A DNA stretch of 64,000 nt from an uncultured Collinsella sp. (GTDB taxonomy: Bacteria; Actinomycetota; Coriobacteriia; Coriobacteriales; Coriobacteriaceae): positions 1,476-65,475 of the forward strand of contig UQZU01000009.1 in assembly GCA_900545665.1 (NCBI GenBank), in the 5' to 3' direction. A program made the translations under genes and the position numbers. The notes below the pieces were generated by a model. It saw nothing but the letters and a program-made list of their open reading frames with translations. It had not been told where the DNA came from and did no database searches. Shown here in pieces: positions 1-64,000 of the stretch. Numbering within the stretch: position 1 is the stretch's first letter; every line of letters starts with the position of its first letter.

Positions 1-1
1 G

Positions 2-1765
2 CATGGCGAGTACGAAGCCTTTATGCACATCCTCAACAACTGCTCGGGCGTCGTGCGCGAGCATGTCGACGAGATTTTTGGCGACACGCTCACCTTTGAC
101 GAAAAGGGCGAGCTGTGCACGCTCATCTACTACCCGCACGAGAAGATCGAGCTGGTCCGCAGCCAGCGCGAGGACTCGCCCACCTGGTACAAGACGATGC
201 TTGACCAGCTCATCATGGTCGCTCGTTCGCTTTCAAGCCGCTACACGCGCTCCAAGGTGCGTAAGGCCATACCGCGCGATTACGCCTATATCATCGACGA
301 GTTGTTGCACACGCACCCGGACGAGAACAACTATCGCGTGCGCTATCACGAGCGCATCGTGGAGTCCATCCTGGAGACCGCCAGCGCCGACGACTTTATC
401 GAGTCACTCGCCTCGCTCATCAAGCGCTTGGCCGTCGACCACCTGCACCTGGTGGGCGACATCTTCGACCGCGGCGGCGGTGCGGCCAAGATTATGGACC
501 GTCTGCTCACCTACCATTCACTCGACATCCAGTGGGGCAACCACGACCTGCTGTGGATGGGCGCTGCGGCCGGTGAGCCCGCCTGCATCGCCACGGTGTT
601 GCGCAACAACCTACGCTACGACAACTACGAGATCCTGGAGAACGACTACGGCATCTCGCTGCGTGAGCTTGTCGCCTTTGCCGATGCCACCTACACCGCC
701 GGTGAGTCCATCACCCCGCTGATCAAGGCCATCAACGTGCTGCTCTTTAAGCTCGAGGGTCAGATTATCCAGCGCCACCCCGAGTTCGATATGACCGACC
801 GCCTGTTACTCGACAAGATCGAGCACGACACCGGCACGGTCACGCTCGCCGACGGCAGCGTATGGCCGCTCACGACCAACGACTTCCCCACCGTCGATCC
901 GGCGGACCCCTATACGCTCACGTCTCAGGAGCAGCACATCATCGACAAGCTCGTGTCCGAGTTTGTCACCGCCGATCACCTGCATCGCCATATCGATTTC
1001 CTCTATTCCCACGGCTCGATGTACAAGGTCGCCAACGGCAACCTGCTCTTCCATGGCTGCGTTCCGCTCAACGAAGACGGCACCTTTAGCAGCATGAACT
1101 GCCTGGGCACCTGGCACGCCGGCCGCGATTATCTCGATTTTTGCGACCACATCGCCCGCCGCGCGTGGCGCGTGGGCGACCGCGATGCCCTCGACTGGAT
1201 GTGGTACCTGTGGATTGGCTTCAATTCACCCGCCAGCGGACGCCTGGTGCGTACCTTTGAGCGCGCCTATATCGCCGATAAGAGCACCTGGGTCGAGCCG
1301 ATGGACCCGTACTTTACGCTTACCAAGTCGCCCTCGGTCTGCGACGACATCATGCGCGAGTTTGGCGTCGCGCCCATGGCATGTTCGCCGACCGGCCACA
1401 TCATCAACGGCCACACGCCCGTTAAAACCACCAAGGGCGAGCAGCCCATCCGCGCCAACGGCAAGCTGCTGGTCATCGATGGCGGCTTCTGCCGCGCTTA
1501 CCATCCCAAGACGGGTATCGCCGGCTATACGCTTATCTCGAGCTCGCGCGGCTGCCGCCTCAAGTCGCACCGGGCCTTTACGACGGTTGCCGAGGCACTC
1601 ACGCGCAACGTGGACATCGAGAGCGAGACCAACCGTTTTGACCAAGCGGACCGTCGCCGCATGGTGAGCGACACCGATACTGGCGCCAAAATTCGCAGCC
1701 AGATCCAGGACCTGCGCCAGCTGCTCGATGCATATAGAAACGGTGCTATCGAAGAGCGCGTCTAG
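2..1765 (+). CDS. fbp: Fructose-1,6-bisphosphatase class 3 (5' end cut by window edge)
   Basis: The frame is open from the window edge (HGEYEAF precedes the first Met at 23). Metallophosphoesterase motifs HLVGDIFDRGG and GNHDLLWMG are present, and the overall sequence is typical of Firmicutes-type FBPase III. Stop at 1763-1765. Confidence 0.9.
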   Translation, partial: HGEYEAFMHILNNCSGVVREHVDEIFGDTLTFDEKGELCTLIYYPHEKIELVRSQREDSPTWYKTMLDQLIMVARSLSSRYTRSKVRKAIPRDYAYIIDELLHTHPDENNYRVRYHERIVESILETASADDFIESLASLIKRLAVDHLHLVGDIFDRGGGAAKIMDRLLTYHSLDIQWGNHDLLWMGAAAGEPACIATVLRNNLRYDNYEILENDYGISLRELVAFADATYTAGESITPLIKAINVLLFKLEGQIIQRHPEFDMTDRLLLDKIEHDTGTVTLADGSVWPLTTNDFPTVDPADPYTLTSQEQHIIDKLVSEFVTADHLHRHIDFLYSHGSMYKVANGNLLFHGCVPLNEDGTFSSMNCLGTWHAGRDYLDFCDHIARRAWRVGDRDALDWMWYLWIGFNSPASGRLVRTFERAYIADKSTWVEPMDPYFTLTKSPSVCDDIMREFGVAPMACSPTGHIINGHTPVKTTKGEQPIRANGKLLVIDGGFCRAYHPKTGIAGYTLISSSRGCRLKSHRAFTTVAEALTRNVDIESETNRFDQADRRRMVSDTDTGAKIRSQIQDLRQLLDAYRNGAIEERV

Positions 1766-1843
1766 CCCCACCCGCGGGGATTGGCTAAACTTGCTGAGTT
1801 TGTCATCCCCATGGCGTCCCCGCGCCACCCTAAGGCAGGTACC

Positions 1844-2239
1844 ATGCAAAAGCTCCTTGCGCAGATCATGAAATTTGGCGTCGTCGGTGTCATTGCCACG
1901 GTTATCGACTTTGGCATTATGAATCTGCTCCACTACGGTCTGGGCCTCAACATCCTAATCGCCAACACCAGCGGCTTTATCATCTCACTCATCTTTAACT
2001 ACCTCGCAAGCATGAAGTACGTGTTTGCGCACAAGGAAGGCATGAGCCGCCGCCGCGAGTTCATCATCTTTGTCGTGCTGTCCGTGATCGGTTTGGTGCT
2101 CAACGACGGCATCGTGCTGGCGCTCAACGCCGGCCTGGGACTCGAGGCCAATATCGCCAAGATCTGCGCCACCGCGCTTGTCATGGTCTACAACTTTGTG
2201 ACCCGAAAAATCTTCCTGGAGGGCGACGAGACAAAATAG
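1844..2239 (+). CDS. GtrA family membrane protein
   Basis: ATG at 1844 is preceded by AAGG; the track start at 1781 is a TTG over-extension. Small polytopic protein with GtrA-like segments KFGVVGVIATVIDFG, MKYVFAHKEGMSRRREF and YNFVTRKIFL. Confidence 0.8.
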   Translation: MQKLLAQIMKFGVVGVIATVIDFGIMNLLHYGLGLNILIANTSGFIISLIFNYLASMKYVFAHKEGMSRRREFIIFVVLSVIGLVLNDGIVLALNAGLGLEANIAKICATALVMVYNFVTRKIFLEGDETK

Positions 2240-2260
2240 CTCGAAACCCCTGCAGCATTA

Positions 2261-2310
2261 CGACACCCACGGACGACGCGCACTCAGCGCAGTATCGTCC
2301 GTGGGTGTCG
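2261..2310 (+). terminator. Long GC hairpin downstream of the first GtrA gene
   Basis: Perfect 16-bp stem CGACACCCACGGACGA / TCGTCCGTGGGTGTCG with an 18-nt loop. The following T-tract is weak (ctcgttt). Confidence 0.5.
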
Positions 2311-2458
2311 CTCGTTTACGGGCAAATTTTCAACGTTTGCGGATTAGCTCTTGAAAATTTGGCGAGTTCATATAGTTCTTGGCAAAGACCTTACGTTTCC
2401 CTTGTAAAAGCTCTAAAGTATCCTCTGCTCGATTCATCAACGCATTGGATGTGATTAC

Positions 2459-2866
2459 GTGCGCAAGGCGCTGGCACAACCTCATACCAAGCAGTTCCTC
2501 AAGTTTGCTGTCGTGGGTCTTATCTCCTTTGGCATCGACTGGGGCATGCTCATTGCGCTCGTCGAGCTGTTCCACCTCGACTTTTTGATGAGCACCACGG
2601 TTTCGTTTATCACGTCCGTCGTGGTCAACTACTGGCTCAGCATGAAGTACGTGTTCGACCACCGCGAAGGCATGAGCCGCAAGCGCGAGTTCACGATCTT
2701 CACCATCCTGTCGGTGATCGGCCTGGGCCTCAACGACCTGTACATGTTTGTGGGCGTCACGTTTTTGAGCATCGGCTACCAGGCCATGAAGGCCATCGCC
2801 ACGTTCCTCGTCACCTGGTACAACTACTTCAGCCGCCGCTTCTTCCTCGAGGGCGCACGGTCGTAG
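2459..2866 (+). CDS. GtrA family membrane protein (tandem paralog)
   Basis: GTG start. Sequence parallels the upstream paralog (FLKFAVVGLISFGIDWG, MKYVFDHREGMSRKREF, WYNYFSRRFFL). Confidence 0.8.
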   Translation: MRKALAQPHTKQFLKFAVVGLISFGIDWGMLIALVELFHLDFLMSTTVSFITSVVVNYWLSMKYVFDHREGMSRKREFTIFTILSVIGLGLNDLYMFVGVTFLSIGYQAMKAIATFLVTWYNYFSRRFFLEGARS

Positions 2867-2892
2867 TCGATTCACTATTTGCTTGAATGTAT

Positions 2893-2928
2893 AACCGGTT
2901 GGAATTCCCGTTCCAACCGGTTTTTTGT
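2893..2928 (+). terminator. Intrinsic terminator of the GtrA genes
   Basis: AACCGGTTGGAA-ttcccg-TTCCAACCGGTT followed by TTTTTG. Confidence 0.8.
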
Positions 2929-2964
2929 TTGCCGAGAGACCCGGCGACCCAGTCCCATTCGCAT

Positions 2965-3003
2965 GAAAAACGGGCGGTCCGGATGTTGGTCCGAACCGCC
3001 CGT
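2965..3003 (-). terminator. Intrinsic terminator ending the DUF4430 two-gene unit
   Basis: The minus strand reads ACGGGCGGTTCGGA-ccaaca-TCCGGACCGCCCGT followed by TTTTTC, about 20 nt after the stop at 3026. Confidence 0.75.
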
Positions 3004-3025
3004 CTGGCGCGCTATGTCGAGGCCT

Positions 3026-3937
3026 CTAGCCCGTTACGTAATACCAAACGACGTTGTCACCATTGGAGAGAACGTAGTTACTGCAGGCCGTCATGGGCGT
3101 TGTGCCGTTGACGGAGTACATCCAGCCGCTCGTGCCGCCGTACTGTTTCTCGGCCAAACCACCAATCGCAGAAACATACGTGCCGTACGATGAGCCGTGT
3201 GCGTTGACAGAAAGGCCCAGCGCGCACAGGGCATCGTAAACGGTGGCGCCTTCGTTAAAGGTAAAGGTGCCGCCAGAGGACACGGGATTGCCCACAGCGC
3301 TCGATGTGACCGAAACCGTCACCGTAACGTAGTTGGACTCCTGTGAGCCGCTTTGGCTGCCCGAGGAGGCGTTTCCACCATTAGGGGATGAGGCTCCATC
3401 AGACGACTGGCCACCGCCCGAAGAAGCACCGCCAGACGCATTGGAAGTATCACCGGCTCCCGTATTTTGGGCAGCGGATTTATCGCCAGACCTCTTGCTG
3501 TCCTGGCCATCGGACTTCTTGCTATCCGAGCTTTTGTCCGATTCCTTGTGCGAAGACTCGGAATCATCCTTGGCGTCGTTCGAGCCCTTGGACTCATCTT
3601 TTGCAGCATCCGAAGATTTGGAATCCTTGGAACTGGCCTCGCCCGAAGCGGTAGACGAGCCAGACCCCTTGGTGTCCTTGGCGACGACGCTCTCCCCCGT
3701 CACGGTCTGAACGATCCAGTCAATGGACCAGGCGCCGCTCTCGGAAGGATGGACGAAGCCCAGCGAGACGACGATCAGAATGGTGCACGCGGCAGCAAGA
3801 ACGCCAAGGAGCGCCTTGCGACGAGATGCGGACGCCGCCGAAGCGGCGCCCTGTTGCTTTGCATCGTCGAACTGAATGAACGAGGAATCTGGTTGCTTGG
3901 GGTCAGCGTCCTTGGATTTATTGGACACAACCCTCAC
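3026..3937 (-). CDS. N-terminally membrane-anchored DUF4430 (transcobalamin-like beta domain) protein
   Basis: Signal-anchor helix LLGVLAAACTILIVVSLGFV, a long S/D/K/G-rich low-complexity spacer, and a C-terminal DUF4430-like module (TFTFNEGATVYDAL...GGTSGWMYSVNGT...LSNGDNVVWYYV). The GTG start directly abuts the TAG of the upstream gene. Confidence 0.8.
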   Translation of the reverse strand: MRVVSNKSKDADPKQPDSSFIQFDDAKQQGAASAASASRRKALLGVLAAACTILIVVSLGFVHPSESGAWSIDWIVQTVTGESVVAKDTKGSGSSTASGEASSKDSKSSDAAKDESKGSNDAKDDSESSHKESDKSSDSKKSDGQDSKRSGDKSAAQNTGAGDTSNASGGASSGGGQSSDGASSPNGGNASSGSQSGSQESNYVTVTVSVTSSAVGNPVSSGGTFTFNEGATVYDALCALGLSVNAHGSSYGTYVSAIGGLAEKQYGGTSGWMYSVNGTTPMTACSNYVLSNGDNVVWYYVTG

Positions 3938-6900
3938 CTACCGACGTTTGGTGAACACGAACACGCCGACGATGGCGAGACCGATGACGCCGGCGGCAAC
4001 GCCAACAATGGCGAGCGGGTTGGTGCCAGTCTCCTGCTCGGAAGCACTGGAGGACTTCTTAGCAGTGGTCGTGGAAGCAGCACCCGTATCGGACTTCTTG
4101 TCGGACTTGTTGTCCTTCTTGTCAGACTTCTTCTCATCCTTCTTGTCGGACTTGTTTTCCTTGGTCTCGGCCTTGGTCGACACCGTCGTCTTGGTCGTCG
4201 GCTTATGACCCGGGGCGACAGCGCCGCCCTTCGAGCCGGAGCCGGAACCCGTGCCAGTGCCAGCGCCAGTGCCGGAACCAGTACCGGTACCAGAACCGCC
4301 GCCGCCATTCGAACCTGCGCCGCCATTACCGCCAGGGTTAACGGCATTCTTGGTCCACTTGGCATACAGCGTCAGATCGGCCGTCACCGGCGTGGCGAAG
4401 TCATACGCCCGCGTGCAGGCTTCATCGGTATACCAACCGCCGAAAGTGTAGCCATCGCGCGTCGGATCGGCCGGCTTGACCAGCTTGCCATCGGCCGTGG
4501 CAACAAACTTAGTGTCGCAAGCAGACCCGCCGTTGGAATTAAAGGCAACCGTCCAAGACTCAACGGCCCCAAGCTTGAACAGCGTGCCCGAGTCATTGAT
4601 GTAGTACAGGTTGCCAGATGCATCGGCAATGACCGGAGAGTCACAGTACTGGTAATGGCCAGCCGCATCATAAATCTGCGTCGCCTCTGCATCGCCGAGC
4701 GTATAGCGATACACCCCACCACCAGCAGAGTAGCTGACGTAGTCCTTGCTATCCGCGCTATTAACGGTGAAGTACACATAGGTCTTGCCGCCCTGAACAC
4801 TCACCAGCGGAGTAGCAGCAATACCGTTAAATCCGGCCGGTAGCTCTTTACCGTCAGCAGCGGTGACCATCGTGGTCTTACCAGTCTTCAGATTATAGAG
4901 AACCAGAGCAGATCCAGTAGCCGTCTGCCCACCGACAATCAAGTTGTCGCCAGACATCGCCGGGGCGCTCATGTTGTTCGTAAGACCCAGGTCGACCGTC
5001 TTCTGCTCGCTCAGCACGCCCTTCGCCGAAAGCGAAATCACATGGAGCTTTCCGTCGTGCGTCATCTGATAGAAGGTCGAGCCATTGGACGGATCGGCGA
5101 CGCAGTCAGCGTTCGCAAGGGTGCCGAGCTTCATGGTCGAAACGACATCGCCCGTTGCCTTATCAATGCACTTAAGCGTACCTGCGCTCGTGGGGACGAT
5201 GGCGTACTTATCCGTCAGGGCAGCGCCAGTCCAATAATAGCCCTCAGCTGCGTCGATGTTCTGCCAAGAGACTTCGCCTGTGGTGATCTTGATGCGCGTA
5301 AAGGAACCGTTGACGTATTTCTTCCCATCAGCCGTACCTACATAGACGTACTCGCCGTCCGAAACGACGGTGCAGGAGCTCTGCGTCAAGTCCGTCAAAC
5401 CAGGCGTCAGCCACTTGCAGATCAGCTTGTCTGCAGTAATCGCCTGGACCGCACCGCCGTTGAGCGGAACGATGATAAGGCCGTTGGTATAGATCGGACG
5501 GGAGGTATAGCTCACCTTGGAGGCAAGCGGCGCAGAGGCAACCTTTTTGCCCGTGGACGAATCGATCTTAATGAGCTCGTTCTCGGTCGCGATGTACACA
5601 AAGCCGTTGGCGATGACAGGTTCGCTGCAGTTGGCATACTGCTGACCAGACTCGGCCTTCCAATCGAAGGCCCACTTAAGACCGGAAGCCTGCGCAGGCG
5701 TCTTGGCATCCGTTACGGTCGAACCGTTGCCACTGTTGCCGTAGCCGGCCCACTCGGCATCCCAATCAGGAGTCGTCGCGCTCGGATCCACGACAATCTT
5801 GTCGGGATCGGGCATGGGCGAATTATCGGTGGTATAGGCAAGCGTGACCTTATCGCCGCTCTTGAGCGTAATCTGATTGGCGCAGAGTAAGGAGGGCTCT
5901 CCGTTGATATACAGATGCCAATATTTATTGGTCGCAGCATCCCAACCATACGGCTTGTGATCGAACGGCGAAGTAATGGAATTCAGGAACCAGTACTCAC
6001 CACTCTGGGAGCCGTTGTACGCAACGCCCTTGGCCTTCAGAACTGCCTCAATAAGGTTCTGGGCCGTGGAGCCTTCGGGCAGAGAAACATTGCTTGCCGT
6101 GCCCCAACGCGTATTGTTCCCGTTGACATCGGGACCGATAACATCGGCGGATCCAAGCACCTGACCGGGGAGGACATCGGCGTCAGCACCATACATAAAG
6201 GTGACGGCGTCACCCTCCTGGAGCTTGTAGGCACCGGCGCCAACGTCGGCGAACTTGCCATTTACGTAGAAGCGCCAATAGCTCTTGGTCGCAGCATCCC
6301 AGCCATAGGACTTACCATCAAACGGCGAAGTAATGCCGTTGAGGAACCAGCCCCAAGACGATTCGCCAGCATCGAGAGTAAGGCCGGTCTGCTCAAGGAG
6401 ATCCTTGGCAGTAGAGCCTGCCTTGAGACTCGTCTGGCCCGTCGAAGCCCAAATCTGCTGCTTGCCGTCCTTGTCCTTACCAAGCACCTGAACGGAAGCA
6501 TGAACGGAATCAGAGGGCAGCTGGTCGCCCCAGCCACCGTAGAACCACGTGACGGTATCGCCAACATGGATGGTGACATTGTCCGCCGTATAGTCACTCG
6601 ACTTGCCGTTGATGAACAGCTGCCAATAGGTCGAATAATCTTGGGGCGTACCCAGTTCAACACCGTTGTACTTAAGGCTCAGAATGAAGGAGCCCGCAGC
6701 AACGGCGTCGATGCCATTCGCCTCAAGCGCGACCTTCGTAAGGTCAAGTGCGCTCGAGCCGGACGTCACCACATACTGCGCGTTATCGACCCAGGTCTGA
6801 GTCTTGCCCTGGGCATCGCGACCAATGACGGTCACATTTGCGGCAACCTGGTCCTTAACGACAGGGGACGAGCTACCAGCCGTATAGGCAAACTCAATCT

Positions 6901-7651
6901 TCTGCCCCCGGGTGAGCTTGACGCTGCTCGCGCCAACCGAGGAAGACGCGCCGTCGACGAACAGCTGCCAGTAGGCATAGGTCGTCGGATCGTAGGCAAG
7001 CGTGCGGCCATCGCTCGGGGATGTGATGCTTTCGAGGTAGAAACCGTATGCCGTGTTCGGATCGTACTTCGCCTTGAAGCCCGTCTTCTCCTGCAGCTTA
7101 ATGAAGGCATCCGCAGCCGTCGCGCCCTCGTCGAGCTTGAGCTGCGTAGGTGCCACCCAGGTCTGAGCCCTGCCGTCAGCATCGGTGCCGATAATCGAGA
7201 ACGAGACCTCGACCTGCTTCTTGGCAACATCGCCGGTTTCTGTCGGGTTCTCTGTCTGAACGGCAGCCGCGGCGGCAGATCCCACTTGGCCAGCGGATGC
7301 CGTCGAAGACTGCTCGCTCGTGGCAGGGCTCTCCCCCGTCGCCGAGCCTTCGTCGCCAGTTGCTGCCTCTGTTGTGGCTGCACTAGCTGCAGGCGCGCCC
7401 TCGGAATCCGAAACCTCGGCGCCGCTCTGCTCAGCGGTACCGCCCGCAAGCGCTGCGTCCTCGCCCGGCGTCGCAGTCTGAGCCACAGCCTCGGCAATGC
7501 CCTCGGCGCCCTCGGCCCACAGCTGAGCCGGTGTGGTGCCAAAGGCCATCGCGAAGGCCAGGAATGCCACCAGGCCGCGCTTGGCTACGCCGCGCGCAAT
7601 TGCGCCACGGCGATGCGAGACGCGCTGGCGCTCGTCCTCAAACATATCCAT
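3938..7651 (-). CDS. Giant tail-anchored surface protein: signal peptide, 4x DUF4430 repeats, PQQ/BamB-like beta-propeller, Flg_new (Listeria-Bacteroides) repeat, K/D/S-rich spacer, C-terminal TM
   Basis: Start reassigned to ATG 7651, with AGGAGA 4 nt upstream; the track start at 7795 is a TTG inside the riboswitch leader. N-terminus RGLVAFLAFAMAFGTTPAQLWA is signal-like. Four ~112-aa repeats end YWQLFVDG..KIEFAY, YWQLFING..TVTWFY, YWRFYVNG..AVTFMY and YWHLYING..KVTLAY. Repeated propeller blades include GFVYIATENELIKID and DGEYVYVGTADG. A DGYTFGGWYTDEACT..LTLYAKW repeat follows. C-terminus is IVGVAAGVIGLAIVGVFVFTKRR. Confidence 0.85.
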   Translation of the reverse strand: MDMFEDERQRVSHRRGAIARGVAKRGLVAFLAFAMAFGTTPAQLWAEGAEGIAEAVAQTATPGEDAALAGGTAEQSGAEVSDSEGAPAASAATTEAATGDEGSATGESPATSEQSSTASAGQVGSAAAAAVQTENPTETGDVAKKQVEVSFSIIGTDADGRAQTWVAPTQLKLDEGATAADAFIKLQEKTGFKAKYDPNTAYGFYLESITSPSDGRTLAYDPTTYAYWQLFVDGASSSVGASSVKLTRGQKIEFAYTAGSSSPVVKDQVAANVTVIGRDAQGKTQTWVDNAQYVVTSGSSALDLTKVALEANGIDAVAAGSFILSLKYNGVELGTPQDYSTYWQLFINGKSSDYTADNVTIHVGDTVTWFYGGWGDQLPSDSVHASVQVLGKDKDGKQQIWASTGQTSLKAGSTAKDLLEQTGLTLDAGESSWGWFLNGITSPFDGKSYGWDAATKSYWRFYVNGKFADVGAGAYKLQEGDAVTFMYGADADVLPGQVLGSADVIGPDVNGNNTRWGTASNVSLPEGSTAQNLIEAVLKAKGVAYNGSQSGEYWFLNSITSPFDHKPYGWDAATNKYWHLYINGEPSLLCANQITLKSGDKVTLAYTTDNSPMPDPDKIVVDPSATTPDWDAEWAGYGNSGNGSTVTDAKTPAQASGLKWAFDWKAESGQQYANCSEPVIANGFVYIATENELIKIDSSTGKKVASAPLASKVSYTSRPIYTNGLIIVPLNGGAVQAITADKLICKWLTPGLTDLTQSSCTVVSDGEYVYVGTADGKKYVNGSFTRIKITTGEVSWQNIDAAEGYYWTGAALTDKYAIVPTSAGTLKCIDKATGDVVSTMKLGTLANADCVADPSNGSTFYQMTHDGKLHVISLSAKGVLSEQKTVDLGLTNNMSAPAMSGDNLIVGGQTATGSALVLYNLKTGKTTMVTAADGKELPAGFNGIAATPLVSVQGGKTYVYFTVNSADSKDYVSYSAGGGVYRYTLGDAEATQIYDAAGHYQYCDSPVIADASGNLYYINDSGTLFKLGAVESWTVAFNSNGGSACDTKFVATADGKLVKPADPTRDGYTFGGWYTDEACTRAYDFATPVTADLTLYAKWTKNAVNPGGNGGAGSNGGGGSGTGTGSGTGAGTGTGSGSGSKGGAVAPGHKPTTKTTVSTKAETKENKSDKKDEKKSDKKDNKSDKKSDTGAASTTTAKKSSSASEQETGTNPLAIVGVAAGVIGLAIVGVFVFTKRR

Positions 7652-7794
7652 TTGTCTCCTACTGTCTGCACTTGGAGCGTTGCCTTGAGACTGCCCCACG
7701 TCATCGCGCATGTTGCGCTCGAGTTCCCCCATCGGGGTCCCCCTTCCCTCCAGAGCCCTATGCACACCGGCGGCAAAAGCCGCAGCCGCATGCA

Positions 7795-7968
7795 AGACGG
7801 GAGGCGATCCGACTTAACCTTAACGACTCGGGCACGTCGTCCGATCTGCGACGCGAGCATCCCGAGCCAAGAGGAATTACGGTTACTGGTACAGCTGGGG
7901 ACTTGCACCCCGATTCTCCCAAATGCGCAGGATAACCGCGCATTCGTGCGTCTCCGCACCACCATCTA
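7795..7968 (-). promoter_or_regulatory. Cobalamin (B12) riboswitch-like leader
   Basis: The minus strand reads GGTGGTGCGGAGACGCACG, then hairpin AATGCGC-ggttatcct-GCGCATT, then TGGGAGAATCGGGGTGCAAGTCCCCAGCTGTACCAGTAACCGTAA. This matches the conserved GGGA..GGTGCAAGTCC..GCTGT.CC..AC.GTAA core. It is followed by stem CTCGGG...CCCGAG with a nested CGTCG/CGACG hairpin and a B12-box-like AAGTCGGATCGCCTCCC. A separate terminator (8003-8031) lies upstream. Confidence 0.75.
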
Positions 7969-8002
7969 GGCCATCGATTATTACCGTCAAAATGGTATCA
8001 CG

Positions 8003-8031
8003 CAAAAGGGCCTCGCACGCAGGCGAAGCCC
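8003..8031 (-). terminator. Intrinsic terminator of the ABC1-kinase operon
   Basis: The minus strand reads GGGCTTCGCCTGCGTGCGAGGCCC followed by TTTTGCG, about 50 nt after the stop at 8083. Confidence 0.7.
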
Positions 8032-8082
8032 AAGGTAAAAGCTATTGTTTGCGATAGGAAAATGCGGTGACGGCCGCAGCCT

Positions 8083-17432: not shown

Positions 17433-17702
17433 CTACATCACCATGTTCAGCGCGTTCACAAATTCCTGGGCCTTCGCACGGCTACTCAGGCTAAAGACGC
17501 AAGCGGTCAACAGTCGATTGCGCAGAAAAACGTCGCGGCCCTTGATCCTGTTGACCCCCGTGATGTCCTTAAGATAGACAATCTCGGTGTGCTTGCCACC
17601 AAAAGTGCCCTTCTTGAGCACCTCGATACGATTGGGGTAGATCTTAACGTCTTTAAACCTACCCGAACCTTTGTCCTAGAACAGCAAAGTGTTGTTATCC
17701 AT
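17433..17702 (-). pseudogene. Small (89-codon) gene interrupted by an in-frame TAG at codon 9; weak bacterial PH-domain-like pattern
   Basis: ATG 17702 has GGGAG 8 nt upstream. Translation is MDNNTLLF*DKGSGRFKDVKIYPNRIEVLKKGTFGGKHTEIVYLKDITGVNRIKG..., with the TAG at 17676-17678. The track only reports the GTG-initiated tail. Confidence 0.5.
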
Positions 17703-17870
17703 GCGTGTCACTCCCGCGGGGTTCGCTAAAACTGTCACTATGGTCACATTTTAGTCGCCGCAAGGCCCCCATGCGAAGGTGCCAAACAGCACAGTAATTC
17801 GTGTCCGCGCGAGGCTTTAAACTAAATTCGATAAAGATGCATTCCACAAGAGGAAAGTGGGGCGACAGTG

Positions 17871-18920
17871 ATGGGCGAACTGGTAAACCGTGGAGAATCG
17901 GCAATCGTGCCCGAAGGTTTTTACAAGCAGGTCTCCTCGATTCTCAACGCCGCTCGCGACAAGGCCTATACCGCCGTTAACTTTGCGATGGTTGAGGCAT
18001 ATTGGGAGATCGGCAAGAGTATTGTTGATGAACAGGGCGGAGAGGGGCGCGCAGCATATGGAGAGGCATTGATTGCAGGCCTCTCCAGAAGGCTTACCGC
18101 GGATTTCGGAAGAGGCTTTGGCATCGCAAACCTTCGCAATATGCGTCAGTTCTTTCTTGCGTTTCCAATTCGCGACGCACTGCGTAGCGAATTGAGCTGG
18201 ACTCATTACCGCAGGTTGATGCGCATTTCCGACCCTGACGCTCGCACCTGGTACATGAACGAATGCGCCGATTCTCGTTGGAGCACGCGTCAGCTCGAAC
18301 GCCAGATCAATACCATGTTCCGCGAGCGCCTACTTGCCAGCAAGGACAAGGAGGCCGTCACCCAAGAAATCCAAAAGAGCGCCCCGACCCATCGCCCCGA
18401 GGATATCATCCGCGACCCATATGTACTGGAGTTTTTAGGTTTCTCGGACGATACTGCGTTTCGCGAGAGCGATCTAGAGCAGGCGCTCATCACGCATCTT
18501 CAGAAGTTCCTGCTGGAGCTTGGCCGTGGTTTCGCTTTCGAGGCGCGCCAAAAGCGCATCACCTTTGATGGACGCCATTTCTATATTGACCTTGTGTTTT
18601 ACAACTATCTGATGCGCTGCTTCGTGCTCATCGACCTTAAGACCGATGACCTTACGCATCAGGACCTAGGCCAGATGCAAATGTATGTGAACTACTACAC
18701 GCGCGAACTCATGAACGAAGGCGACAATCCGCCCATAGGCATCGTGCTCTGCGCGGACAAAAGCGATTCGATCGTCGAGTACACGCTGCCCGAAGACAAC
18801 GACCAAGTGTTTGCCGCCAAATACCTGCCGTATCTTCCAAGCAAGGAAGAGCTGGCGCGCGAGCTGAGTGCCGAGTACCGCGCCATCAATGAAGCGTCTA
18901 ATGGCGAAGCGCAAGGGTAG
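17871..18920 (+). CDS. DUF1016 / YhcG-like PDDEXK nuclease domain protein
   Basis: N-terminal YKQVSSILNAARDKAYTAVNFAMVEAYWEIGKSIV. C-terminal nuclease core FYIDLVFYNYLMRCFVLIDLKTDDLTHQDLGQMQMYVNYY. ATG 17871; a GTG at 17868 is an alternative start. Confidence 0.85.
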   Translation: MGELVNRGESAIVPEGFYKQVSSILNAARDKAYTAVNFAMVEAYWEIGKSIVDEQGGEGRAAYGEALIAGLSRRLTADFGRGFGIANLRNMRQFFLAFPIRDALRSELSWTHYRRLMRISDPDARTWYMNECADSRWSTRQLERQINTMFRERLLASKDKEAVTQEIQKSAPTHRPEDIIRDPYVLEFLGFSDDTAFRESDLEQALITHLQKFLLELGRGFAFEARQKRITFDGRHFYIDLVFYNYLMRCFVLIDLKTDDLTHQDLGQMQMYVNYYTRELMNEGDNPPIGIVLCADKSDSIVEYTLPEDNDQVFAAKYLPYLPSKEELARELSAEYRAINEASNGEAQG

Positions 18921-19096
18921 CAGCACGTTGCGACCGAAGCCACCGCAGCCGTCGCAGGCGCACTCGCGGTTGCGACGCACGCTACGAAACAATACCGGTC
19001 ATGGACGCCGGCAACGACATTCTAGCCGTGGCTGGCGAGCATGACCTGACAGGCAAAGACGCGGCCTTCGTCTGATGTGGGTCCATTGGCTGTCAC

Positions 19097-19122
19097 AGAA
19101 AAGGGCCGGTTGCAGCCGGCCC
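19097..19122 (-). terminator. Probable terminator about 220 nt downstream of the zinc-ribbon gene
   Basis: The minus strand reads GGGCCGG-ctgcaa-CCGGCCC followed by TTTTC. Confidence 0.5.
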
Positions 19123-19342
19123 TAGACGATAATACCTGCGTTGCCCGCGTCTCCGAAGTTTAAGCGCTGAGGAGCGGGTTCCGCGGCACAACCTGATTTT
19201 ACCCAGTGAGGCAGCTCTTTTGCAGCCGCTCCACTGTTTATTTACATCTGGCACCCTCAAACAATCAGACAGCAGCCCGCACTCCTGAGAGCCGCCCCGC
19301 ACCCCCGGCCATCACGTTACGGCAACAACCGGCGCTACTCCC

Positions 19343-20680
19343 CTACTTCCCAAAGATCGCAGCAAACAAGCCCTTGCGTTTGGGCTTTTCCTCTCGGTAA
19401 GAACCCTCGACGGCGGCTGCCACCTGACGCGGCTGCTCGCCGTCTCCACGGCGCACAATCTGATAGAGGAACGGCGATTTAACGTATTTGACCTCGACGG
19501 GCGTGGCGTGCACGGTGCTCTCGCCGGACAGATGCAGGCTCGGGTTGAGCGGCGCCACGATATGCGTCTCGCGCTTGTCGCTAAACACTACCGCTGCCGC
19601 ACGACCCGTCTGGCCGTTCACGGCGATGCGCACCTGCTCGCCATCGCGGCCATCCGTCGCCGGACGGTCGACAAAGTACACCGGCACCATCACCAAACCG
19701 TCCTTGTGTTTGCGAGCCTTGCGCGCCCAGGTGCGGATGCTCTTTTTATTGAGCCCCAGTACAGCCTCGGCGTCGTTGCCCGCAATGTCGAGCGCCAACT
19801 TATCAATGACCACCTGGTCCTTGGTAGACGCATCGACGGAGACGACGCGGAAGTCGCCTTCCTGCATGGCAGGGTCAAACGGCCCAACCTTGGCATAGTC
19901 CCACGGCTCCAAAATGCCCATAAGTCGAACATCCAGATAGTTTGCCCTCGGATACGCCCAGTCGAGCACCTCGTAGTACACCAGGGTTTCCTTGCTCAGG
20001 CCCTTGCCCGGGAAGCTCGCCATCATGCGCAGGTCCGCCAGCGCCATGGGGAAATAGAAGAGCATCATGTCGTTTTGGATCGCATCTTCCACGTCGTGCC
20101 CGGCAAAGGCGTCGGGGTACTGGCGCACCAGCTGCAGTGCGTTGGCACGTGCCTGCTGCGGCGAGATTTCGCAGGGAATGCCCTGCTCCGGCACATACTC
20201 CGCACCCACGCCCATGGTCAGACGCTTGCTGAAGGTACCGGGCTTGAGCAGGTCGGCAATGCCGATCTTGTTGCCGCAGGACGGGCACTCAAACACGCGC
20301 TGCGTTGACTCGCCCTCAAAGGACGCTCCGCAGAAGGGGCAAGGAATGCTCACATGCGTGGCCTCTTGGAACTCTTGCGCCGTGCCGCGATCCTCCCACA
20401 GCAGATGTTCCAGGACCGACTGATTGCGCCAGTGCGAATTGAAGAAATACCAGTCCGGGTCCTCCGGGCGCTCGAGTTGCGACACATGCGTGAGCTTGAG
20501 CAGTCCATCCACCACCGTCAACGGCGTATGGCGAATGCCCAAAGCGCTCTTGGGCTCTCCGGCGTCCGCCTGCCACGGAATGACCGCACCGCAATAGGCG
20601 CACTCAAAGCTGCGCTTAGCCTGGTGCGAGTACATAGGGCCGCCGCAGTTTTGACATTTAATGGCAAACATCTCGTCCAT
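19343..20680 (-). CDS. Uncharacterised double zinc-ribbon protein with MinD-like C-terminal amphipathic tail
   Basis: ATG 20680 has AGGAGG 8 nt upstream. CQNCGG..x..CAYCG and CPFCG..x..CPSCG ribbons are followed by a ~290-aa domain of unknown function. The protein ends KPKRKGLFAAIFGK. Confidence 0.75.
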   Translation of the reverse strand: MDEMFAIKCQNCGGPMYSHQAKRSFECAYCGAVIPWQADAGEPKSALGIRHTPLTVVDGLLKLTHVSQLERPEDPDWYFFNSHWRNQSVLEHLLWEDRGTAQEFQEATHVSIPCPFCGASFEGESTQRVFECPSCGNKIGIADLLKPGTFSKRLTMGVGAEYVPEQGIPCEISPQQARANALQLVRQYPDAFAGHDVEDAIQNDMMLFYFPMALADLRMMASFPGKGLSKETLVYYEVLDWAYPRANYLDVRLMGILEPWDYAKVGPFDPAMQEGDFRVVSVDASTKDQVVIDKLALDIAGNDAEAVLGLNKKSIRTWARKARKHKDGLVMVPVYFVDRPATDGRDGEQVRIAVNGQTGRAAAVVFSDKRETHIVAPLNPSLHLSGESTVHATPVEVKYVKSPFLYQIVRRGDGEQPRQVAAAVEGSYREEKPKRKGLFAAIFGK

Positions 20681-20898
20681 GGAAACGTCCTCCTTTGCAC
20701 AGGGGCTGTCGACATTAAGTATGTCGAGCAAACAGGCACATGCCCATACCCATGTGGCCCAAAATGGACCACCCAGGCAGACGAGAAGGCTCGCTCGTTA
20801 GCACCGGCAGACTATTGCTGCATTTTCTGAGCATCGGTGCACGGCGCCCCCGCGCGAGCTACACTATCCCCTTAAACATGATTGTGAGGACGACCGCT

Positions 20899-22080
20899 AT
20901 GCTATTTGTAAATCGGCTGGTACATACGCTTGTTCCCGGCAGCGAGGACGAGCCGGTCGATGCATCTTGCCGCACCAACGCGGGTTTTGCCGCAAGCCTC
21001 ATCTGCATTGGCCTCAACATCACCCTGTGCCTGGCCAAGGGCATCGCGGGCCTGCTCGCCGGTTCCGTCTCCCTCATCGCCGACGCTTTCAACAACCTCT
21101 CCGATGCCTCGAGCAACATCGTGAGCCTGCTCGGGTTCCGCCTTGCCAGCCGCCCGGCAGACGAGGGCCACCCTTACGGCCACGGCCGCTACGAGTACCT
21201 GGCTGGTCTGTTTGTCGCCGTCCTGGTTTGTGCCGTCGGCATCAACCTAATCCTCGAGTCGGTCACCAAGATCATCAAGCCCTCGCCCACCGTGTATTCG
21301 GCGCTCTCCATGGCTGCCCTTGTTCTGTCCATGCTCGTCAAATTCTGGATGGCAGCGTTCAACCGCACGCTGGGCGATCGCATCGACTCCGAAACGCTCA
21401 TCGCCACGGCGCAGGACTCCAAAAACGACGTCATCACCTCGGGCTCGGTCTTGGTGGCGGCGCTTATTTCGCAGACGACCGGCTTTGATCTCGATGGCTG
21501 GGCAGGCCTGGGTGTGGGCATCTTCATCTGCATCAGCGGCCTGGGCCTGGTGCGCGACGCCATCAGCCCGTTGCTGGGGCAAGCGCCCGACCCCAAGCTC
21601 GTCCAGGCAATCCGCGACAAGATCATGTCCTATCCGCAGGTCTTGGGCACACACGACCTCATGGTGCACGACTACGGCCCCGGTCGTCAGTTTGCCAGCG
21701 CCCACGTGGAGATGCCCGGCGAGGGCGACGCGTTTGAGCACCACGAGATTCTGGACACCATCGAGCACGACATCAAGCGCCAGATGGGCATTGGTATCAC
21801 GCTGCACTGCGACCCCATCGCGACAACCGGCGATGACTTGCGCGGCTGGGTCAAGCGCGGCGTCATGCAGATCGATCCCGCGCTCTCCATCCACGACCTG
21901 CACGAGCACGACGGGTTCGTTTCGTTTGACCTGGTGCGTCCCGACGGCTTTGACATATCCGACGAGGAGCTGCTGGGGCTCGTCACGCGCATCGTGCACG
22001 AGCGCCGACCCGATGCCTCATGCGTCGTCACGTTTGATTCGGGCTTTAGCTCGCCCGACCGTCCGGCCGAGCAACTGTAG
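20899..22080 (+). CDS. Cation diffusion facilitator (CDF) family metal efflux transporter
   Basis: LIADAFNNLSDASSNIVSL, HPYGHGRYEY, and a C-terminal cytoplasmic domain with HDLMVHDYGPG. ATG 20899 has a GAGGA RBS; ATG 20878 is an alternative start. Confidence 0.88.
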   Translation: MLFVNRLVHTLVPGSEDEPVDASCRTNAGFAASLICIGLNITLCLAKGIAGLLAGSVSLIADAFNNLSDASSNIVSLLGFRLASRPADEGHPYGHGRYEYLAGLFVAVLVCAVGINLILESVTKIIKPSPTVYSALSMAALVLSMLVKFWMAAFNRTLGDRIDSETLIATAQDSKNDVITSGSVLVAALISQTTGFDLDGWAGLGVGIFICISGLGLVRDAISPLLGQAPDPKLVQAIRDKIMSYPQVLGTHDLMVHDYGPGRQFASAHVEMPGEGDAFEHHEILDTIEHDIKRQMGIGITLHCDPIATTGDDLRGWVKRGVMQIDPALSIHDLHEHDGFVSFDLVRPDGFDISDEELLGLVTRIVHERRPDASCVVTFDSGFSSPDRPAEQL

Positions 22081-22092
22081 CCTGCTTAACAG

Positions 22093-23079
22093 CTAGTTTC
22101 CCTGCGCGCCCGAGATGCCGTTTTGCAGCGCGTCCCAGGCATTGGTAGCCATATCGCCCAGATTCTGAGCAGTATCGCCGAGGTTTTGGGCTGTATCGCC
22201 CAGCTCTTGTGCCTTGTCTCCCAACTCCTGTGCCTTGTTGCTCAAATCCTCCAGCGTATTGGAGCTCGAGCTGTCGGTACCGCTTTGGCCGCCGGACGAG
22301 TTGCCATAGCTGTTCTTGTGCGTGAGCTGAATCTCCAGGTTGCCGTTGTCGTTATAGTAGGCATTCGTAACAACCCAGTTGGAATCGATGACGGGCGTTG
22401 AGCCATCGTCGGTCAGGATCACGGCGTTCGAAAGGTCGGCTCCGCGTGACTTGAGGAGCTTCTTGGCGTTGGACCAGTACTGTCCCGGGATATCGCTCAG
22501 GTCGACGGCAGCAGACTGGGTGGTCTCGGCCTGCTCGGTCGTGGCATCGGTCGTGGCGCCCCGCTTGTTGAGCATGCCCGACACGATGGCGAACACGACC
22601 GACAAGGCAAAGAAGATCGCCAGCACAATCAGGATTTTCTTGATCACGCTCGACGGACGCGACGGTGCCTTCTCCTCGTCCTCACCATACTGCGGAATCG
22701 ATTTGGGATACTCGCGATACGGCTGGCGCGACTCGTAGCGAGGCTGCGCCGTGCGAGGCAAATACGTCGTCTGCTGAGGCTGCGGAATGGGATTCTGCGG
22801 CAGGTTGTCATAGGAATTCGGCGTCGAGGCAGCATAAGAATCCTGCGGCGCGTAATCAAACGGATCCGGAGCTGCGTTGCCATAGGGGCCTTGCGAAGAT
22901 GCAGCGTAAGAATCCTGCGCCGTGTCGCCATAGCCCATAACCCGGGTGGGCTCGGCAGAAGGCTGCGTCGCGGCGGGGTCGGTATAACCGGGGTTGGGAA
23001 CAACGCGGGTCGCATCGACGCTATCGCCAGCCTGCGCGGAACCGTAGCCGCCCATCACGGTTGTCTTGTCCTGATCCAT
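22093..23079 (-). CDS. Single-pass membrane protein: P/Q/Y-rich N-terminus, TM helix, PASTA-like extracellular segment, heptad-repeat tail
   Basis: AAAGGA RBS. TM helix ILIVLAIFFALSVVFAIVSGML. Four 21-nt tandem units at 22153-22236 encode (A/T)Q(E/N)LGD(K/T) repeats. Confidence 0.7.
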   Translation of the reverse strand: MDQDKTTVMGGYGSAQAGDSVDATRVVPNPGYTDPAATQPSAEPTRVMGYGDTAQDSYAASSQGPYGNAAPDPFDYAPQDSYAASTPNSYDNLPQNPIPQPQQTTYLPRTAQPRYESRQPYREYPKSIPQYGEDEEKAPSRPSSVIKKILIVLAIFFALSVVFAIVSGMLNKRGATTDATTEQAETTQSAAVDLSDIPGQYWSNAKKLLKSRGADLSNAVILTDDGSTPVIDSNWVVTNAYYNDNGNLEIQLTHKNSYGNSSGGQSGTDSSSSNTLEDLSNKAQELGDKAQELGDTAQNLGDTAQNLGDMATNAWDALQNGISGAQGN

Positions 23080-23195
23080 GCAACGATTCCTTTCCGTCGC
23101 GCGTGAGCCTCAAGTTATCCATGCATTCTACCCGCGCAAAAGCCTATGATGGGCAGAGTCCGTCGGTATCTACAAGACATGCGCGGGTCTAAGGA

Positions 23196-23233
23196 TCAAA
23201 AAGCCCCGCCGGGCCTTGTGGGCACGGCGGGGC
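23196..23233 (-). terminator. Intrinsic terminator of fhs
   Basis: The minus strand reads GCCCCGCCGTGCC-cacaa-GGCCCGGCGGGGC followed by TTTTTGATCC. Confidence 0.85.
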
Positions 23234-23258
23234 GGACAAGCAGCTATGGACAGCAGAC

Positions 23259-24926
23259 TTAGAACAGGCCGGTGATGTTGCCGTCGTTGTCGACGTCGAT
23301 GTTTTCGGCCGCGGGCACCTTGGGCAGACCCGGCATGGTCAGAACACTGCCGGTCAGCGCGACCACAAAGTGGGCGCCGGCAGAAACCTTGAGCTCACGC
23401 ACGGTGATGCGGAAGTTCTCGGGAGCGCCCAGGGCCTTGGCGTTGTCGCTAAAGCTGTACTGCGTCTTAGCGACGCAAACCGGCAGGTTGCCAAAACCAT
23501 TCTCGCGCAGCTCGGCGAGCTGGCGCTTGGCGGCCGGCGTAAAGTCAACGCCGTCGGCGCGGTAGACCTTGGTGGCAACGGCCTCGAGGGCATCAGCGAC
23601 ATCAGCGCCGTCCTCATAGGCAAACTTGAGCTCGCTCGGCTGCTCAATCAGACGCATGACCTCATCGGCAAGCTCGAGCGCGCCCTCGCCGCCCTTGGCC
23701 CAGACCTCGGACAGCTTAACGTTGACGCCGAGCTTCTGGCACTCGGACTCGATGAGCGCAAGCTCGGCCTCGGTGTCCGTCGGGAAGCGGTTGATGGCGA
23801 CCACGCAGGGCAGACCATATACGTTCTGGATGTTGTCGACGTGACGCAGCAGGTTGGGCATGCCAGCCTTGAGTGCCTCGAGGTTCTCCTCGTTGAGATC
23901 GGCCTTGGCGACGCCACCGTTGTACTTCAACGCACGAGCGGTCGCGACGATCACGACGGCGCTGGGACGAACGCCCGTCATGCGGCACTTGATGTCGAGG
24001 AACTTCTCGGCACCCAGATCGGCACCGAAGCCGGCCTCGGTAATGGCAACATCGCCAAAGCGCATCGCCATACGCGTGGCCATGATAGAGTTGCAGCCGT
24101 GGGCAATGTTGGCGAAGGGACCGCCGTGGACAAACGCGGGCGTGCCCTCGAGCGTTTGCACCAGGTTGGGCTTGAGCGCGTCCTTAAGCAACGCGGCCAT
24201 GGCACCCTGGGCCTTAAGGTCTCGGGCACGGACGGGCTCGCCGGCAAAGCTGTAGCCGACGACGATCTCACCCAAGCGTTCCTTGAGGTCGCTGATGCTC
24301 GTAGACAGGCACAGGATTGCCATGACCTCGGAGGCGACGGTGATATCGAAGCCGTCCTCGCGCGGCACGCCCTGGGCCTTGCCGCCAATGCCGTCGATAA
24401 CGTGGCGCAGCTGACGGTCGTTCATATCGACAACGCGCTTCCAAGTGATGCGCTTAACGTCAATACTGAGCTGATTGCCCTGCTGGATGTGGTTATCAAG
24501 CATGGCGGCCAGCAGGTTGTTGGCAGCACCGATAGCGTGGAAGTCGCCGGTAAAGTGCAGGTTGATATCCTCCATGGGGATGACCTGAGCCCAACCGCCG
24601 CCGGCAGCACCGCCCTTCACGCCAAAGACGGGGCCGAGCGAAGGTTCGCGCAGGGCCACGGCACTCTTGACGCCGCGACGACGCAGGCCGTCGGCCAGAC
24701 CGATGGTCGTGGTGGTCTTGCCCTCGCCCGCAGATGTTGGGTTGATAGCGGTCACGAGGACGAGCTTGGCCTGGTGATCAGTCGGCTCGTTGAGCAGTGA
24801 ATAGTCGACCTTAGCCTTGTCGAAGCCGTACGGAATAAGGTGCTTAACGTCGACGCCGGCGTTCTTGGCCACCTCGGTAATAGGCAGTGGCGTGACAGAA
24901 CGTGCGATTTCGATGTCAGTAGGCAT
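23259..24926 (-). CDS. fhs: Formate--tetrahydrofolate ligase
   Basis: [16 protein letters not shown]...[15 protein letters not shown]...[17 protein letters not shown] 24926 with an AAGGA RBS. Confidence 0.95.
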
Positions 24927-25070
24927 GGGCGGTCCTTTCGTTACCGAATGAGAAAAAGGCCAATTCAGCATAGCACGGGCGCGCAATAGTAAAACGCCCA
25001 TAACCGATGAACGGCGATATGTTTACCCGATGCCCAGCGATAGTCCAACAGCCCGCCAAAACAAAGCGCC

Positions 25071-26138
25071 CTAAACGGTAGGTTCAATCCCCAGGTGCTC
25101 AAAGGTGCGAAGGGTTGCCTGACGGCCCTGCGGCGTACGAATCATCAACCCGCACTGCAGCAAATAGGGCTCATAGACATCCTCGAGCGTGCCCGGGTCC
25201 TCGCCCACCGCACTGGCAAGGGTCGTCAGGCCTACAGCACGGCCGGAGAACGTCTTGGCAAGCGTCTCCAAGATACGAATATCCATCCAGTCCAGACCGA
25301 GCTCGTCGATCTCGAAAAACTCGAGCGCCTGGCGGCAGATATCGAGCTCGATAGGGCCGCTGCCACGCACCTGTGCGTAATCGCGCACGCGCTTGAGAAG
25401 GCGGTTGGCAAGACGTGGCGTGCCGCGCGAACGCGAGCCGATCTCGAGTGCACTGGGATGGTCGATCGTCACGCCCAGGATAGTCGCCGAGCGCGTCACA
25501 ATCTGCGCGAGCTCCTCGACCGTGTAGTAATCCAGGCGATACGAAATGCCAAAGCGGTCGCGCAACGGGCCGGTCAACATGCCTGAGCGGGTCGTTGCCG
25601 CTACCAGCGTAAACTTGGGAATATCCAGGCGAATCGAGCGCGCCGCCGGACCCTTGCCAATCACGATATCGAGGGCAAAGTCCTCCATCGCGGGGTACAG
25701 GACCTCCTCGACCGAACGGTTGAGGCGGTGGATCTCGTCGATAAACAGCACATCACCCGGCTGCAAGTTAGTAAGGATGGCCGCCAGGTCACCCGTGCGC
25801 GCGATGGCAGGGCCACTCGTGGTCTTGATCTGAGCGCCCAGCTCGTTGGCGATAACGGTGGCCAGCGTGGTCTTGCCCAGGCCCGGAGGACCCGAGAAGA
25901 TCACGTGGTCGAGCGTCTCGCCACGGCTCTGCGCCGCTTCGATCAACACGCGCAGGCTCTGCTTGATGTGCTCCTGACCACAGTAATCGTCCAGGCGCTG
26001 GGGGCGCAAAGTGCGGTCGACATCGAGGTCCTCGGCCGTCAGCTCCGAGCCCACCATGCGCTCGCCGTGCGCCATGGATGCCGCCGGCGAGTTGCCGGGC
26101 GTCGCCCACAGGTCCTGAGAGTCATCGGCTTCCCACAT
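25071..26138 (-). CDS. ruvB: Holliday junction branch migration helicase RuvB
   Basis: [20 protein letters not shown] and a typical RuvB C-terminus. The ATG overlaps the ruvA stop (TGATG). Confidence 0.95.
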
Positions 26139-26758
26139 CACGCATCCATTCCGAGTCGCTTAAGCGCCGCGCCGAGCAGATCCTCGACACGCATATTCTG
26201 CCCATCATACCCGCTCAGGGCAACATCGGTCTCCTGCGGGCTAAAGCCCATGGAAAGGAGCGCCGCACGGGCATCATCGATCGCCGAGGGAGCGGCAGCG
26301 GGCACGGGCATCGCAACCTGTCCGGGAATCACGTCGACCGGCACAAAGCCCTTATCCTTGGCAAAGGTGCTCTTGAGTTCCAGGATCAGGCGCTGAGCTG
26401 TCTTTTTGCCCACACCGGGTACCTTGGCCATGCCCTTGTCGTCCTCGGCCATCACCAGCGAATACAGCTGCCCCACGGTATAGGTGGAAAGCACGGCAAG
26501 CGCCAGGCGCGGGCCAACGCCCGAAACGGACACGAGCCGGTCGAACATCGTGCGCTCATCCTTTGAGGAAAAACCGAAAAGTGTCATGGCGTCCTCGCGC
26601 ACCTGCATACGCGTGTAGAGGCGGACCTCGCCACCGGGCGTCGGCAACGTGGCCGCAGTGCTGCCCGAAATGCCGAGCTCAAAGCCAACGCCCGACACAT
26701 CGACGACAGCAGAGCTCATCGTGGCCTCGACAAGCGTTCCGTGGAGCTGGGAAATCAT
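26138..26758 (-). CDS. ruvA: Holliday junction DNA-binding protein RuvA
   Basis: [11 protein letters not shown]...[14 protein letters not shown]...[17 protein letters not shown]. The ATG overlaps the ruvC stop (TGATG). Confidence 0.93.
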
Positions 26759-27279
26759 CAGTATCCGGTTCCTCTCTGTTGATAGAACTCGCCACCGGTA
26801 AGGGCGCGGGTGCGGCTGAGGTTTACGTGGCAGATGGCGCAAGCCAGGGCATCGGCGGCATGGTCGGGATGCGGGTCGTGGTCGAGCTGCGTTAGCGTGC
26901 GTACCATGTAGGCGACCTGCCGCTTGTCCGCGGCGCCGGTGCCCACCACAGCCTGCTTGATCTGCATGGGCGTGTATTCGCCAATCTCGAGCGCGCATTC
27001 CGACAGCGCCACGAGTGCAGCCCCGCGGGCATGCGCCGTAGGAATTGCCGAGCGAACGTTAGCACCAAAGTAAATGCTCTCGATAGCAGCGGTATCGGGT
27101 CGATAACGCTCCACGACACCCTTGAGGTCGCGGGCGATATGCGACAGGCGCACCGCGAGCGGACTTCCGGCACTGGTCTCGATGCAGCCGTAGGCACGGC
27201 AGCGAACCTCGCCGCGCCGCTCCTCGATAATCCCCCAACCCGTATGGGCCAAACCGGGGTCGATACCCAAAATGACCAA
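26758..27279 (-). CDS. ruvC: Crossover junction endodeoxyribonuclease RuvC
   Basis: (M)VILGIDPGLAHTGWGIIE. TTG 27279 has GGGGAGG 5 nt upstream; the track TTG at 27300 is less likely. Confidence 0.9.
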   Translation of the reverse strand: MVILGIDPGLAHTGWGIIEERRGEVRCRAYGCIETSAGSPLAVRLSHIARDLKGVVERYRPDTAAIESIYFGANVRSAIPTAHARGAALVALSECALEIGEYTPMQIKQAVVGTGAADKRQVAYMVRTLTQLDHDPHPDHAADALACAICHVNLSRTRALTGGEFYQQRGTGY

Positions 27280-27416
27280 GCCGACCTCCCCTCGCCACAA
27301 GCACAGCGCAAGACAAGGCCCCGCGCATCATTCACGAACGTCTGTTCTAGAATAACACAACGGGGCCGAAATGCTTAGTTGAAGTATCGGGGCTGGGAGC
27401 GAATCCTATCCCATAG

Positions 27417-29402
27417 TTAGTTCTGCGAGAAAAAGGGGAACTGCCTCGGATCCACCGGCGGATGCGGCATCGGACCACCCTGGGGCCCACCCTGCGGACC
27501 GCCCTGACCGCCCATCATCTTATCGATGGCGTCCTGAACCTCGCCCTCGAACTTTTTCATACCCTCATGCAAACGACGCTGGCCATCCTCAGAGCGCAGC
27601 TCCTCCATCTGCTCGGGCGAAATACCCAGTAGCTCGCCCAGCACGCCCATCATCTCGTTTCGCACGCGCTCGCTCGTATCCTCGTCAGCAAAACGGCGCA
27701 CCTCGGCGCGCGCCAGCGAATCGACCGTCATACGCTCCTTGCCGTTAAGCCCCAGGTCGGACCACGCGAGCATATACGGCCAGGCACGCTCGGCAAACGA
27801 ACGGGCCGAGACGATCGGCGCCATCGGCAACATGCGGCGGGCAGCCTCACCCTGTCGAACGAGCATCAGCAGCAGCGAGCAAGCCTCAGGCTTGCCAGCG
27901 GCCATCGGGATGTCGTCGAAAGATCGATTGCGGTCCACGTGCGCCTCGAGCGCGCCATCGACCTCACCCGGCTCAAGCCCGCCGAGCAGCTGTGCCGCGC
28001 GGTCGAGCATATCGACCGGACCGTCGAGCGTCGAGAGCGCTTGCGCCAGCACGCGCTCCATACAATCTTCCACCGCGTTGAGCGTCACGAGCTCTTGGGG
28101 CACCACGGCAGACGTGCGGTTGCGCACACGCGCCACAAACTCAAGCGTCGACAGGTACACATCGCCAAAGGGCGCGTAATCGCCCTGGTAGCCGCCGCAA
28201 AGCGCCGGCGCCGCCAGCGCGTACTCGGTTTTGGACAGCGGGCTCAGCGCCATCGCACCCAGCTCGAGCGCCGTGTCCTCCAGCATGAGGCCCAACGTGC
28301 GCGAGCGCAGACGCTCGGCATCGCCCGCCGACACGTCGCGATCGAGCACACGCGCCGCATCCGGTGCATCGCGCTCGACGGTGCGAATGTGCAGACGCTC
28401 GGCGATGGCGCGGACGGCGGCACAGCGGGCAGCCTCGGCCTCTTCCTGCGCCGGCGTAAAGATACGGTTGCGCCCCAGCACCAGGCCAATCACATTGCGC
28501 GGGCCCAGAGCGTCGACGGCCAGCGCCGCCAGCAGGGACGACGGCAAGTCACCCTCGAGTGTCACCACAGCACGCGACGCACCGTGGGCTCGGGCGTTGT
28601 CGCGCACGGCGAGCACCAGCGCCTGCCACAGCCACTCCTCGGAACGGAACTCGGGCAGTTCGTGATCCTCCAGGGCATCGAGCATCACGCCGCGCTGAAT
28701 CTCCTGAACCAGCAGGCTCTCCTCAAAGCACGGCGCCTGGGCCACCACGCGACCGCAGTCGTCGAGCACAAACGAACCGCCGGTATACACCGACTCGTCA
28801 TAGGCACCGACCGGCGCCATGCAGGCAAACCACACGCTGCGCTTGGATGCGATCTTGCGGTAGGCGCCGCTGCGAACGGCAGCAATGGCGGCAGTCTCGC
28901 GGTCGGTCATGTCAAACGCGTTGAATTGGAAATACGCAATGAGGTCAACACCGGTCGGCAACATCTCGAGTTCGCGGTCCAAGTCAAAAATCACGGCGAT
29001 GCGCACGCCGTCCACGTCGAACACCGGCGGCGCCCAACGTGTGTCGTTGTTCTCGCCACGCTGCAGGGCAATGCTCGAACGCGCCGGCACCACATGACCG
29101 TCCTTGAGCATCATGTAGTCGAGCAGCGGCTGGCCCTCAAACGAAACCGCCGCGGGCACGATGCAGATCATGTCAAGCTCCTGGATACGCTCGGCGACAC
29201 CAGTCAAACCGGCAAGCACGTCGTGCTCAAAGTCGGCAGCGCCCACCAGGCCACCGGGCATGGCGCCCATAAAGAGCGGAGCCGGAACGCACAGCACGCG
29301 CGCCCCGCGCTCGTGGGCCAGACGAGCCTGGTCCTCGATGCGGCCGCAAATGCCCTCAATATCACCCAGGCGCATATCGATCTGTGCAAGCGCGAGCTTC
29401 AT
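27417..29402 (-). CDS. NAD+ synthase (NadE)-like two-domain protein with degenerate catalytic motifs and a G/P/Q-rich tail
   Basis: CN-hydrolase-like N-domain plus PP-loop-like C-domain. The expected motifs read VPAPL (not PEL), IAVIFDLD (not ICED) and LEGDLPSS (not SGGxDS). ATG 29402. Confidence 0.75.
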   Translation of the reverse strand: MKLALAQIDMRLGDIEGICGRIEDQARLAHERGARVLCVPAPLFMGAMPGGLVGAADFEHDVLAGLTGVAERIQELDMICIVPAAVSFEGQPLLDYMMLKDGHVVPARSSIALQRGENNDTRWAPPVFDVDGVRIAVIFDLDRELEMLPTGVDLIAYFQFNAFDMTDRETAAIAAVRSGAYRKIASKRSVWFACMAPVGAYDESVYTGGSFVLDDCGRVVAQAPCFEESLLVQEIQRGVMLDALEDHELPEFRSEEWLWQALVLAVRDNARAHGASRAVVTLEGDLPSSLLAALAVDALGPRNVIGLVLGRNRIFTPAQEEAEAARCAAVRAIAERLHIRTVERDAPDAARVLDRDVSAGDAERLRSRTLGLMLEDTALELGAMALSPLSKTEYALAAPALCGGYQGDYAPFGDVYLSTLEFVARVRNRTSAVVPQELVTLNAVEDCMERVLAQALSTLDGPVDMLDRAAQLLGGLEPGEVDGALEAHVDRNRSFDDIPMAAGKPEACSLLLMLVRQGEAARRMLPMAPIVSARSFAERAWPYMLAWSDLGLNGKERMTVDSLARAEVRRFADEDTSERVRNEMMGVLGELLGISPEQMEELRSEDGQRRLHEGMKKFEGEVQDAIDKMMGGQGGPQGGPQGGPMPHPPVDPRQFPFFSQN

Positions 29403-29440
29403 GGCCCAGCCCTTTCCGTCGTAAACCATCGAAATCGTAG

Positions 29441-29473
29441 TAAAAGCGCCGGCCGCATAATGCAGCCGGCGCT
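29441..29473 (-). terminator. Intrinsic terminator of the superoxide reductase gene
   Basis: The minus strand reads AGCGCCGGC-tgcattatgcg-GCCGGCGCT followed by TTTTAC. Confidence 0.8.
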
Positions 29474-29519
29474 TGCATGTGCATATGCTAGTTATGATAC
29501 CCCGAGCGGGGGCGCGCTC

Positions 29520-29882
29520 CTAGAATGTCGCGGACCACAGCCCGTGCAGGTTGCAGTAGGCATAGACGGTACCGGTCTTGGAGCCGCCCGCGAAAAACGT
29601 CGCGGGTTTCATGCCGGGCTCAAGGTAATGAACCTCTAAGCGGCCCTCGGCCTCAAGCGCAATCCACTCAATGTAGTGTTCGGGCAGGCTGGGGTGCTCG
29701 ACCGAGCCAACGCGTGCACGAATCACGTGACCGTCGCGCTCGGTCTCGACAACAGGCACGTGCTTCTCGTGCGCCGCGTCCTCAGTGTTTGCGGTCAGTT
29801 CCGTGCAACCGGCAGGGGTCGCAACGTCGTCGCCAAGGGCAGCGATGAGCTTACCGTCGGGGTCCTTAAAGAATTTCGCCAT
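29520..29882 (-). CDS. Superoxide reductase (neelaredoxin / desulfoferrodoxin centre II type)
   Basis: AHEKHVPVV, EHPSLPEHYIEWI and YCNLHGLW iron ligand pattern. AAAGGAGAA RBS before ATG 29882. Confidence 0.88.
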   Translation of the reverse strand: MAKFFKDPDGKLIAALGDDVATPAGCTELTANTEDAAHEKHVPVVETERDGHVIRARVGSVEHPSLPEHYIEWIALEAEGRLEVHYLEPGMKPATFFAGGSKTGTVYAYCNLHGLWSATF

Positions 29883-30047
29883 GATGTTCTCCTTTGCTGA
29901 TGTGCCAATGTTCTTGATGGTTCTTATGCCCAAAGGCAGACAAACCATCCACGGCATTGCAAATGAACACATAACGGACCAGGCAAGCGGTCGGGCCAAA
30001 ATGCGTCGACCGTCCTGCCCACTCCAGCAGTCCCACCCCGCGCGCGG

Positions 30048-33000
30048 CTAGCGCCCGTCGCCGCCGAGCAGCGCCAGAACATCCTCGCGCGTGAACAGTG
30101 CCGACGAGATGCCGTCGCCGCCGAGCACGCTGTTGACCAGGTCGCGCTTGGACTCCTGCATCTGCATAATGCGCTCCTCGATCGTGTCCTTGGCGATGAG
30201 CTTGTACACGGTCACGGTATGTTGCTGGCCAATACGATGCGCGCGGTCAGTCGCTTGGTCCTGCGCCGCCACGTTCCACCACGGGTCGTAGTGGATTACC
30301 ACGTCGGCCGCCGTCAGGTTAAGGCCCACGCCGCCCGCCTTGAGCGAGATCAAAAAGACCGGCACCTCGCCCGCCTGGAACTGTGCGACCATCTTGGCGC
30401 GGCTCTCTTTAGACGATGCGCCCGTGAGCTTAAGGAAGGCGATATCCTCCTTGGCCAGGCGCTTACCGATAATATCGAGCATACCCGTAAACTGGCTGAA
30501 CAACAGGATGCGATGTCCGCCGTCGAGTGCGCCGTGCACGAGCTCCATGCACGTATCGAGCTTGGCGCTCCCCGCCTTGTAATCCTCGTAGTGCAGACGC
30601 GGGTCGCAGCAGATCTGGCGCAGCTTGGTGAGCTCGGCAAGTACCTTGAGCTTGTCCTTCTTAAACTCCCCGGCCTCGCGGTGCTGCACCTGCTGGGCGA
30701 TGCGGTCCTGGTTGGCCAGGTAGAGCTTGCGCTGCTCGCCGGTGAGCTGCGCCATGACCGTGTCCTCGATCTTTTCGGGCAGATCGGCCACCACGTCCTC
30801 CTTGACACGGCGCAGTACAAACGGCGACACGAGTGCCTGCAGACGAGCGGCGCTGTCGCCCTCGGCGTGCTCGACCGGGCTTTCGAAGCGCTTGGCAAAC
30901 GACTCGCGCGTGCCAAGCAGGCCCGGCATCAAAAAGTCGAAGATGCTCCAGAGCTCGGACAAGCGGTTTTCGATGGGCGTGCCCGTCAAGGCAAAGCGCA
31001 CGCCGGCAGGCAGGCGCTTGGCGGCACGCGCTACCTGCGTGAGCGGGTTTTTAATGTACTGGGCCTCGTCGAGCACCACGCGGGCAAAATCCTGCTCGAC
31101 GTACTCGTCGATATCGCGCCGCATAAGGTCATACGACGTCACGACCACGTTATGCTCGGCAACGCCGGCAATCTGCACGCGACGCTGCGCCTTGGCGCCC
31201 ACGATGGCGCACACATCGAGCGACGGGGCAAAGCGCTCCAGCTCGGCGGTCCAGTTGTACACAAGCGACGCAGGGCACACCACAAGCGTGGGCTTGGCGT
31301 CCCCCGCTTCCACGCGCGCCAGGATATGTGCGATCATCTGCAGCGTTTTGCCCAGGCCCATGTCGTCGGCCAAGATGCCGCCAAGGCCCAGGTGTTCGAG
31401 CGAGCCGAGCCACTGGTATCCGTCGACCTGATAGCCGCGCAGTGTGGCCTTGAGCGAGACCGGCACCGTAAAGTCCATCTTGCCGAGCGTATCCAAGCGC
31501 TCGACGGTGCGGCGGAACGCGGCGTCACGATCGGCCTCGAGCGCGGGCGTGCGCGCGAGCATGCTATCGACGAATAGGGTACTCGACGCGGGAAGCGACA
31601 CGCCGTCGAGCAGGTCGACGGCATCGACACCCAGGTCCTCGGCGAGGCCAAACGCGGCTCGGGCGCCCTCGTCCAGGCGAATGATGTCGCCGGACGTGAG
31701 ACGCGCAAACGTCTGGTGACGCTTGTACGAATCGAGATAGACGGCAAGGTCCGCGGCCGAAAGCCCGCTCGCACCCAGCTCGACATCGAGCAGATTGCTC
31801 TTGACGGTCGCACGCACCGAAAGCTTGGGCGCAGGGCGGACCGAGATCTGGCGCAGACGGTCGCTGAGCATGACCTCACCCAGCTCGGACAGGGCAGACA
31901 GGCCCTCGGTCAGCAAGCAGAACAGGCTCTCGTCGTCGCGCTCCTCAAACGCCAGGCCGCCCTCGTAAAAGTCGAAATACAGGGCCGCCGTGTCCATAAC
32001 GCGAAACTCTGCTATCTCGTCGCGCGGCGGCACGCCCGGGCGCTGTTCTTCGAAGGGGCTTCCCGGAGCACCCAGGCTAAAGAGATCTGCCGACCAATCA
32101 CCGTAGGCAACCGTAATCTTGCAGGTCACGAGCCCGTCGTCGACACCGATTGCCATGGCAAAGCTCGGCTCGGGCGCCACGGTGTCGAGCACGGCGGGAG
32201 CGGTGAGGTCAGTGTATTCGCGCAGCACGGGCAGTGCCATGCGGCAGAATTCGCCCACCTGTTCGGCGGCGATATGGACCGGCGTGCGACAAGGCAGCAG
32301 ACGCGACAGAAACGGTGCGGCATGCTGAGCAAACGCTGCATCGGCGCGGCGCGCGCGGTGCGTGTCGACCAGATAGGCCGCGTCGCCTGCGACAAAGCAG
32401 TACGTATCGGCCGGCAGGCGCAGGTCGTAGCTGCCACCGGCCGCCGGCGCGATCTTGGCGGCAAGGAGTGGCGGTTGTTTTGCCGAGGCCTCGTCCTCCC
32501 CCACCGGCAACAACTCAACCGCCACCTCGTAGGAACGATGCGTCGTCGTTCCCCGCGACCAGGCGGGCTCAAAGGAAATGGTCCGGCCACGCAGCAGGTC
32601 CAGCATGTATACGATGTCATGCTCGGACAGCGGCAGCTGGCGCTCGGCGACAAAGCCGCTGCGTGCAAAATCGTACGACGCCGAACGCGAACTTGTGATG
32701 TCGCTCAGATACACAACCGTTGCCACAACAAGGTCGAGTAGACGCACCGAAACCTCGTCGAAGGCCTCAGGTGTATGGAGGAATGTGAGCTTTTTGCCGT
32801 ACGAGAACGTGCCGCCGCGCACGTAGGCGGCGGCCATGCCGTCGATGTCCTTGACCACGTAGGACACCGAGCCGCAGCGGATGCGAAGCTCGAGCGCCCA
32901 GCTAAAGCGGTCGGCAAACAGCGGATTGTAGTACGGTACCAGCGAGGGCTCCAACACCGCCTTGGGGGCATCGGGGTCGACAGTGCCGGCGAGCTTGCGG

Positions 33001-33512
33001 CGCATGCCCGCCAACTCATCCATGCGCGCGTCCGAAAGATCGGAGAGCGCCTTCATGAGGCTCGGGCTCGTGGGGACGGGCGCCGGGAAGGGAAAGTTAG
33101 GGTTGACCGCCGGTGCGGCAGACGCAGGACGCGCGGCTTGCTTAGGCGCCGCCGTAAACGTGCGGACCGGCGTACGCAAGCCCTCGACGGGCTCGGCGCC
33201 ACTGGCATCCAGATACGCCAGCGCCGTGGCGATAGCGTGCTTGCACATGCCGGAATAGCGGAAGGCGGCGGGGCAATCGCAGTCGTAGTCGACAACCTCG
33301 TGCTCGTCCATGTCGAGCGCCACGTGCGTCTTGTACAGGTCGCCGCGCGAGCCGCGCACCGTGCCCTCAATAGTCACATTCTTGGAGAAGCGCGAGCCGG
33401 AGTCCTCAAACGACAGCACGGCGCCGTTGAGCATGAGCGAGCGCCCCTTCATAAAGGTACTGCTGAGCGCCGCCTCCTTACGAAGCGCCTGCGCAAACGT
33501 CCCCTGCGCCAT
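30048..33512 (-). CDS. SNF2-family helicase with N-terminal SWIM zinc finger
   Basis: SWIM motif CDCPAAFRYSGMCKHAIATAL. DDMGLGKT, DEAQYIKN and a C-terminal helicase domain (QATDRAHRIGQ). ATG 33512 has GGAGGA 5 nt upstream. Confidence 0.9.
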   Translation of the reverse strand: MAQGTFAQALRKEAALSSTFMKGRSLMLNGAVLSFEDSGSRFSKNVTIEGTVRGSRGDLYKTHVALDMDEHEVVDYDCDCPAAFRYSGMCKHAIATALAYLDASGAEPVEGLRTPVRTFTAAPKQAARPASAAPAVNPNFPFPAPVPTSPSLMKALSDLSDARMDELAGMRRKLAGTVDPDAPKAVLEPSLVPYYNPLFADRFSWALELRIRCGSVSYVVKDIDGMAAAYVRGGTFSYGKKLTFLHTPEAFDEVSVRLLDLVVATVVYLSDITSSRSASYDFARSGFVAERQLPLSEHDIVYMLDLLRGRTISFEPAWSRGTTTHRSYEVAVELLPVGEDEASAKQPPLLAAKIAPAAGGSYDLRLPADTYCFVAGDAAYLVDTHRARRADAAFAQHAAPFLSRLLPCRTPVHIAAEQVGEFCRMALPVLREYTDLTAPAVLDTVAPEPSFAMAIGVDDGLVTCKITVAYGDWSADLFSLGAPGSPFEEQRPGVPPRDEIAEFRVMDTAALYFDFYEGGLAFEERDDESLFCLLTEGLSALSELGEVMLSDRLRQISVRPAPKLSVRATVKSNLLDVELGASGLSAADLAVYLDSYKRHQTFARLTSGDIIRLDEGARAAFGLAEDLGVDAVDLLDGVSLPASSTLFVDSMLARTPALEADRDAAFRRTVERLDTLGKMDFTVPVSLKATLRGYQVDGYQWLGSLEHLGLGGILADDMGLGKTLQMIAHILARVEAGDAKPTLVVCPASLVYNWTAELERFAPSLDVCAIVGAKAQRRVQIAGVAEHNVVVTSYDLMRRDIDEYVEQDFARVVLDEAQYIKNPLTQVARAAKRLPAGVRFALTGTPIENRLSELWSIFDFLMPGLLGTRESFAKRFESPVEHAEGDSAARLQALVSPFVLRRVKEDVVADLPEKIEDTVMAQLTGEQRKLYLANQDRIAQQVQHREAGEFKKDKLKVLAELTKLRQICCDPRLHYEDYKAGSAKLDTCMELVHGALDGGHRILLFSQFTGMLDIIGKRLAKEDIAFLKLTGASSKESRAKMVAQFQAGEVPVFLISLKAGGVGLNLTAADVVIHYDPWWNVAAQDQATDRAHRIGQQHTVTVYKLIAKDTIEERIMQMQESKRDLVNSVLGGDGISSALFTREDVLALLGGDGR

Positions 33513-33532
33513 CACTTCCTCCAATCTCACCC

Positions 33533-33661
33533 GGGGTAGCTAATTTGGGACGGGGCTATTTTAGCTACCCCCATATGTCGGTTGAGATGTATTCCGACCC
33601 CGACTCATTCGCCGTCAGTCAAAGGGTAGCTAAAAAAGCCCCGTCCCAAATTAGCTACCCC
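33533..33661. repeat. 129-bp nested-palindrome element (MITE/REP-like) with perfect 25-bp terminal inverted repeats
   Basis: GGGGTAGCTAATTTGGGACGGGGCT at 33533-33557 is the exact reverse complement of 33637-33661. Each arm also folds on itself (GGGGTAGCTAA...TTAGCTACCCC). No ORF is present. The element lies between the dnaE stop and the SNF2 RBS. Confidence 0.8.
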
Positions 33662-33676
33662 TCAGCAACGCCGTCC

Positions 33677-36600
33677 CTAGATCACCGTCACGCGGCCTTG
33701 GTTACCCACAATGGCCTTGGCCTCGGCCAGCAGCGGAATCGAGCGCGCGTTGACCTTGGCAGGCACCTCGGCGCGCAGTACGCGCCCGTCCACCTGCTCG
33801 ATAAAGATCTCCACGCGGTCGCCGCCCGGGTTGGTGGTGAGCACCGTGGCCAGGCGCGCCATGTTGCCCTGGCTAAAACGGCTGTTGGGCACCATGACCT
33901 CAAACACCTTGGGCTTGTTGTTCTCCTCGTTGAGCTCCAGCGGCACGATCTCCTGCGCGATGATCTGGTCGCCGCGGTCCGAGCGCTCGAGTTTGCCCTT
34001 AATGCGCACAAACGCGTCGGACAGCTGCACGCCGGTCTCGGGATCGACCTCGCCGTACAGATACCCCTCGGCCTCCTTGTAGGTCTTGGGGAACACCACG
34101 ACGGTGGCCTCGCCTTCCATGTCCTCGAGCTGCACGATGCCCATGGGGTCGCCGTTTTTGGTCACGCGCTTGGACACGCTCGAGACCATGCCGGCCCACC
34201 ACAGCGCCTTGCCCTCGGGAATTTCCTGGTTGATGGTGCCGCCCGTGGGGTTCTGCACTTCGTAGCCGGTATCGATCTGCGAGAACGAGAAGTCGCGCGC
34301 TTTGCTGAGCGCATACTCAAACGGGCGCAGCGGGTGATCCGAGACATAGATGCCCAGAACCTCCTTCTCCTGGCTCAGCTTAAGGTGGCGGTCCCATTCC
34401 TGGCCGTCCGGATCGGGCACGCTCACCTCAAAGCCCGAGCCCTCAACGTCGCCGAACATATCGAAGAACGACGTCTGGCCGCTCGCGCGGTCCTTCTGGC
34501 GCTTTACCGCGGCATCGATGATGTTCTCGGGGTTGTTCTTATCCACAAAGTGCATCATCTGGCGACGCGGATACCCCGTGGAGTCGAAGGCACCTGCCTT
34601 GATCAGCGATTCGATCACGCGACGGTTGGCTTGGCTCGAGTCCACGCGCTCGACAAAGTCGTGCAGCGTCTTAAACGGACCGCCCGCCTCGCGCTCGGCG
34701 ATAATCGCTTGCGCCACGCCGGTGCCCACGCCGCGGATGCCGGCCAGACCAAAGCGCACGCCTTCCTTGGTAGCCGTGAACTCGGTACCGGACTCGTTGA
34801 CATCTGGCGAAAGCACGGGGATGCCGTCGTGACGGCATGCCGAGACGTAGTGCACGATCTTGTCGGTCTTGCCCGTATAGGACGTCAGAACGGCCGCCAT
34901 GTACTCGTGCGGATAGTGCGCCTTGAGCCACGCCGTCTGCATAACCAGGATGGCGTAGCCGGCGGAGTGCGACTTGTTGAAGGCGTAAGATGCGAACTCG
35001 AGAACATCGTCCCAAATCTTCTGGGCGACCTCGCGCGTGTAGTTGTTCTTGATGGCGCCGTTCATCCAGTGGTCGTAAGTGGTCTCGTCCGAGCCATCCT
35101 CCCAGTGGAGCACCGTCGACGTGAGCAGCTTGATCTTTTTCTTAGCCACGGGCTTACGGATACGCGAGTCCGATTCGCCCTTGGAGAAGCCACACATCTC
35201 GACGGAGATGAGCATAACCTGCTCCTGGTAGACCATGGTGCCGTAGGTTTCGCCCAGGATGTCGTCCAGACGGTCGTCATAGGAGACGGCCGGCTCCTTG
35301 CCGTTCATACGGTTGATGTAGGACGAAACCATGCCGGCGCCCAGCGGGCCCGGGCGGTACAGGGCGATCAATGCCACGACGTGCTTGTACTCGGTGGGCT
35401 TCATGTTCTTGATCGTGGCCGTCATGCCGGCGGACTCGACCTGGAAGACGCCGGCGGTGTGGCCGGAGCCCATGAGCTTAAAGATCTCGGGATCGTCAAA
35501 GGGAATCTCTTCCTCTTTGATGTCGATGCCGAAGTTCTTTTTGATGTTGGCTTTGGCCTTAGAGATAACCGTCAGCGTGCGCAGGCCCAGAAAGTCCATC
35601 TTGAGCAGGCCCATGTCGGCAACGGTATGACCCTCGTACTGGGTAATCTCGACGCCGCCCTTGGTGTCGAGCTTGGTGGGCACGTGCTCGTTGACGGGGT
35701 CGCGGCAGATTAGAACGGCACACGCGTGCACGCCCTCGCCACGGGTGAGGCCCTCGATTGAGAGCGCCGTGTCGATGATGCGGCGGGCGTCGTCGTCCTT
35801 GCGGTACGCTTCCTCGAAATCGGGGTTGTACCAATCCTCTTTGCCCTCGGTCTTGTGCAGGACGCACTTGAGCTTGCACTTGGGGTCGCTCGAGATCATC
35901 TTGGAGAGGCGCTGGCCCATGTACACGGGGTAATCGAGCACGCGCGCGGAGTCGTTGATGGCCTGCTTGGCCTTGATGGTCGAATACGTGATGACGTGCG
36001 TGACCTTCTCGGGGCCGTAGAGCTGACGCACGTGCTCCACAACCTCGAGGCGACGCTCATCGTCGAAGTCCATATCGATATCGGGCATCTCGGTACGCTG
36101 CGGAGACAAGAACCTCTCGAACATCAGGCCGTTCTCGAGCGGGTCGAACGCGGTGATGTTCATGGCGTAGGCGACGATAGCGCCTGCAGCGGAACCGCGG
36201 CCGGGGCCGACACCGATGCCGTTGTCCTTTGCCCATTGGACGTACTCCGCGACGATCAGGAAGTACGCGGCAAAGCCCTTGTCGCAGATTACCTTGTATT
36301 CGTATTCGAAACGGTCCTTGATGTTGACGCCGTTGATCTCGCGCGTCGCCCAATCCTCGCCGTAGTGCTGGCGCAGGCCCTTCTCGCACTCGCGACGGAA
36401 CTGGCTCTCGTGCGTCTCGCCGGGGTCGAGCAGCGGGAAGCGCGGCAGGATGATGGAGTCCCAGTCCAGCTCAACGTAGCACTTGTCGGCGATCTCGAGC
36501 GTGTTGTCGCAGGCCTCGGGGCAATACGGGAACATTGCCCGCATCTCCTCCTCGGTCTTCATGTAGAACTCCGAGCCGGTCATGCGCATACGGTTGGGGT

Positions 36601-37480
36601 CGTCGACCTTGGCGTTCATGCCGATGCACATGATGACGTCCTGCACCGGCGCGTCCTCGCGGCGCAGATAGTGGAAGTCGTTAGTGGCGATGACCTTGAC
36701 GCCCACCTGTTTGGCGATGTCGATGAGCGTGCGATCCATCTGCTCGTCGGTCAGGCCGTTATCGGTGGTAATGCCGTGTTCCTGGATCTCGATATAAAAG
36801 TCGCCGGGGTCGAAGGTGTCGCGGAAGGTCTCGGCCCATTTGATGGCGCCTTCCATGTCGCCGCGGTCGATGTATTTAGGGATGATGCCCGCAATGCAGG
36901 CGCTCGTGCAGATCATGCCCTTGGCATGGCGGCGCAGGTTGTCGAGCGTCACGCGCGGCTTGTAGTAAAAGCCCTGTACGGCAGCCTCAGAGACCGTCTG
37001 CATCAGGTTAACGTAGCCCTCCTGGTCCTTGGCCAGAAGGATCATGTGGTAGAGCTCGGGCTTGTGGTCGCGGGCGAGCGTCTCGTCCGGCGTAAAGTAG
37101 ACCTCGCACCCAAAGATGGGTTTGATGACCAGGGGCGGCTTGAGCTCGTCGATGTTGCCCTTCTCGTCCCACATGGCCATGTCCTTCACATACTGGGCAT
37201 GCTCGCGCGGGTTTTCCTCGGGATCGGGCTCCACCAGCTCGTCGCGGCGGTCCTTTTCCAAGAAGGCCTTGTCGTGGCTCCACGTCTTGTACTCGGGCGT
37301 GTTGTGGTTGACGGCGTCGCAGGCCAGCGCCAGGTCGGGCACGCCATACATGTAGCCGTGGTCGGTAATGGCCACGGCGGGCATACCCAGCTCAACGGCA
37401 CGGTTGACCATATCCTGGATACGGGTTGCGCCGTCGAGCATGGAAAAAACAGTGTGATTGTGCAGATGGACGAATGCCAT
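33677..37480 (-). CDS. dnaE: DNA polymerase III alpha subunit
   Basis: PHP N-terminus MAFVHLHNHTVFSMLDG. Polymerase core (FLIVAEYVQWAK, DIDMDF) and an OB-fold C-terminus. Confidence 0.95.
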   Translation of the reverse strand: MAFVHLHNHTVFSMLDGATRIQDMVNRAVELGMPAVAITDHGYMYGVPDLALACDAVNHNTPEYKTWSHDKAFLEKDRRDELVEPDPEENPREHAQYVKDMAMWDEKGNIDELKPPLVIKPIFGCEVYFTPDETLARDHKPELYHMILLAKDQEGYVNLMQTVSEAAVQGFYYKPRVTLDNLRRHAKGMICTSACIAGIIPKYIDRGDMEGAIKWAETFRDTFDPGDFYIEIQEHGITTDNGLTDEQMDRTLIDIAKQVGVKVIATNDFHYLRREDAPVQDVIMCIGMNAKVDDPNRMRMTGSEFYMKTEEEMRAMFPYCPEACDNTLEIADKCYVELDWDSIILPRFPLLDPGETHESQFRRECEKGLRQHYGEDWATREINGVNIKDRFEYEYKVICDKGFAAYFLIVAEYVQWAKDNGIGVGPGRGSAAGAIVAYAMNITAFDPLENGLMFERFLSPQRTEMPDIDMDFDDERRLEVVEHVRQLYGPEKVTHVITYSTIKAKQAINDSARVLDYPVYMGQRLSKMISSDPKCKLKCVLHKTEGKEDWYNPDFEEAYRKDDDARRIIDTALSIEGLTRGEGVHACAVLICRDPVNEHVPTKLDTKGGVEITQYEGHTVADMGLLKMDFLGLRTLTVISKAKANIKKNFGIDIKEEEIPFDDPEIFKLMGSGHTAGVFQVESAGMTATIKNMKPTEYKHVVALIALYRPGPLGAGMVSSYINRMNGKEPAVSYDDRLDDILGETYGTMVYQEQVMLISVEMCGFSKGESDSRIRKPVAKKKIKLLTSTVLHWEDGSDETTYDHWMNGAIKNNYTREVAQKIWDDVLEFASYAFNKSHSAGYAILVMQTAWLKAHYPHEYMAAVLTSYTGKTDKIVHYVSACRHDGIPVLSPDVNESGTEFTATKEGVRFGLAGIRGVGTGVAQAIIAEREAGGPFKTLHDFVERVDSSQANRRVIESLIKAGAFDSTGYPRRQMMHFVDKNNPENIIDAAVKRQKDRASGQTSFFDMFGDVEGSGFEVSVPDPDGQEWDRHLKLSQEKEVLGIYVSDHPLRPFEYALSKARDFSFSQIDTGYEVQNPTGGTINQEIPEGKALWWAGMVSSVSKRVTKNGDPMGIVQLEDMEGEATVVVFPKTYKEAEGYLYGEVDPETGVQLSDAFVRIKGKLERSDRGDQIIAQEIVPLELNEENNKPKVFEVMVPNSRFSQGNMARLATVLTTNPGGDRVEIFIEQVDGRVLRAEVPAKVNARSIPLLAEAKAIVGNQGRVTVI

Positions 37481-37581
37481 GTGATGAGCTCCGATGCGGG
37501 TTCGTGTTCTGACTGAACGATTTTACCGCACGGCGCGGACGGCACCCGAACCTAGCCAAACCAACACGGCTCCTCTTGCAG

Positions 37582-37644
37582 TTGCGGTGGAATAGTTCCC
37601 GCTTGGGCCACCTGGGCCGCAATACAGGAACTATTCCACCGCAA
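37582..37644. repeat. 63-bp palindromic intergenic element, copy A
   Basis: TTGCGGTGGAATAGTTCC ... GGAACTATTCCACCGCAA, an 18-bp perfect stem with a 27-nt loop. Shares its 14-bp termini and its exact length with 48628-48690. Confidence 0.85.
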
Positions 37645-37656
37645 GTTATCTGAGGG

Positions 37657-40600
37657 CTAGAGATTGTAGGTGACTACTTGGGGTTCGGCGGGTTCGACGA
37701 AGATGGCCGGATTCGCCTGCTCCACGCGAACGAACTTGACCGTCACCGTCTCAAAGCCCGCCTTGTGCAACGCATCGGCGTAGACGCGCGCCTGCAGGGC
37801 GTGCTTCTCGAGCAGCTGGTCCGGCGTCTCATCCGGCGTGCCACCCGTCTTGTAGTCGATGACCAGTGCGCGCGACGGATCGGCCGGGTCGGTGGCCAGT
37901 GCATCGATGGCGCCCTCGGCATATGCACCGTAGCGGGCAATGTCCTTGTCCTCGCAGCCCAGCGAGAAGAACGGTACCTCGGCACGAACGCACGGCCAGG
38001 CAAGCAGCTCGGCACGGACCGCCGACTTGAGCCAGCGATCCAGAGCGACATCGAAGCGCTGGCGCTGCTCCGGCGTCAGGCGCCACAGACGCGCCAGCGC
38101 ATCGGCGCGCGCAGCGGGCAACGCATCGGCACCCATCTCGATGAGCCACTGGCAGGCGGCGTGGAACGCCGAGCCCAGCGCCATGGGATTGCCGGCGGGC
38201 TCGACAGCAGCCACGTCCGCATCCGTCATCTCCGAGCCATCCGACTCCGCATCATCGCCAGCCTCGTCCATGGGCACGCGCGTCTCGGCGGCACGGTCCT
38301 CGGCCTCGGCATGCAGCGCCGCGGCAATCGACGAATAGCTGTACGAATCACGCACCGGAAACGGACAGATGCCCATGCGCACGCCCGCCGCCTGGGGATA
38401 TACGAGTTCAAACGAATCGGGCTTGGGGTCGGCAGGACCGGGGACGGCGGCGCGGGCATCTGCACCGGCACCCTCCGCCCCCGCATCGCCACGAACGAGC
38501 CTGCCCTCGGCATCCAGCGAAGCGTTGGCCTCAAACGCCTGCTCGCCAAAGGTAAAGTCCGAAAGCGAAATGAGCTCGTAGTCACCCGGCTGGGAGTTGT
38601 CGAACACCAGGCGGTCGGCATCGAGCTGCGGCATGTCCAGAGCGTCGGTCGGCAAAATACGGCGCAGCACGTCGTGGGTCAGATCGGTCTCGACGTCGAA
38701 GGTCGGCGCACACAGCTTGCCACGGCTCACGCCGGCATCCATCGCCAAGATCACCAGCTCGCGCGCACGCGTCATGGCGACATAGAGCAAGCGGGCCCGC
38801 TCCTCGAGCGAAAGCCGCAGGTCGTCGTTGCGCAGGCGAGCAAATGCCTCGGCGGGAGAACCCGTCGCACAGACGTCCTCCATGAGCTCCGGCGGCAGCC
38901 ACAGCGACGTGCCCTTGCCCTTAAACGCATGCTCAAACTGCTTTTTGACGTCGTCGCCCTTCACAAAGGTTCCGTCGGCGAGCTTAACGCCGTCGAAGCG
39001 TGCCGGCAGTGCCACGACCTGTGCTCCGCCCTCGACGCGACCCATCTGTGCCGCACCCGAGGACTTACGCACGCCAAAGCACTCGGCGACCGCCACGACC
39101 GGATATTCCAGACCCTTGGAGGCGTGCACCGTCATGATGCGCACCGCCCCGTCGCCCTCCTCGTTGAGGGCACCCGGAGCTTCCTTGCCCGCCAAGAAGC
39201 GGTCGAAGGCCAGCGCGATGGAACGCGGCGAGTTGCCGAAATCGGCCTCCGCCTCGGCCACGGCGTCGAGCGCCTTGAGCACGTTGGCGGCAATGGCCTT
39301 GCCCTCGGGACCACGCTGTGCCAGACGCACAAACCAGCCGGAGGCGTTGACCACGTCGCGCGCAATGGCGGCGAACGAATCACGGCCCACGCGACGAAGC
39401 GCATACCGCAGCACCTCGCGGGCGCGCGTCACGAGCGGCAAGTCTTGCAAACCCGGCACGTCGAAATCACTCATGATGCCCGCGTCGATATTCCGGCGCG
39501 AGGTCTCCCCCGTCTCGCTATCGAGCTTGGTCGCCAGCGCCAGGAACTCCTGGGCGCCGAGCGCAAACATCGGCGAGGCGAGCAGCGGCATAAGGCCCTG
39601 CGCCGTATCGGCCGGATTGGCGAGCGCACAAACCAGGGCGCGCACCGTCTGCACCTCGGCTGCTTGGGCAAAGACCGAGCCGCCCGCGATGACGCAGTCG
39701 AGCCCCTGGTCGCGGAAGGCCTGTGCGTAGACGTCGGCGTTGGTCATGCGGCCCAGCAGCAGCACCATGCCGCCCTGGGGCTGGCCGGCATCGGCAAGCG
39801 CGCGGAATCGCTCGGCGATCGCACGGGCCTTGGCCTGCGTGCGCTCCTGCGTACTGCCGCCGGCAACAAAGAGCGCCTGGCGACGCGAGGCGTCTGCCAC
39901 CAGCGTGTCCTTGCGGCCGTCGCTCGCCTCAAGATCCAAAAAGCCCTGCATCAGGCCGCCGTCATCGCCGTCGAAGACGCGTGCCACGTAACGCAGCACC
40001 TCGTCATGGCTGCGGAAATTGCGCACGAGCTTGACGAGCTCGCCGGTGGGGACATCCGGCGTGGCGACCGTCTCGGACGCCACCGTCGATCCCACTTTGC
40101 GCTCCTGGCGACGGAACACCTCGACCTCGGCGCCGCGGAAGCGATAAATCGACTGCTGCGCATCGCCCACGGTGCACAGCGCGCGCTCCCCCGCACCCGT
40201 CAGGTAGCGTATCAGATCGACCTGCATCTGGTCGGTATCCTGAAACTCATCGATCATGACCATCTTAAAGCGGCCCTCGTACGCAGCACGGATGGCAGGG
40301 TAATCGCGCAACGCCTCGTAAGCCATACGCAGCAGGTCGTTATTATCGAGAGCGGACTGGGCAGCCTTCAGCGCGCGATACTCAGCCTCCACGGAACGGG
40401 CCAGGCCCACCAGCGCATCGAGCGCCGGGCCACCGCAGGCAAGCACGATATTGATAAACGCATCGGCGGCCTCGGCCTTGAGCAGCTCGACCTGCTCCTT
40501 AGGGAATGCCTTGCTCGCGCGCGGCATGGTGCACGACATCATGAGTCGCGCTGCATCGGCCATGGTCTTGCCGCTCGCCTCGAACGCGTCAATGGCGTCG

Positions 40601-41289
40601 AGTGCCATCTGCGCCTTCTCGGTCGCGGCCTTGCTTGCGCCCAGCGCCGCGCGATAGGCATCGGCGAGTGCCGAGGTATCGGCCTGGCCGCGCGCCACGC
40701 ACACGTCGTCCATACCGCCCGGCAACTGGCTCGACAGCTCCAGCAGGTCGCGCACCAGGCCCTTGATGGTCGTGCCGGTGCCAAAGGAACCGCCCTCGCC
40801 CGCCATGGGATACCAGGCATAGAGGGCCTTGAGCGATGCCGCGAGCTCGGGGGCGGCATCGGGCGCCGTCGCGCGGGCCAGCACATGCTCAACAGCCTGG
40901 TCCATAAGCTCGTCGGTATCGGTGAGCACCGTGAACTCGGGGTCGATGCCCAGCTCCAGCGCATGCGCGCGCAGGATACGCGAGCACATGCCGTGAATGG
41001 TCGAAATCCACGCGTCGTCGACGGTCAGTGCTTCCTCGTCCATGCCCTCGTCGATAAGCGCACGGCGCACGCGGTCGCGAATCTCGGCCGCGGCATCTTT
41101 GGTAAAGGTAATGGCGAGCACCTGGTCCAGATGCTCAACGAACGGACCGGATTCGGGCGAGAGCGCATAGACGATGCGACGCGTGAGGGTAAAGGTCTTG
41201 CCCGAACCGGCGCCCGCCGAGACAAACAGCGGACGGTCGAGCGTCTTGACGATCTGCAGCTGTTGCGGCATCAAGGTCGAAAGATCCAT
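37657..41289 (-). CDS. addA: ATP-dependent helicase/nuclease subunit A (UvrD-like helicase plus RecB-type nuclease)
   Basis: GAGSGKTFTL, MIDEFQDTD, TVHASKGLEY and a C-terminal VIDYKTG nuclease motif. AAGGAGG RBS lies inside the end of addB. Confidence 0.88.
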   Translation of the reverse strand: MDLSTLMPQQLQIVKTLDRPLFVSAGAGSGKTFTLTRRIVYALSPESGPFVEHLDQVLAITFTKDAAAEIRDRVRRALIDEGMDEEALTVDDAWISTIHGMCSRILRAHALELGIDPEFTVLTDTDELMDQAVEHVLARATAPDAAPELAASLKALYAWYPMAGEGGSFGTGTTIKGLVRDLLELSSQLPGGMDDVCVARGQADTSALADAYRAALGASKAATEKAQMALDAIDAFEASGKTMADAARLMMSCTMPRASKAFPKEQVELLKAEAADAFINIVLACGGPALDALVGLARSVEAEYRALKAAQSALDNNDLLRMAYEALRDYPAIRAAYEGRFKMVMIDEFQDTDQMQVDLIRYLTGAGERALCTVGDAQQSIYRFRGAEVEVFRRQERKVGSTVASETVATPDVPTGELVKLVRNFRSHDEVLRYVARVFDGDDGGLMQGFLDLEASDGRKDTLVADASRRQALFVAGGSTQERTQAKARAIAERFRALADAGQPQGGMVLLLGRMTNADVYAQAFRDQGLDCVIAGGSVFAQAAEVQTVRALVCALANPADTAQGLMPLLASPMFALGAQEFLALATKLDSETGETSRRNIDAGIMSDFDVPGLQDLPLVTRAREVLRYALRRVGRDSFAAIARDVVNASGWFVRLAQRGPEGKAIAANVLKALDAVAEAEADFGNSPRSIALAFDRFLAGKEAPGALNEEGDGAVRIMTVHASKGLEYPVVAVAECFGVRKSSGAAQMGRVEGGAQVVALPARFDGVKLADGTFVKGDDVKKQFEHAFKGKGTSLWLPPELMEDVCATGSPAEAFARLRNDDLRLSLEERARLLYVAMTRARELVILAMDAGVSRGKLCAPTFDVETDLTHDVLRRILPTDALDMPQLDADRLVFDNSQPGDYELISLSDFTFGEQAFEANASLDAEGRLVRGDAGAEGAGADARAAVPGPADPKPDSFELVYPQAAGVRMGICPFPVRDSYSYSSIAAALHAEAEDRAAETRVPMDEAGDDAESDGSEMTDADVAAVEPAGNPMALGSAFHAACQWLIEMGADALPAARADALARLWRLTPEQRQRFDVALDRWLKSAVRAELLAWPCVRAEVPFFSLGCEDKDIARYGAYAEGAIDALATDPADPSRALVIDYKTGGTPDETPDQLLEKHALQARVYADALHKAGFETVTVKFVRVEQANPAIFVEPAEPQVVTYNL

Positions 41290-41292
41290 GGT

Positions 41293-44200
41293 CTACACGC
41301 CCCTCCTTACAAACGTACCTTCGTGGTTATACGAGCAGCGGCCATGCGCGGCCTTTGTCGACGCCGGGTCGACAGCAGCGACGTTGCCCGCCTCGAGTTC
41401 GCGCAAGCGCTCGGCGATGCCGGCCTCCACGCGATCGAGCAGTGCATCGAAGTCCATGTTGCCGCCCTCACCGGGAAAGCCCTTCTTAAGCCCCGGGATG
41501 CGGCCGTCACCACGCTCCTCCTCGAGCAGCTCGGCACTCGCGGCGCCTCGCAGCGCCGGTTTGCCACCCTTGGTCGAAAAATAGAGCGCCGCGCGGGTAT
41601 CCAGATCCAGCGCCCGGCGCATGGCCTGCGCGTAGATGAGCGTTTGGGTATGCGTCGGCAGCCAGCGCGGATCGTCGATGGGAGCCTCGCCCGACTCCTC
41701 GTCGCGCACCGTGGGGTCGGCGAGCTTAAACTCCTCGACGCCCGAACGATGCTTGTAGTCGATTACCACGGCGCGATTCTCGGCATCCACATCCACGCGG
41801 TCGATACGCCCGCCGAGCGGCCAACCGGCATACTCGACTTTAAGATCGTTAAAGGCAAACTCCAGGTAGCGTGGAGCAAAAGGAGTCAGCGCCTCGGCTT
41901 CATAGGCAAGCACACCCTCCAGCTGCGGCAGAATCTCGGCCACCTGGCGCTCCTCTACCGGAGAGAGCGGCACGAGCGGACCCTCGTTGCCACGCTTGGA
42001 GGCATGCTCGGCCAATGTCTCGTCAAAGACCTCGCGCAGCAGCTCCTGAGCGCGCGGCAGGTTCTCGGGCGTCACGCGCTCCATGCCTTCCTGGGGCAGA
42101 CGGGCGTGCAGATGCTCCAGCACGTCGTGGACAAAGTTGCCCTTCTCCATATTGCCAAAGCCGGCGTCGATCGACTGGGGCTTCACGCGGTACGAGACGA
42201 ACCAGCATAGCGGGCAGGTCGAATAGGCCTCGATCTGCGAGGCAGACGTCAGGCGCGGCACCAGCGGCGCATCCTCGCCCTCGCCATCGCGACGGCGCAG
42301 GACCAGATACGGAATGGCTTCATCGCTCAGATGCTGAGGAGCTTCGCAGGTCACGCGCTCGCGCCTAAGACCTTCGCCTGCCGCGGGATCAAAGTCGGCG
42401 ATGATATCGCCCTCGCCCACGCGCGTGGGCTTGGCAGCGCCAGCGGCCTCGGCATGTGCCCGCAGCTCTGTCCATACGGCTGCCGGGTAGCATTCGCGTG
42501 CCTGCCGATCGTGCGTCACGCGGGCGAGCGCGACCGGACCGCTCGCCGCCTGCATCGCACGGCCAAAGCGCACGCGCAGCAGGGCGGCGGGCTCCAAAGA
42601 CACGCCGTCGCGGCGCAGCTCGGCCGTCAACGTGGCAAGCGGGCCCTCTTCGTGCGAAAGCGGATAGCTGTCCAGGTCGACATCGGCAAACAGCACGGCA
42701 TCGTAGCCGCCAGGACGCAGAACCGACGCATCGGCAAGCGACACGAAGCGCACTTGCGCCCGTGGCGTGCGATCGACCTCGTAGGTCTCGTAATCGTAAG
42801 CGGCGCTGCGCTTATCCACCTTGGTGCGAACGCCGTCGAGCACGGGCACGGTCGCTGTCTGCGACACATCGAGCACGCGGGCTTCGTTCATAAGAATGTC
42901 GATGGCGTGGCGCAGTAGGGCCGTTTCAGCCTGGCGACGGGCCTGACCGTCGAGACCGCCAAACGCGCGATCGGGCAGCGCCTCGGCGGCGGCAAGCATG
43001 GCCTTGAGCGCCGTCACGGGCTTGTCGCGCCACAGCGCCTGGAACACGTCCGAGACCACGCACGGCACGTTCTTAAACCAGTTCTCGTCACTCGCCGCTT
43101 TACGCGCGCCCCTGATCTGGCCCTGCACGCTCTGTAGCAAGCTCTTGACGCCCGCGGTAGTCTTGCTGCGCGAGAGACGCATATTCTTGTCGAACGTGCG
43201 CGCGCTGGCGGCGTCGGCACCCGAAAGCGGGCTGTAAATCCAGTCGGTAAGCTCCAGAGCGGGCCACCACTCAGTCTTAGAAGCTGCCCCTTCGTCGGCG
43301 GCCTTCATACGCTCGATCAGGTTGGCGAGCGCCGTGAACTGCCTGCCCACAATGGATTGAGAAAACGCCGTGAACTCGGTCGTCTCGGCAGCAACGTGGC
43401 GCGCCGCCAAACGAGCGGCGAGCTCACCGAACAGCTGGGGTGCCCGGGCAGAAACAACGAGCACGCGCACGGGATCGGCGGGCGCGGAGGCGGCATCGTT
43501 GACATTGGACTCCTTGTGCGCTTTCACCATCTTATCGATGACGTCCGCATAGACACGGGCACGAGCATGGGGGCCGGCGACTTCCACAAAGGCAGGACGT
43601 ACGACGGACTTTGGAGCAGTCGCGGGAGCGCCAGCATCCTCGTCCAGCGGTGCAACCTCAAACAGCACACCGCGGGCATCAAGGGCCGTGGCCAGCTCCT
43701 CACGCATCGCCGCTTGCTCGCGGGCGAGCAGCACGACAACCTCTCCCCCGTTGTTTGCCACGGCGGACAGCAGCTCGAGCAGGCTATACGTAAATGACGT
43801 GACGCCGCGCACGCAAACGGCGCGGGTGCACGCCGGCAGGCTGTCGGTCAAAGCGCCGGCCATAATGTCAGCTGCCTCGCAGGGCTCGACCATGTCTCGA
43901 CGGTCCAAGCCGCTCGCGTAGGCGCGCAAAAGCTCGAACACGCGAGCCTCAGCATCGCTTTTTGGCTCAGGCTGGCAATTGTTGCCACCGCATCGCTCGG
44001 CACCCGTCCCTGCCACACCCGGAAGCACATCGCGAGCCATGCGCGCGAGCATGCGCACCGTGCCCTGGCCACACGAAAGCGGCTGAAGATCGGCATCATC
44101 GCGGCGGGCAATCATATCCGAAAACAGCATCTGGCGCTGCAGGTTGTCGACGAAATCGCGCCCGTCGCCCAAAAGCTCCCAAAGCGAGCGAAGCCACGAC

Positions 44201-44391
44201 GAAGGCGTCTTGTAGTCGATACCCAGTGAAACCCCGGCTTCCGCCGCATCATGACGGCACAGGTCGAGCTCGGCAAACGTTGGTGCCAGCAACACGGCAC
44301 GCCCGTGACGGGCAATAAGGTCGGCAAGCAGCGCCGACTCGGCATCGCTCAAATCCGTGCCGGTATTGGTGGTATAGATTCGAACAGGCAT
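41293..44391 (-). CDS. addB: ATP-dependent helicase/nuclease subunit B-like (PD-(D/E)XK nuclease, no Walker A)
   Basis: Large protein directly upstream of addA (3-nt gap). C-terminal GRIDRVD...VIDYKH nuclease motif. No GxGKT motif at the N-terminus. Confidence 0.75.
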   Translation of the reverse strand: MPVRIYTTNTGTDLSDAESALLADLIARHGRAVLLAPTFAELDLCRHDAAEAGVSLGIDYKTPSSWLRSLWELLGDGRDFVDNLQRQMLFSDMIARRDDADLQPLSCGQGTVRMLARMARDVLPGVAGTGAERCGGNNCQPEPKSDAEARVFELLRAYASGLDRRDMVEPCEAADIMAGALTDSLPACTRAVCVRGVTSFTYSLLELLSAVANNGGEVVVLLAREQAAMREELATALDARGVLFEVAPLDEDAGAPATAPKSVVRPAFVEVAGPHARARVYADVIDKMVKAHKESNVNDAASAPADPVRVLVVSARAPQLFGELAARLAARHVAAETTEFTAFSQSIVGRQFTALANLIERMKAADEGAASKTEWWPALELTDWIYSPLSGADAASARTFDKNMRLSRSKTTAGVKSLLQSVQGQIRGARKAASDENWFKNVPCVVSDVFQALWRDKPVTALKAMLAAAEALPDRAFGGLDGQARRQAETALLRHAIDILMNEARVLDVSQTATVPVLDGVRTKVDKRSAAYDYETYEVDRTPRAQVRFVSLADASVLRPGGYDAVLFADVDLDSYPLSHEEGPLATLTAELRRDGVSLEPAALLRVRFGRAMQAASGPVALARVTHDRQARECYPAAVWTELRAHAEAAGAAKPTRVGEGDIIADFDPAAGEGLRRERVTCEAPQHLSDEAIPYLVLRRRDGEGEDAPLVPRLTSASQIEAYSTCPLCWFVSYRVKPQSIDAGFGNMEKGNFVHDVLEHLHARLPQEGMERVTPENLPRAQELLREVFDETLAEHASKRGNEGPLVPLSPVEERQVAEILPQLEGVLAYEAEALTPFAPRYLEFAFNDLKVEYAGWPLGGRIDRVDVDAENRAVVIDYKHRSGVEEFKLADPTVRDEESGEAPIDDPRWLPTHTQTLIYAQAMRRALDLDTRAALYFSTKGGKPALRGAASAELLEEERGDGRIPGLKKGFPGEGGNMDFDALLDRVEAGIAERLRELEAGNVAAVDPASTKAAHGRCSYNHEGTFVRRGV

Positions 44392-44522
44392 GGTCCTCCG
44401 CTCAAACCGTTCGCAATAATCAATGCATCCATCCTACCCGCCCAAGCGGACACATTGCCACCGCAGTTCCATCTTTTGGTACAAAGCAACCTGAACCCAA
44501 CGCACCAGCCGATTGCAGGCAT

Positions 44523-44549
44523 ATAAAAACCGCCCCCGGAGGGACGGTT
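44523..44549 (-). terminator. Intrinsic terminator after the yerC-like gene
   Basis: The minus strand reads AACCGTCCC-tccg-GGGGCGGTT followed by TTTTAT. Confidence 0.75.
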
Positions 44550-44575
44550 CTTCGTAATTCAATGTTGTCGCTGGC

Positions 44576-44875
44576 CTACTCGCCATCCTCCAACTTAATG
44601 AGGATCTTGCGGTAGCCACCGTACTCGCCGTTCAGCGCCTTTGAAACGCGGCTCACCGTGGTGGACGAAGCGCCGGTACGGGCCTGAACCTCAACATAAG
44701 GCTCGCCCTCGTCCAAATAGCGCGCAACCTGCAAACGCTGAGAAAGGTCGCAAATCTCGCGCGGCGTACAGATATCGGTCAAAAACGCTTGGATATCCTT
44801 CTCGTCATCCAAAAGACTAAATGCGTGGACCAGCTGCTTGACATCAGGCTTGTCAAACATGTTCTCGATATTCAT
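44576..44875 (-). CDS. YerC/YecD family TrpR-related protein
   Basis: FLTDICTPREICDLSQRLQVARYL..G.PY..VQARTGASSTTVSRVSKAL. Confidence 0.85.
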   Translation of the reverse strand: MNIENMFDKPDVKQLVHAFSLLDDEKDIQAFLTDICTPREICDLSQRLQVARYLDEGEPYVEVQARTGASSTTVSRVSKALNGEYGGYRKILIKLEDGE

Positions 44876-45199
44876 CGATCACCGCCAAACCCGCCAAAAG
44901 GCATCGAAGTTGATACTGACATCGGGCATCGTTCGCCCGTTCTATGCAATAGGGCAACGCCTGTGGCTTTTGCCCGTAGCAGTGTAGCACACCACCAAAC
45001 TAAAGCGACTAGACTCTCTGCCAGCGGCGCGTTTTTCAGGACGAACGCCGTTTAGAAACCGTATGCGCACGTAAGCTCCACGAATATTTGAGACAATGGG
45101 CGCCCAAACACCGCGGCGCGCCCGCGCAACCATCCAGGTCGCCGCCGCAAGCCGCTTCACGCGACGCCAGCAACCCCGGCGCAAGAAAGGATTCACGCC

Positions 45200-45565
45200 A
45201 TGCGCTTTATGCTTAACTGGCTCTTCACCTCGATCGCCATCGCGATCGCCACGTTCCTCGTCCCCGGTATCCAACCCTTCGGCTTTGCCGAGACCTGGGT
45301 CTGCTTTGCCTTTGTGGGACTGTTCCTGAACATTGTCGATTCGCTCGTCAAGCCGTTCCTGACCGTCATCTCACTGCCGCTCACTATTATTACGCTTGGT
45401 GTTTTTCAGCTCGTAGTCAACAGCTTTATGCTCGAGCTGGCCAGCTACCTGTCGGTCAATCTGCTGGGCGCGGGCATCTCCATCGCCAGCTTTGGATCGG
45501 CCTTTATGGGCAGTATCCTGGTATCCATCACGCGCAGCATCCTCGACAGCATCGCCGAGGACTAA
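45200..45565 (+). CDS. Phage-holin-4/YvlD (DUF360)-like small membrane protein
   Basis: Four hydrophobic segments. KPFLTVISLPLTIITLGVFQLVVNSFML is typical of the family. AAAGGA RBS. Confidence 0.75.
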   Translation: MRFMLNWLFTSIAIAIATFLVPGIQPFGFAETWVCFAFVGLFLNIVDSLVKPFLTVISLPLTIITLGVFQLVVNSFMLELASYLSVNLLGAGISIASFGSAFMGSILVSITRSILDSIAED

Positions 45566-45672
45566 AACGGCCATTCCGGCCGTGCCCGTCTCAACAGCCC
45601 AAAACGAAGGCCGCCCATCGCAAAAATGGGCGGCCTTCTTATTTGTCAAGTCTCAAAGGGCGAGAGAATCTA

Positions 45673-45697
45673 CCATTTCTACCCCGTCCCCAAATGG
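45673..45697. repeat. Short hairpin with a CCCCGTCCCC loop (degenerate member of the AGCCCCGTCCCAAA family)
   Basis: CCATTT-ctaccccgtcccc-AAATGG, located between convergent genes. Confidence 0.5.
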
Positions 45698-45707
45698 CAG
45701 GTGTGGG

Positions 45708-46136
45708 TTAGATGACGTAGTCGTAGCCATGGTTGGGAGCGACAAGTTGATCAAGCGTCACACCGTCGAGGTAGTCGTTGATGAGCTTGTCCAGGTTCTT
45801 CCACACGTCGAGCGTGGGGCACTCATCCGAACGCGAGCAGCCCTTGCAGTCGCCATCCAGACAGGCGACCGGCGCCAGACTGCCCTCGGTCAGGCGCAAG
45901 ATCTCGCCCACCGTGTACTGCTCGGGCGGGCGCGTGAGCACATAGCCGCCGCCCTTGCCACGCATACCCGAAAGCATGTTGGCGCGCACGAGCGTAGCCA
46001 AAATGTTCTCGAGATATTTCTCGGAAATCCCCTGTCGCGCCGCGATCTCTTTGAGCGGGATGCGACCGGCTGCCTGGTGCTCGGCCAGATCGACCATAAC
46101 GCGCAGGGCATATCTGCCCTTAGTAGAAACCAACAT
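45708..46136 (-). CDS. Rrf2 family transcriptional regulator (CymR/IscR-like)
   Basis: MLVSTKGRYALRVMVDLA...GGGYVLTRPPEQYTVGEILR plus a C-terminal Cys cluster CLDGDCKGCSRSDEC. Divergent from cysK. Confidence 0.9.
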   Translation of the reverse strand: MLVSTKGRYALRVMVDLAEHQAAGRIPLKEIAARQGISEKYLENILATLVRANMLSGMRGKGGGYVLTRPPEQYTVGEILRLTEGSLAPVACLDGDCKGCSRSDECPTLDVWKNLDKLINDYLDGVTLDQLVAPNHGYDYVI

Positions 46137-46389
46137 GTATAGTGCTGCCTTTCGGTTATTTAGTCCGTAGAAATTCTAGCCGAAATATTGGTTTTGAAAA
46201 TACCCGTTCCGGTCAAGATGGTTAATCGACTCGTAATAATCTTCTATTTCCTATTGCGTTACTAGGCTTTACTGTCTACTATGCTTGCCAACAGCAAAAC
46301 GAACAACCCATAAGGTTTGTGGGTTTCGCTGCTACACACACCGTAAAACCACACGGTATCCAGTCATTTGAACACTTTGGAGGTTCACC

Positions 46390-47328
46390 ATGAGCAATGT
46401 TTACACGTCCATCGATCAGCTTATCGGCCACACTCCGCTTCTGGAGCTCACTCACTTTGAGGCCGATGAGGACCTCAAGGCCCGCGTGCTCGTCAAGCTG
46501 GAATACTTCAACCCCGCCGGCTCCGTCAAAGACCGCGTCGCCAAGAACATGATCGACGAGGCCGAGAAGTCCGGCAAGCTCGTGCGCGGCGGCGACTACA
46601 CCATCATCGAGCCCACGAGTGGCAACACCGGCGTCGGCATCGCCTCGGTGGCGGCGGCTCGCGGCTACAAGGTGATCATCACCATGCCCGAGACTATGTC
46701 CGTCGAACGCCGCAAGCTTATGCAGGCATATGGCGCACAGCTCGTGCTCACCGACGGTTCCAAGGGCATGAAGGGCGCCATCGCCAAGGCCGAGGAACTG
46801 CAGAAGGAGACGCCAAACAGCATCATCGCCGGCCAGTTTGTGAACCCCGCCAACCCCGCCATCCACAAGGCCACGACCGGCCCCGAGATCTGGGATGACA
46901 CCGACGGCGAGGTCGACATCTTCGTCGCCGGCGTTGGAACCGGCGGCACCGTGACCGGCGTGGGTGAGTTCCTTAAGGAGCAGAACCCCGAAATCAAGGT
47001 CGTCGCCGTCGAGCCCGCCACTTCCCCGGTGCTCTCCAAGGGCCAAGCCGGCCCGCACAAGATCCAGGGTATCGGCGCCGGTTTTGTGCCCGACGTCCTC
47101 GACACCCAGGTCTATGACGAGATCATCCCCGTCGAGAACGACGACGCCTTTGCGACCGGCCGCGCCGTGGGCCACAAGGAGGGCGTGCTCGTGGGCATTT
47201 CGTCCGGCGCCGCCGTGTGGGCCGCGCTGCAGCTGGCCAAGCGCCCCGAGAACGAGGGCAAGACCATCGTGGCCCTGCTTGCCGACACCGGCGAGCGCTA
47301 CCTGTCCACGGCGCTCTTCCAGGACTAG
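46390..47328 (+). CDS. cysK: Cysteine synthase A (O-acetylserine sulfhydrylase)
   Basis: [28 protein letters not shown] and GISSGAA. GGAGG RBS. Confidence 0.95.
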
Positions 47329-47440
47329 GGCCTGTCGCCCATAGGTTGAGCCCACGGACGAGCCGGTCTCCTCTCTCCCGGCAGTCTGAGCCCATCCAAT
47401 CAGGGTGTCCCACGAGACGCCCGAACTTGCTACAATGTCT

Positions 47441-47479
47441 GCGGCGCGGAACCAGCCTCCCGCGCCGCTTTTCTTTTTT
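47441..47479 (+). terminator. Intrinsic terminator of cysK
   Basis: GCGGCGCGG-aaccagcctc-CCGCGCCGC followed by TTTTCTTTTTT. Confidence 0.9.
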
Positions 47480-47508
47480 GGCCACATGCCACCAAGGAGA
47501 ACCTCCCC

Positions 47509-48609
47509 ATGCACAACAAGCGCGTGCTCGTCGCTATGAGCGGCGGCGTCGATTCCAGCGTGACCGCGTACCTGCTCAAAAGCCAGGGCTACGAATGCGT
47601 CGGCGCCACCATGCGCCTCACCTGCCCCGCGCCCGATCCCGCCACGGGCATGAGTAAGGTCGACCGCGACATCGCCGATGCGAAGGCCGTCGCCGAGCGT
47701 CTGGGGATACCCCACCATGTGCTCGACTTGCAGCAGACCTTCGACCACAGCGTTATCGAGCGCTTTGTGAACGCCTACCAGGAGGGGCTGACGCCCAACC
47801 CGTGCATCATCTGCAACCGCCACATAAAGTTTGGCGCGTTGCTCGGTGCGGCGCTGGACATGGGCTGCGACTACATCGCAACGGGTCATTACGCCAAAAC
47901 AAGCCAGACAGTAGACGGCACCTGGCAGCTGCATCGCGGCGAAGATCCCAAAAAGGACCAGAGCTACTTTTTATATTCGCTTACGCAGGAGCGCCTGGCG
48001 CACACGATCTTTCCGCTGGCAGGCCTAGACAAAGAGCGCGACGTGCGCCGCATAGCCGCCGAGCAAGGCTTTACCAACGCCCAGAAGGCCGAAAGCGAGG
48101 ACATCTGCTTTATTCCAGACGGTGACTACGCGGGCTATATCGAGCGCCGCTGCGGACATCCCGCTGCACCGGGCGACATTGTGTGGCGCGACGGCAGCGT
48201 GGTCGGACGCCATAACGGCGCGTTGCGCTATACCATCGGCCAGCGCAAGGGCTTGGGCGTCGCGATGGCGCATCCCGTGTATGTGACGGGCGTCGATGCC
48301 GCCAACAACACCGTGCATCTGGGCGAGGCCGAGGACCTAACGGCCACAGCACTCACGGCCGACGACTGGATCTGGAGCGCCCCTGCCGACCGCATGGAGG
48401 CAGAACTCGATGCCGGCGGCATTCGCGTGGGCGCCAAGTACCGTTACCGTCAGAAAGACCAAGCAGCGACCCTTACGCGCGGCGAAGACGGGCAAATGCT
48501 GCTGACTTTTGACGAGCCGCAGCGAGCCATCGCCCCCGGCCAGGCCGTTGTAGTCTACCACGGCGACATCGTCCTCGGCGGCGGCACGGTGACCGGCGCG
48601 CTTAAGTAG
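47509..48609 (+). CDS. mnmA: tRNA 2-thiouridine(34) synthase
   Basis: VLVAMSGGVDSSV PP-loop, NPCIICNRHIKF and DQSYFLY. AAGGAGAA RBS. Confidence 0.95.
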   Translation: MHNKRVLVAMSGGVDSSVTAYLLKSQGYECVGATMRLTCPAPDPATGMSKVDRDIADAKAVAERLGIPHHVLDLQQTFDHSVIERFVNAYQEGLTPNPCIICNRHIKFGALLGAALDMGCDYIATGHYAKTSQTVDGTWQLHRGEDPKKDQSYFLYSLTQERLAHTIFPLAGLDKERDVRRIAAEQGFTNAQKAESEDICFIPDGDYAGYIERRCGHPAAPGDIVWRDGSVVGRHNGALRYTIGQRKGLGVAMAHPVYVTGVDAANNTVHLGEAEDLTATALTADDWIWSAPADRMEAELDAGGIRVGAKYRYRQKDQAATLTRGEDGQMLLTFDEPQRAIAPGQAVVVYHGDIVLGGGTVTGALK

Positions 48610-48627
48610 CCCCATCCCCTTCATAAA

Positions 48628-48690
48628 TTGCGGTGAAATAGGGACTGTTTAAGCGTTTAAAACCGCCAAACAGTCCCTATTTCACCGCAA
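48628..48690. repeat. 63-bp palindromic intergenic element, copy B
   Basis: TTGCGGTGAAATAGGGACTGTTT ... AAACAGTCCCTATTTCACCGCAA, a 23-bp perfect stem with a 17-nt loop. Located between convergent mnmA and the M42 peptidase gene. Confidence 0.85.
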
Positions 48691-48745
48691 CTTAGAGAGG
48701 ACGGCCTCGGTCGGTACTGCCGTATCAGCCGAGGCCGCTGCATCG

Positions 48746-49789
48746 CTAGCGCTGTACGTAGGCGCGGACGAGCTCGAAGGTGTTGCGCACGCCGTCCATG
48801 TGGCTACGCTCGTAGTTGTGGCTCGCATACACGCCGGGGCCGATCAGACCATGGCGAATGTCGTAGCCGGCAGAGAGCGTGGCTTCGACGTCCGAACCGT
48901 AATGCGGATACACGTCGATAGCGTAATCGAGCTCAAGCTCGCGCGCGATATTGGATAGCGCCGTCACCAGGTCGTAGTTGTACGGACCGCCCGAATCCTT
49001 GGCGCAGATCGACACCATGTGCTCGGTGCAGCCTAGGTCGTCGCCCACGCAGCCCATGTCAACGCTGATCATCTCGCGCGTGTCGGCCGGCACGAAGGCG
49101 CCGCCGTGGCCCACCTCCTCGTACACGGTAAAGAGCAGCGAAACCTTACGCGAAAGCGTCACCTCGCCAGCGGCGACGGCACGCGCCAAGCCCAACAAAA
49201 TGGCGGCCGATAGCTTGTCATCCAGGAAGCGGCTCTTAATGTAGCCGCTCTCCGTCACCGTCGTGCGAGGATCCATAGCGATGATGTCGCCGGTCTGAAT
49301 ACCCAGCTCGAGCACATCGTCCTTGCTGTCGACGTTCTCGTCGAGCAAGATCTCCATGTTCTTCTCGATGGTCTTGACCGGCTCGTCGGCCACGTGCGCC
49401 GAAGGCTCGGTGTTAAGAACCACGCCCGTGTAGACATTGCCGTCGCGCGTGTAGACGGTGCAGTTCTCGCCATCGGCCGTAGACCACTGATGCCCACCGA
49501 GCGTCGTGGGGCGCAGGCGGCCATTGTCCTTAATGGAACGCACCATGGCGCCTAGGGTATCGACATGGCTCGCCAGTACGAGCGGCTCGCCCTCGCCGCC
49601 AAGCTCAACGAGCACGTTACCCTTATTAGAACGCTCAGGCCCAAACCCCATATCGCGCAGGGTCTCCATCAGATAATCAGTCGCCGCACGGGTATAGCCG
49701 GTAGGGGAGGCAATAGAAGTCAGCGTCTTAAGCTGTCCTGCGATATAGGAGAGCGTCTCCTCTAGAGAAGCATCAATATTAGAAGTCAT
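48746..49789 (-). CDS. M42 family metallopeptidase (aminopeptidase-like)
   Basis: LVLASHVDTLGAMV, GDIIAMDPR, FTVYEEVGHGGA and AKDSGGPY. ATG 49789 has GGAAGG 6 nt upstream; ATG 49795 abuts the RBS. Confidence 0.85.
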   Translation of the reverse strand: MTSNIDASLEETLSYIAGQLKTLTSIASPTGYTRAATDYLMETLRDMGFGPERSNKGNVLVELGGEGEPLVLASHVDTLGAMVRSIKDNGRLRPTTLGGHQWSTADGENCTVYTRDGNVYTGVVLNTEPSAHVADEPVKTIEKNMEILLDENVDSKDDVLELGIQTGDIIAMDPRTTVTESGYIKSRFLDDKLSAAILLGLARAVAAGEVTLSRKVSLLFTVYEEVGHGGAFVPADTREMISVDMGCVGDDLGCTEHMVSICAKDSGGPYNYDLVTALSNIARELELDYAIDVYPHYGSDVEATLSAGYDIRHGLIGPGVYASHNYERSHMDGVRNTFELVRAYVQR

Positions 49790-50306
49790 ATGCATCCTTC
49801 CAAGTAAAACTAAGACCGAGTCCCGATTTTAACCGTTCTGCACGTGCAATGCCCCAGGAGCCGAGCCGCCTCCAGACGTCCCCGCACCGGTTTTGTGCAC
49901 GTGCACGGTTTACAATCTCAATCTTGCATAAATCCTATTGGTATTTGCATAGAAATGAGGCATCTTTTTGCTTCGTCTCAGGGTGCCCCACCTTGGACCG
50001 TGCAAAAAACGGAGTATTCAGCACCGTGGGCCCCAACGGCCCCATCACGAACGACAAAACGACGCGGTTACAGCAGTGTTGCAGGTCGTCGCAAAGCAGA
50101 AACTCAGTAACAACCCCCTCCACTCATCGATAGCCCGCCCACAATGGCTGTCGATGGGCGCCTGCGGATCACTACCGCCCATTCACAACGTTATGCATTT
50201 TTAAGAGCTTGTTGAATACTCCCAAAAATGCACGCAGGGAAGTGCACCACCTATCCGCAGCGGGCAGTACGCCTTGGTTTTGTCCGTCTCAGGGCATCGA
50301 CGCAGC

Positions 50307-50340
50307 ACAAAAAGCCCCGCCGTGCGTAGCACGGCGGGGC
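50307..50340 (-). terminator. Intrinsic terminator of the fucO-like gene
   Basis: The minus strand reads GCCCCGCCGTG-ctacg-CACGGCGGGGC followed by TTTTTGTGC. Confidence 0.85.
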
Positions 50341-50393
50341 CAGCGGCACGTCAAAAGACCATACACCTACGGGCGAAGGACCACCAAACTGGG

Positions 50394-51560
50394 CTAGGCA
50401 GCCGGGCAGATCTTCTTGAAGAGCTCGATGACGTCGTCGAGCGTTGCCTCGCGCGGGTTACCCGGGAAGCAGGCGTCGGCCATGGCGTCCTTGGCCAGGA
50501 CCTCGATCTCGTCAGCCTTCATGGCCTCACAGACGTGCGGGATGTTCACGTCGGCGGAAAGCTGCTTGACGGCGGCGATGGCGGCATCGGCGGCCTCGGC
50601 GGTGCTCATGCCCGTGGTGTCAACGCCCATGGCGACGGCAACCTTGGCCAGGCGCTCAGCGCAAACCGGCTTGTTGAACTCCATGGCGATCGGCAGCAGC
50701 ATGGCGCAAGCGACGCCGTGCGGGGTGTCGTAGTGAGCGGACAGGGTGTGAGCCATGGCGTGGTCGATGCCCAGGCCAACATTGGAGAAGCCCATGCCGG
50801 CGACATACTGACCAAGAGCCATGCCCTCACGGCCGGAGCCGGGCTGGCCGGACTTGGCCTCGGCGACGGAGTCGCGCAGGTTCTCGCTGATCAGCTTAAT
50901 GGCCTCAAAGTGGAACATGTCGGAAAGCTCCCAGGCGCCCTTGGTGGTGTAGCCCTCGATGGCGTGGGTCAGTGCGTCCATGCCAGTGGAAGCGGTCAGG
51001 CCGGCGGGCATGGAGGCCATCATGTCGGGATCGACGACGGCGACCTCGGGGGCGTCGTTGGTGTCGACGCACACGAACTTGCGGACCTTCTCGGGGTCGG
51101 TGATGACGTAGTTGATGGTCACCTCGGCGGCGGTACCGGCGGTCGTCGGCACAGCGATGGTGAACACGGCGTGGTTCTTAGTGGGAGCAACGCCCTCGAG
51201 GCTGCGGACATCGGCGAACTCGGGGTTGTTGATAATAATGCCGATGGCCTTAGCAGTGTCCATGGAGGAGCCGCCACCGATGGTCACGATAGCGTCAGCC
51301 TCGGCGGCCTTGAAGGCCTCGACGCCGTCCTTGACGTTCTGGATAGTGGGGTTGGGCTTGATCTCGGAGTAGAGGCTCCAGGCGATGCCGGCGGCGTCGA
51401 GCTCGTCGGTCACCTTGGCGGTAACGCCAAACTTGACCAGATCGGGATCGGAGCAGACGAAGATCTTCTTGTAGCCGCGACGCTGGAGCTCGCCGGGAAT
51501 CTCCTTGATGGCGCCGGAACCATGATAAGAGATGGTATTGAGAACGAAACGATTAGCCAT
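50394..51560 (-). CDS. fucO: Iron-containing alcohol dehydrogenase, lactaldehyde reductase-like
   Basis: Collinear with my recollection of E. coli FucO along the whole length (NNPEFADVRSLEG, PTTAGTAAEVTINYVITD, ALGQYVAGMGFSNVGLG, GNPREATLDD). GGGAGG RBS before ATG 51560. Confidence 0.85.
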   Translation of the reverse strand: MANRFVLNTISYHGSGAIKEIPGELQRRGYKKIFVCSDPDLVKFGVTAKVTDELDAAGIAWSLYSEIKPNPTIQNVKDGVEAFKAAEADAIVTIGGGSSMDTAKAIGIIINNPEFADVRSLEGVAPTKNHAVFTIAVPTTAGTAAEVTINYVITDPEKVRKFVCVDTNDAPEVAVVDPDMMASMPAGLTASTGMDALTHAIEGYTTKGAWELSDMFHFEAIKLISENLRDSVAEAKSGQPGSGREGMALGQYVAGMGFSNVGLGIDHAMAHTLSAHYDTPHGVACAMLLPIAMEFNKPVCAERLAKVAVAMGVDTTGMSTAEAADAAIAAVKQLSADVNIPHVCEAMKADEIEVLAKDAMADACFPGNPREATLDDVIELFKKICPAA

Positions 51561-51682
51561 TGATAGCCTCCCATCGTGTGCGGGGCACCCATTACGCCCC
51601 ACGCTATGAGTCCCATCCTAACGCTTTTGAAACAAAAAAGCGTGAGAACGTCAAAATTGTTAAAGCGTTTCAACAGATGATG

Positions 51683-51718
51683 AAAAATATTGCGGCAAAG
51701 GGACAGCCCCTTTGCCGC
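51683..51718 (-). terminator. Intrinsic terminator of the yoaK-like gene
   Basis: The minus strand reads GCGGCAAAGGG-gctgt-CCCTTTGCCGC followed by AATATTTTT. Confidence 0.8.
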
Positions 51719-51724
51719 ATTCGG

Positions 51725-52441
51725 TTACTTTCGGCAGCCCTCTTTCCAAGCCTCGGCCGCAACCTTCCAGCGTAAGCGCAAGTCGCGCTCGCGGTCGATG
51801 AACATGATGGCAAACGCGACAAACAGCAGCAAGCTCGCCACGACGATGGCGTGCAGGCCCATGCGCTCAATACACCAGTTGCCCAACACGGCGCCAAACA
51901 CAAAGGTAAAGATCACGCCAAAGTACAGCAGGCCGTTTTCCAAAAAGCCGCGCCTGTGGGTGATGATGTAATCGTCCACGTTTTGCAGCGCGTTGCGCAA
52001 GTTGCCGATGCACATGGTCGTAGCGATACCGTGACCGTGAATCTTGCGGAAGCTCTCGACCTGCATACCGCAGGCAAACGAAGTGAGGCAGTTGGCGAGC
52101 AGGTTGTAACCGCCACCGGGGATAAAGCTCACGCCCAGCAAGATGACGGCTTCAAAAAACACCGTCACCTGGCGCCAGTGAATCACGCTGCCGAACCGCT
52201 CGTGAACCAGGTCGGCAAGCATAATGCCCACGGCAAACGACACCACGGGGAAGAAATAGCGTCCCGCCAGCTGCCAGTTGCCCTCCGAGATGCTTACACC
52301 CACGAGCAGGATGTTGCCCGTCTGCGCGTTGGCGAAAACATGGTCGCGCCCAATGTACGAATACACGTCCATAAAGCCACCGGCGAGCGCCAAGATGATG
52401 CCCAGCTCAATAGACTCCGATATCTGTTTGGCACGCTGCAT
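51725..52441 (-). CDS. YoaK/DUF1275 family membrane protein
   Basis: GGFMDVYSYIGRDHVFANAQTGN and multiple TM segments. AAGGAGGA upstream of ATG 52441. Confidence 0.8.
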   Translation of the reverse strand: MQRAKQISESIELGIILALAGGFMDVYSYIGRDHVFANAQTGNILLVGVSISEGNWQLAGRYFFPVVSFAVGIMLADLVHERFGSVIHWRQVTVFFEAVILLGVSFIPGGGYNLLANCLTSFACGMQVESFRKIHGHGIATTMCIGNLRNALQNVDDYIITHRRGFLENGLLYFGVIFTFVFGAVLGNWCIERMGLHAIVVASLLLFVAFAIMFIDRERDLRLRWKVAAEAWKEGCRK

Positions 52442-52637
52442 CGTCGTGCATCCTCCTTGTTGACGACTCTCTCGTGCGTTGGCGGAAACATAACCGCCGT
52501 TCATACTGTAACCCATTGACAACATGGCGTGCGCGCGAGACGGGTTCTCCAACGCGCAGATACACAGTCTGGAAACAAACAGCGGGCGCGGCGCCGGCAC
52601 CCGCATCGACACGCCGATCCGCCGGCTCGTGTACTCC

Positions 52638-52672
52638 ACCAGTCTTTTTAGCCCCGTCCCAAAAAGACTGGT
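52638..52672. repeat. Perfect 12-bp hairpin presenting AGCCCCGTCCC in its loop
   Basis: ACCAGTCTTTTT-agccccgtccc-AAAAAGACTGGT, immediately followed by TACAAT. Lies in the divergent yoaK/ygiQ intergenic region. Confidence 0.7.
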
Positions 52673-52709
52673 TACAATTACGTGCAGCATACAGACACCG
52701 GGAGGGATC

Positions 52710-54851
52710 GTGGCAAAAAAGCCTCAGCACGCTCAGAACAACCAGCGCAGTCAGCAGGGCAAACAGGGCCAGCAGCAAAAGCGCGGCGGCAAGGCGCAGG
52801 CCACGGTCGCCCGCACCAAGCATTCCCAAGCGACGCCCGCCCGCCCCTGGCGCCCGGGCCGCGATAAATTCCTCCCCGTCAGTCGAGCCGACATGGATGC
52901 ACGCGGCTGGGACCAGTGCGACTTTGTCTACATCTGCGGCGACGCCTATGTGGACCATCCCAGCTTTGGCATGGCCATCATCAGCCGCGTCCTCGACGCG
53001 CACGGCTACAAAGTGGGCATCATCTGCCAACCCGACTGGACCGACCCCACCAGCATCACCGTGCTCGGCGAGCCGCGCCTGGGCTTTCTCGTCAGTGCCG
53101 GCAACATGGACTCCATGGTCAACCACTATTCGGTGACCAAGCACCGCCGCCGCACCGACGCCTATACCCCCGGTGGCGAGGAGGGGCGCCGTCCCAACCG
53201 AGCCGTCACGGTCTACGGCAACCTCATCCGCCAGACGTTTAAGGACGCCCCCATCATTATCGGTGGCATCGAGGCAAGCCTGCGTCGCCTGGCCCACTAC
53301 GACTACTGGCAGGACAAGCTCAAGCGCTCGGTGCTGCTCGACTCGGGCGCCGACATCCTCATCTACGGCATGGGCGAGCACGCGATTGTCGAGATCGCCG
53401 ACGCGCTCGACGCGGGGCTGCCCGTCGATCAGATCACCTATATCAACGGCACCGTTTACCGCACGGGTTCGCTCGACGAGGTCTACGACTACGACCTGCT
53501 GCCCAGCTGGGACGACCTTGCCGCTGACAAGCTCAACTACGCCCGCAGCTTTAACGTGCAGCAGCAAAATATGGACCCTATCACCGGCCATCGCTTGGTA
53601 GAGCCATATCCCAACAGCGTGTACGTGGTGCAGAACCCGCCGTCGGCAACACTCACCACCGACGAGATGGACGAGGTTGCCGAACTCCCCTACGCACGCG
53701 ATTGGCATCCCGACTACGACGCGGCGGGCGGCGTGCCAGCCTTTGCCGAGATCAAGTTTTCCATTAGCTCCAACCGCGGCTGTTTTGGCGAGTGCTCGTT
53801 TTGCGCCCTTACCTTCCACCAGGGCCGCGTGTTGCAGATGCGCAGCCACGACTCGATCATGCGCGAGGCCGAGCTGCTCACGCGCGATCCCGAGTTTAAG
53901 GGCTACATCAACGACGTGGGCGGACCGACGGCCAACTTTAGCCGCCCTGCCTGCGACAAACAGCTCAAGCACGGCGTGTGCAAGAACAAGCGCTGCCTGT
54001 GGCCGAGCGTATGCAAGAACATGGTGGTCGACGAAAGCGGCTACACGCAGCTGCTGCGCGACCTGCGTCAGCTGCCGGGCGTCAAAAAGGTCTTCGTCCG
54101 CAGCGGCATCCGTTTTGACTACACCATGGCCGATGCCTCGGACGAGTTTTTGCGCGAGCTACTGGAGCATCATGTCTCGGGCCAGCTCCGCGTGGCACCC
54201 GAGCACGTGAGCGATGCGGTGCTGAGTGTGATGGGCAAGCCGAGCCGAGCCGTCTACGACGCGTTCTGCCGTAAATTTGAACGCTTGAACCGCGAATACG
54301 GACTCAAGCAGTACGTGGTGCCGTATCTGATCTCGAGCCACCCCGGATCGACCATGAAGGAAGCCGTGGACCTTGCCGAAGCCGTGCGCGACATGGGCTA
54401 CATGCCCGAGCAGGTGCAGGACTTCTACCCCACGCCGTCCACCATGTCGACCTGCATGTACTACACTGGCGTGGATCCGCGCACCATGCAGCCGATCTAC
54501 GTGGCGCGCGACCCACACGAAAAGGCCATGCAGCGTGCGCTCATCCAGTATCGCAAGCCCGAGAACTACAAGCTGGTACGCGAGGCGCTGGAAAAGGCTG
54601 GCCGTCGCGACCTGATCGGCTACACCAAGCATTGCCTGATTCGCCCCGTGCCGCCACGCCCGGGCGAGACATCTGCCGGCGGCGGGCATGGCACCGGCAA
54701 GAAGGGCGGCAAGGCCCACGGTGGCGCCGCCGGCAAGGGGCCCAAGGGCAGCAAGGGTCACGGCGGTATGTCCCGCGCGCAGAACACTGCCGGTCGCAAT
54801 CGCGCGGCACAGGGGCGTCAGGGCGCCAACGGAGGCGGCAGACGCAACTAG
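52710..54851 (+). CDS. ygiQ: YgiQ family radical SAM protein
   Basis: GTG 52710 has GGGAGGG 4 nt upstream. FVYICGDAYVDHPSFGMAIISRVL, CFGECSFCALTFHQG and a basic G/K-rich tail. Confidence 0.9.
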   Translation: MAKKPQHAQNNQRSQQGKQGQQQKRGGKAQATVARTKHSQATPARPWRPGRDKFLPVSRADMDARGWDQCDFVYICGDAYVDHPSFGMAIISRVLDAHGYKVGIICQPDWTDPTSITVLGEPRLGFLVSAGNMDSMVNHYSVTKHRRRTDAYTPGGEEGRRPNRAVTVYGNLIRQTFKDAPIIIGGIEASLRRLAHYDYWQDKLKRSVLLDSGADILIYGMGEHAIVEIADALDAGLPVDQITYINGTVYRTGSLDEVYDYDLLPSWDDLAADKLNYARSFNVQQQNMDPITGHRLVEPYPNSVYVVQNPPSATLTTDEMDEVAELPYARDWHPDYDAAGGVPAFAEIKFSISSNRGCFGECSFCALTFHQGRVLQMRSHDSIMREAELLTRDPEFKGYINDVGGPTANFSRPACDKQLKHGVCKNKRCLWPSVCKNMVVDESGYTQLLRDLRQLPGVKKVFVRSGIRFDYTMADASDEFLRELLEHHVSGQLRVAPEHVSDAVLSVMGKPSRAVYDAFCRKFERLNREYGLKQYVVPYLISSHPGSTMKEAVDLAEAVRDMGYMPEQVQDFYPTPSTMSTCMYYTGVDPRTMQPIYVARDPHEKAMQRALIQYRKPENYKLVREALEKAGRRDLIGYTKHCLIRPVPPRPGETSAGGGHGTGKKGGKAHGGAAGKGPKGSKGHGGMSRAQNTAGRNRAAQGRQGANGGGRRN

Positions 54852-54897
54852 CGCGGCGAGGCGGCATGCCGCCGTTGGCGACACGACACGCCCCACC

Positions 54898-54948
54898 AAT
54901 AAAATGCCGCTCGCCGGGGCGTCGCAGAACGATTCCCCGGCGAGCGGC
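54898..54948 (-). terminator. Terminator between convergent ygiQ and the PTS operon (T-tract on the minus strand)
   Basis: 14-bp stem GCCGCTCGCCGGGG / CCCCGGCGAGCGGC. On the minus strand it is followed by ATTTTATT. Confidence 0.75.
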
Positions 54949-54977
54949 CGATTAATATTGTCTATCTCAAAACGTCG

Positions 54978-56348
54978 TTACTTTTTGTCGAAACGACCAT
55001 AGAGCGCAAACGAGAGCGCCGCAGAGATAACCCAAGTCAAAGCGATGCAGACGACAATCATGATCAGGTTCATGGGATTGCCGCTTGGATCGGCATAAAC
55101 GGGCAACGAGGTAATGCCGGGCATAACAAAGCCGAAGCACTTAGCGCCCAGAACAACGGTGAGCGCACCGCCAATACCATCCGCGATCATCGCAGCGATA
55201 AGCGGAGTCCTGTTAGGAACCTGAACGGTAAACAAGGCGGGCTCGGAAATTCCCATAAATGCTGAGAAGGCGCGCGTCATTGCAGCGGACTTGAGCTTTT
55301 CGTCGGTCATGCGCAGGGCCGCACCAAAAGACGCACCGCTTTCGGCGAGGTTATGGCAGAAAGAGATCGGGAGCAGATAGTCATACCCAAGCGTTGCGAT
55401 ATTGGAAATCTGGATAGGGCTCGTTGACTGATGCATGCCGAAGAGCACGATAAGCGGCATAAAGAAGCCCAGCAGAAAACCGGCAACGGGGCCCAACGTC
55501 GAGAATAGCCAAACGATACCGTTGGCGAGACCAAGACCGCACCAGGCACCAATCGGAGCGAGCACAAACAGGTTGACCGGAATCACGATAGCAAGGGAGA
55601 GTGCCGGGACGACAACGAGCTTAAAAAGATCCGGCACGACCTTGTCGATTGCGCGATATACAAAGGACAAGCCAATGACGCCAAAGATGACCGGGAACAC
55701 GGAATCGGCGTAGCTAAAAAGCGGCACCGCAAAACCGAACAGCGCAAGGGGCGTCTCGCCCGTACCGACAGCGTTGACAATGGTCGGGTACATCAGCGAT
55801 CCGGCAACACAAAGCGCAAGCGAACGGTTGACCCGGAACTTATCAGCTGTAGACATTGCCAGCAAAAACGGCAAGAAGTAGAACGGGATATCCGAAATCA
55901 TATTGAATATCGCAAAGTCGCCGGCACCCGTGTCGATTCCAAAAGCCGCGATAGCAGCCAGGATGCCCTTTACGATGCCTCCCGCCACCAGTGCGGGAAT
56001 GATAGCGGAGAAGATGCCGGTGATGATATCGAATACGCGAGCCGAACCTTTTTGGAGCTCAGGCTGCTCGGCGTCGGCGGAGACCTCGCCACCCATCCTG
56101 TCACCTAGCATGGGCTCCAATTCGTCATATACCGACCCCACGCTGGCGCCGATGATAACTTGCCACTGCCCGTCTTTAACCTGCGCGCCCAAGGCGCCGT
56201 CAAGCGTCTTAAGGGCCTCCAGGTCTGCCTTGCTATCGTCCTTCAGGTTGAATCTGAGCCTTGTAATGCAGTGCGTTGCCATAACAACGTTATCGGCGCC
56301 GCCCACGAGCTCGAGGACGCGAGCGGCCAGTTCCTTCTTGTCTGCCAC
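54978..56348 (-). CDS. PTS beta-glucoside-family transporter subunit EIIBC
   Basis: EIIB active site ATHCITRLRF and a multi-TM EIIC domain. GTG 56348 has AGGAG 8 nt upstream; the track start at 56357 is less likely. No EIIA domain. Confidence 0.88.
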   Translation of the reverse strand: MADKKELAARVLELVGGADNVVMATHCITRLRFNLKDDSKADLEALKTLDGALGAQVKDGQWQVIIGASVGSVYDELEPMLGDRMGGEVSADAEQPELQKGSARVFDIITGIFSAIIPALVAGGIVKGILAAIAAFGIDTGAGDFAIFNMISDIPFYFLPFLLAMSTADKFRVNRSLALCVAGSLMYPTIVNAVGTGETPLALFGFAVPLFSYADSVFPVIFGVIGLSFVYRAIDKVVPDLFKLVVVPALSLAIVIPVNLFVLAPIGAWCGLGLANGIVWLFSTLGPVAGFLLGFFMPLIVLFGMHQSTSPIQISNIATLGYDYLLPISFCHNLAESGASFGAALRMTDEKLKSAAMTRAFSAFMGISEPALFTVQVPNRTPLIAAMIADGIGGALTVVLGAKCFGFVMPGITSLPVYADPSGNPMNLIMIVVCIALTWVISAALSFALYGRFDKK

Positions 56349-56359
56349 GACAATCACTC

Positions 56360-57952
<1,593 letters not shown>

Positions 57953-57991
57953 TTAAGGCATCGATTCTACCGTTCACCCCTGGAGCACCCC

Positions 57992-58984
57992 ATGGATTCG
58001 AATCTCAAACAGCTGCTCTATACGCATACCGAGACCGAAGAGTGGCATCGCGCACATCCGGGAGAGCTCAGCCCGCGATATAACAGGGTGGAAACCACAA
58101 CCATTAACGGCGAAGAGGTCTATCTGTTTGATTGGAAAGAAACTCTCGACGAAAACCCCGTGGGCCTTATCAAGGAATCGCGCTTTACCGATATTCCTCC
58201 TCATATCAATCGGGATATGGAGCTTAACTACGTGTACGACGGCGTCTGCACGTTTATCGTCAACGGACGGCGACTACTCCTTAAAAAGGGCGACGTGCTC
58301 ATTTGCAACACCGGCGTAGTCAGAAGCGTTCCATACGTTAAGGGCGAGCATGATATCGTCATTTCGATCGTCTTCAAAAAAGAAATGTTCGATTCGTTGT
58401 TCCTGAGCCAGCTACCCGGCGCGTCACCATTAACGAATCTTCTATTTGATTTTGTGTCCAAAAACCGCGAGGCCCGAAAATATCTCATTCTTCCAGAGGA
58501 ATACGCCCGACATGCGCGACGCCTCATCGAGATGCTCTTTATCGAATATCACTTTAAAGATGCCTATTCCAATGAACTCATGAGGCACCTCGCCGTCAGC
58601 CTATTCCTTGTTCTCATTCGAGGACTGTACCGACGCTCCGCAACTGATAACCAGGCGATCATGTCGGACGAACGCATCGTGTCGATTCTGAATCATATTG
58701 AGCGAAGCTACGGCGACTGCACACTCGAAAGCATTGCGAGCGATACGGGTTATAGCACCAGCTATCTCAGCAGCTTGATCAAGCAAAAAACCGGCAAAAC
58801 GTTTTCGCAAATCAAGCTCAACCAGCAGCTCACAGAGGCGGCATATCTTCTCAATAACACCGAGCGCAGCGTGCAGTATGTAGCCCGAAAAGTCGGCATC
58901 TCCAACATGTCATTCTTTTACTCAAAATTCAAAGAAGCATTCGGCGAAACGCCAGGTGCGTTCAGGACGCATCGGTCTAATTAA
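57992..58984 (+). CDS. AraC family transcriptional regulator (cupin plus HTH)
   Basis: C-terminal AraC HTH (SIASDTGYSTSYLSSLIKQKTGKTFSQ ... ISNMSFFYSKFKEAFGETPGAFR). Divergent from the GH1-PTS operon. Confidence 0.9.
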   Translation: MDSNLKQLLYTHTETEEWHRAHPGELSPRYNRVETTTINGEEVYLFDWKETLDENPVGLIKESRFTDIPPHINRDMELNYVYDGVCTFIVNGRRLLLKKGDVLICNTGVVRSVPYVKGEHDIVISIVFKKEMFDSLFLSQLPGASPLTNLLFDFVSKNREARKYLILPEEYARHARRLIEMLFIEYHFKDAYSNELMRHLAVSLFLVLIRGLYRRSATDNQAIMSDERIVSILNHIERSYGDCTLESIASDTGYSTSYLSSLIKQKTGKTFSQIKLNQQLTEAAYLLNNTERSVQYVARKVGISNMSFFYSKFKEAFGETPGAFRTHRSN

Positions 58985-58992
58985 AGGCGTTA

Positions 58993-59907
58993 TTACTCAG
59001 ACCGATCAGCTTCGCGCGACACGGGAATGCACAATCGAAGCAGCGAGCGCATCGCCTCTACCAGCACAAAGCCGGCGATGCCAACCGTGACCACAACGTC
59101 GAGCGGTGTGCTCACAAACCACAGCAGCCCCATGAGATACGACCCGGCATTAAAGGCAAAGTGCAGCAGGATCGTGTAGCGGAGCTTTCCAGTGGTCACG
59201 AACACCCAACCAAAAATGAGGCCGGCAGCGCCCGCATAGCAGCCCTGCACCCAGTTCATGTGCATAAAGCCGAAGACCGCCGCCTGCAGCACGATTGCCG
59301 CGGCGACGCCCCAGGTACTCGGGGCCGCCCAGGGCACTATAGCGCCGTCTTGCGCGTTCGCGCGGCGCCGGCGTTTCCAGAGCGGACAGCACTGCGGATT
59401 AAACGCACGCAGCGAAAACTCAAAGATGATGCCGCGTACCAGGAGCTCTTCGCAAACCGGCGCGCCGAGCACCGTGGTCAGGACGGCAAGAAGGCTGGTA
59501 TCGCCCATTCCCGTTTCCTCGACGAGCTCGCTATAGTCTGCCGCGACCTCGGGCAGCAGCGACAGCACGCCGTCGCATAGGTAGCTAATGACCACCTGCA
59601 TGGATAGGCCGATCACGACAACGCAGGCAATGCGCTTCCATGCCGCGCTTGCTCCCCCACCGAGCGGGCGCTCGCCTTGCCGGCGCGCCATGAAGGAGCG
59701 GGGCCACAGATAACGCCACCACAGCAGCGCCATCAAAAATGACGCCGTCTGAGCGGCAGCCTGGAACCACTGGATATCGAGATTGTCGATCGGGAAACCC
59801 GTCAGCGCCGACACGGCATCGAGAGCTGAAAACAGAACCACGCTCAGGGCTATATCGGCAGCAACAACACCAAAACAGGCAAGCGCCCAAATCATCGCAT
59901 TGAGCAT
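58993..59907 (-). CDS. CPBP family intramembrane glutamic endopeptidase (CAAX protease / Abi-like)
   Basis: Motifs CEELLVRG, FGFMH and HFAFN in a polytopic protein. GAGGAGG RBS before ATG 59907. Confidence 0.85.
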   Translation of the reverse strand: MLNAMIWALACFGVVAADIALSVVLFSALDAVSALTGFPIDNLDIQWFQAAAQTASFLMALLWWRYLWPRSFMARRQGERPLGGGASAAWKRIACVVVIGLSMQVVISYLCDGVLSLLPEVAADYSELVEETGMGDTSLLAVLTTVLGAPVCEELLVRGIIFEFSLRAFNPQCCPLWKRRRRANAQDGAIVPWAAPSTWGVAAAIVLQAAVFGFMHMNWVQGCYAGAAGLIFGWVFVTTGKLRYTILLHFAFNAGSYLMGLLWFVSTPLDVVVTVGIAGFVLVEAMRSLLRLCIPVSREADRSE

Positions 59908-59934
59908 GCCAACCTCCTCAAAACCCGGCACTTA

Positions 59935-59995
59935 GGGACGTTCCTTAACTGCCGGCAGAAAAGGAACGTCCCCAAGTGCCGGCAGTTTGGGACGG
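59935..59995. repeat. 12-bp hairpin plus TGCCGGCA repeats and a TTTGGGACGG motif, between the dinJ-like and CPBP genes
   Basis: GGGACGTTCCTT-aactgccggcagaa-AAGGAACGTCCC (59935-59972), then CAAGTGCCGGCAGTTTGGGACGG. Confidence 0.6.
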
Positions 59996-60199
59996 TCATT
60001 GTTGACGAGAATCGGGCGCAGCGCCAAAGGCCCCGTTGGGCGAAATGTCGAACGGGAAGGTGCCGCAGCGATTGAACGCGGCGATAAACATGCGGATGGC
60101 GTTGGACGGCGTGGTGCCCACGAGCTGGGTTGCCGCCGCGAAGGCCGCCTTTTCCTCGGGCAAGACCTTCGCGACAACCGGGGTCATGTGTTCTGCCAT
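59996..60199 (-). CDS. RelB/DinJ family antitoxin-like protein (no cognate toxin gene adjacent)
   Basis: ATG 60199 with an AAAGGAAG RBS. MAEHMTPVVAKVLPEEKAAFAAATQLVGTTPSNAIRMFIAAFNRCGTFPFDI matches the DinJ ribbon-helix-helix pattern. Confidence 0.7.
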   Translation of the reverse strand: MAEHMTPVVAKVLPEEKAAFAAATQLVGTTPSNAIRMFIAAFNRCGTFPFDISPNGAFGAAPDSRQQ

Positions 60200-60313
60200 G
60201 GCGCTTCCTTTTTGAAACGACGGTGATGCGGATAGATGCGGGCCACGCGGCTGGGCGACGGGCTGTGAAGGCAACCCGATTGGCCCGCATCTGGAGTTTG
60301 TTTCTACGGCGTT

Positions 60314-60359
60314 GGTATTACTTGGTATTCCTAAGTATTACCCCGCAGATAGAATACCA
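60314..60359. promoter_or_regulatory. Cluster of GTATTMC repeats (candidate operator) upstream of the dinJ-like gene
   Basis: GGTATTAC, GGTATTCC and AGTATTAC are in direct orientation, with an inverted GAATACCA. The cluster lies in an AT-richer patch 115-160 nt upstream of ATG 60199. Confidence 0.35.
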
Positions 60360-60414
60360 TACCCGGCCCTATGGAGACGGAGAAAAACGGATCATTTTGT
60401 TGCTGGGTAAGTAT

Positions 60415-61794
60415 TTAGAGCGTGATGATGTCCGAGATATCGAGGGCCCGAGCGTCAGCGGAATCGTGCGTGGCAAGCAACAGCATACGGCCGTCGAGCA
60501 AGTCGAGCACGGCCTCGGCGCATGCGTCGCGCGCAGCGGTATCTAGACCGGTAAAGGGCTCGTCCAGAATCACCGCGTCGCCTGGGCACAGCAGGGCTCG
60601 GGCAATCTCGACGCGACGGCGCTGCCCGCCCGAGAGCTCGGCCACACGAGCATGTACATCGACCCCCGGCACCAGCAGGCGCAACAGGGCTGCGGCACTC
60701 GAGGCATCCACGCGCGCGTCGGCGCACACCAGCACGTTATCCAAAGCCGAGGCGCCCTCTACCAGGCGCACATCCTGAAACACCATGGAGCACGGCGCGC
60801 ACTCGCCCGCCGCCAGCGCAAGCAGCGTCGACTTGCCCACGCCCGAAGCGCCCATCACGCAGGTGCGCCCACCAGCAGAAACGCGAAGTACCAGTCCATC
60901 GAGCGCCGGCGCCCAGGGCGCTCGGTCGCCCACGGCGAGCGCAAGCTCCGCAGCAGCCCTGCCGCCAGCAGAGCCGCCCGCACGTCCGCGACTACCACAC
61001 CCATGCGCCCGCACGGCAGCGCGCCACGCTACGGGCCCCGAAACCCGCAGCAGCCACACCAGCACACGCTCGCATGCCCACGATGCCGCCACGACTAGCA
61101 CGGTCCAAGCCAGCAGGTCAGCCGTCTCGATGAGCAGCTTCGCCTGATAGATGCGCTCACCCACGGTGCCCACCGCCATGCCGATCAGCTCCGCCGCCAC
61201 GCCGGCCTTCCAGCTCATGCCGATCACAGCGCGGGCGCACGAAAGCACAAACGGCAGGACCTCGCGCCAGGTGTGGGCGCAAAACAGACGCCAACCCCGC
61301 ACGCCATGCAGACGAAACATCTGCTCCAGCGGCTTATCCGCTTGCGTCAAACCCTCAACCAGCGAAAAATACACGCCCGGCAGCGCCATCAAAAAGACCG
61401 CCGCAATGCTCACGCGCGCCGACCCCAACCAAATGAGCAGCAGGACCACCACGCAGGCAACCGGTGTCGCCTTAACAAACGAAAGCGCCGGCGCCACCAG
61501 GCGGGCAAACGTTCGCGACCGCACCGAGGCCCCCGCCAGCACACCGCCGCACACCGCGGCAAGCGCCAAACCGCCTAGAATCCGCGCACCCGAGCCGGCC
61601 AGAATCGCCCACGTGGCGGCATCGCACACCAGCCGTAGCAACGCCACCACAACAGCGCCCGGCCCCGGCAAAATCAACGGCTGCGCCACCAGCGCCGCCG
61701 CGAAGACCCACACGGCAAGCCAAAAGGCGGCAACGGCACCTGCTGCCGCCACCGCCTTCATACGCTCTGTCATTTGTCGAGCAAACGCACGCAC
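60415..61794 (-). CDS. Fused ABC transporter permease-ATPase (NitT/TauT / ThiX-ThiZ-like)
   Basis: N-terminal ~250 aa is a polytopic permease. The C-terminus carries GASGVGKST, Q-loop FQD, LSGGQRRR, ILDEPFTGLD and LATHD. GTG 61794 is 3 nt after the SBP stop, with GGAG upstream. Confidence 0.85.
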   Translation of the reverse strand: MRAFARQMTERMKAVAAAGAVAAFWLAVWVFAAALVAQPLILPGPGAVVVALLRLVCDAATWAILAGSGARILGGLALAAVCGGVLAGASVRSRTFARLVAPALSFVKATPVACVVVLLLIWLGSARVSIAAVFLMALPGVYFSLVEGLTQADKPLEQMFRLHGVRGWRLFCAHTWREVLPFVLSCARAVIGMSWKAGVAAELIGMAVGTVGERIYQAKLLIETADLLAWTVLVVAASWACERVLVWLLRVSGPVAWRAAVRAHGCGSRGRAGGSAGGRAAAELALAVGDRAPWAPALDGLVLRVSAGGRTCVMGASGVGKSTLLALAAGECAPCSMVFQDVRLVEGASALDNVLVCADARVDASSAAALLRLLVPGVDVHARVAELSGGQRRRVEIARALLCPGDAVILDEPFTGLDTAARDACAEAVLDLLDGRMLLLATHDSADARALDISDIITL

Positions 61795-61797
61795 GGG

Positions 61798-62856
61798 CTA
61801 CTCCATGTAGTAGAAATCGTCAGCCGGGAGCTTGCCGCCCACGGCGCTCGCGTCCGCATCGGCCAGCACCTGCAGGTACCCACCGAGCGCCGCCTTCATA
61901 TCCCTCCCCGTCTGGCACACGAGCATGCACCCGGGAATCGCCTTTTCGGCAATCGCGGCGTTATCCACGATACCCGCATCGACCACGGCCTGAGCCCAGT
62001 CCGCCGGCGCCGCGTTCACGGCCTCAACGCTCGCAGCATGGCAGCTCAGGAATTCCGCCACGGCCTCGGGATGCTCCTCGGCAAAGGCACGGCGCACCAC
62101 GGTCACGCCCGTCAGCAGGCGCGAACCCGTGTCACCTGCCAGCTCATCCCACACATCGGTCAGACTTACCGGAGCCGACAGCTTGCCTTCGCTCTTTGCG
62201 ATGGCAGCGGTCTTGAACGGCTCCGGCAGCACGCCCACGGCAGACGGATCGGCAAGCAGGGCCGACAGCACCTCGGTGGGCTCGCTCTTAAACTCGAGCG
62301 TAACCTGGCCGGTCAGGCCCGCGCGTTCCAACAGGTAGTTCATGACGTACTCCGGCGTGGTACCCTTGCCCGTCATATAGACAGTATGACCCGCTAGATC
62401 GCCAAACGAGGCCACACTCGCGTCGCCCGTCACAACGTTCAGCACGCCCAGCGTGTTGATGTCGATGACCTGCACCGCACCCTCAGTCTTGTTGTAGAGT
62501 ACGCTCGCCACGTTGGCGGGCACCAGGGCGATATCGATATCGCCCTGAATGACCTTGGGCACAATCTCGTCGGCGGCAGCGTTGATCGCAAAGTCGAACT
62601 CATTGTCCGTGGCACCGTCGGCCGCCCGGTCCATAAACTGCACCAGCCCAATCGACGTCGGACCCTTGAGCGAGGCGACGTGCACCTCAACCGGCTCGGC
62701 AGCGGCACCGTCAGCGACAGACCCGGCAGCCGAGCCCGCGACAGACCCGGCACTGGCAGCCCCGCCGCCACAGCCCGCGAGCGCAAGCGACAGGGCGCCC
62801 GCGGCGAGCGCCGAGGAAAACCCCCGGCGCGACAGCTCAACATTAAACGCACGCAT
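61798..62856 (-). CDS. ABC transporter substrate-binding lipoprotein, NMT1/THI5 (ThiY)-like
   Basis: MRAFNV..ALSLALAGCGG contains a lipobox. Body is typical of NitT/TauT-family binding proteins. ATG 62856 is 2 nt after the hydrogenase stop. Confidence 0.85.
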   Translation of the reverse strand: MRAFNVELSRRGFSSALAAGALSLALAGCGGGAASAGSVAGSAAGSVADGAAAEPVEVHVASLKGPTSIGLVQFMDRAADGATDNEFDFAINAAADEIVPKVIQGDIDIALVPANVASVLYNKTEGAVQVIDINTLGVLNVVTGDASVASFGDLAGHTVYMTGKGTTPEYVMNYLLERAGLTGQVTLEFKSEPTEVLSALLADPSAVGVLPEPFKTAAIAKSEGKLSAPVSLTDVWDELAGDTGSRLLTGVTVVRRAFAEEHPEAVAEFLSCHAASVEAVNAAPADWAQAVVDAGIVDNAAIAEKAIPGCMLVCQTGRDMKAALGGYLQVLADADASAVGGKLPADDFYYME

Positions 62857-62858
62857 CG

Positions 62859-64000
62859 CTAGCACGCCCCCTCGTTGGGCATCGACCAGGCGTGATGGTC
62901 GGTATGCAGCAGCTCCTCGGCCAGCGGCGAAAGCGGCGCACCCAAGAACTCGCGATAGCACGCCTGAACGTCGGGATTCTCGTGCGAGAAGCGAATGTCC
63001 GCCTTCGCATCCAGGCCCCACAGCACCTGGCCGCGCTCGGCCGCCAGCTCGCAGCCGTCGTGGATGGGCTGACCGCCGCCACCGACGCAGCCGCCCGGGC
63101 ATGCCATAACCTCAACGAAGTCATAGCTCACGCGGCCGTCGCGAATCGCGTCGAGCAGACGGGCAGCGTTGCCCAGCCCGTGTGCCACGGCGACGCGCAC
63201 CTTGGTGCCCTCGATATCGGCCGCGGCTTCCTTCCAGCCGTCGAGTCCGCGCGTGTCGGTAAAGAAGTCGGCGTCGGGGTTCTTGCCCGTCACCAGGTAA
63301 TAGGCCGAGCGCACGGCGGCCTCCATCACGCCGCCCGTGGCGCCAAAAATCACACCCGCACCCGTGCCAAAGCCCAGCGGCGTATCGAGCGGCTCCTCAA
63401 CTAGCGTATCCACGCTCACGTGGCTCGCGCGGACCATGCGCACCATCTCGCGCACCGTCAGCGCAACGTCCACATCGGGCGTGCCGTCCTCGCCCACCAT
63501 GCTCGGCAGCGCGCACTCGGCCTTCTTGGCCGTGCACGGCATCACGGACACCACAAACAGGCGCTCGGGCTCCACGCCCAGCACCTTGGCGTAGTAGGTC
63601 TTGGCGATGGCGCCGAACATCTGCTGCGGCGACTTGGACGTGGACAGGCTGTCGACAAACTCGGGGTAACGCGCCTTCACAAAGCGTACCCAGCCCGGGC
63701 AGCAGCTCGTGAACATGGGCCAGCTGCGGCTGTCGCCCTCGCCCTTGGCGGCCTTACCCAGGCGCTCGAGCAGCTCGGAGCCCTCCTCCATAATGGTGAG
63801 ATCGGCCGAGAAATCGGTGTCGAACACGTACTCAAAGCCCACGCGGCGCAGCGCACAGGCCAGGCGCTCGACGGTGGCCTCATCGCGCGGAATACCGAGC
63901 TCCTCGCCCCAGGCGCTGCGCACGGCCGGCGCGATCTGCACCAGCACGATCTTGTCGGGATTAGCAAGCGCGTCAAACACGGTCTCGGTATCGTCGCGCT
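62859..64000 (-). CDS. [FeFe]-hydrogenase catalytic (H-cluster) subunit, N-terminus beyond the window
   Basis: H-cluster motifs FTSCCPGWV, VMPCTAKKAE and EVMACPGGCVGGGGQP. The frame stays open to the window edge. Confidence 0.9.
   Translation of the reverse strand, partial: RDDTETVFDALANPDKIVLVQIAPAVRSAWGEELGIPRDEATVERLACALRRVGFEYVFDTDFSADLTIMEEGSELLERLGKAAKGEGDSRSWPMFTSCCPGWVRFVKARYPEFVDSLSTSKSPQQMFGAIAKTYYAKVLGVEPERLFVVSVMPCTAKKAECALPSMVGEDGTPDVDVALTVREMVRMVRASHVSVDTLVEEPLDTPLGFGTGAGVIFGATGGVMEAAVRSAYYLVTGKNPDADFFTDTRGLDGWKEAAADIEGTKVRVAVAHGLGNAARLLDAIRDGRVSYDFVEVMACPGGCVGGGGQPIHDGCELAAERGQVLWGLDAKADIRFSHENPDVQACYREFLGAPLSPLAEELLHTDHHAWSMPNEGAC

What the first reader, a model, noticed from the sequence alone, without database searches (positions are those of the whole stretch)
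3026..7968. B12-riboswitch-controlled two-gene surface module built from DUF4430 (transcobalamin-like) domains: candidate uncharacterised Gram-positive corrinoid-capture system
**Seen in sequence:**
- A cobalamin-riboswitch-like leader (7795-7968, minus strand) is bracketed upstream by the terminator of the preceding operon (8003-8031).
- The unit ends at its own terminator (2965-3003), so it comprises exactly two genes.
- Gene 1 (3938-7651) displays four tandem DUF4430-like repeats, a multi-blade PQQ/BamB-like propeller and a Flg_new repeat on a C-terminal tail anchor.
- Gene 2 (3026-3937) displays one DUF4430 module on an N-terminal anchor behind a long S/D/K spacer.

**Established knowledge:**
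- Pfam DUF4430 (PF14478; InterPro name 'Transcobalamin-like, C-terminal') corresponds to the beta domain of the eukaryotic B12 carriers transcobalamin and intrinsic factor.
- Cobalamin riboswitches control B12 uptake and synthesis genes.
- Bacteroides uses a surface beta-propeller lipoprotein (BtuG) to capture B12.

**Inference:**
- This is a surface corrinoid-scavenging device for a monoderm cell.
- It combines five transcobalamin-like modules with a propeller.
- It is uncoupled from any BtuFCD or ECF transporter gene, since none is adjacent in this window.
- I do not recognise this architecture as a characterised system, but I cannot search the literature.
Basis: partly seen in the sequence, partly recalled or inferred. 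Interest (0 to 1): 0.85.

Follow-up and report, generated by a model that had tools for sequence, protein, structure and literature searches.

The report
Riboswitch-controlled surface vitamin B12 catchers
A gut Collinsella bacterium keeps two membrane-anchored surface proteins, built from the same fold that human B12 carriers use, under a vitamin-B12-sensing RNA switch; they are strong, still untested candidates for how bacteria without an outer membrane catch B12, and the larger one varies remarkably between strains.

Summary
A two-gene unit lies on the minus strand between two intrinsic terminators in a Collinsella aerofaciens-type genome. Gene 1 has four DUF4430 repeats, an eight-bladed BamB/YxaL-like propeller, a Flg_new repeat and a C-terminal membrane anchor. 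Gene 2 has an N-terminal anchor, an acidic spacer and one DUF4430.

The leader misses Rfam's cut-off (RF01689, 29.0 vs 36.5 bits). However, 21 diverse relatives share a cobalamin-type P2-P6 core with strong covariation, and a model built from them hits once upstream of the big gene in 56 of 85 related loci.

In Adlercreutzia, Paratractidigestivibacter and metagenomic relatives, the same gene pair is followed by an ECF transporter whose S component matches CbrT, the B12 importer in PDB 6FNP. In Eggerthella lenta a threshold-passing AdoCbl riboswitch precedes the operon, and an alpha/alpha-toroid protein takes the big protein's place.

The modelled repeats match the haptocorrin, transcobalamin and intrinsic factor beta domains. 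The propeller does not resemble BtuG.

Aravind's group predicted this protein class in 2007, so the idea is not new, but I found no experimental study.

Two new points: gene 1 probably starts at 7732, and the C. aerofaciens complex carries at least five deeply divergent alleles of gene 1 at this one site.

The parts
8008..8031 (-). Intrinsic terminator of the upstream ABC1-kinase gene (8083-9846). It sets the 5' boundary of the unit.
   Evidence: Terminator scan: 9-pair stem with 7 GC pairs, followed by TTTT. RNAfold gives -18.6 kcal/mol.
7767..7965 (-). Cobalamin-type riboswitch aptamer. It comprises a P2 hairpin, P3, P4 (GGGGUGCAAGUCCCC), P5 with an invariant ACCAGUAAC loop, and P6 (CCG/CGG) carrying a roughly 65-nt insertion. 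The B12-box-like AAGUCGGAUCGCCUCCC starts at 7815.
   Evidence: RF01689 scores 29.0 bits, E = 1.3e-4, at 7849-7930, below the GA of 36.5. The RNAalifold core was derived from 21 leaders. Pairing is 93.6% against 78.7% when shuffled, and covariation is 0.422 against 0.160, with 0/500 shuffles as high. Model R1 scores this site at 165.8 bits.
7733..7766 (-). Expression platform: the CUGG box (7753-7750), complementary to the invariant CCAG of loop L5, followed directly by the Shine-Dalgarno-like GGAGGGAAGGGGGA and then ATG 7732.
   Evidence: The same order, CUGG(A) then a purine-rich SD then ATG, is found in all 21 representative leaders. The kissing-loop reading is inference by analogy.
3938..7732 (-). 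The stop codon TAG is at 3940-3938.
   Evidence: ORF listing, translation, and start-codon placement relative to the conserved platform. About 1300 near-identical database proteins were found, all 120 listed carrying the same Pfam set.
7514..7651 (-). Signal peptide region of gene 1: a basic n-region, the hydrophobic LVAFLAFAMAFGTTPAQLWA, and a likely cleavage after LWA.
   Evidence: Read directly from the translation. An equivalent N-terminus ending in ...AAWA or ...LWA is present in all homologues inspected.
5816..7219 (-). Four tandem DUF4430 / transcobalamin-beta-like (SLBB) domains, R1-R4 (aa 145-612).
   Evidence: PF14478 at 153.5 bits in 4 stretches. Repeat alignment. The R3-R4 AF2 model has pLDDT 93.5. 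Best Foldseek PDB matches are haptocorrin 4kki, transcobalamin 5np4/4zrp, intrinsic factor 2pmv/3kq4 and 3u7z.
4565..5758 (-). Eight-bladed PQQ-like beta-propeller of the BamB/YxaL class (aa ~632-1029).
   Evidence: The AF2 model has pLDDT 84.3 and pTM 0.87. Foldseek top matches are Cake10, BamB, YxaL and tetrathionate hydrolase, with E from 1e-15 to 1e-12 and no BtuG in the best 50. PQQ_2 passes its Pfam cut-off in homologues.
4358..4552 (-). Flg_new / InlB B-repeat domain (aa 1034-1098).
   Evidence: PF09479 at 77.5 bits, TIGR02543 at 42.8 bits, and InlB 2y5p at E = 1.9e-4.
3941..4357 (-). G/S/T- and K/D/S-rich stalk, then the C-terminal transmembrane helix PLAIVGVAAGVIGLAIVGVFVF (3953-4018), then the TKRR tail. 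There is no LPXTG motif.
   Evidence: Translation. The same C-terminal layout occurs in all homologues.
3026..3937 (-). Gene 2, the small surface protein (303 aa; start GTG 3937, or GTG 3928 as called in other strains). It has a cytoplasmic tail, a TM helix (3752-3814), a ~140-aa S/D/K/G spacer and one DUF4430 domain (3029-3331).
   Evidence: Translation and PF14478 at 68.3 bits. The C-terminal domain is 47-63% identical to the operon partners in Adlercreutzia, Paratractidigestivibacter and E. lenta. A small DUF4430 gene follows the big gene in nearly all related loci that extend far enough downstream.
2966..3005 (-). Intrinsic terminator of the two-gene unit.
   Evidence: Sequence. RNAfold gives a 16-bp stem at -33.9 kcal/mol followed by UUUUU.

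Best explanation
The unit is a cobalamin-riboswitch-controlled operon for two cell-surface corrinoid-capture proteins of a bacterium without an outer membrane.

**What the sequence and comparisons show**
- The leader folds into a cobalamin-type aptamer.
- Both proteins are exported and held in the cytoplasmic membrane: gene 1 by a C-terminal helix, gene 2 by an N-terminal helix.
- Both sit on long low-complexity stalks that could span the cell wall.
- Between them they display five beta-grasp domains of the kind that forms the B12-binding beta domain of transcobalamin, intrinsic factor and haptocorrin.
- In related Coriobacteriia the same gene pair is co-transcribed with an ECF transporter whose S component is a CbrT homologue.

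**What is inferred**
- When intracellular corrinoid is high, the aptamer binds it. The invariant L5 loop (CCAG) then pairs with the CUGG box next to the Shine-Dalgarno sequence, and translation of gene 1 (and of gene 2, whose start abuts its stop codon) is shut off.
- When corrinoid is scarce, both proteins are made. The DUF4430 domains bind cobamides or cobinamide outside the wall and pass them inward.
- The conserved small protein is the last hand before an ECF-CbrT-type (or other) importer. In Collinsella that importer is encoded elsewhere in the genome.
- The large protein is the variable outer catcher. Its propeller either contributes the second half of a binding site, taking the role that the alpha/alpha-toroid protein plays in the E. 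lenta operon, or docks onto a partner.
For: **Riboswitch**
- The permissive Rfam hit is RF01689 at E = 1.3e-4. The Adlercreutzia orthologue scores 36.1 bits against a GA of 36.5.
- The consensus P2-P6 core has 11 pairs with changes on both sides. No shuffle out of 500 reaches the observed pairing or covariation.
- Model R1 gives 58 hits in 1.22 Mb: the window itself plus 56 of the 85 related loci (one locus carries two). All are upstream of the big gene on its strand, with no stray hits.

**Fold**
- PF14478 passes its cut-off in both proteins.
- The R3-R4 model's best PDB matches are the B12-carrier beta domains, including 5np4 bound to cyanocobalamin.
- A sequence profile of the repeats ranks transcobalamin-1 and transcobalamin-2 first, though weakly at E = 0.07-0.12.

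**Transporter link**
- The pair is followed by a T-like component, a fused AA' ATPase and an S component in about 21 loci, and also in Paratractidigestivibacter.
- The S component hits ECF-CbrT, PDB 6FNP chain A, at E = 1.9e-11.
- ECF-CbrT transports cobalamin and cobinamide, and hemin does not compete (PMC5997447).

**Related operon and physiology**
- The E. lenta operon has RF01482 at 54.5 bits against a GA of 50.
- C. aerofaciens is reported to require B12 for growth (PMC6593275).

**Prior prediction**
- An independent in-silico prediction of B12 scavenging for this protein class was published in 2007 (PMC1796856).
Against: - No binding, expression or genetic data exist for these proteins.
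- The window's leader is below Rfam's curated threshold.
- No transporter was found in the window or in the flanks of 80 Collinsella loci. No Collinsella CbrT homologue was seen among the best 120 hits of a profile search.
- Several related five-gene operons carry no detectable riboswitch.
- In eukaryotic carriers the beta domain binds B12 together with an alpha domain, and this operon has none.
- The SLBB superfamily also includes domains that bind polysaccharide and DNA (PMC1796856).
- A homologous L. sakei system was claimed to import heme (bioRxiv 10.1101/864751).
- The direction of regulation (OFF) is assumed by analogy.
Confidence: 0.68

Rival explanations
1. The proteins are B12-regulated surface proteins whose main job is not uptake. 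They could be adhesins or interaction modules that dock the cell onto host mucus or proteins, onto corrinoid-producing neighbours, or onto host B12 carriers. On this reading the DUF4430 domains act as generic beta-grasp binding modules, and the propeller and InlB-type repeat act as protein-binding modules.
For: - The Flg_new/InlB B-repeat and the BamB/YxaL-like propeller are typical protein-interaction scaffolds.
- The ectodomain falls into at least five deep allele classes within one species complex, as expected for antigens, adhesins or phage receptors.
- Other SLBB domains bind polysaccharide (PMC1796856).
Against: - It does not explain why the pair is so often co-transcribed with a CbrT-type importer.
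- It does not explain why the small DUF4430 protein stays conserved next to that importer even where the big protein is replaced by an alpha/alpha-toroid protein.
Confidence: 0.14
2. The proteins bind corrinoids but serve as an extracellular store or a competitive sink, comparable to the reservoir role proposed for BtuJ in Bacteroides. They would not be an obligatory step of import.
For: - Five binding-type domains per protein pair, plus long stalks, suit bulk capture.
- The Collinsella pair stands apart from any transporter gene.
- Reservoir functions have been proposed for Bacteroides surface binders (bioRxiv 10.1101/2025.07.01.662609 abstract; PMC13616437).
Against: The operon fusion with ECF-CbrT genes in many relatives argues for a direct functional coupling to import.
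Confidence: 0.1
3. The ligand is another tetrapyrrole such as heme, as claimed for the homologous L. sakei lsa1836-1840 ECF-like system with its transcobalamin alpha-like and beta-like proteins.
For: The L. sakei study reports heme-related phenotypes and docking for a system with a DUF4430-type protein.
Against: - A cobalamin-type riboswitch precedes the genes.
- The linked S component is closest to CbrT, whose transport is not competed by hemin.
- The L. sakei evidence for the binding proteins is docking only.
Confidence: 0.05
4. The leader is not a riboswitch, and the DUF4430 content is coincidental to regulation.
For: Rfam's gathering threshold is not reached anywhere in the window.
Against: - The core is conserved from Collinsella to Adlercreutzia and other genera.
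- Compensatory changes occur in P2, P3 and P4.
- Register-shift controls collapse to 38-49% paired.
- The element sits only upstream of these operons.
Confidence: 0.03

Closest known systems
Bacterial 'transcobalamin-like clade' SLBB surface proteins, predicted by Burroughs, Balaji, Iyer and Aravind 2007 (PMC1796856)
   Same: - Secreted or anchored proteins with one or more TC-beta-like beta-grasp domains.
- Fusions to a beta-propeller were noted.
[quoted passage not shown]
- A link to CbiO/CbiQ-like (ECF) genes was noted.
- B12 scavenging was proposed as the function.
   Different: - That work was a prediction from Firmicutes and archaeal examples, without riboswitch analysis.
- It did not cover Coriobacteriia, the 4xSLBB + 8-blade propeller + Flg_new + TM layout, the stand-alone two-gene form, or the allelic diversity.
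- I found no experimental follow-up in the searched literature.
ECF-CbrT vitamin B12 importer (L. delbrueckii, PDB 6FNP) and its operons with split transcobalamin-like proteins (E. lenta locus L168; L. sakei lsa1836-1840)
   Same: - Relatives of the window's gene pair sit directly upstream of T, AA' and CbrT-like S genes.
- The small DUF4430 protein is shared with the E. lenta operon (about 50% identity in the domain), which carries a bona fide AdoCbl riboswitch.
   Different: - The window has no ECF genes.
- The characterised L. delbrueckii ECF-CbrT was shown to work without any extracellular binding protein.
- In E. lenta and L. sakei the partner of the beta-like protein is an alpha/alpha-toroid protein. 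Here it is a multi-DUF4430 propeller protein.
Bacteroides surface cobamide relay: BtuG, BtuH, BtuGH, BtuJ, BtuK (PMC13616437)
   Same: - Riboswitch-controlled, surface-exposed, multi-protein corrinoid capture in a gut bacterium.
- Fusion of a B12-binding domain to a beta-propeller (BtuGH).
- Paralogue and allele diversity.
   Different: - The components are not homologous. BtuG and BtuK are seven-bladed propellers that bind B12 on the propeller face, BtuH has a unique fold, and BtuJ is a jelly roll.
- They are outer-membrane lipoproteins feeding a TonB-dependent BtuB.
- Here the binding candidates are beta-grasp domains, the propeller is BamB/YxaL-like, the anchors are transmembrane helices, and the recipient is a cytoplasmic-membrane ECF importer.
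Eukaryotic B12 carriers: transcobalamin, intrinsic factor, haptocorrin
   Same: The DUF4430 repeats share the beta-domain fold. The best Foldseek matches are 4kki, 5np4, 2pmv and 3kq4, and Pfam PF14478 matches.
   Different: - There is no alpha/alpha-toroid alpha domain.
- Four domains are arranged in tandem.
- Sequence identity is only 14-22%.
- The proteins are membrane-anchored.
Cobalamin riboswitches (Rfam clan CL00101: RF00174, RF01482, RF01689)
   Same: - A P3-P6 four-way junction.
- The GGGAA-type junction, a P4 loop GUG.AA.U, the L5 loop, the CCGUAA / AAGUCGG P6, and a B12-box-like 3' strand.
- Placement in front of B12-acquisition genes.
   Different: - The score is below every curated gathering threshold in the window.
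- The core resembles the short class II model but carries a variable 40-70-nt insertion inside P6.
- An invariant ACCAGUAAC loop is paired with a CUGG box beside the SD.

Membership tests
Pfam PF14478 DUF4430 (transcobalamin-like SLBB beta-grasp) | Profile HMM score above the curated cut-off (23.8 bits) | tested here: met
   Gene 1 scores 153.5 bits in four stretches, and gene 2 scores 68.3 bits.
Pfam PF14478 DUF4430 (transcobalamin-like SLBB beta-grasp) | Beta-grasp fold superposable on the beta domain of transcobalamin, intrinsic factor or haptocorrin | tested here: met
   The R3-R4 model has pLDDT 93.5. Foldseek gives 4kki at E = 1.3e-5, 5np4 with TMt 0.63, 5no0 with TMt 0.67, and 3u7z with TMt 0.72.
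Pfam PF14478 DUF4430 (transcobalamin-like SLBB beta-grasp) | Binding of a corrinoid | not testable with these tools
   This needs purified domains and spectroscopy or ITC. No residue-level comparison of the B12 contacts was made.
Cobalamin riboswitch (Rfam clan CL00101) | Covariance-model score at or above a family's gathering score | tested here: not met
   - The window has no hit at the gathering threshold. Its best hit is RF01689 at 29.0 bits against 36.5.
- The Adlercreutzia orthologue scores 36.1 bits.
- The related E. lenta operon does pass, with RF01482 at 54.5 bits against 50.
Cobalamin riboswitch (Rfam clan CL00101) | Conserved P3-P6 junction core with B12 box, supported by covariation | tested here: met
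   RNAalifold recovers P2-P6. Pairing is 93.6%, covariation is 0.422 against 0.160 when shuffled (0/500 shuffles as high), and slid controls are at most 0.095.
Cobalamin riboswitch (Rfam clan CL00101) | Located in the 5' leader of B12 transport or metabolism genes | tested here: met
   All 58 R1 hits lie upstream of the big gene on its strand. A CbrT-type ECF transporter sits in the same operon in many of these loci.
Cobalamin riboswitch (Rfam clan CL00101) | Ligand-dependent structural switch and gene control | not testable with these tools
   This needs in-line probing and reporter assays with AdoCbl, MeCbl and HyCbl.
BtuG-type B12-binding propeller | Seven-bladed propeller structurally related to BtuG (e.g. 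PDB 8BMZ) | tested here: not met
   The best 50 Foldseek PDB matches are BamB, YxaL, tetrathionate hydrolase, Cake10 and a PQQ dehydrogenase, and none is BtuG. The model has about 32 strands, consistent with eight blades.
ECF-CbrT B12 transport system | CbrT-like S component and ECF module encoded with the binding proteins | tested here: not met
   - tblastn with the Adlercreutzia T and S components finds nothing in the window.
- The feature is met in relatives: L082, L085, L104, L166 and others, with 6FNP at E = 1.9e-11.
Sortase-anchored (LPXTG) Gram-positive surface proteins | LPXTG/LAXTG motif before the C-terminal hydrophobic helix and basic tail | tested here: not met
   The helix and KRR tail are present, but the preceding sequence is ...SEQETGTNP. 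No LPXTG motif occurs in any of the 16 homologues inspected.
PQQ-like / BamB-like beta-propeller (PF13360, PF13570) | Profile match above cut-off, or fold match | tested here: met
   The window protein is below the cut-off for PF13570 (32.4 bits against 133). PQQ_2 passes in homologues (47.5 and 35.9 bits against 27.6). The fold match to BamB and YxaL has E of about 1e-14.
Flg_new / Listeria-Bacteroides repeat (PF09479) | Profile score above cut-off (27 bits) | tested here: met
   77.5 bits at residues 1034-1098.

The most novel reading that the evidence does not exclude
Coriobacteriia may run a Gram-positive counterpart of the Bacteroides extracellular cobamide relay. An outer, highly polymorphic catcher (multi-SLBB plus propeller) would hand corrinoids to a conserved membrane-proximal SLBB protein, and from there to ECF-CbrT. 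The deep allele classes kept at one chromosomal site in the C. aerofaciens complex would encode different cobamide specificities, or the ability to strip B12 from host carriers or from neighbouring cells. On this reading strain-level competition for B12 is written into this one locus.
Probability: 0.25. Interest if true: 0.85.

Novelty: new variant of a known kind. Interest (0 to 1): 0.62.

Why it matters
**An open question**
- How bacteria without an outer membrane catch vitamin B12 outside the cell is unresolved.
- A September 2026 review calls Gram-positive surface cobamide binders 'entirely uncharacterized' (PMC13616437).
- A 2019 survey calls B12 transporter identification in many gut genomes 'an open problem' (PMC6593275).

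**What this locus offers**
- It gives concrete, abundant and cultivable test cases: Collinsella aerofaciens, Adlercreutzia and Eggerthella lenta.
- Three independent lines of genomic evidence point to B12: the riboswitch, the carrier fold and the CbrT linkage.
- It defines a riboswitch variant that current Rfam thresholds miss, so B12 regulons in Coriobacteriia are probably under-annotated.
- It exposes a strongly polymorphic surface protein in one of the most prevalent human gut Actinobacteria. This bears on strain competition and possibly on host or phage recognition.

Tried and rejected
- **Rfam gathering scan** of the window and of 11 related loci: no cobalamin hit. I therefore built my own model instead of relying on Rfam.
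- **First homology search and the genome-contig scan**: these returned only orthologues at 93% identity or more, because of Collinsella microdiversity. They were useless for covariation. Distant relatives came from the 50%-clustered library and the metagenome scan.
- **Paralogues in the window**: I suspected P0273 and P0362 were paralogues located elsewhere in the window. The large ORFs at 30-44 kb are housekeeping genes instead (SNF2 helicase, DnaE, AddAB-type nucleases). P0273 and P0362 turned out to be alleles at the same site.
- **BtuH as the DUF4430 homologue**: rejected. The BtuH paper and the review describe a unique fold and make no link to transcobalamin.
- **BtuG-like propeller**: not supported.
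- **Direct phmmer of both proteins against PDB**: only the InlB repeat was found. A repeat profile gave weak transcobalamin hits.
- **Search for a Collinsella CbrT homologue**: inconclusive. The abundant 229-aa group proved to be Paratractidigestivibacter.
- **BLASTP of gene 2 against the E. lenta small protein**: this failed because of low-complexity composition. A domain-only alignment showed 50% identity.
- **The 181-aa minus-strand ORF at 2330-2875**: rejected as a gene in favour of the plus-strand GtrA paralogue.
- **A sigma-70-type promoter upstream of the leader**: the consensus scan found none. TTGACG-16-TAGATG at 7990-7963 is only a visual candidate.

Full report
**Organism and boundaries**

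The window carries the Collinsella-1 RNA. Its gene 1 is 94-100% identical to genes in 80 Collinsella genomes, including C. aerofaciens DSM 13712.

On the minus strand the layout runs as follows:
- The ABC1-kinase gene (8083-9846) ends in a terminator at 8031-8008.
- A leader of about 270 nt follows.
- Then come two abutting ORFs: the stop codon of the first at 3940-3938 is followed directly by the start of the second (3938-7651/7732 and 3026-3937).
- A 16-bp terminator with a U-run closes the unit at about 3005-2966.

Downstream lie two convergent GtrA paralogues and a fructose-bisphosphatase gene on the plus strand.

**Proteins**

Gene 1 scores for DUF4430 (153.5 bits in four stretches) and Flg_new (77.5 bits). 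It scores only weakly for a PQQ-type propeller.

From the sequence, gene 1 has these parts in order:
- a signal peptide (...AQLWA|EG);
- an A/T/E-rich linker;
- four ~115-aa repeats;
- a propeller;
- an InlB-type B repeat;
- a long G/S/T and K/D/S stalk;
- a C-terminal transmembrane helix with a KRR tail and no LPXTG motif.

Gene 2 has a short cytoplasmic tail, one transmembrane helix, a ~140-aa S/D/K/G spacer and one DUF4430 domain (68.3 bits).

Two AlphaFold models were confident:
- The propeller model has pLDDT 84.3 and pTM 0.87. Its best PDB neighbours are the eight-bladed BamB, YxaL and tetrathionate hydrolase, and no BtuG is among the best 50.
- The R3-R4 tandem model has pLDDT 93.5. Its best neighbours are haptocorrin, transcobalamin (including the isolated beta domain bound to cyanocobalamin), intrinsic factor and the R. 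gnavus DUF4430 protein 3U7Z.

The 'transcobalamin-like' label is therefore confirmed by both sequence family and fold. The BtuG parallel is not.

**The leader**

Rfam's gathering thresholds give no cobalamin hit in the window. A permissive scan gives RF01689 (AdoCbl-II) at 29.0 bits against a GA of 36.5, with E = 1.3e-4.

Within Collinsella the leader is 91-100% identical, which is too similar to test for structure. I therefore collected distant relatives of the protein in four steps:
- the 50%-clustered library;
- a profile search;
- contig look-ups;
- a metagenome scan.

The results on these relatives were:
- The Adlercreutzia orthologue's leader scores 36.1 bits for RF01689.
- nhmmer found the element upstream of the big gene in 57 places outside the close Collinsella set.
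- An alignment of 21 leaders below 93% identity gave an RNAalifold consensus with a P2 hairpin, P3, P4, P5 and P6. This is the four-way-junction core of cobalamin riboswitches, and the 3' strands of P6 and P3 lie in a B12-box-like AAGUCGGA..CCUC.
- The ~40-70-nt variable insertion inside P6 explains the poor fit to the short RF01689 model.
- Counting pairs on the alignment gives 93.6% paired cells against 78.7% in shuffles (0/500 as high), and a covariation score of 0.422 against 0.160 (0/500). Pairing falls to 38-49% when the 3' partners are slid by 1-3 columns. Eleven pairs carry double changes, in P2, P3 and P4.
- A covariance model built from the alignment found 58 hits in 1.22 Mb: the window itself plus 56 of the 85 related loci, one of which carries two. 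Every hit was on the gene's strand, upstream of the big gene, and there were no others.

I regard the riboswitch as established, as far as computation can establish it.

**Expression platform and start codon**

In all 21 lineages the aptamer is followed by a CUGG(A) box, a purine-rich Shine-Dalgarno sequence and an ATG 5-9 nt later. In the window these are CUGG at 7753-7750, GGAGGGAAGGGGGA, and ATG 7732.

CUGG is complementary to the invariant CCAG of loop L5. By analogy with the L5-L13 kissing loop of cobalamin riboswitches (my own knowledge of the Batey and Serganov structures), ligand binding would occlude the ribosome-binding site. This step is inferred, and so is the OFF direction.

**Genomic context elsewhere**

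A small DUF4430 gene follows the big gene in nearly every locus that extends far enough.

In about 21 loci the pair is followed by three more genes: a ~290-aa membrane protein in the position of the ECF T component (no Pfam match on record), a fused double ABC ATPase, and an ECF S component. These loci include Adlercreutzia sp. ZJ138, metagenomic loci and Paratractidigestivibacter.

The S component matches chain A of PDB 6FNP at E = 1.9e-11 over its whole length. 6FNP is ECF-CbrT, a dedicated cobalamin and cobinamide importer that hemin does not inhibit (PMC5997447).

In Eggerthella lenta the same small protein (50% identical in the domain) and the same ECF genes follow two features:
- an AdoCbl riboswitch that passes Rfam's threshold (RF01482, 54.5 bits against 50);
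- a 764-aa protein with a weak alpha/alpha-toroid match, a fold that may correspond to the alpha domain of transcobalamin.

So the big DUF4430-propeller protein occupies the slot that a possibly transcobalamin-alpha-like protein holds in E. lenta, while the small anchored beta-like protein is the constant partner.

The window itself has no ECF T or S gene. Its only ABC system, 52 kb away, is of the NMT1 type. I could not find the Collinsella importer.

C. aerofaciens is listed among strains that need B12 for growth despite having synthesis genes (PMC6593275).

**Mechanism proposed**

*Shown:*
- a cobalamin-type aptamer in the leader;
- export and anchoring signals on both proteins;
- five carrier-type beta-grasp domains;
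- linkage to a CbrT-type importer in relatives.

*Inferred:*
- corrinoid-dependent translational shut-off;
- corrinoid binding by the DUF4430 domains;
- capture beyond the wall by the long-stalked large protein;
- hand-over to the small protein, and then to an importer.

The unit of two DUF4430 domains plus the propeller is collinear at 33-51% identity across many families. It carries invariant aromatic motifs (GYYWAG, TYVYFT.N, NDSG.LF). This suggests that the propeller works together with the neighbouring domains rather than acting as a mere spacer.

**What is known already**

Burroughs, Balaji, Iyer and Aravind (2007) defined the SLBB superfamily. They predicted that bacterial transcobalamin-like members are surface proteins and noted the following (PMC1796856):
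- fusions to a beta-propeller;
- a second paralogue in the operon;
- linkage to CbiO/CbiQ-like genes;
- absence of B12 synthesis in the host genomes.

They proposed B12 scavenging as the function. The central idea is therefore 19 years old.

I found no experimental work on these proteins:
- Only eight papers mention DUF4430, none of them functional studies.
- The L. sakei study argues for heme on the basis of docking.
- The 2026 Bacteroides review states that Gram-positive surface cobamide binders are uncharacterised.

**Unexpected finding**

In other genomes of the C. aerofaciens complex the flanking genes are 95-100% identical in protein sequence. The leader is about 95% identical and the small gene 68-93%. 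The big gene at the same site, however, is only 34-48% identical to the window's allele.

Nucleotide homology stops near 7460, after the signal peptide. It resumes near 4453, before the stalk and anchor.

At least five allele classes occupy the site. They range from 1024 to 3327 aa and carry one to four DUF4430 domains, one or two propellers and extra aBig_2 regions. These classes are as far apart from each other as Collinsella is from Adlercreutzia.

**Verdict**

The finding is a new variant of a kind that was predicted but never tested: a stand-alone gene pair, a sub-threshold riboswitch variant, and a hypervariable catcher protein.

Noticed in passing
window 4453-7460 (-); compare L081, L083, L096, L151, L124, L135: The ectodomain-coding core of gene 1 is replaced by alleles only 34-48% identical in other genomes of the C. 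aerofaciens complex. The flanking genes there are 95-100% identical. At least five allele classes of 1024-3327 aa share the leader, signal peptide and anchor.
   Followed up: partly
window 7730-7732 (-): ATG 7732 lies directly behind the conserved CUGG box and SD. It is a better-supported start for gene 1 than ATG 7651 and adds 27 residues. In many lineages the start codon sits in a small palindrome (CCGAUG..AUCGG; in the window, CCCCGAUGGGGG).
   Followed up: partly
L168 3061-9708 (Eggerthella lenta): A threshold-passing AdoCbl riboswitch (RF01482, 54.5 bits) precedes an operon of a 764-aa protein with a weak alpha/alpha-toroid match, a DUF4430 protein, a T-like component, an AA' ATPase and a CbrT-like S component. 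This may amount to a transcobalamin split into two proteins placed in front of an ECF importer.
   Followed up: partly
L105, L106, L112, L120, L122, L132, L133, L140: Five-gene operons (big, small, ECF T, AA', S) with 8 kb of upstream DNA show no hit to the R1 riboswitch model. The five of them that were scanned (L105, L112, L120, L122, L132) also have no Rfam family at the gathering score. How they are regulated is unknown.
   Followed up: no
L084 10001-13828 and 15811-22864: One contig carries two riboswitch-led copies of the system. One is a stand-alone pair. The other is joined to ECF genes, and its big gene is split into a DUF4430 part and a propeller part, either by a frameshift or as a genuine split.
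   Followed up: no
window 19103-19296 (-) and 19343-20731 (-): The Collinsella-1 RNA (RF01700, 198.7 bits), whose function is unknown, lies 47 nt downstream of a 462-aa zinc-ribbon-rich ORF. That ORF has a marginal Cas12f1-like TNB match (27.6 bits).
   Followed up: no
window 2330-2875 (-) versus 2459-2866 (+): The 181-aa minus-strand ORF has no family match. The overlapping plus-strand ORF is a GtrA paralogue (75.9 bits), as annotated in other strains. Gene 2's downstream neighbour is therefore convergent.
   Followed up: yes
window 4565-5758 (-), propeller: Motifs that are invariant across 28 homologues sharing only about 36% identity (GYYWAG, TYVYFT.N, LYY.NDSG.LF) hint at a conserved functional surface on the propeller.
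   Followed up: no
L082 2978-3175 (-): An FMN riboswitch (95.1 bits) precedes a separate ECF S component and ECF module 7 kb from the Adlercreutzia B12-type operon. That genome therefore keeps distinct, riboswitch-specific ECF sets.
   Followed up: no

Follow-up and report, generated by a model that had tools for sequence, protein, structure and literature searches.

A DUF4430–propeller surface protein of Collinsella aerofaciens encoded behind a cobalamin riboswitch: a candidate system for extracellular B12 capture

What might be the function of a large surface protein that carries four DUF4430 domains, a beta-propeller and a Flg_new repeat on a C-terminal membrane anchor? The question is raised by a gene in a 64-kb stretch of DNA (referred to here as the window), the host of which is Collinsella aerofaciens. 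Given that four domains of a B12-docking type and a propeller are encoded behind a B12 riboswitch, the locus is, as judged from sequence, a strong candidate for an extracellular B12-capture system of a kind so far undescribed in Gram-positive gut bacteria. The riboswitch, the adjacent gene for a tethered DUF4430 domain and the ECF genes of relatives give the finding its meaning.

Integrity and anatomy of the gene

The open frame of the large gene spans positions 3938–7795 of the minus strand, with AGGAG located 5 nt 5′ of the ATG at 7651 and an alternative start, ATG 7732, that would yield a product of 1264 amino acids. The possibility of an assembly chimera, raised in the initial annotation, was excluded: the genomes of two cultured C. 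aerofaciens isolates contain the 5.2-kb operon in collinear, ungapped form at 99.6–99.8% identity, and of 80 species-representative loci, 69 preserve the reading frame. The gene is also shown to be genuine by the 120 best-scoring homologue clusters (88–97% identity, from many separate assemblies), which share its architecture.

Examination of the whole anatomy at the sequence level confirmed the domain order proposed initially, including the single Flg_new repeat, which was recovered by Pfam (Table 1). The tail, described as a G/S/T linker, a KSDKK spacer, a transmembrane helix and KRR with no sortase signal, was present in that form. The helix comprises 21 hydrophobic residues (Kyte-Doolittle maximum of 2.73 at residue 1215), and a motif scan of the large protein yielded no match to LPXTG or LAXTG. 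An ETG sequence before the helix was considered as a cleavage motif and rejected, because it is replaced by EAG or ETS in close homologues. Inspection of the signal peptide revealed no lipobox. Membrane rather than sortase anchoring, claimed for this one protein, proved to be a family trait, with a helix and basic tail in 47 of 48 divergent members, and the other surface protein of the window (14843–17338) does contain the LADTG signal ascribed to it, as KLADTG.

Table 1 Features of the operon and its leader in the window
Feature	Position	Strand	Basis or remarks
Cobalamin (B12) riboswitch aptamer	7793–7924	(-)	Directly 5′ of the large gene; covariance-model and Rfam matches
Remaining 5′ leader, presumed expression platform	7652–7792	(-)	Sequence
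Large surface protein, CDS	3938–7651	(-)	1237 aa; homologues 1225–1289 aa
N-terminal signal peptide	7514–7651	(-)	aa 1–46; core GLVAFLAFAMAFG, ...LWA/EG; read from sequence
Low-complexity segment, A/E/G/T/S-rich	7217–7513	(-)	aa 47–145; composition
DUF4430 repeat 1, transcobalamin beta-domain fold	6851–7216	(-)	Pfam and motif
DUF4430 repeat 2	6509–6850	(-)	Most divergent copy, without ITSPxD segment
DUF4430 repeat 3	6164–6508	(-)	Copy used for AlphaFold model
DUF4430 repeat 4	5804–6163	(-)	Conserved linker VDPxAxRPDWxAxWxG joins propeller
PQQ/BamB-type beta-propeller, probably eight-bladed	4562–5803	(-)	aa 617–1030, conserved linker included at N-terminal end
One Flg_new (Listeria-Bacteroides) repeat	4352–4561	(-)	Pfam E 8.5e-22; PDB sequence match, internalin B B-repeat
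G/S/T-rich linker and KSDKK-type charged spacer	4016–4351	(-)	Sequence and composition; presumed wall-spanning
C-terminal transmembrane helix LAIVGVAAGVIGLAIVGVFVF, then TKRR, stop	3938–4015	(-)	Type I membrane anchor
Second operon gene	3026–3937	(-)	303 aa; start abuts stop codon of large gene
GC-rich palindromic hairpin, likely terminator	2893–2922	Reported on (+)	Terminator scan; between operon end and convergent GtrA gene

The DUF4430 repeats and the propeller

The four DUF4430 stretches scored 153.5 bits in Pfam (E 2e-45; cutoff, 23.8). The pattern YW.(L/F)(F/Y)(V/I)(D/N)G...(F/L/W)(A/F/M)Y attributed to the repeats was found in all four, and its Trp is invariant in 18 diverse domain sequences. 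For an AlphaFold model of repeat 3 (pLDDT 95.3), the best 19 Foldseek matches (E 8e-6 to 1e-3) were the beta-domains of intrinsic factor, transcobalamin and haptocorrin together with a bacterial DUF4430 structure, 3u7z; the next matches were ~100-fold worse in E-value. The five best PDB sequence matches of the repeat profile were transcobalamin and haptocorrin. The repeats are thus transcobalamin-like, as had been suggested, in both family and fold.

Comparison with the mammalian B12 carriers revealed, in addition to the shared Pfam family and fold (TM-score of 0.73, query-normalised, and rmsd of 2.5 Å for intrinsic factor 2pmv versus the repeat model), that the FWQL/YWEL of the carriers aligns with the conserved Trp of the Collinsella repeats, although sequence identity is only 15–22%. 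Unlike the carriers, the Collinsella protein is bacterial and membrane-anchored and has a tandem array of four such domains fused to a propeller, with a fifth domain on a separate protein, whereas the alpha6/alpha6 barrel partner is missing.

The propeller had been assigned at least seven blades, which was right; its AlphaFold model (pLDDT 90.3, pTM 0.84) matched the eight-bladed propellers of BamB, YxaL and PQQ dehydrogenases, and eight blades are therefore likely. Foldseek matches to these proteins and to tetrathionate hydrolase had E values of ~1e-13. The BamB, YxaL and PQQ-dehydrogenase propellers were the best structural matches (TM-score up to 0.72, target-normalised), with sequence identity of only 10–19%, and the context of BamB differs in that Collinsella has neither an outer membrane nor a BAM complex. 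In Pfam, the propeller of the window protein matched Beta-prop_ACSF4 alone, below threshold (32 bits versus a cutoff of 133), whereas the propellers of relatives passed PQQ_2. Motifs conserved in this propeller family are EGYYW.G, GGGVYRY and GNLYY.NDSG.LF.

The fusion is not the odd one-off that the initial annotation implied. A search for the domain order identified a recurrent module, with one to four DUF4430 domains placed directly before a propeller in 51 of the best 150 representatives of 50%-identity clusters. Of the 51 representatives with a propeller, 49 keep this adjacency, as does every riboswitch-linked relative; the whole module is doubled in some proteins, and Ig-like domains (aBig_2, DUF7601) are added in larger relatives. 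The architecture had also been described as uncharacterised, and we found no characterised example in the literature; existing names are only “DUF4430 domain-containing protein” or “PQQ-binding-like beta-propeller repeat protein.”

The second gene and the cobalamin riboswitch

The second protein of the operon consists of an N-terminal membrane helix, an S/D/K/G-rich tether of ~140 amino acids and a C-terminal DUF4430 domain (nt 3029–3331; Pfam, 68.3 bits, E 8e-19). The same gene pair is present in most relatives (L002, L003, L004, L087, L088, L089, L090 and L091). In three distant relatives (L087, L089 and L086), the pair is followed by genes for an ECF/CbiO-type ATPase and an EcfT-like protein, the PDB matches of which were EcfT only (E 3.5e-4). 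No corrinoid transporter is encoded within the 64-kb window. Neither the second DUF4430 gene nor the ECF genes of relatives featured in the initial annotation.

The aptamer upstream of the large gene is a variant with a ~70-nt insertion at the P6 position, within which lies a conserved (C/U)AGAUCGG(A/G) loop, and the 3′ element of the aptamer, UAAGUCGGAUCGCCUCCC, is B12-box-like. Rfam gave a partial AdoCbl-II match at 7849–7930 (29 bits, E 1e-4), under the gathering score of 36.5, whereas Rfam thresholds were passed at the equivalent position in two relatives (L087, 78.6 bits, E 9e-18; L090, 37.3 bits). A custom covariance model constructed from the leaders of three relatives only, with the window leader left out, matched the window over its full length (88.6 bits, E 2e-22) as the sole strong match in 64 kb. 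This model leans mainly on sequence conservation among related leaders and speaks to homology, not to ligand binding; on that basis, the window leader is homologous to leaders recognised by Rfam. Compensatory changes were observed at 8 of the 26 predicted pairs of the aptamer. At ten loci, those of the window and of 9 of 11 divergent relatives, the homologous gene is immediately preceded by a cobalamin-clan match, and ~94 kb of the relatives' DNA contained no further such match with E <= 0.1. The minimum free energy fold of the leader is undistinctive (z -0.49), and a terminator scan detected no terminator-like site in 7652–7792. The riboswitch lies outside the region treated in the initial annotation and was missed there.

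Corrinoid scavenging and alternative explanations

We consider that the locus is probably a B12-riboswitch-controlled two-gene operon that captures corrinoids (vitamin B12, related cobamides and precursors) outside the cell and relays them inward. Ample intracellular B12 would be bound by the leader RNA and expression would drop, whereas scarcity would lead to synthesis of both proteins. The large protein would be exported via its signal peptide and retained in the membrane through its C-terminal helix, with the long spacer projecting the Flg_new repeat, the propeller and the four transcobalamin-beta-like domains through the wall. Each DUF4430 domain would be expected to dock one corrinoid, in the manner of the isolated human transcobalamin beta-domain, and the tethered DUF4430 of the second protein would take the ligand near the membrane and hand it over to a transporter whose genes lie at another site of the genome; in the distant relatives, the genes for the T component and ATPase of ECF type come after the gene pair, behind the same riboswitch. 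The propeller, consistently linked directly behind DUF4430, may offer a further face for binding or a surface for docking. Counted against corrinoid capture are the missing alpha-domain, which confers sub-picomolar affinity on B12 carriers, the lack of a corrinoid transporter in the window, the sub-threshold Rfam score of the window leader and the heme role reported for a transcobalamin-beta-like protein of L. sakei. Cobalamin and cobinamide are both ligands of the isolated transcobalamin beta-domain (PMC5599065). The beta-domain is the part that contacts B12 first and most favourably, and in some organisms the B12 carriers consist of a beta-domain alone (PMC11107200). A B12 requirement has been reported for C. 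aerofaciens (PMC8123684).

The Bacteroides proteins BtuG, BtuGH (BT1490), BtuH, BtuJ and BtuK are likewise surface-exposed, controlled by B12 riboswitches and composed of several binding modules, as proposed for Collinsella. BtuGH is a fusion of a small B12-binding domain with a B12-binding propeller (PMC8941943, PMC13616437), BtuK1 is a B12-binding PKD-propeller, and a relay towards the transporter has been proposed (PMC8941943, PMC10404256, PMC13616437). The Bacteroides modules, however, belong to other families (seven-bladed propellers, the BtuH domain and DUF4465), whereas the Collinsella propeller is of the PQQ/BamB type with a likely eight blades, and BtuG was missing from the 50 propeller structure matches listed by Foldseek. 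Given that the propeller is of a different family from B12-binding BtuG (eight versus seven blades), any ligand role for it would be speculation. The Bacteroides proteins are also lipid-anchored on the outer membrane and paired with TonB-dependent BtuB, whereas the Collinsella protein is predicted to reside in a Gram-positive cytoplasmic membrane. In the Isd system, tandem NEAT-domain wall proteins that are sortase-anchored and Fur-regulated pass heme to a membrane transporter. By analogy, the Collinsella proteins are proposed to form arrays of small domains at different wall depths that move a tetrapyrrole inward and are expressed under nutrient limitation, although NEAT is unrelated to DUF4430 and sortase anchoring and Fur are replaced by a membrane helix and a riboswitch.

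The operon might be B12-regulated and yet have a main job other than supplying its own transporter, such as a surface reservoir, deprivation of competitors, or docking of host carriers (intrinsic factor, haptocorrin) by the propeller for B12 stripping. Four binding-type domains per molecule would suit storage, Bacteroides BtuJ has been proposed as an extracellular reservoir (PMC13616437), the window operon is devoid of transporter genes, and protein docking is the typical role of BamB-type propeller scaffolds. We nevertheless regard this explanation as unlikely; the ECF transporter genes that follow the gene pair in three distant relatives link the family with import and argue against it.

It is quite unlikely that a different tetrapyrrole (heme, or a precorrin or cobyric acid precursor) is bound and that the operon serves heme or precursor uptake. 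An ECF operon of L. sakei (lsa1836–1840) with secreted transcobalamin beta- and alpha-like proteins has been reported to contribute to heme uptake (bioRxiv 10.1101/864751). This Gram-positive locus places an extracellular transcobalamin-beta-like protein beside ECF-type S, T and A components, a logic followed by the operons of L087, L089 and L086; its beta and alpha proteins, however, are single-domain with neither propeller nor tandem array, the paper reports heme uptake and mentions no riboswitch, and the window operon contains neither an alpha-like protein nor ECF genes. Also in favour of a different tetrapyrrole are the annotation of 3u7z only as “putative metal binding protein,” the description of C. 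aerofaciens as a precorrin-2 auxotroph carrying B12 synthesis genes (PMC8123684) and the cobinamide binding mentioned above. Salvage of a precursor would still be corrinoid scavenging and overlaps our preferred explanation. With regard to heme, cobalamin-clan riboswitch control recurs across the family; such riboswitches sense cobalamins, and we know of none linked with a heme uptake system.

An ordinary wall-associated adhesin or structural protein, with DUF4430 domains as generic beta-grasp spacers and leader matches that are irrelevant or a relic, is very improbable. Gram-positive surface adhesins are typically large and built with Flg_new repeats, propellers and low-complexity spacers, larger relatives have Ig-like domains and the Rfam match of the window is sub-threshold. 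The riboswitch position, however, is kept in ten loci with proteins 29–46% identical to that of the window (two passing curated thresholds), the matches of the repeats are confined to the domains of B12 carriers and a single bacterial DUF4430 structure that is uncharacterised, and ECF genes are linked in relatives.

Domain architecture, anchoring and distribution of the surface protein

The reading frame of the large gene, which encodes a surface protein of 1237 amino acids, is open on the minus strand from position 7795 to 3938, and AGGAG stands 5 nt upstream of its ATG at 7651; an alternative start, the ATG at 7732, is chosen by some gene callers in homologues. Three Pfam families of the protein were common to the 120 best-scoring homologue clusters, which derive from many separate assemblies and show 88–97% identity. 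The 5.2-kb operon that the large gene forms with the small gene could be aligned gap-free, at 99.6–99.8% identity, to the cultured isolates C. aerofaciens DSM 13712 and RTP21191st1, and 69 of the 80 loci from species-representative genomes keep the large-gene frame uninterrupted. Given that the operon is collinear in isolate genomes and that the architecture recurs in the 120 clusters, we rejected an assembly chimera, which the initial annotation had allowed for, and regard the gene as real.

Table. Positions of the features discussed (in the window unless another locus is named)
Feature	Position	Strand	Remarks
Large gene	3938-7651	-	surface protein
Small gene	3026-3937	-	starts right after the stop codon of the large gene
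Riboswitch element	7793-7924	-	leader of the large gene
Motif before the anchor helix	4016-4030		NP(L/W)A..G or (I/V)WP(F/Y)
GtrA genes	23-2866	+	two, convergent, after the operon
Second surface protein	14843-17338	+	PI-PLC X domain
Collinsella-1 RNA	19103-19296	-	Rfam RF01700, 198.7 bits
462-aa ORF	19343-20731	-	Cas12f1/TnpB-like TNB domain, 27.6 bits
1510-aa ORF	37678-42210	+	coding-like GC3 of 0.72; no Pfam match at E 1e-5
ORF without assignment	46279-47934	-	
ORF without assignment	50274-51563	+	
ORF without assignment	61798-63102	-	
ORF without assignment	22093-23079	-	
Leader in relative locus L001	265-396 of L001		almost identical to that of the window
Gene in relative locus L001	457-3039 of L001		N-terminal segment almost identical to that of the window

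Pfam identified four DUF4430 (PF14478) stretches in the large protein (153.5 bits, E 2e-45, cutoff 23.8), and the YW-type motif that had been described for these repeats was found in all four, with its Trp residue invariant in an alignment of 18 diverse DUF4430 sequences extracted as single domains. The top 19 PDB matches of a structure model for repeat 3 alone (pLDDT 95.3) were the beta-domains of the B12 carriers (intrinsic factor, transcobalamin, haptocorrin) and the bacterial DUF4430 structure 3u7z, with E values of 8e-6 to 1.2e-3; the modelled repeat matched intrinsic factor with a query-normalised TM-score of 0.73 and an rmsd of 2.5 Å. Below these matches, after a jump of about 100-fold in E value, came ubiquitin-like folds. 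For a profile of the five window repeats, the five best PDB matches were transcobalamin and haptocorrin, at weak E values of 1e-3 to 9e-3. The description of the repeats as transcobalamin-like is thus borne out by Pfam and by the model of repeat 3, which predicts the beta-domain fold of the carriers. DUF4430 is the C-terminal domain of the mammalian B12 carriers (PMC4350170), with whose beta-domain we group the window repeats by homology; that domain binds cobalamin and cobinamide in isolation (PMC5599065) and makes the first and most favourable contact with B12 (PMC11107200). Homology and the riboswitch context described below suggest that the DUF4430 domains of the window may also bind corrinoids. 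A candidate ligand-contact residue, W409, was dropped because it is the C-terminal residue of an expression construct.

The only Pfam match of the propeller region was Beta-prop_ACSF4, at 32 bits and below the cutoff of 133; the homologous proteins P0176 (47.5 bits) and P0141 (106 bits) passed the cutoff of 27.6 for PQQ_2. Repeat 4 and the propeller were modelled together from a 48-sequence alignment (pLDDT 90.3, pTM 0.84). The model arranges approximately 30 strands as eight four-stranded sheets, and its best matches among solved structures, namely BamB, YxaL, PQQ alcohol dehydrogenases and tetrathionate hydrolase (E ~1e-13), were without exception eight-bladed propellers of the PQQ type. The propeller is thus predicted to be eight-bladed and of the PQQ/BamB type, in agreement with the earlier estimate of at least seven blades. 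BtuG did not appear among the 50 structure matches listed, and homology of the propeller to BtuG was rejected in view of the eight blades and the PQQ/BamB likeness. The last DUF4430 domain is joined to the propeller by a conserved linker, VDPxAxRPDWxAxWxG. The single Listeria-Bacteroides repeat that had been proposed corresponds to one Flg_new (PF09479) repeat (77.5 bits against a cutoff of 27, E 8.5e-22), and this region also scored 42.8 on TIGR02543 (cutoff 20.95).

The COOH-terminus consists of a G/S/T linker, a KSDKK-type spacer and a 21-residue hydrophobic helix followed by KRR. No LPXTG or LAXTG motif was found in the large protein, nor was a lipobox, and NCBIfam reported no Tat model for it. 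The sequence SEQETG was considered as a degenerate LAETG sortase signal and rejected, because the T and G vary in close homologues (ETG becomes EAG or ETS in near-identical ones) and divergent members lack it. A true sortase pentapeptide was present in none of 48 divergent family members, 47 of which have a COOH-terminal membrane helix with a basic tail, as expected from the earlier proposal of a membrane anchor in place of a sortase signal. Directly before the anchor helix, the motif NP(L/W)A..G or (I/V)WP(F/Y) recurs across divergent members; it resembles no sorting signal known to us. The second surface protein of the window carries the LADTG-type signal attributed to it, as KLADTG, and its hydrophobic segment is followed by an acidic tail, DREDSEGASE, rather than a basic one.

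The domain fusion itself did not prove to be the unusual one-off that it had been taken for. An exhaustive search gave 34,015 matches among 50%-identity cluster representatives, most of them Flg_new arrays or single domains. Among the 150 best representatives, 51 contain the propeller, which in 49 has one to four DUF4430 domains immediately before it; Flg_new comes after the propeller in about two-thirds of these proteins, and three contain the whole module twice. A scan of species-representative genomes yielded 572 stretches encoding relatives of the module, the best 80 of which were all from Collinsella. Database names were limited to "DUF4430 domain-containing protein" and "PQQ-binding-like beta-propeller repeat protein", from Collinsella and, in a single case, Senegalimassilia. 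The statement that the architecture is uncharacterised stands: our literature search found no description of it, or of a function of bacterial DUF4430 in B12 uptake.

Many Collinsella assemblies contain the gene as two calls (for example, P0372, P0296 and P0310-P0315), namely a DUF4430-only NH2-terminal half of 660–800 amino acids and a COOH-terminal half with propeller and Flg_new of 550–640 amino acids; one COOH-terminal half occurs on 33 contigs. Such splits may reflect frameshift or pseudogene polymorphism, or an artefact of gene calling or contig ends. In the relative locus L001, the body of the protein is 32% identical to that of the window and ends after the propeller, without an anchor, and the gene is followed by unrelated MatE, TetR and GH2 genes. 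The locus may have arisen by allelic replacement, may hold a paralogue, or may have been misassembled at the shared leader.

A candidate cobalamin riboswitch in the leader

An Rfam scan of the entire window at gathering thresholds did not detect a riboswitch, and the element was revealed by two routes only, a local permissive scan and a comparative approach. The families RF00174 and RF01689 of the cobalamin clan CL00101 were considered. In the permissive scan, the leader scored 29.0 bits on AdoCbl-II (E 1e-4), below the gathering score of 36.5. We also compared eleven divergent loci whose proteins are 29–46% identical to that of the window. In nine of them, a cobalamin-clan match lies directly 5' of the homologous gene, these being the sole matches at E <= 0.1 in approximately 94 kb of the relatives' DNA, and in the other two the 5' region is truncated or split. 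Two relatives exceed the Rfam thresholds: L087, which reaches 78.6 bits (E 9e-18, threshold 31.5) with the classical Cobalamin model and whose element ends 38 nt before the start codon, and L090, with 37.3 bits on AdoCbl-II (threshold 36.5).

The low Rfam score of the window leader is attributable to an insertion of approximately 70 nt at a position where the Rfam model has a short loop, because the alignment closes a helix inside this insertion, the true 3' strand UAAGUCGGAUCGCCUCCC lying farther downstream. A custom covariance model, built only from loci L090, L002 and L003, gave one strong match in the 64-kb window (88.6 bits, E 2e-22), which was full length, and recovered the element immediately ahead of the homologous gene at 15 of the 18 other loci. 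RNAalifold showed compensatory changes in 8 of 26 pairs. By sequence comparison, the leader shares a conserved core, a B12-box-like element and helices that show covariation with recognised cobalamin riboswitches, and we propose that it represses the operon in the presence of B12. The minimum free energy fold of the leader does not stand out (z -0.49); an intrinsic terminator was not found in it, and no clear RBS-sequestering helix was identified.

Rfam models under-score this variant, with 21–33 bits in most loci; L001, L085, L002, L003 and the Collinsella loci share the element with the window. The insertion lies at the P6 position; its stems covary, and its loop is conserved as (C/U)AGAUCGG(A/G). 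Both this loop and the B12-box-like element contain a self-complementary GAUC, so that a tertiary contact is possible.

The partner gene and genomic context

The small protein has an NH2-terminal membrane helix, from which a long S/D/K/G-rich tether leads to a COOH-terminal DUF4430 domain (68.3 bits, E 8e-19), and the pair of large and small genes recurs in eight divergent loci. The pair is followed by a gene for a polytopic membrane protein in L087, L089 and L086, and in L087 and L089 by an ABC ATPase gene as well. EcfT subunits were the only PDB sequence matches of the polytopic protein (E 3.5e-4), in an alignment that spans the AM.ARG coupling motif. The L087 ATPase contains two ATPase domains and scored approximately 308 bits on ECF ATPase models and exceeded the cutoff of the CbiO subfamily model. 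The initial annotation had described the anatomy of the large protein correctly, and it had overlooked the riboswitch, the second gene and the ECF link.

Neither the window operon nor the rest of the 64-kb window contains ECF T or A components. No B12 transporter (including BtuB) or other B12 genes were found in the window, the other genes being of the housekeeping type. Pfam detected no transcobalamin alpha-like (alpha/alpha barrel) domain in either operon protein; the place beside the last beta-like domain of the large protein is occupied by the propeller. On one side of the operon lies an ABC1/UbiB kinase gene that has a terminator of its own, and on the other lie the convergent GtrA genes. 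Two such genes are likewise present in L002, L003, L004, L088 and L091; in L085 and L090 the contig includes at least one before it ends. Farther out, past the GtrA genes, L003, L088 and L091 carry a gene for a class 3 fructose-1,6-bisphosphatase. This neighbourhood marks one orthologous chromosomal locus across surface proteins of down to approximately 30% identity.

Proposed function and relation to known systems

The gut community is shaped by competition over vitamin B12 and related cobamides, and Collinsella aerofaciens is one of its common actinobacterial members in humans. To our knowledge, all mechanistic understanding of extracellular capture comes from outer-membrane lipoproteins of Bacteroides. 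Equivalent capture in Gram-positive gut bacteria, according to a 2026 review, "remains entirely uncharacterized" (PMC13616437).

We consider the window operon to be, more likely than not, a B12-repressed corrinoid-scavenging operon, the reading best supported by the predicted folds, the riboswitch homology and position, the conserved gene pair, the ECF linkage in relatives and the anchoring. The large protein would display four corrinoid-docking domains and the propeller beyond the wall, the small protein would keep a fifth docking domain close to the membrane, and the ligand would be handed to a transporter, which in relatives would be of the ECF type. More tentatively, the DUF4430-propeller family as a whole might constitute a riboswitch-controlled relay for cobamide capture in Gram-positive gut bacteria, built on the B12-docking fold of the mammalian carriers intrinsic factor and transcobalamin. 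Tandem beta-like domains would collect corrinoids at the surface of the wall; the eight-bladed propeller would stand in for the absent alpha-domain and close over the ligand on the neighbouring beta-like domain, or select it; and the tethered single-domain protein would bring the ligand to an ECF transporter.

Other roles are less likely than corrinoid scavenging. We see a rather small chance that the proteins serve as a reservoir, deprive competitors or strip host carriers. That the ligand is a different tetrapyrrole seems slightly less plausible still; heme uptake has been reported for an ECF operon of L. sakei that encodes transcobalamin-like proteins (bioRxiv 10.1101/864751), and C. aerofaciens has been described as a precorrin-2 auxotroph (PMC8123684). 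A plain adhesin is improbable because of the riboswitch evidence.

Corrinoid scavenging would place the operon nearest in function to the Bacteroides surface relay (BtuG, BtuH, BtuJ and BtuK), above all to BtuGH, which fuses a B12-binding domain with a B12-binding propeller (PMC8941943, PMC13616437). Like the BtuG family, the window operon lies behind a putative B12 riboswitch. The BtuG propeller, however, is seven-bladed (PMC13616437), whereas that of the window is predicted to be eight-bladed and of the PQQ/BamB type, and the window protein is a Gram-positive one with a COOH-terminal membrane helix in place of a lipobox and without a BtuB gene in the window. The small domains of the Bacteroides relay are also unrelated to those of the window, and anchoring and cell envelope differ. 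We therefore place the operon proteins outside the BtuG, BtuH, BtuJ and BtuK families. Among Gram-positive bacteria, the closest precedent is L. sakei lsa1836-1840, with single beta-like and alpha-like proteins, without a propeller and with no riboswitch mentioned; the window operon, in contrast, lacks ECF T and A components and a separate alpha-like partner. ECF linkage of the L. sakei type is a feature of L087, L089 and L086.

If these predictions are true, they provide a concrete and testable Gram-positive system for B12 capture, assign a function to bacterial DUF4430 domains and reveal a cobalamin riboswitch variant that present Rfam models under-detect; the docking fold of the human B12 carriers would then be used by gut bacteria that possibly compete with the host for the vitamin. 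The value of the analysis lies in this prediction of a function, which is anchored in the riboswitch and opens an acknowledged gap to direct testing, and not in the fusion, which is common in the lineage.

Elsewhere in the window, the Collinsella-1 RNA lies 47 nt downstream of the 462-aa ORF with the TNB domain, and a TnpB-type IS200/605 element may use this "sRNA" as its guide (omega/reRNA).

What the first reader, a model, noticed from the sequence alone, without database searches (positions are those of the whole stretch)
7795..7968. Cobalamin riboswitch-like aptamer hidden under a spurious N-terminal ORF extension
On the minus strand the segment contains, in order:
- GGTGGTGCGG...
- a clean hairpin AATGCGC/GCGCATT
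- the near-canonical core TGGGAGAATCGGGGTGCAAGTCCCCAGCTGTACCAGTAACCGTAA
- a long stem CTCGGG/CCCGAG with a nested CGTCG/CGACG hairpin
- a B12-box-like AAGTCGGATCGCCTCCC

The supplied ORF track begins the downstream protein with a TTG at 7795, which reads through the 3' part of this leader. A much better start is ATG 7651, with AGGAGA 4 nt upstream and a signal-peptide-like N-terminus following it.
Basis: partly seen in the sequence, partly recalled or inferred. Interest (0 to 1): 0.6.

Follow-up and report, generated by a model that had tools for sequence, protein, structure and literature searches.

The report
Under-detected vitamin B12 riboswitch variant
A vitamin-B12-sensing RNA switch that standard databases score below threshold sits in front of a probable B12-capture surface protein in a gut Coriobacteriaceae bacterium (probably Collinsella), and it couples sensing to translation through an unusual long-range helix.

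Summary
They form a 178-nt structured RNA on the minus strand (7972-7795) plus an expression platform reaching 7727.

Rfam does not call it: AdoCbl-II scores 29.0 bits (cut-off 36.5) and Cobalamin 10.9 (cut-off 31.5). A model built from it finds one copy in 193 of 200 genomes of the family and in 30 of 83 genera of the order. In 46 distinct homologues 95.9% of cells pair and 37 of 53 pairs change on both sides. Several homologues pass the Rfam cut-offs, so this is a divergent cobalamin riboswitch.

- **Core:** Cbl-II-like.
- **Differences:** two hairpins replace the J1/3 bulge, and the P6 extension is long.
- **P0 helix:** a covarying 4-bp helix joins the 5' GGCC to the platform, just before an invariant CUGG complementary to L5 CCAG. 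It stands where the usual P13 hairpin would be.
- **Downstream genes:** every gene checked encodes DUF4430, the transcobalamin C-terminal domain.
- **Likely mechanism (inferred):** B12 represses translation.
- **Start codon:** TTG 7795 is spurious. The conserved start is ATG 7732, not 7651.

Ligand binding and regulation were not tested.

The parts
8008..8031 (-). Intrinsic terminator of the upstream ABC1-kinase gene. It marks the 5' limit of the unit.
   Evidence: 9-bp stem followed by TTTTGCG; the upstream ORF 8083-9846 is an ABC1 kinase.
7992..8000 (-). Extended -10 promoter element TGATACCAT. Predicted transcription start about 7986 (inferred).
   Evidence: among 67 upstream sequences, TAnnnT ends 19-20 nt before the GGCC in 36 cases and 18-21 nt before it in 50. 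It is usually preceded by TGn.
7969..7972 (-). P0 5' strand (GGCC)
   Evidence: pairs with the four bases just 5' of the platform CUGG. Compensatory variants are GACC/GGUC, GGUC/GACC and GGU/ACC.
7962..7967 (-). P1 5' strand (AGAUGG)
   Evidence: helix 1: all 6 pairs change on both sides, with up to 4 pair types, and 99.3% of cells pair.
7946..7959 (-). P2a hairpin GUGCG-GAGA-CGCAC (GNRA loop)
   Evidence: helix 2: 4 of 5 pairs change on both sides (for example U-A to C-G in 7 sequences).
7921..7945 (-). P2b variable hairpin (AAUGCGC/GCGCAUU)
   Evidence: helix 3: 10 of 10 pairs change on both sides. Its length varies from 4 to about 60 nt of loop and stem.
7913..7918 (-). P3 5' strand GAG plus J3/4 AAU
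   Evidence: helix 4: 3 bp, 99.3% paired, but with one-sided changes only (A-U, G-U, G-C at the middle pair). Aligns to the P3-J3/4 part of AdoCbl-II.
7896..7912 (-). P4 with a T-loop-like L4 (CGGGG-UGCAAGU-CCCCA)
   Evidence: matches the AdoCbl-II consensus. helix 5: GGGG/CCCC is invariant.
7884..7893 (-). P5/L5. The CCAG at 7886-7889 is the proposed kissing-loop strand.
   Evidence: helix 6: the middle pair shows AU 28, GU 11, GC 7. CCAG is the same in every homologue read: 47 family copies, 21 order-level hits and 19 of 20 further hits (the core pattern was not found in L143).
7880..7882 (-). P6 5' strand (CCG)
   Evidence: helix 7: invariant. Pairs with CGG at 7809-7811.
7812..7879 (-). 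P6 extension: three stacked helices ending in the conserved loop CAGAUCGGA (7840-7848)
   Evidence: helices 8-10: 16 of 18 pairs change on both sides. The extension is absent or short in 8 homologues, and the copies that pass the AdoCbl-II cut-off are mostly among these.
7809..7811 (-). P6 3' strand (CGG)
   Evidence: helix 7.
7801..7808 (-). J6/3 (AUCGC) plus P3 3' strand (CUC): the B12-box-equivalent GAUCGCCUC
   Evidence: aligns to the consensus GAGcGCCaC of AdoCbl-II. Nearly invariant within the family.
7795..7800 (-). P1 3' strand (CCGUCU). The spurious TTG start begins on its last base, 7795.
   Evidence: helix 1. for the ORF.
7758..7794 (-). Variable linker hairpin between P1 and P0. 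It is not a terminator.
   Evidence: fold; the linker ranges from about 4 to about 50 nt in homologues; no terminator-like site here.
7754..7757 (-). P0 3' strand (GGCU)
7750..7753 (-). CUGG, the L13 equivalent, complementary to L5 CCAG
   Evidence: Found in every homologue examined. The pairing itself is inferred because there is no variation to test.
7738..7749 (-). Purine-rich Shine-Dalgarno tract (AGGGAAGGGGGA)
   Evidence: a purine-rich SD follows CUGG in all homologues.
7727..7737 (-). Start-codon hairpin CCCC-GAU-GGGG containing ATG 7732-7730
   Evidence: a stem of at least 5 bp encloses the start codon in 28 of 59 distinct sequences, against 11.7 +/- 2.9 in shuffles (0 of 200 shuffles reach it).
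3938..7732 (-). Regulated gene (1264 aa from ATG 7732): long N-region signal peptide, 4 DUF4430 domains, beta-propeller, Flg_new repeat, C-terminal membrane anchor
   Evidence: Frame and start position.
3026..3937 (-). Second gene of the unit: a 303-aa membrane-anchored DUF4430 protein
   Evidence: DUF4430, 68.3 bits.

Best explanation
Window 7972-7795 (minus strand) is the aptamer of a divergent cobalamin (vitamin B12) riboswitch. Window 7794-7727 is its translational expression platform.

Aptamer anatomy:
- The core is the Cbl-II type: P3, J3/4, P4 with a T-loop-like L4, P5/L5, P6 and a GAUCGCCUC box.
- Two hairpins (P2a with a GNRA loop, and a variable P2b) lie between P1 and P3, where Cbl-II has the J1/3 bulge.
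- P6 carries a long, lineage-specific extension.

Platform anatomy:
- There is no local P13 hairpin.
- The platform octamer GGCU-CUGG (GGCC-CUGG in most relatives) pairs its first half with the 5'-proximal GGCC. This is helix P0, and it is shown by covariation.
- Its second half is complementary to the L5 CCAG. This pairing is inferred because both motifs are invariant.
- The Shine-Dalgarno tract and ATG 7732, held in a small hairpin, follow directly.

Proposed action (inferred by analogy with env8 and btuB-type switches): bound B12 stabilises the L5-CUGG contact stacked on P0. That packs the SD and start codon against the aptamer and represses translation of the DUF4430 surface protein, and probably of the second DUF4430 gene. 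The products are probably used for corrinoid capture.
For: Structure:
- 95.9% of cells pair, against 37-47% for slid controls. 37 of 53 pairs change on both sides, and 0 of 500 shuffles reach the observed values.
- P1 pairs show up to four pair types.

Family identity:
- The core aligns to RF01689 at E = 9e-5.
- Homologues found with the window-derived model R1 pass Rfam cut-offs. For AdoCbl-II: L113 42.8, L111 38.9, L074 38.0, L112 37.3 and L108 36.6 bits, and L133 44.2, L121 42.3, L132 41.5 and L119 37.4 bits. For Cobalamin: L122 33.4 bits.
- R1 finds exactly one copy in the window's own genome.

P0 helix:
- Pairs 1-3 are standard pairs in all 45 distinct constructs.
- The compensatory states are GACC/GGUC and GGUC/GACC, plus GGU/ACC in L146.

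Platform:
- CUGG, a purine-rich SD and an ATG/GTG are conserved across the family and order.
- No terminator lies in the leader.
- The start-codon hairpin is enriched over shuffles.
- An extended -10 element sits at a fixed distance, which places the GGCC inside the transcript.

Gene context:
- All 10 downstream proteins scanned carry DUF4430.
- In other genera a small DUF4430 lipoprotein is followed by a fused ECF-type transporter.
- The genome encodes a MetH-type B12-dependent enzyme.

Established knowledge:
- DUF4430 is the C-terminal domain of transcobalamin-type B12 carriers (PMC4350170).
- The kissing loop occludes the RBS in Cbl-II switches (PMC5028336).
Against: - The window copy is below both Rfam cut-offs: 29.0 vs 36.5 and 10.9 vs 31.5.
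- P3 is only 3 bp and shows one-sided changes only. P4 and P6 are invariant, so the four-way junction rests on homology to the consensus rather than on covariation.
- CCAG and CUGG never vary, so their pairing is untested.
- No ligand binding, transcript or expression data exist.
- Alignment A3 was fitted to the model's structure, which biases the pair counts towards that structure.
- Codon-position variability in 7732-7652 is only weakly coding-like ([6, 9, 11]). Use of ATG 7732 in this particular clade is therefore inferred from relatives.
- The single-sequence fold favours pairing of the aptamer tail with GGAGG of the platform.
Confidence: 0.78

Rival explanations
1. It is a cobalamin riboswitch, but with inverted or different logic. 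The pyrimidine-rich aptamer tail (GCCUCCC) acts as an anti-SD that masks the SD when the aptamer is unfolded, so B12 binding would switch expression on. Alternatively, control acts mainly through Rho or mRNA decay rather than directly on initiation.
For: - The single-sequence MFE pairs CGCCUCCC with GGAGG of the platform.
- Own-pair duplex energies average -8.7 kcal/mol.
- Activating corrinoid riboswitches exist (PMC10327014, title and abstract only).
Against: - There is no co-evolution. Own tail-SD duplexes are no stronger than cross pairs (-8.71 vs -8.83 kcal/mol; 3412 of 5000 permutations do as well).
- In the window the GGAGG involved lies 13-18 nt before the ATG. The G-run nearest the ATG stays free.
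- Uptake and capture genes are normally repressed by B12.
- P0 and CUGG conservation is unexplained by this model.
Confidence: 0.12
2. It is a conserved structured leader descended from a cobalamin riboswitch that no longer senses B12. It might sense a different corrinoid or ligand, or serve as a constitutive structural or stability element. The altered J1/3, J6/3 and P13 regions would reflect that change.
For: - Sub-threshold Rfam scores.
- J6/3 reads AUCGCC instead of the consensus AGCGCCAC.
- L5 reads ACCA instead of ACCU.
- J1/3, a known selectivity determinant (PMC6158498), is replaced by two hairpins.
Against: - The binding-core positions are nearly invariant across the order and match the consensus.
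- The association with DUF4430 and ECF-type genes is constant.
- Scores grade continuously into Rfam-positive relatives.
Confidence: 0.07
3. The region codes for protein: the TTG-7795 ORF is real and the RNA motifs are incidental.
For: An open frame runs from 7795.
Against: - Substitutions follow base-pairing rather than codon structure.
- Hairpin lengths vary by non-multiples of three.
- TTG 7795 begins on the last base of the P1 3' strand.
- Relatives have no equivalent frame through the aptamer, and their ORFs start after the SD.
Confidence: 0.01

Closest known systems
Rfam RF01689 AdoCbl-II (class II cobalamin riboswitch, e.g. env8)
   Same: - The P3-J3/4-P4-P5-P6-J6/3 core sequence and order match.
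- The design is translational, with an L5 partner next to the RBS (PMC5028336).
- Several homologues of this lineage exceed its gathering score.
   Different: - The window copy scores 29.0, below the 36.5 cut-off.
- The J1/3 bulge is replaced by two hairpins.
- P6 carries a 68-nt extension.
- L5 reads ACCA(G) rather than ACCU.
- There is no local P13 hairpin. The L13 equivalent follows a helix formed with the 5' leader (P0).
Rfam RF00174 Cobalamin (class I, e.g. T. tengcongensis, E. coli btuB)
   Same: - Helical elements lie between P1 and P3, and there is a P6 extension (class features per PMC7367189).
- Relative L122 passes its cut-off (33.4 bits) and L088 nearly does (31.4 vs 31.5).
   Different: - The window copy scores 10.9 bits against a cut-off of 31.5.
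- The P6 extension is an unbranched stack of three helices, with no P7-P11 second junction.
- No GCCACUG-type box is placed as in class I.
Bacillus subtilis yvrC 'atypical' cobalamin riboswitch (PMC7367189)
   Same: It is a described structural hybrid: a P2 module (a class I trait) with a small, unbranched P6 extension (a class II trait). It lies upstream of a B12 transporter operon.
   Different: - It has one P2 stem-loop, not two.
- It has a P13/P14 platform with a local L13 hairpin.
- No sequence-level comparison was made here; the resemblance is architectural only.
Mycobacterium tuberculosis ppe2 'atypical class IIb' switch (PMC11260477)
   Same: It is actinobacterial, a compact translational OFF switch with a truncated P6 extension, and it departs from the class IIb junction motifs.
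   Different: ppe2 has a fused P1-P3 arm and acts through a uORF. The element here has two inserted hairpins, the P0 helix and direct control of the main ORF. It was not compared by sequence here.

Membership tests
Cobalamin riboswitch clan (Rfam CL00101) | Score at or above the curated gathering cut-off of RF00174 or RF01689 | tested here: not met
   Window copy: RF01689 29.0 vs 36.5 and RF00174 10.9 vs 31.5. The cut-offs are met by 10 of the 40 homologous copies scanned.
Cobalamin riboswitch clan (Rfam CL00101) | Four-way junction P3-P6 with the conserved core sequence (PMC7367189) | tested here: inconclusive
   P4, P5 and P6 are present in consensus order, and P5 covaries (AU/GU/GC). P3 is only 3 bp with one-sided changes, and P4 and P6 are invariant. 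The core aligns to the consensus.
Cobalamin riboswitch clan (Rfam CL00101) | B12 box / J6/3 conserved sequence | tested here: met
   CGGAUCGCCUC aligns to the consensus CcGAGcGCCaC with two substitutions. It is nearly invariant in the family.
Cobalamin riboswitch clan (Rfam CL00101) | Kissing interaction between L5 and a loop (L13) of the expression platform | tested here: inconclusive
   L5 CCAG and platform CUGG are complementary and unchanged in every homologue read, so no covariation test is possible. The partner is not in a local hairpin loop but follows helix P0.
Cobalamin riboswitch clan (Rfam CL00101) | Location in the 5' leader of B12-related genes | tested here: met
   Downstream genes carry DUF4430, and in other genera an ECF-type transporter follows. 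That DUF4430 binds B12 is inferred from the transcobalamin relationship (PMC4350170).
Cobalamin riboswitch clan (Rfam CL00101) | Direct binding of a cobalamin or cobamide | not testable with these tools
   Needs in-line probing, ITC or a reporter assay.
Class II (Cbl-IIa/b) subclass | J1/3 bulge or short mismatched segment between P1 and P3, and only a small P6 extension (PMC7367189) | tested here: not met
   Two covarying hairpins lie between P1 and P3, and the window copy has a 68-nt three-helix P6 extension.
Class I (Cbl-I) subclass | A single loop-stem-loop P2 module and a large P6 extension with a P7-P11 junction (PMC7367189) | tested here: not met
   There are two hairpins, not one. The P6 extension is unbranched. 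RF00174 scores 10.9 bits.

The most novel reading that the evidence does not exclude
Coriobacteriales use a distinct subclass of cobalamin riboswitch, mostly missed by Rfam. In it the regulatory P13 hairpin is replaced by a split helix. One platform strand, GGCC-CUGG, bridges the 5' leader (P0) and L5 in a composite coaxial helix, directly abutting the SD and a start-codon hairpin. This subclass is dedicated to DUF4430-based Gram-positive corrinoid-capture and ECF-uptake genes, and so marks an uncharacterised B12-acquisition regulon.
Probability: 0.45. Interest if true: 0.6.

Novelty: new variant of a known kind. Interest (0 to 1): 0.45.

Why it matters
- **Annotation gap.** Rfam-based annotation would report no B12 riboswitch in this genome. 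Of the 40 further copies of this lineage scanned against Rfam, from this family and the rest of the order, only 10 reach a gathering cut-off. B12 regulons in these abundant gut Actinobacteria are therefore under-called. A seed alignment from this lineage would fix that.
- **Functional pointer.** The switch is the strongest available evidence that DUF4430 surface proteins and lipoproteins belong to corrinoid acquisition in Gram-positive gut bacteria, where no extracellular B12-capture system has been characterised.
- **Mechanism.** The covarying P0 helix offers a testable alternative way of coupling the L5 contact to the ribosome-binding site.
- **Gene model.** The start moves from TTG 7795 to ATG 7732.

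Tried and rejected
- **GGUG(13-16)/CGCC pairing.** Rejected. The 5' bases belong to the covarying P2a hairpin, and the 3' partner changes without compensation in L076 and L106.
- **RNAalifold register GGGAG/CUCCC.** Rejected for its outer two pairs. Column 12:269 covaries as part of P1 (GC, AU, CG and UA). Only GAG/CUC is kept as P3.
- **A local P13 hairpin around CUGG.** Candidates exist in some members but none is consistent, and each conflicts with the covarying P0.
- **Anti-SD co-evolution.** None found.
- **A second riboswitch at G000:C48:9635-9745.** RF00174 scores 16 bits there. It is treated as noise: E = 0.12 in 801 nt, and model R1 does not find it.
- **Codon-position test for translation of 7732-7652.** Equivocal.
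- **Literature search for Collinsella plus cobalamin riboswitch, and for DUF4430 plus cobalamin.** No prior description was found in the held library.
- **Blind column-pair scan for further tertiary pairs.** Dominated by lineage-correlated transitions. It added nothing beyond the known helices and the P5 pair.

Full report
**1. Observation**

A whole-window Rfam scan at gathering thresholds finds no cobalamin family. Its only hit is Collinsella-1 RNA at 19103-19296. A permissive scan of 7600-8100 gives RF01689 AdoCbl-II at 29.0 bits against a cut-off of 36.5, with E = 9.3e-5, over 7930-7849. In the whole genome RF00174 gives only 10.9 bits over this locus, and RF01689 gives the same single 29-bit hit.

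In that alignment the core matches well, but the outer stems are mis-assigned.

**2. Conservation and structure**

- The 201-nt segment is present in 95 of 101 genomes of the genus, mostly at 92-100% identity and in three at 73-79%.
- I aligned 20 genus copies (A2) and built covariance model R1.
- R1 finds the element in 193 of 200 genomes of the family, in 5 of 6 genera, usually as one copy per genome. It also finds it in 74 of 201 genomes of the order, in 30 of 83 genera.

A model-guided alignment of 47 diverse copies (A3, 46 distinct rows) gave these counts:

| Measure | Result |
|---|---|
| Cells forming a standard pair | 95.9% |
| Same, with 3' partners slid by 1-3 columns | 37-47% |
| Pairs with changes on both sides | 37 of 53 |
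| Shuffles reaching the observed values | 0 of 500 |

- **Strongly covarying:** P1 (6 bp, up to four pair types per pair), the GNRA-capped hairpin P2a, the variable hairpin P2b, and the three helices of the P6 extension.
- **P5:** its middle pair shows AU, GU and GC.
- **Not testable by covariation:** P4 and P6 (CCG/CGG) are invariant. P3 is reduced to GAG/CUC with one-sided changes only.

Caveat: A3 was fitted to the model's structure, which biases the counts towards that structure. The slid controls and the many double changes argue against an artefact.

**3. Family identity**

The same lineage grades into Rfam-positive riboswitches.

| Set | Copies scored | Pass an Rfam cut-off |
|---|---|---|
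| Family members | 19 | 5, all AdoCbl-II (L113 42.8, L111 38.9, L074 38.0, L112 37.3, L108 36.6). L088 reaches 31.4 on RF00174 (cut-off 31.5). |
| More distant order-level hits | 21 | 5 (AdoCbl-II 44.2, 42.3, 41.5, 37.4; Cobalamin 33.4) |

Most of the family members that pass have a short P6. The window copy has a 68-nt P6 extension with a conserved loop, CAGAUCGGA.

Compared with the class definitions in PMC7367189:
- The core is Cbl-II-like.
- The J1/3 bulge is replaced by two hairpins.
- P6 is extended but unbranched.

It therefore fits neither class I nor class II cleanly. It resembles described hybrids such as B. subtilis yvrC (PMC7367189) and the M. tuberculosis ppe2 switch (PMC11260477).

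**4. Expression platform**

Every homologue with a readable platform has the same layout after P1:
1. An optional linker hairpin.
2. GG(C/U)C(C/U)UGG.
3. A purine-rich SD.
4. An ATG/GTG 6-10 nt later that opens the long ORF.

No terminator-like site lies in the leader.

*P0 helix.* The four bases just 5' of CUGG pair with the 5'-proximal GGCC of the RNA. The observed states are GGCC/GGCC, GGCC/GGCU, GACC/GGUC, GGUC/GACC and GGCU/GGCC. In 45 distinct constructs, pairs 1-3 are always standard, with double changes at three positions. A further GGU/ACC case occurs in L146.

*L5 contact.* CUGG is complementary to the L5 CCAG. Both are the same in every homologue read, so this pairing is inferred and not shown. 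Together, GGCC-CUGG is the exact complement of L5 CCAG followed by the 5' GGCC. This suggests a composite coaxial helix that takes the place of the local P13/L13 hairpin of canonical switches (PMC5028336).

*Promoter.* An extended -10 element (TGnTAnnnT) ends 19-20 nt upstream of the GGCC in most members. In the window it is TGATACCAT at 8000-7992. The GGCC therefore lies inside the transcript, with a predicted start near 7986.

*Start-codon hairpin.* A small hairpin enclosing the start codon is enriched. A stem of at least 5 bp occurs in 28 of 59 distinct sequences, against 11.7 +/- 2.9 in shuffles.

**5. Start codon**

- TTG 7795 begins on the last base of the P1 3' strand, so it is spurious.
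- The conserved, riboswitch-coupled start is ATG 7732. It is preceded by AAGGGGGA and sits in CCCC-GAU-GGGG. It is in frame with ATG 7651, 27 codons upstream of it.
- Within the genus the 81-nt stretch keeps its frame with no stops in 27 distinct sequences, but its codon-position bias is weak ([6, 9, 11]).
- ATG 7651 cannot be excluded as an additional start.

**6. Gene context**

- The regulated protein has four DUF4430 domains, a beta-propeller, a Flg_new repeat and a C-terminal anchor.
- The next gene (3026-3937) is also a DUF4430 protein.
- All nine downstream proteins scanned in relatives carry DUF4430.
- In other genera a small DUF4430 lipoprotein is followed by a fused ECF-type transporter with two ABC ATPase domains and an S-component.
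- DUF4430 is the C-terminal domain of transcobalamin-type carriers (PMC4350170).
- The genome encodes a MetH-type B12-dependent methionine synthase.

**7. Rivals**

An anti-SD role for the aptamer tail GCCUCCC is suggested by the single-sequence fold. It gets no co-evolutionary support: own pairs average -8.71 kcal/mol against -8.83 for cross pairs, and 3412 of 5000 permutations do as well.

The coding reading of 7795-7733 is excluded by the substitution pattern and by indels in the hairpins.

**8. Limits**

- No ligand, transcript or expression data were available.

**9. Verdict**

This is a real, order-wide, under-detected variant of the cobalamin riboswitch. It most likely represses translation of a corrinoid-capture operon.

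Noticed in passing
window 19103-19296 (-): Full-length match to Rfam Collinsella-1 RNA (198.7 bits, cut-off 35). It is a known sRNA motif of unknown function and points to the genus Collinsella.
   Followed up: no
L124 (G413:C1) 101-217 and 360-534 (+): Two riboswitch-like aptamers lie in tandem on one strand, about 140 nt apart. Each has its own CUGG, SD and ATG, and the first is followed by what looks like a short ORF. This may be a tandem arrangement or uORF-linked control.
   Followed up: no
L073 (G199:C14) 1501-1679 (-): One genus member has an otherwise typical aptamer, but its first ~17 nt (P0 and P1 5' strands, and the start of P2a) are replaced by unrelated sequence (AGAAAUUAUGCGUCACC). 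This could be a natural P1/P0-less variant or a rearrangement.
   Followed up: no
G104 and G137 (L094/L104, L090/L103): Some genomes of another genus carry two copies. One lies upstream of a large DUF4430/propeller protein. The other lies upstream of a small DUF4430 lipoprotein followed by a fused ECF-type transporter.
   Followed up: partly
window 7840-7848 (-) and relatives: The P6-extension loop CAGAUCGGA is conserved in most family members. Other families of the order have GCAGG(C/U)AUGC-type hairpins at that position instead. The shared GCAG suggests a tertiary contact, perhaps with L4.
   Followed up: no
G000:C48:9635-9745 (-): Weak RF00174 match (16 bits) elsewhere in the genome. It is probably noise, because model R1 does not find it.
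   Followed up: partly
window 7973-7986 (-) and relatives: The ~12-nt A/U-rich leader between the predicted transcription start and the GGCC is similar across members (for example GCAUUGAUAUGU and CACAUAUACAUU). Its role is unknown.
   Followed up: no
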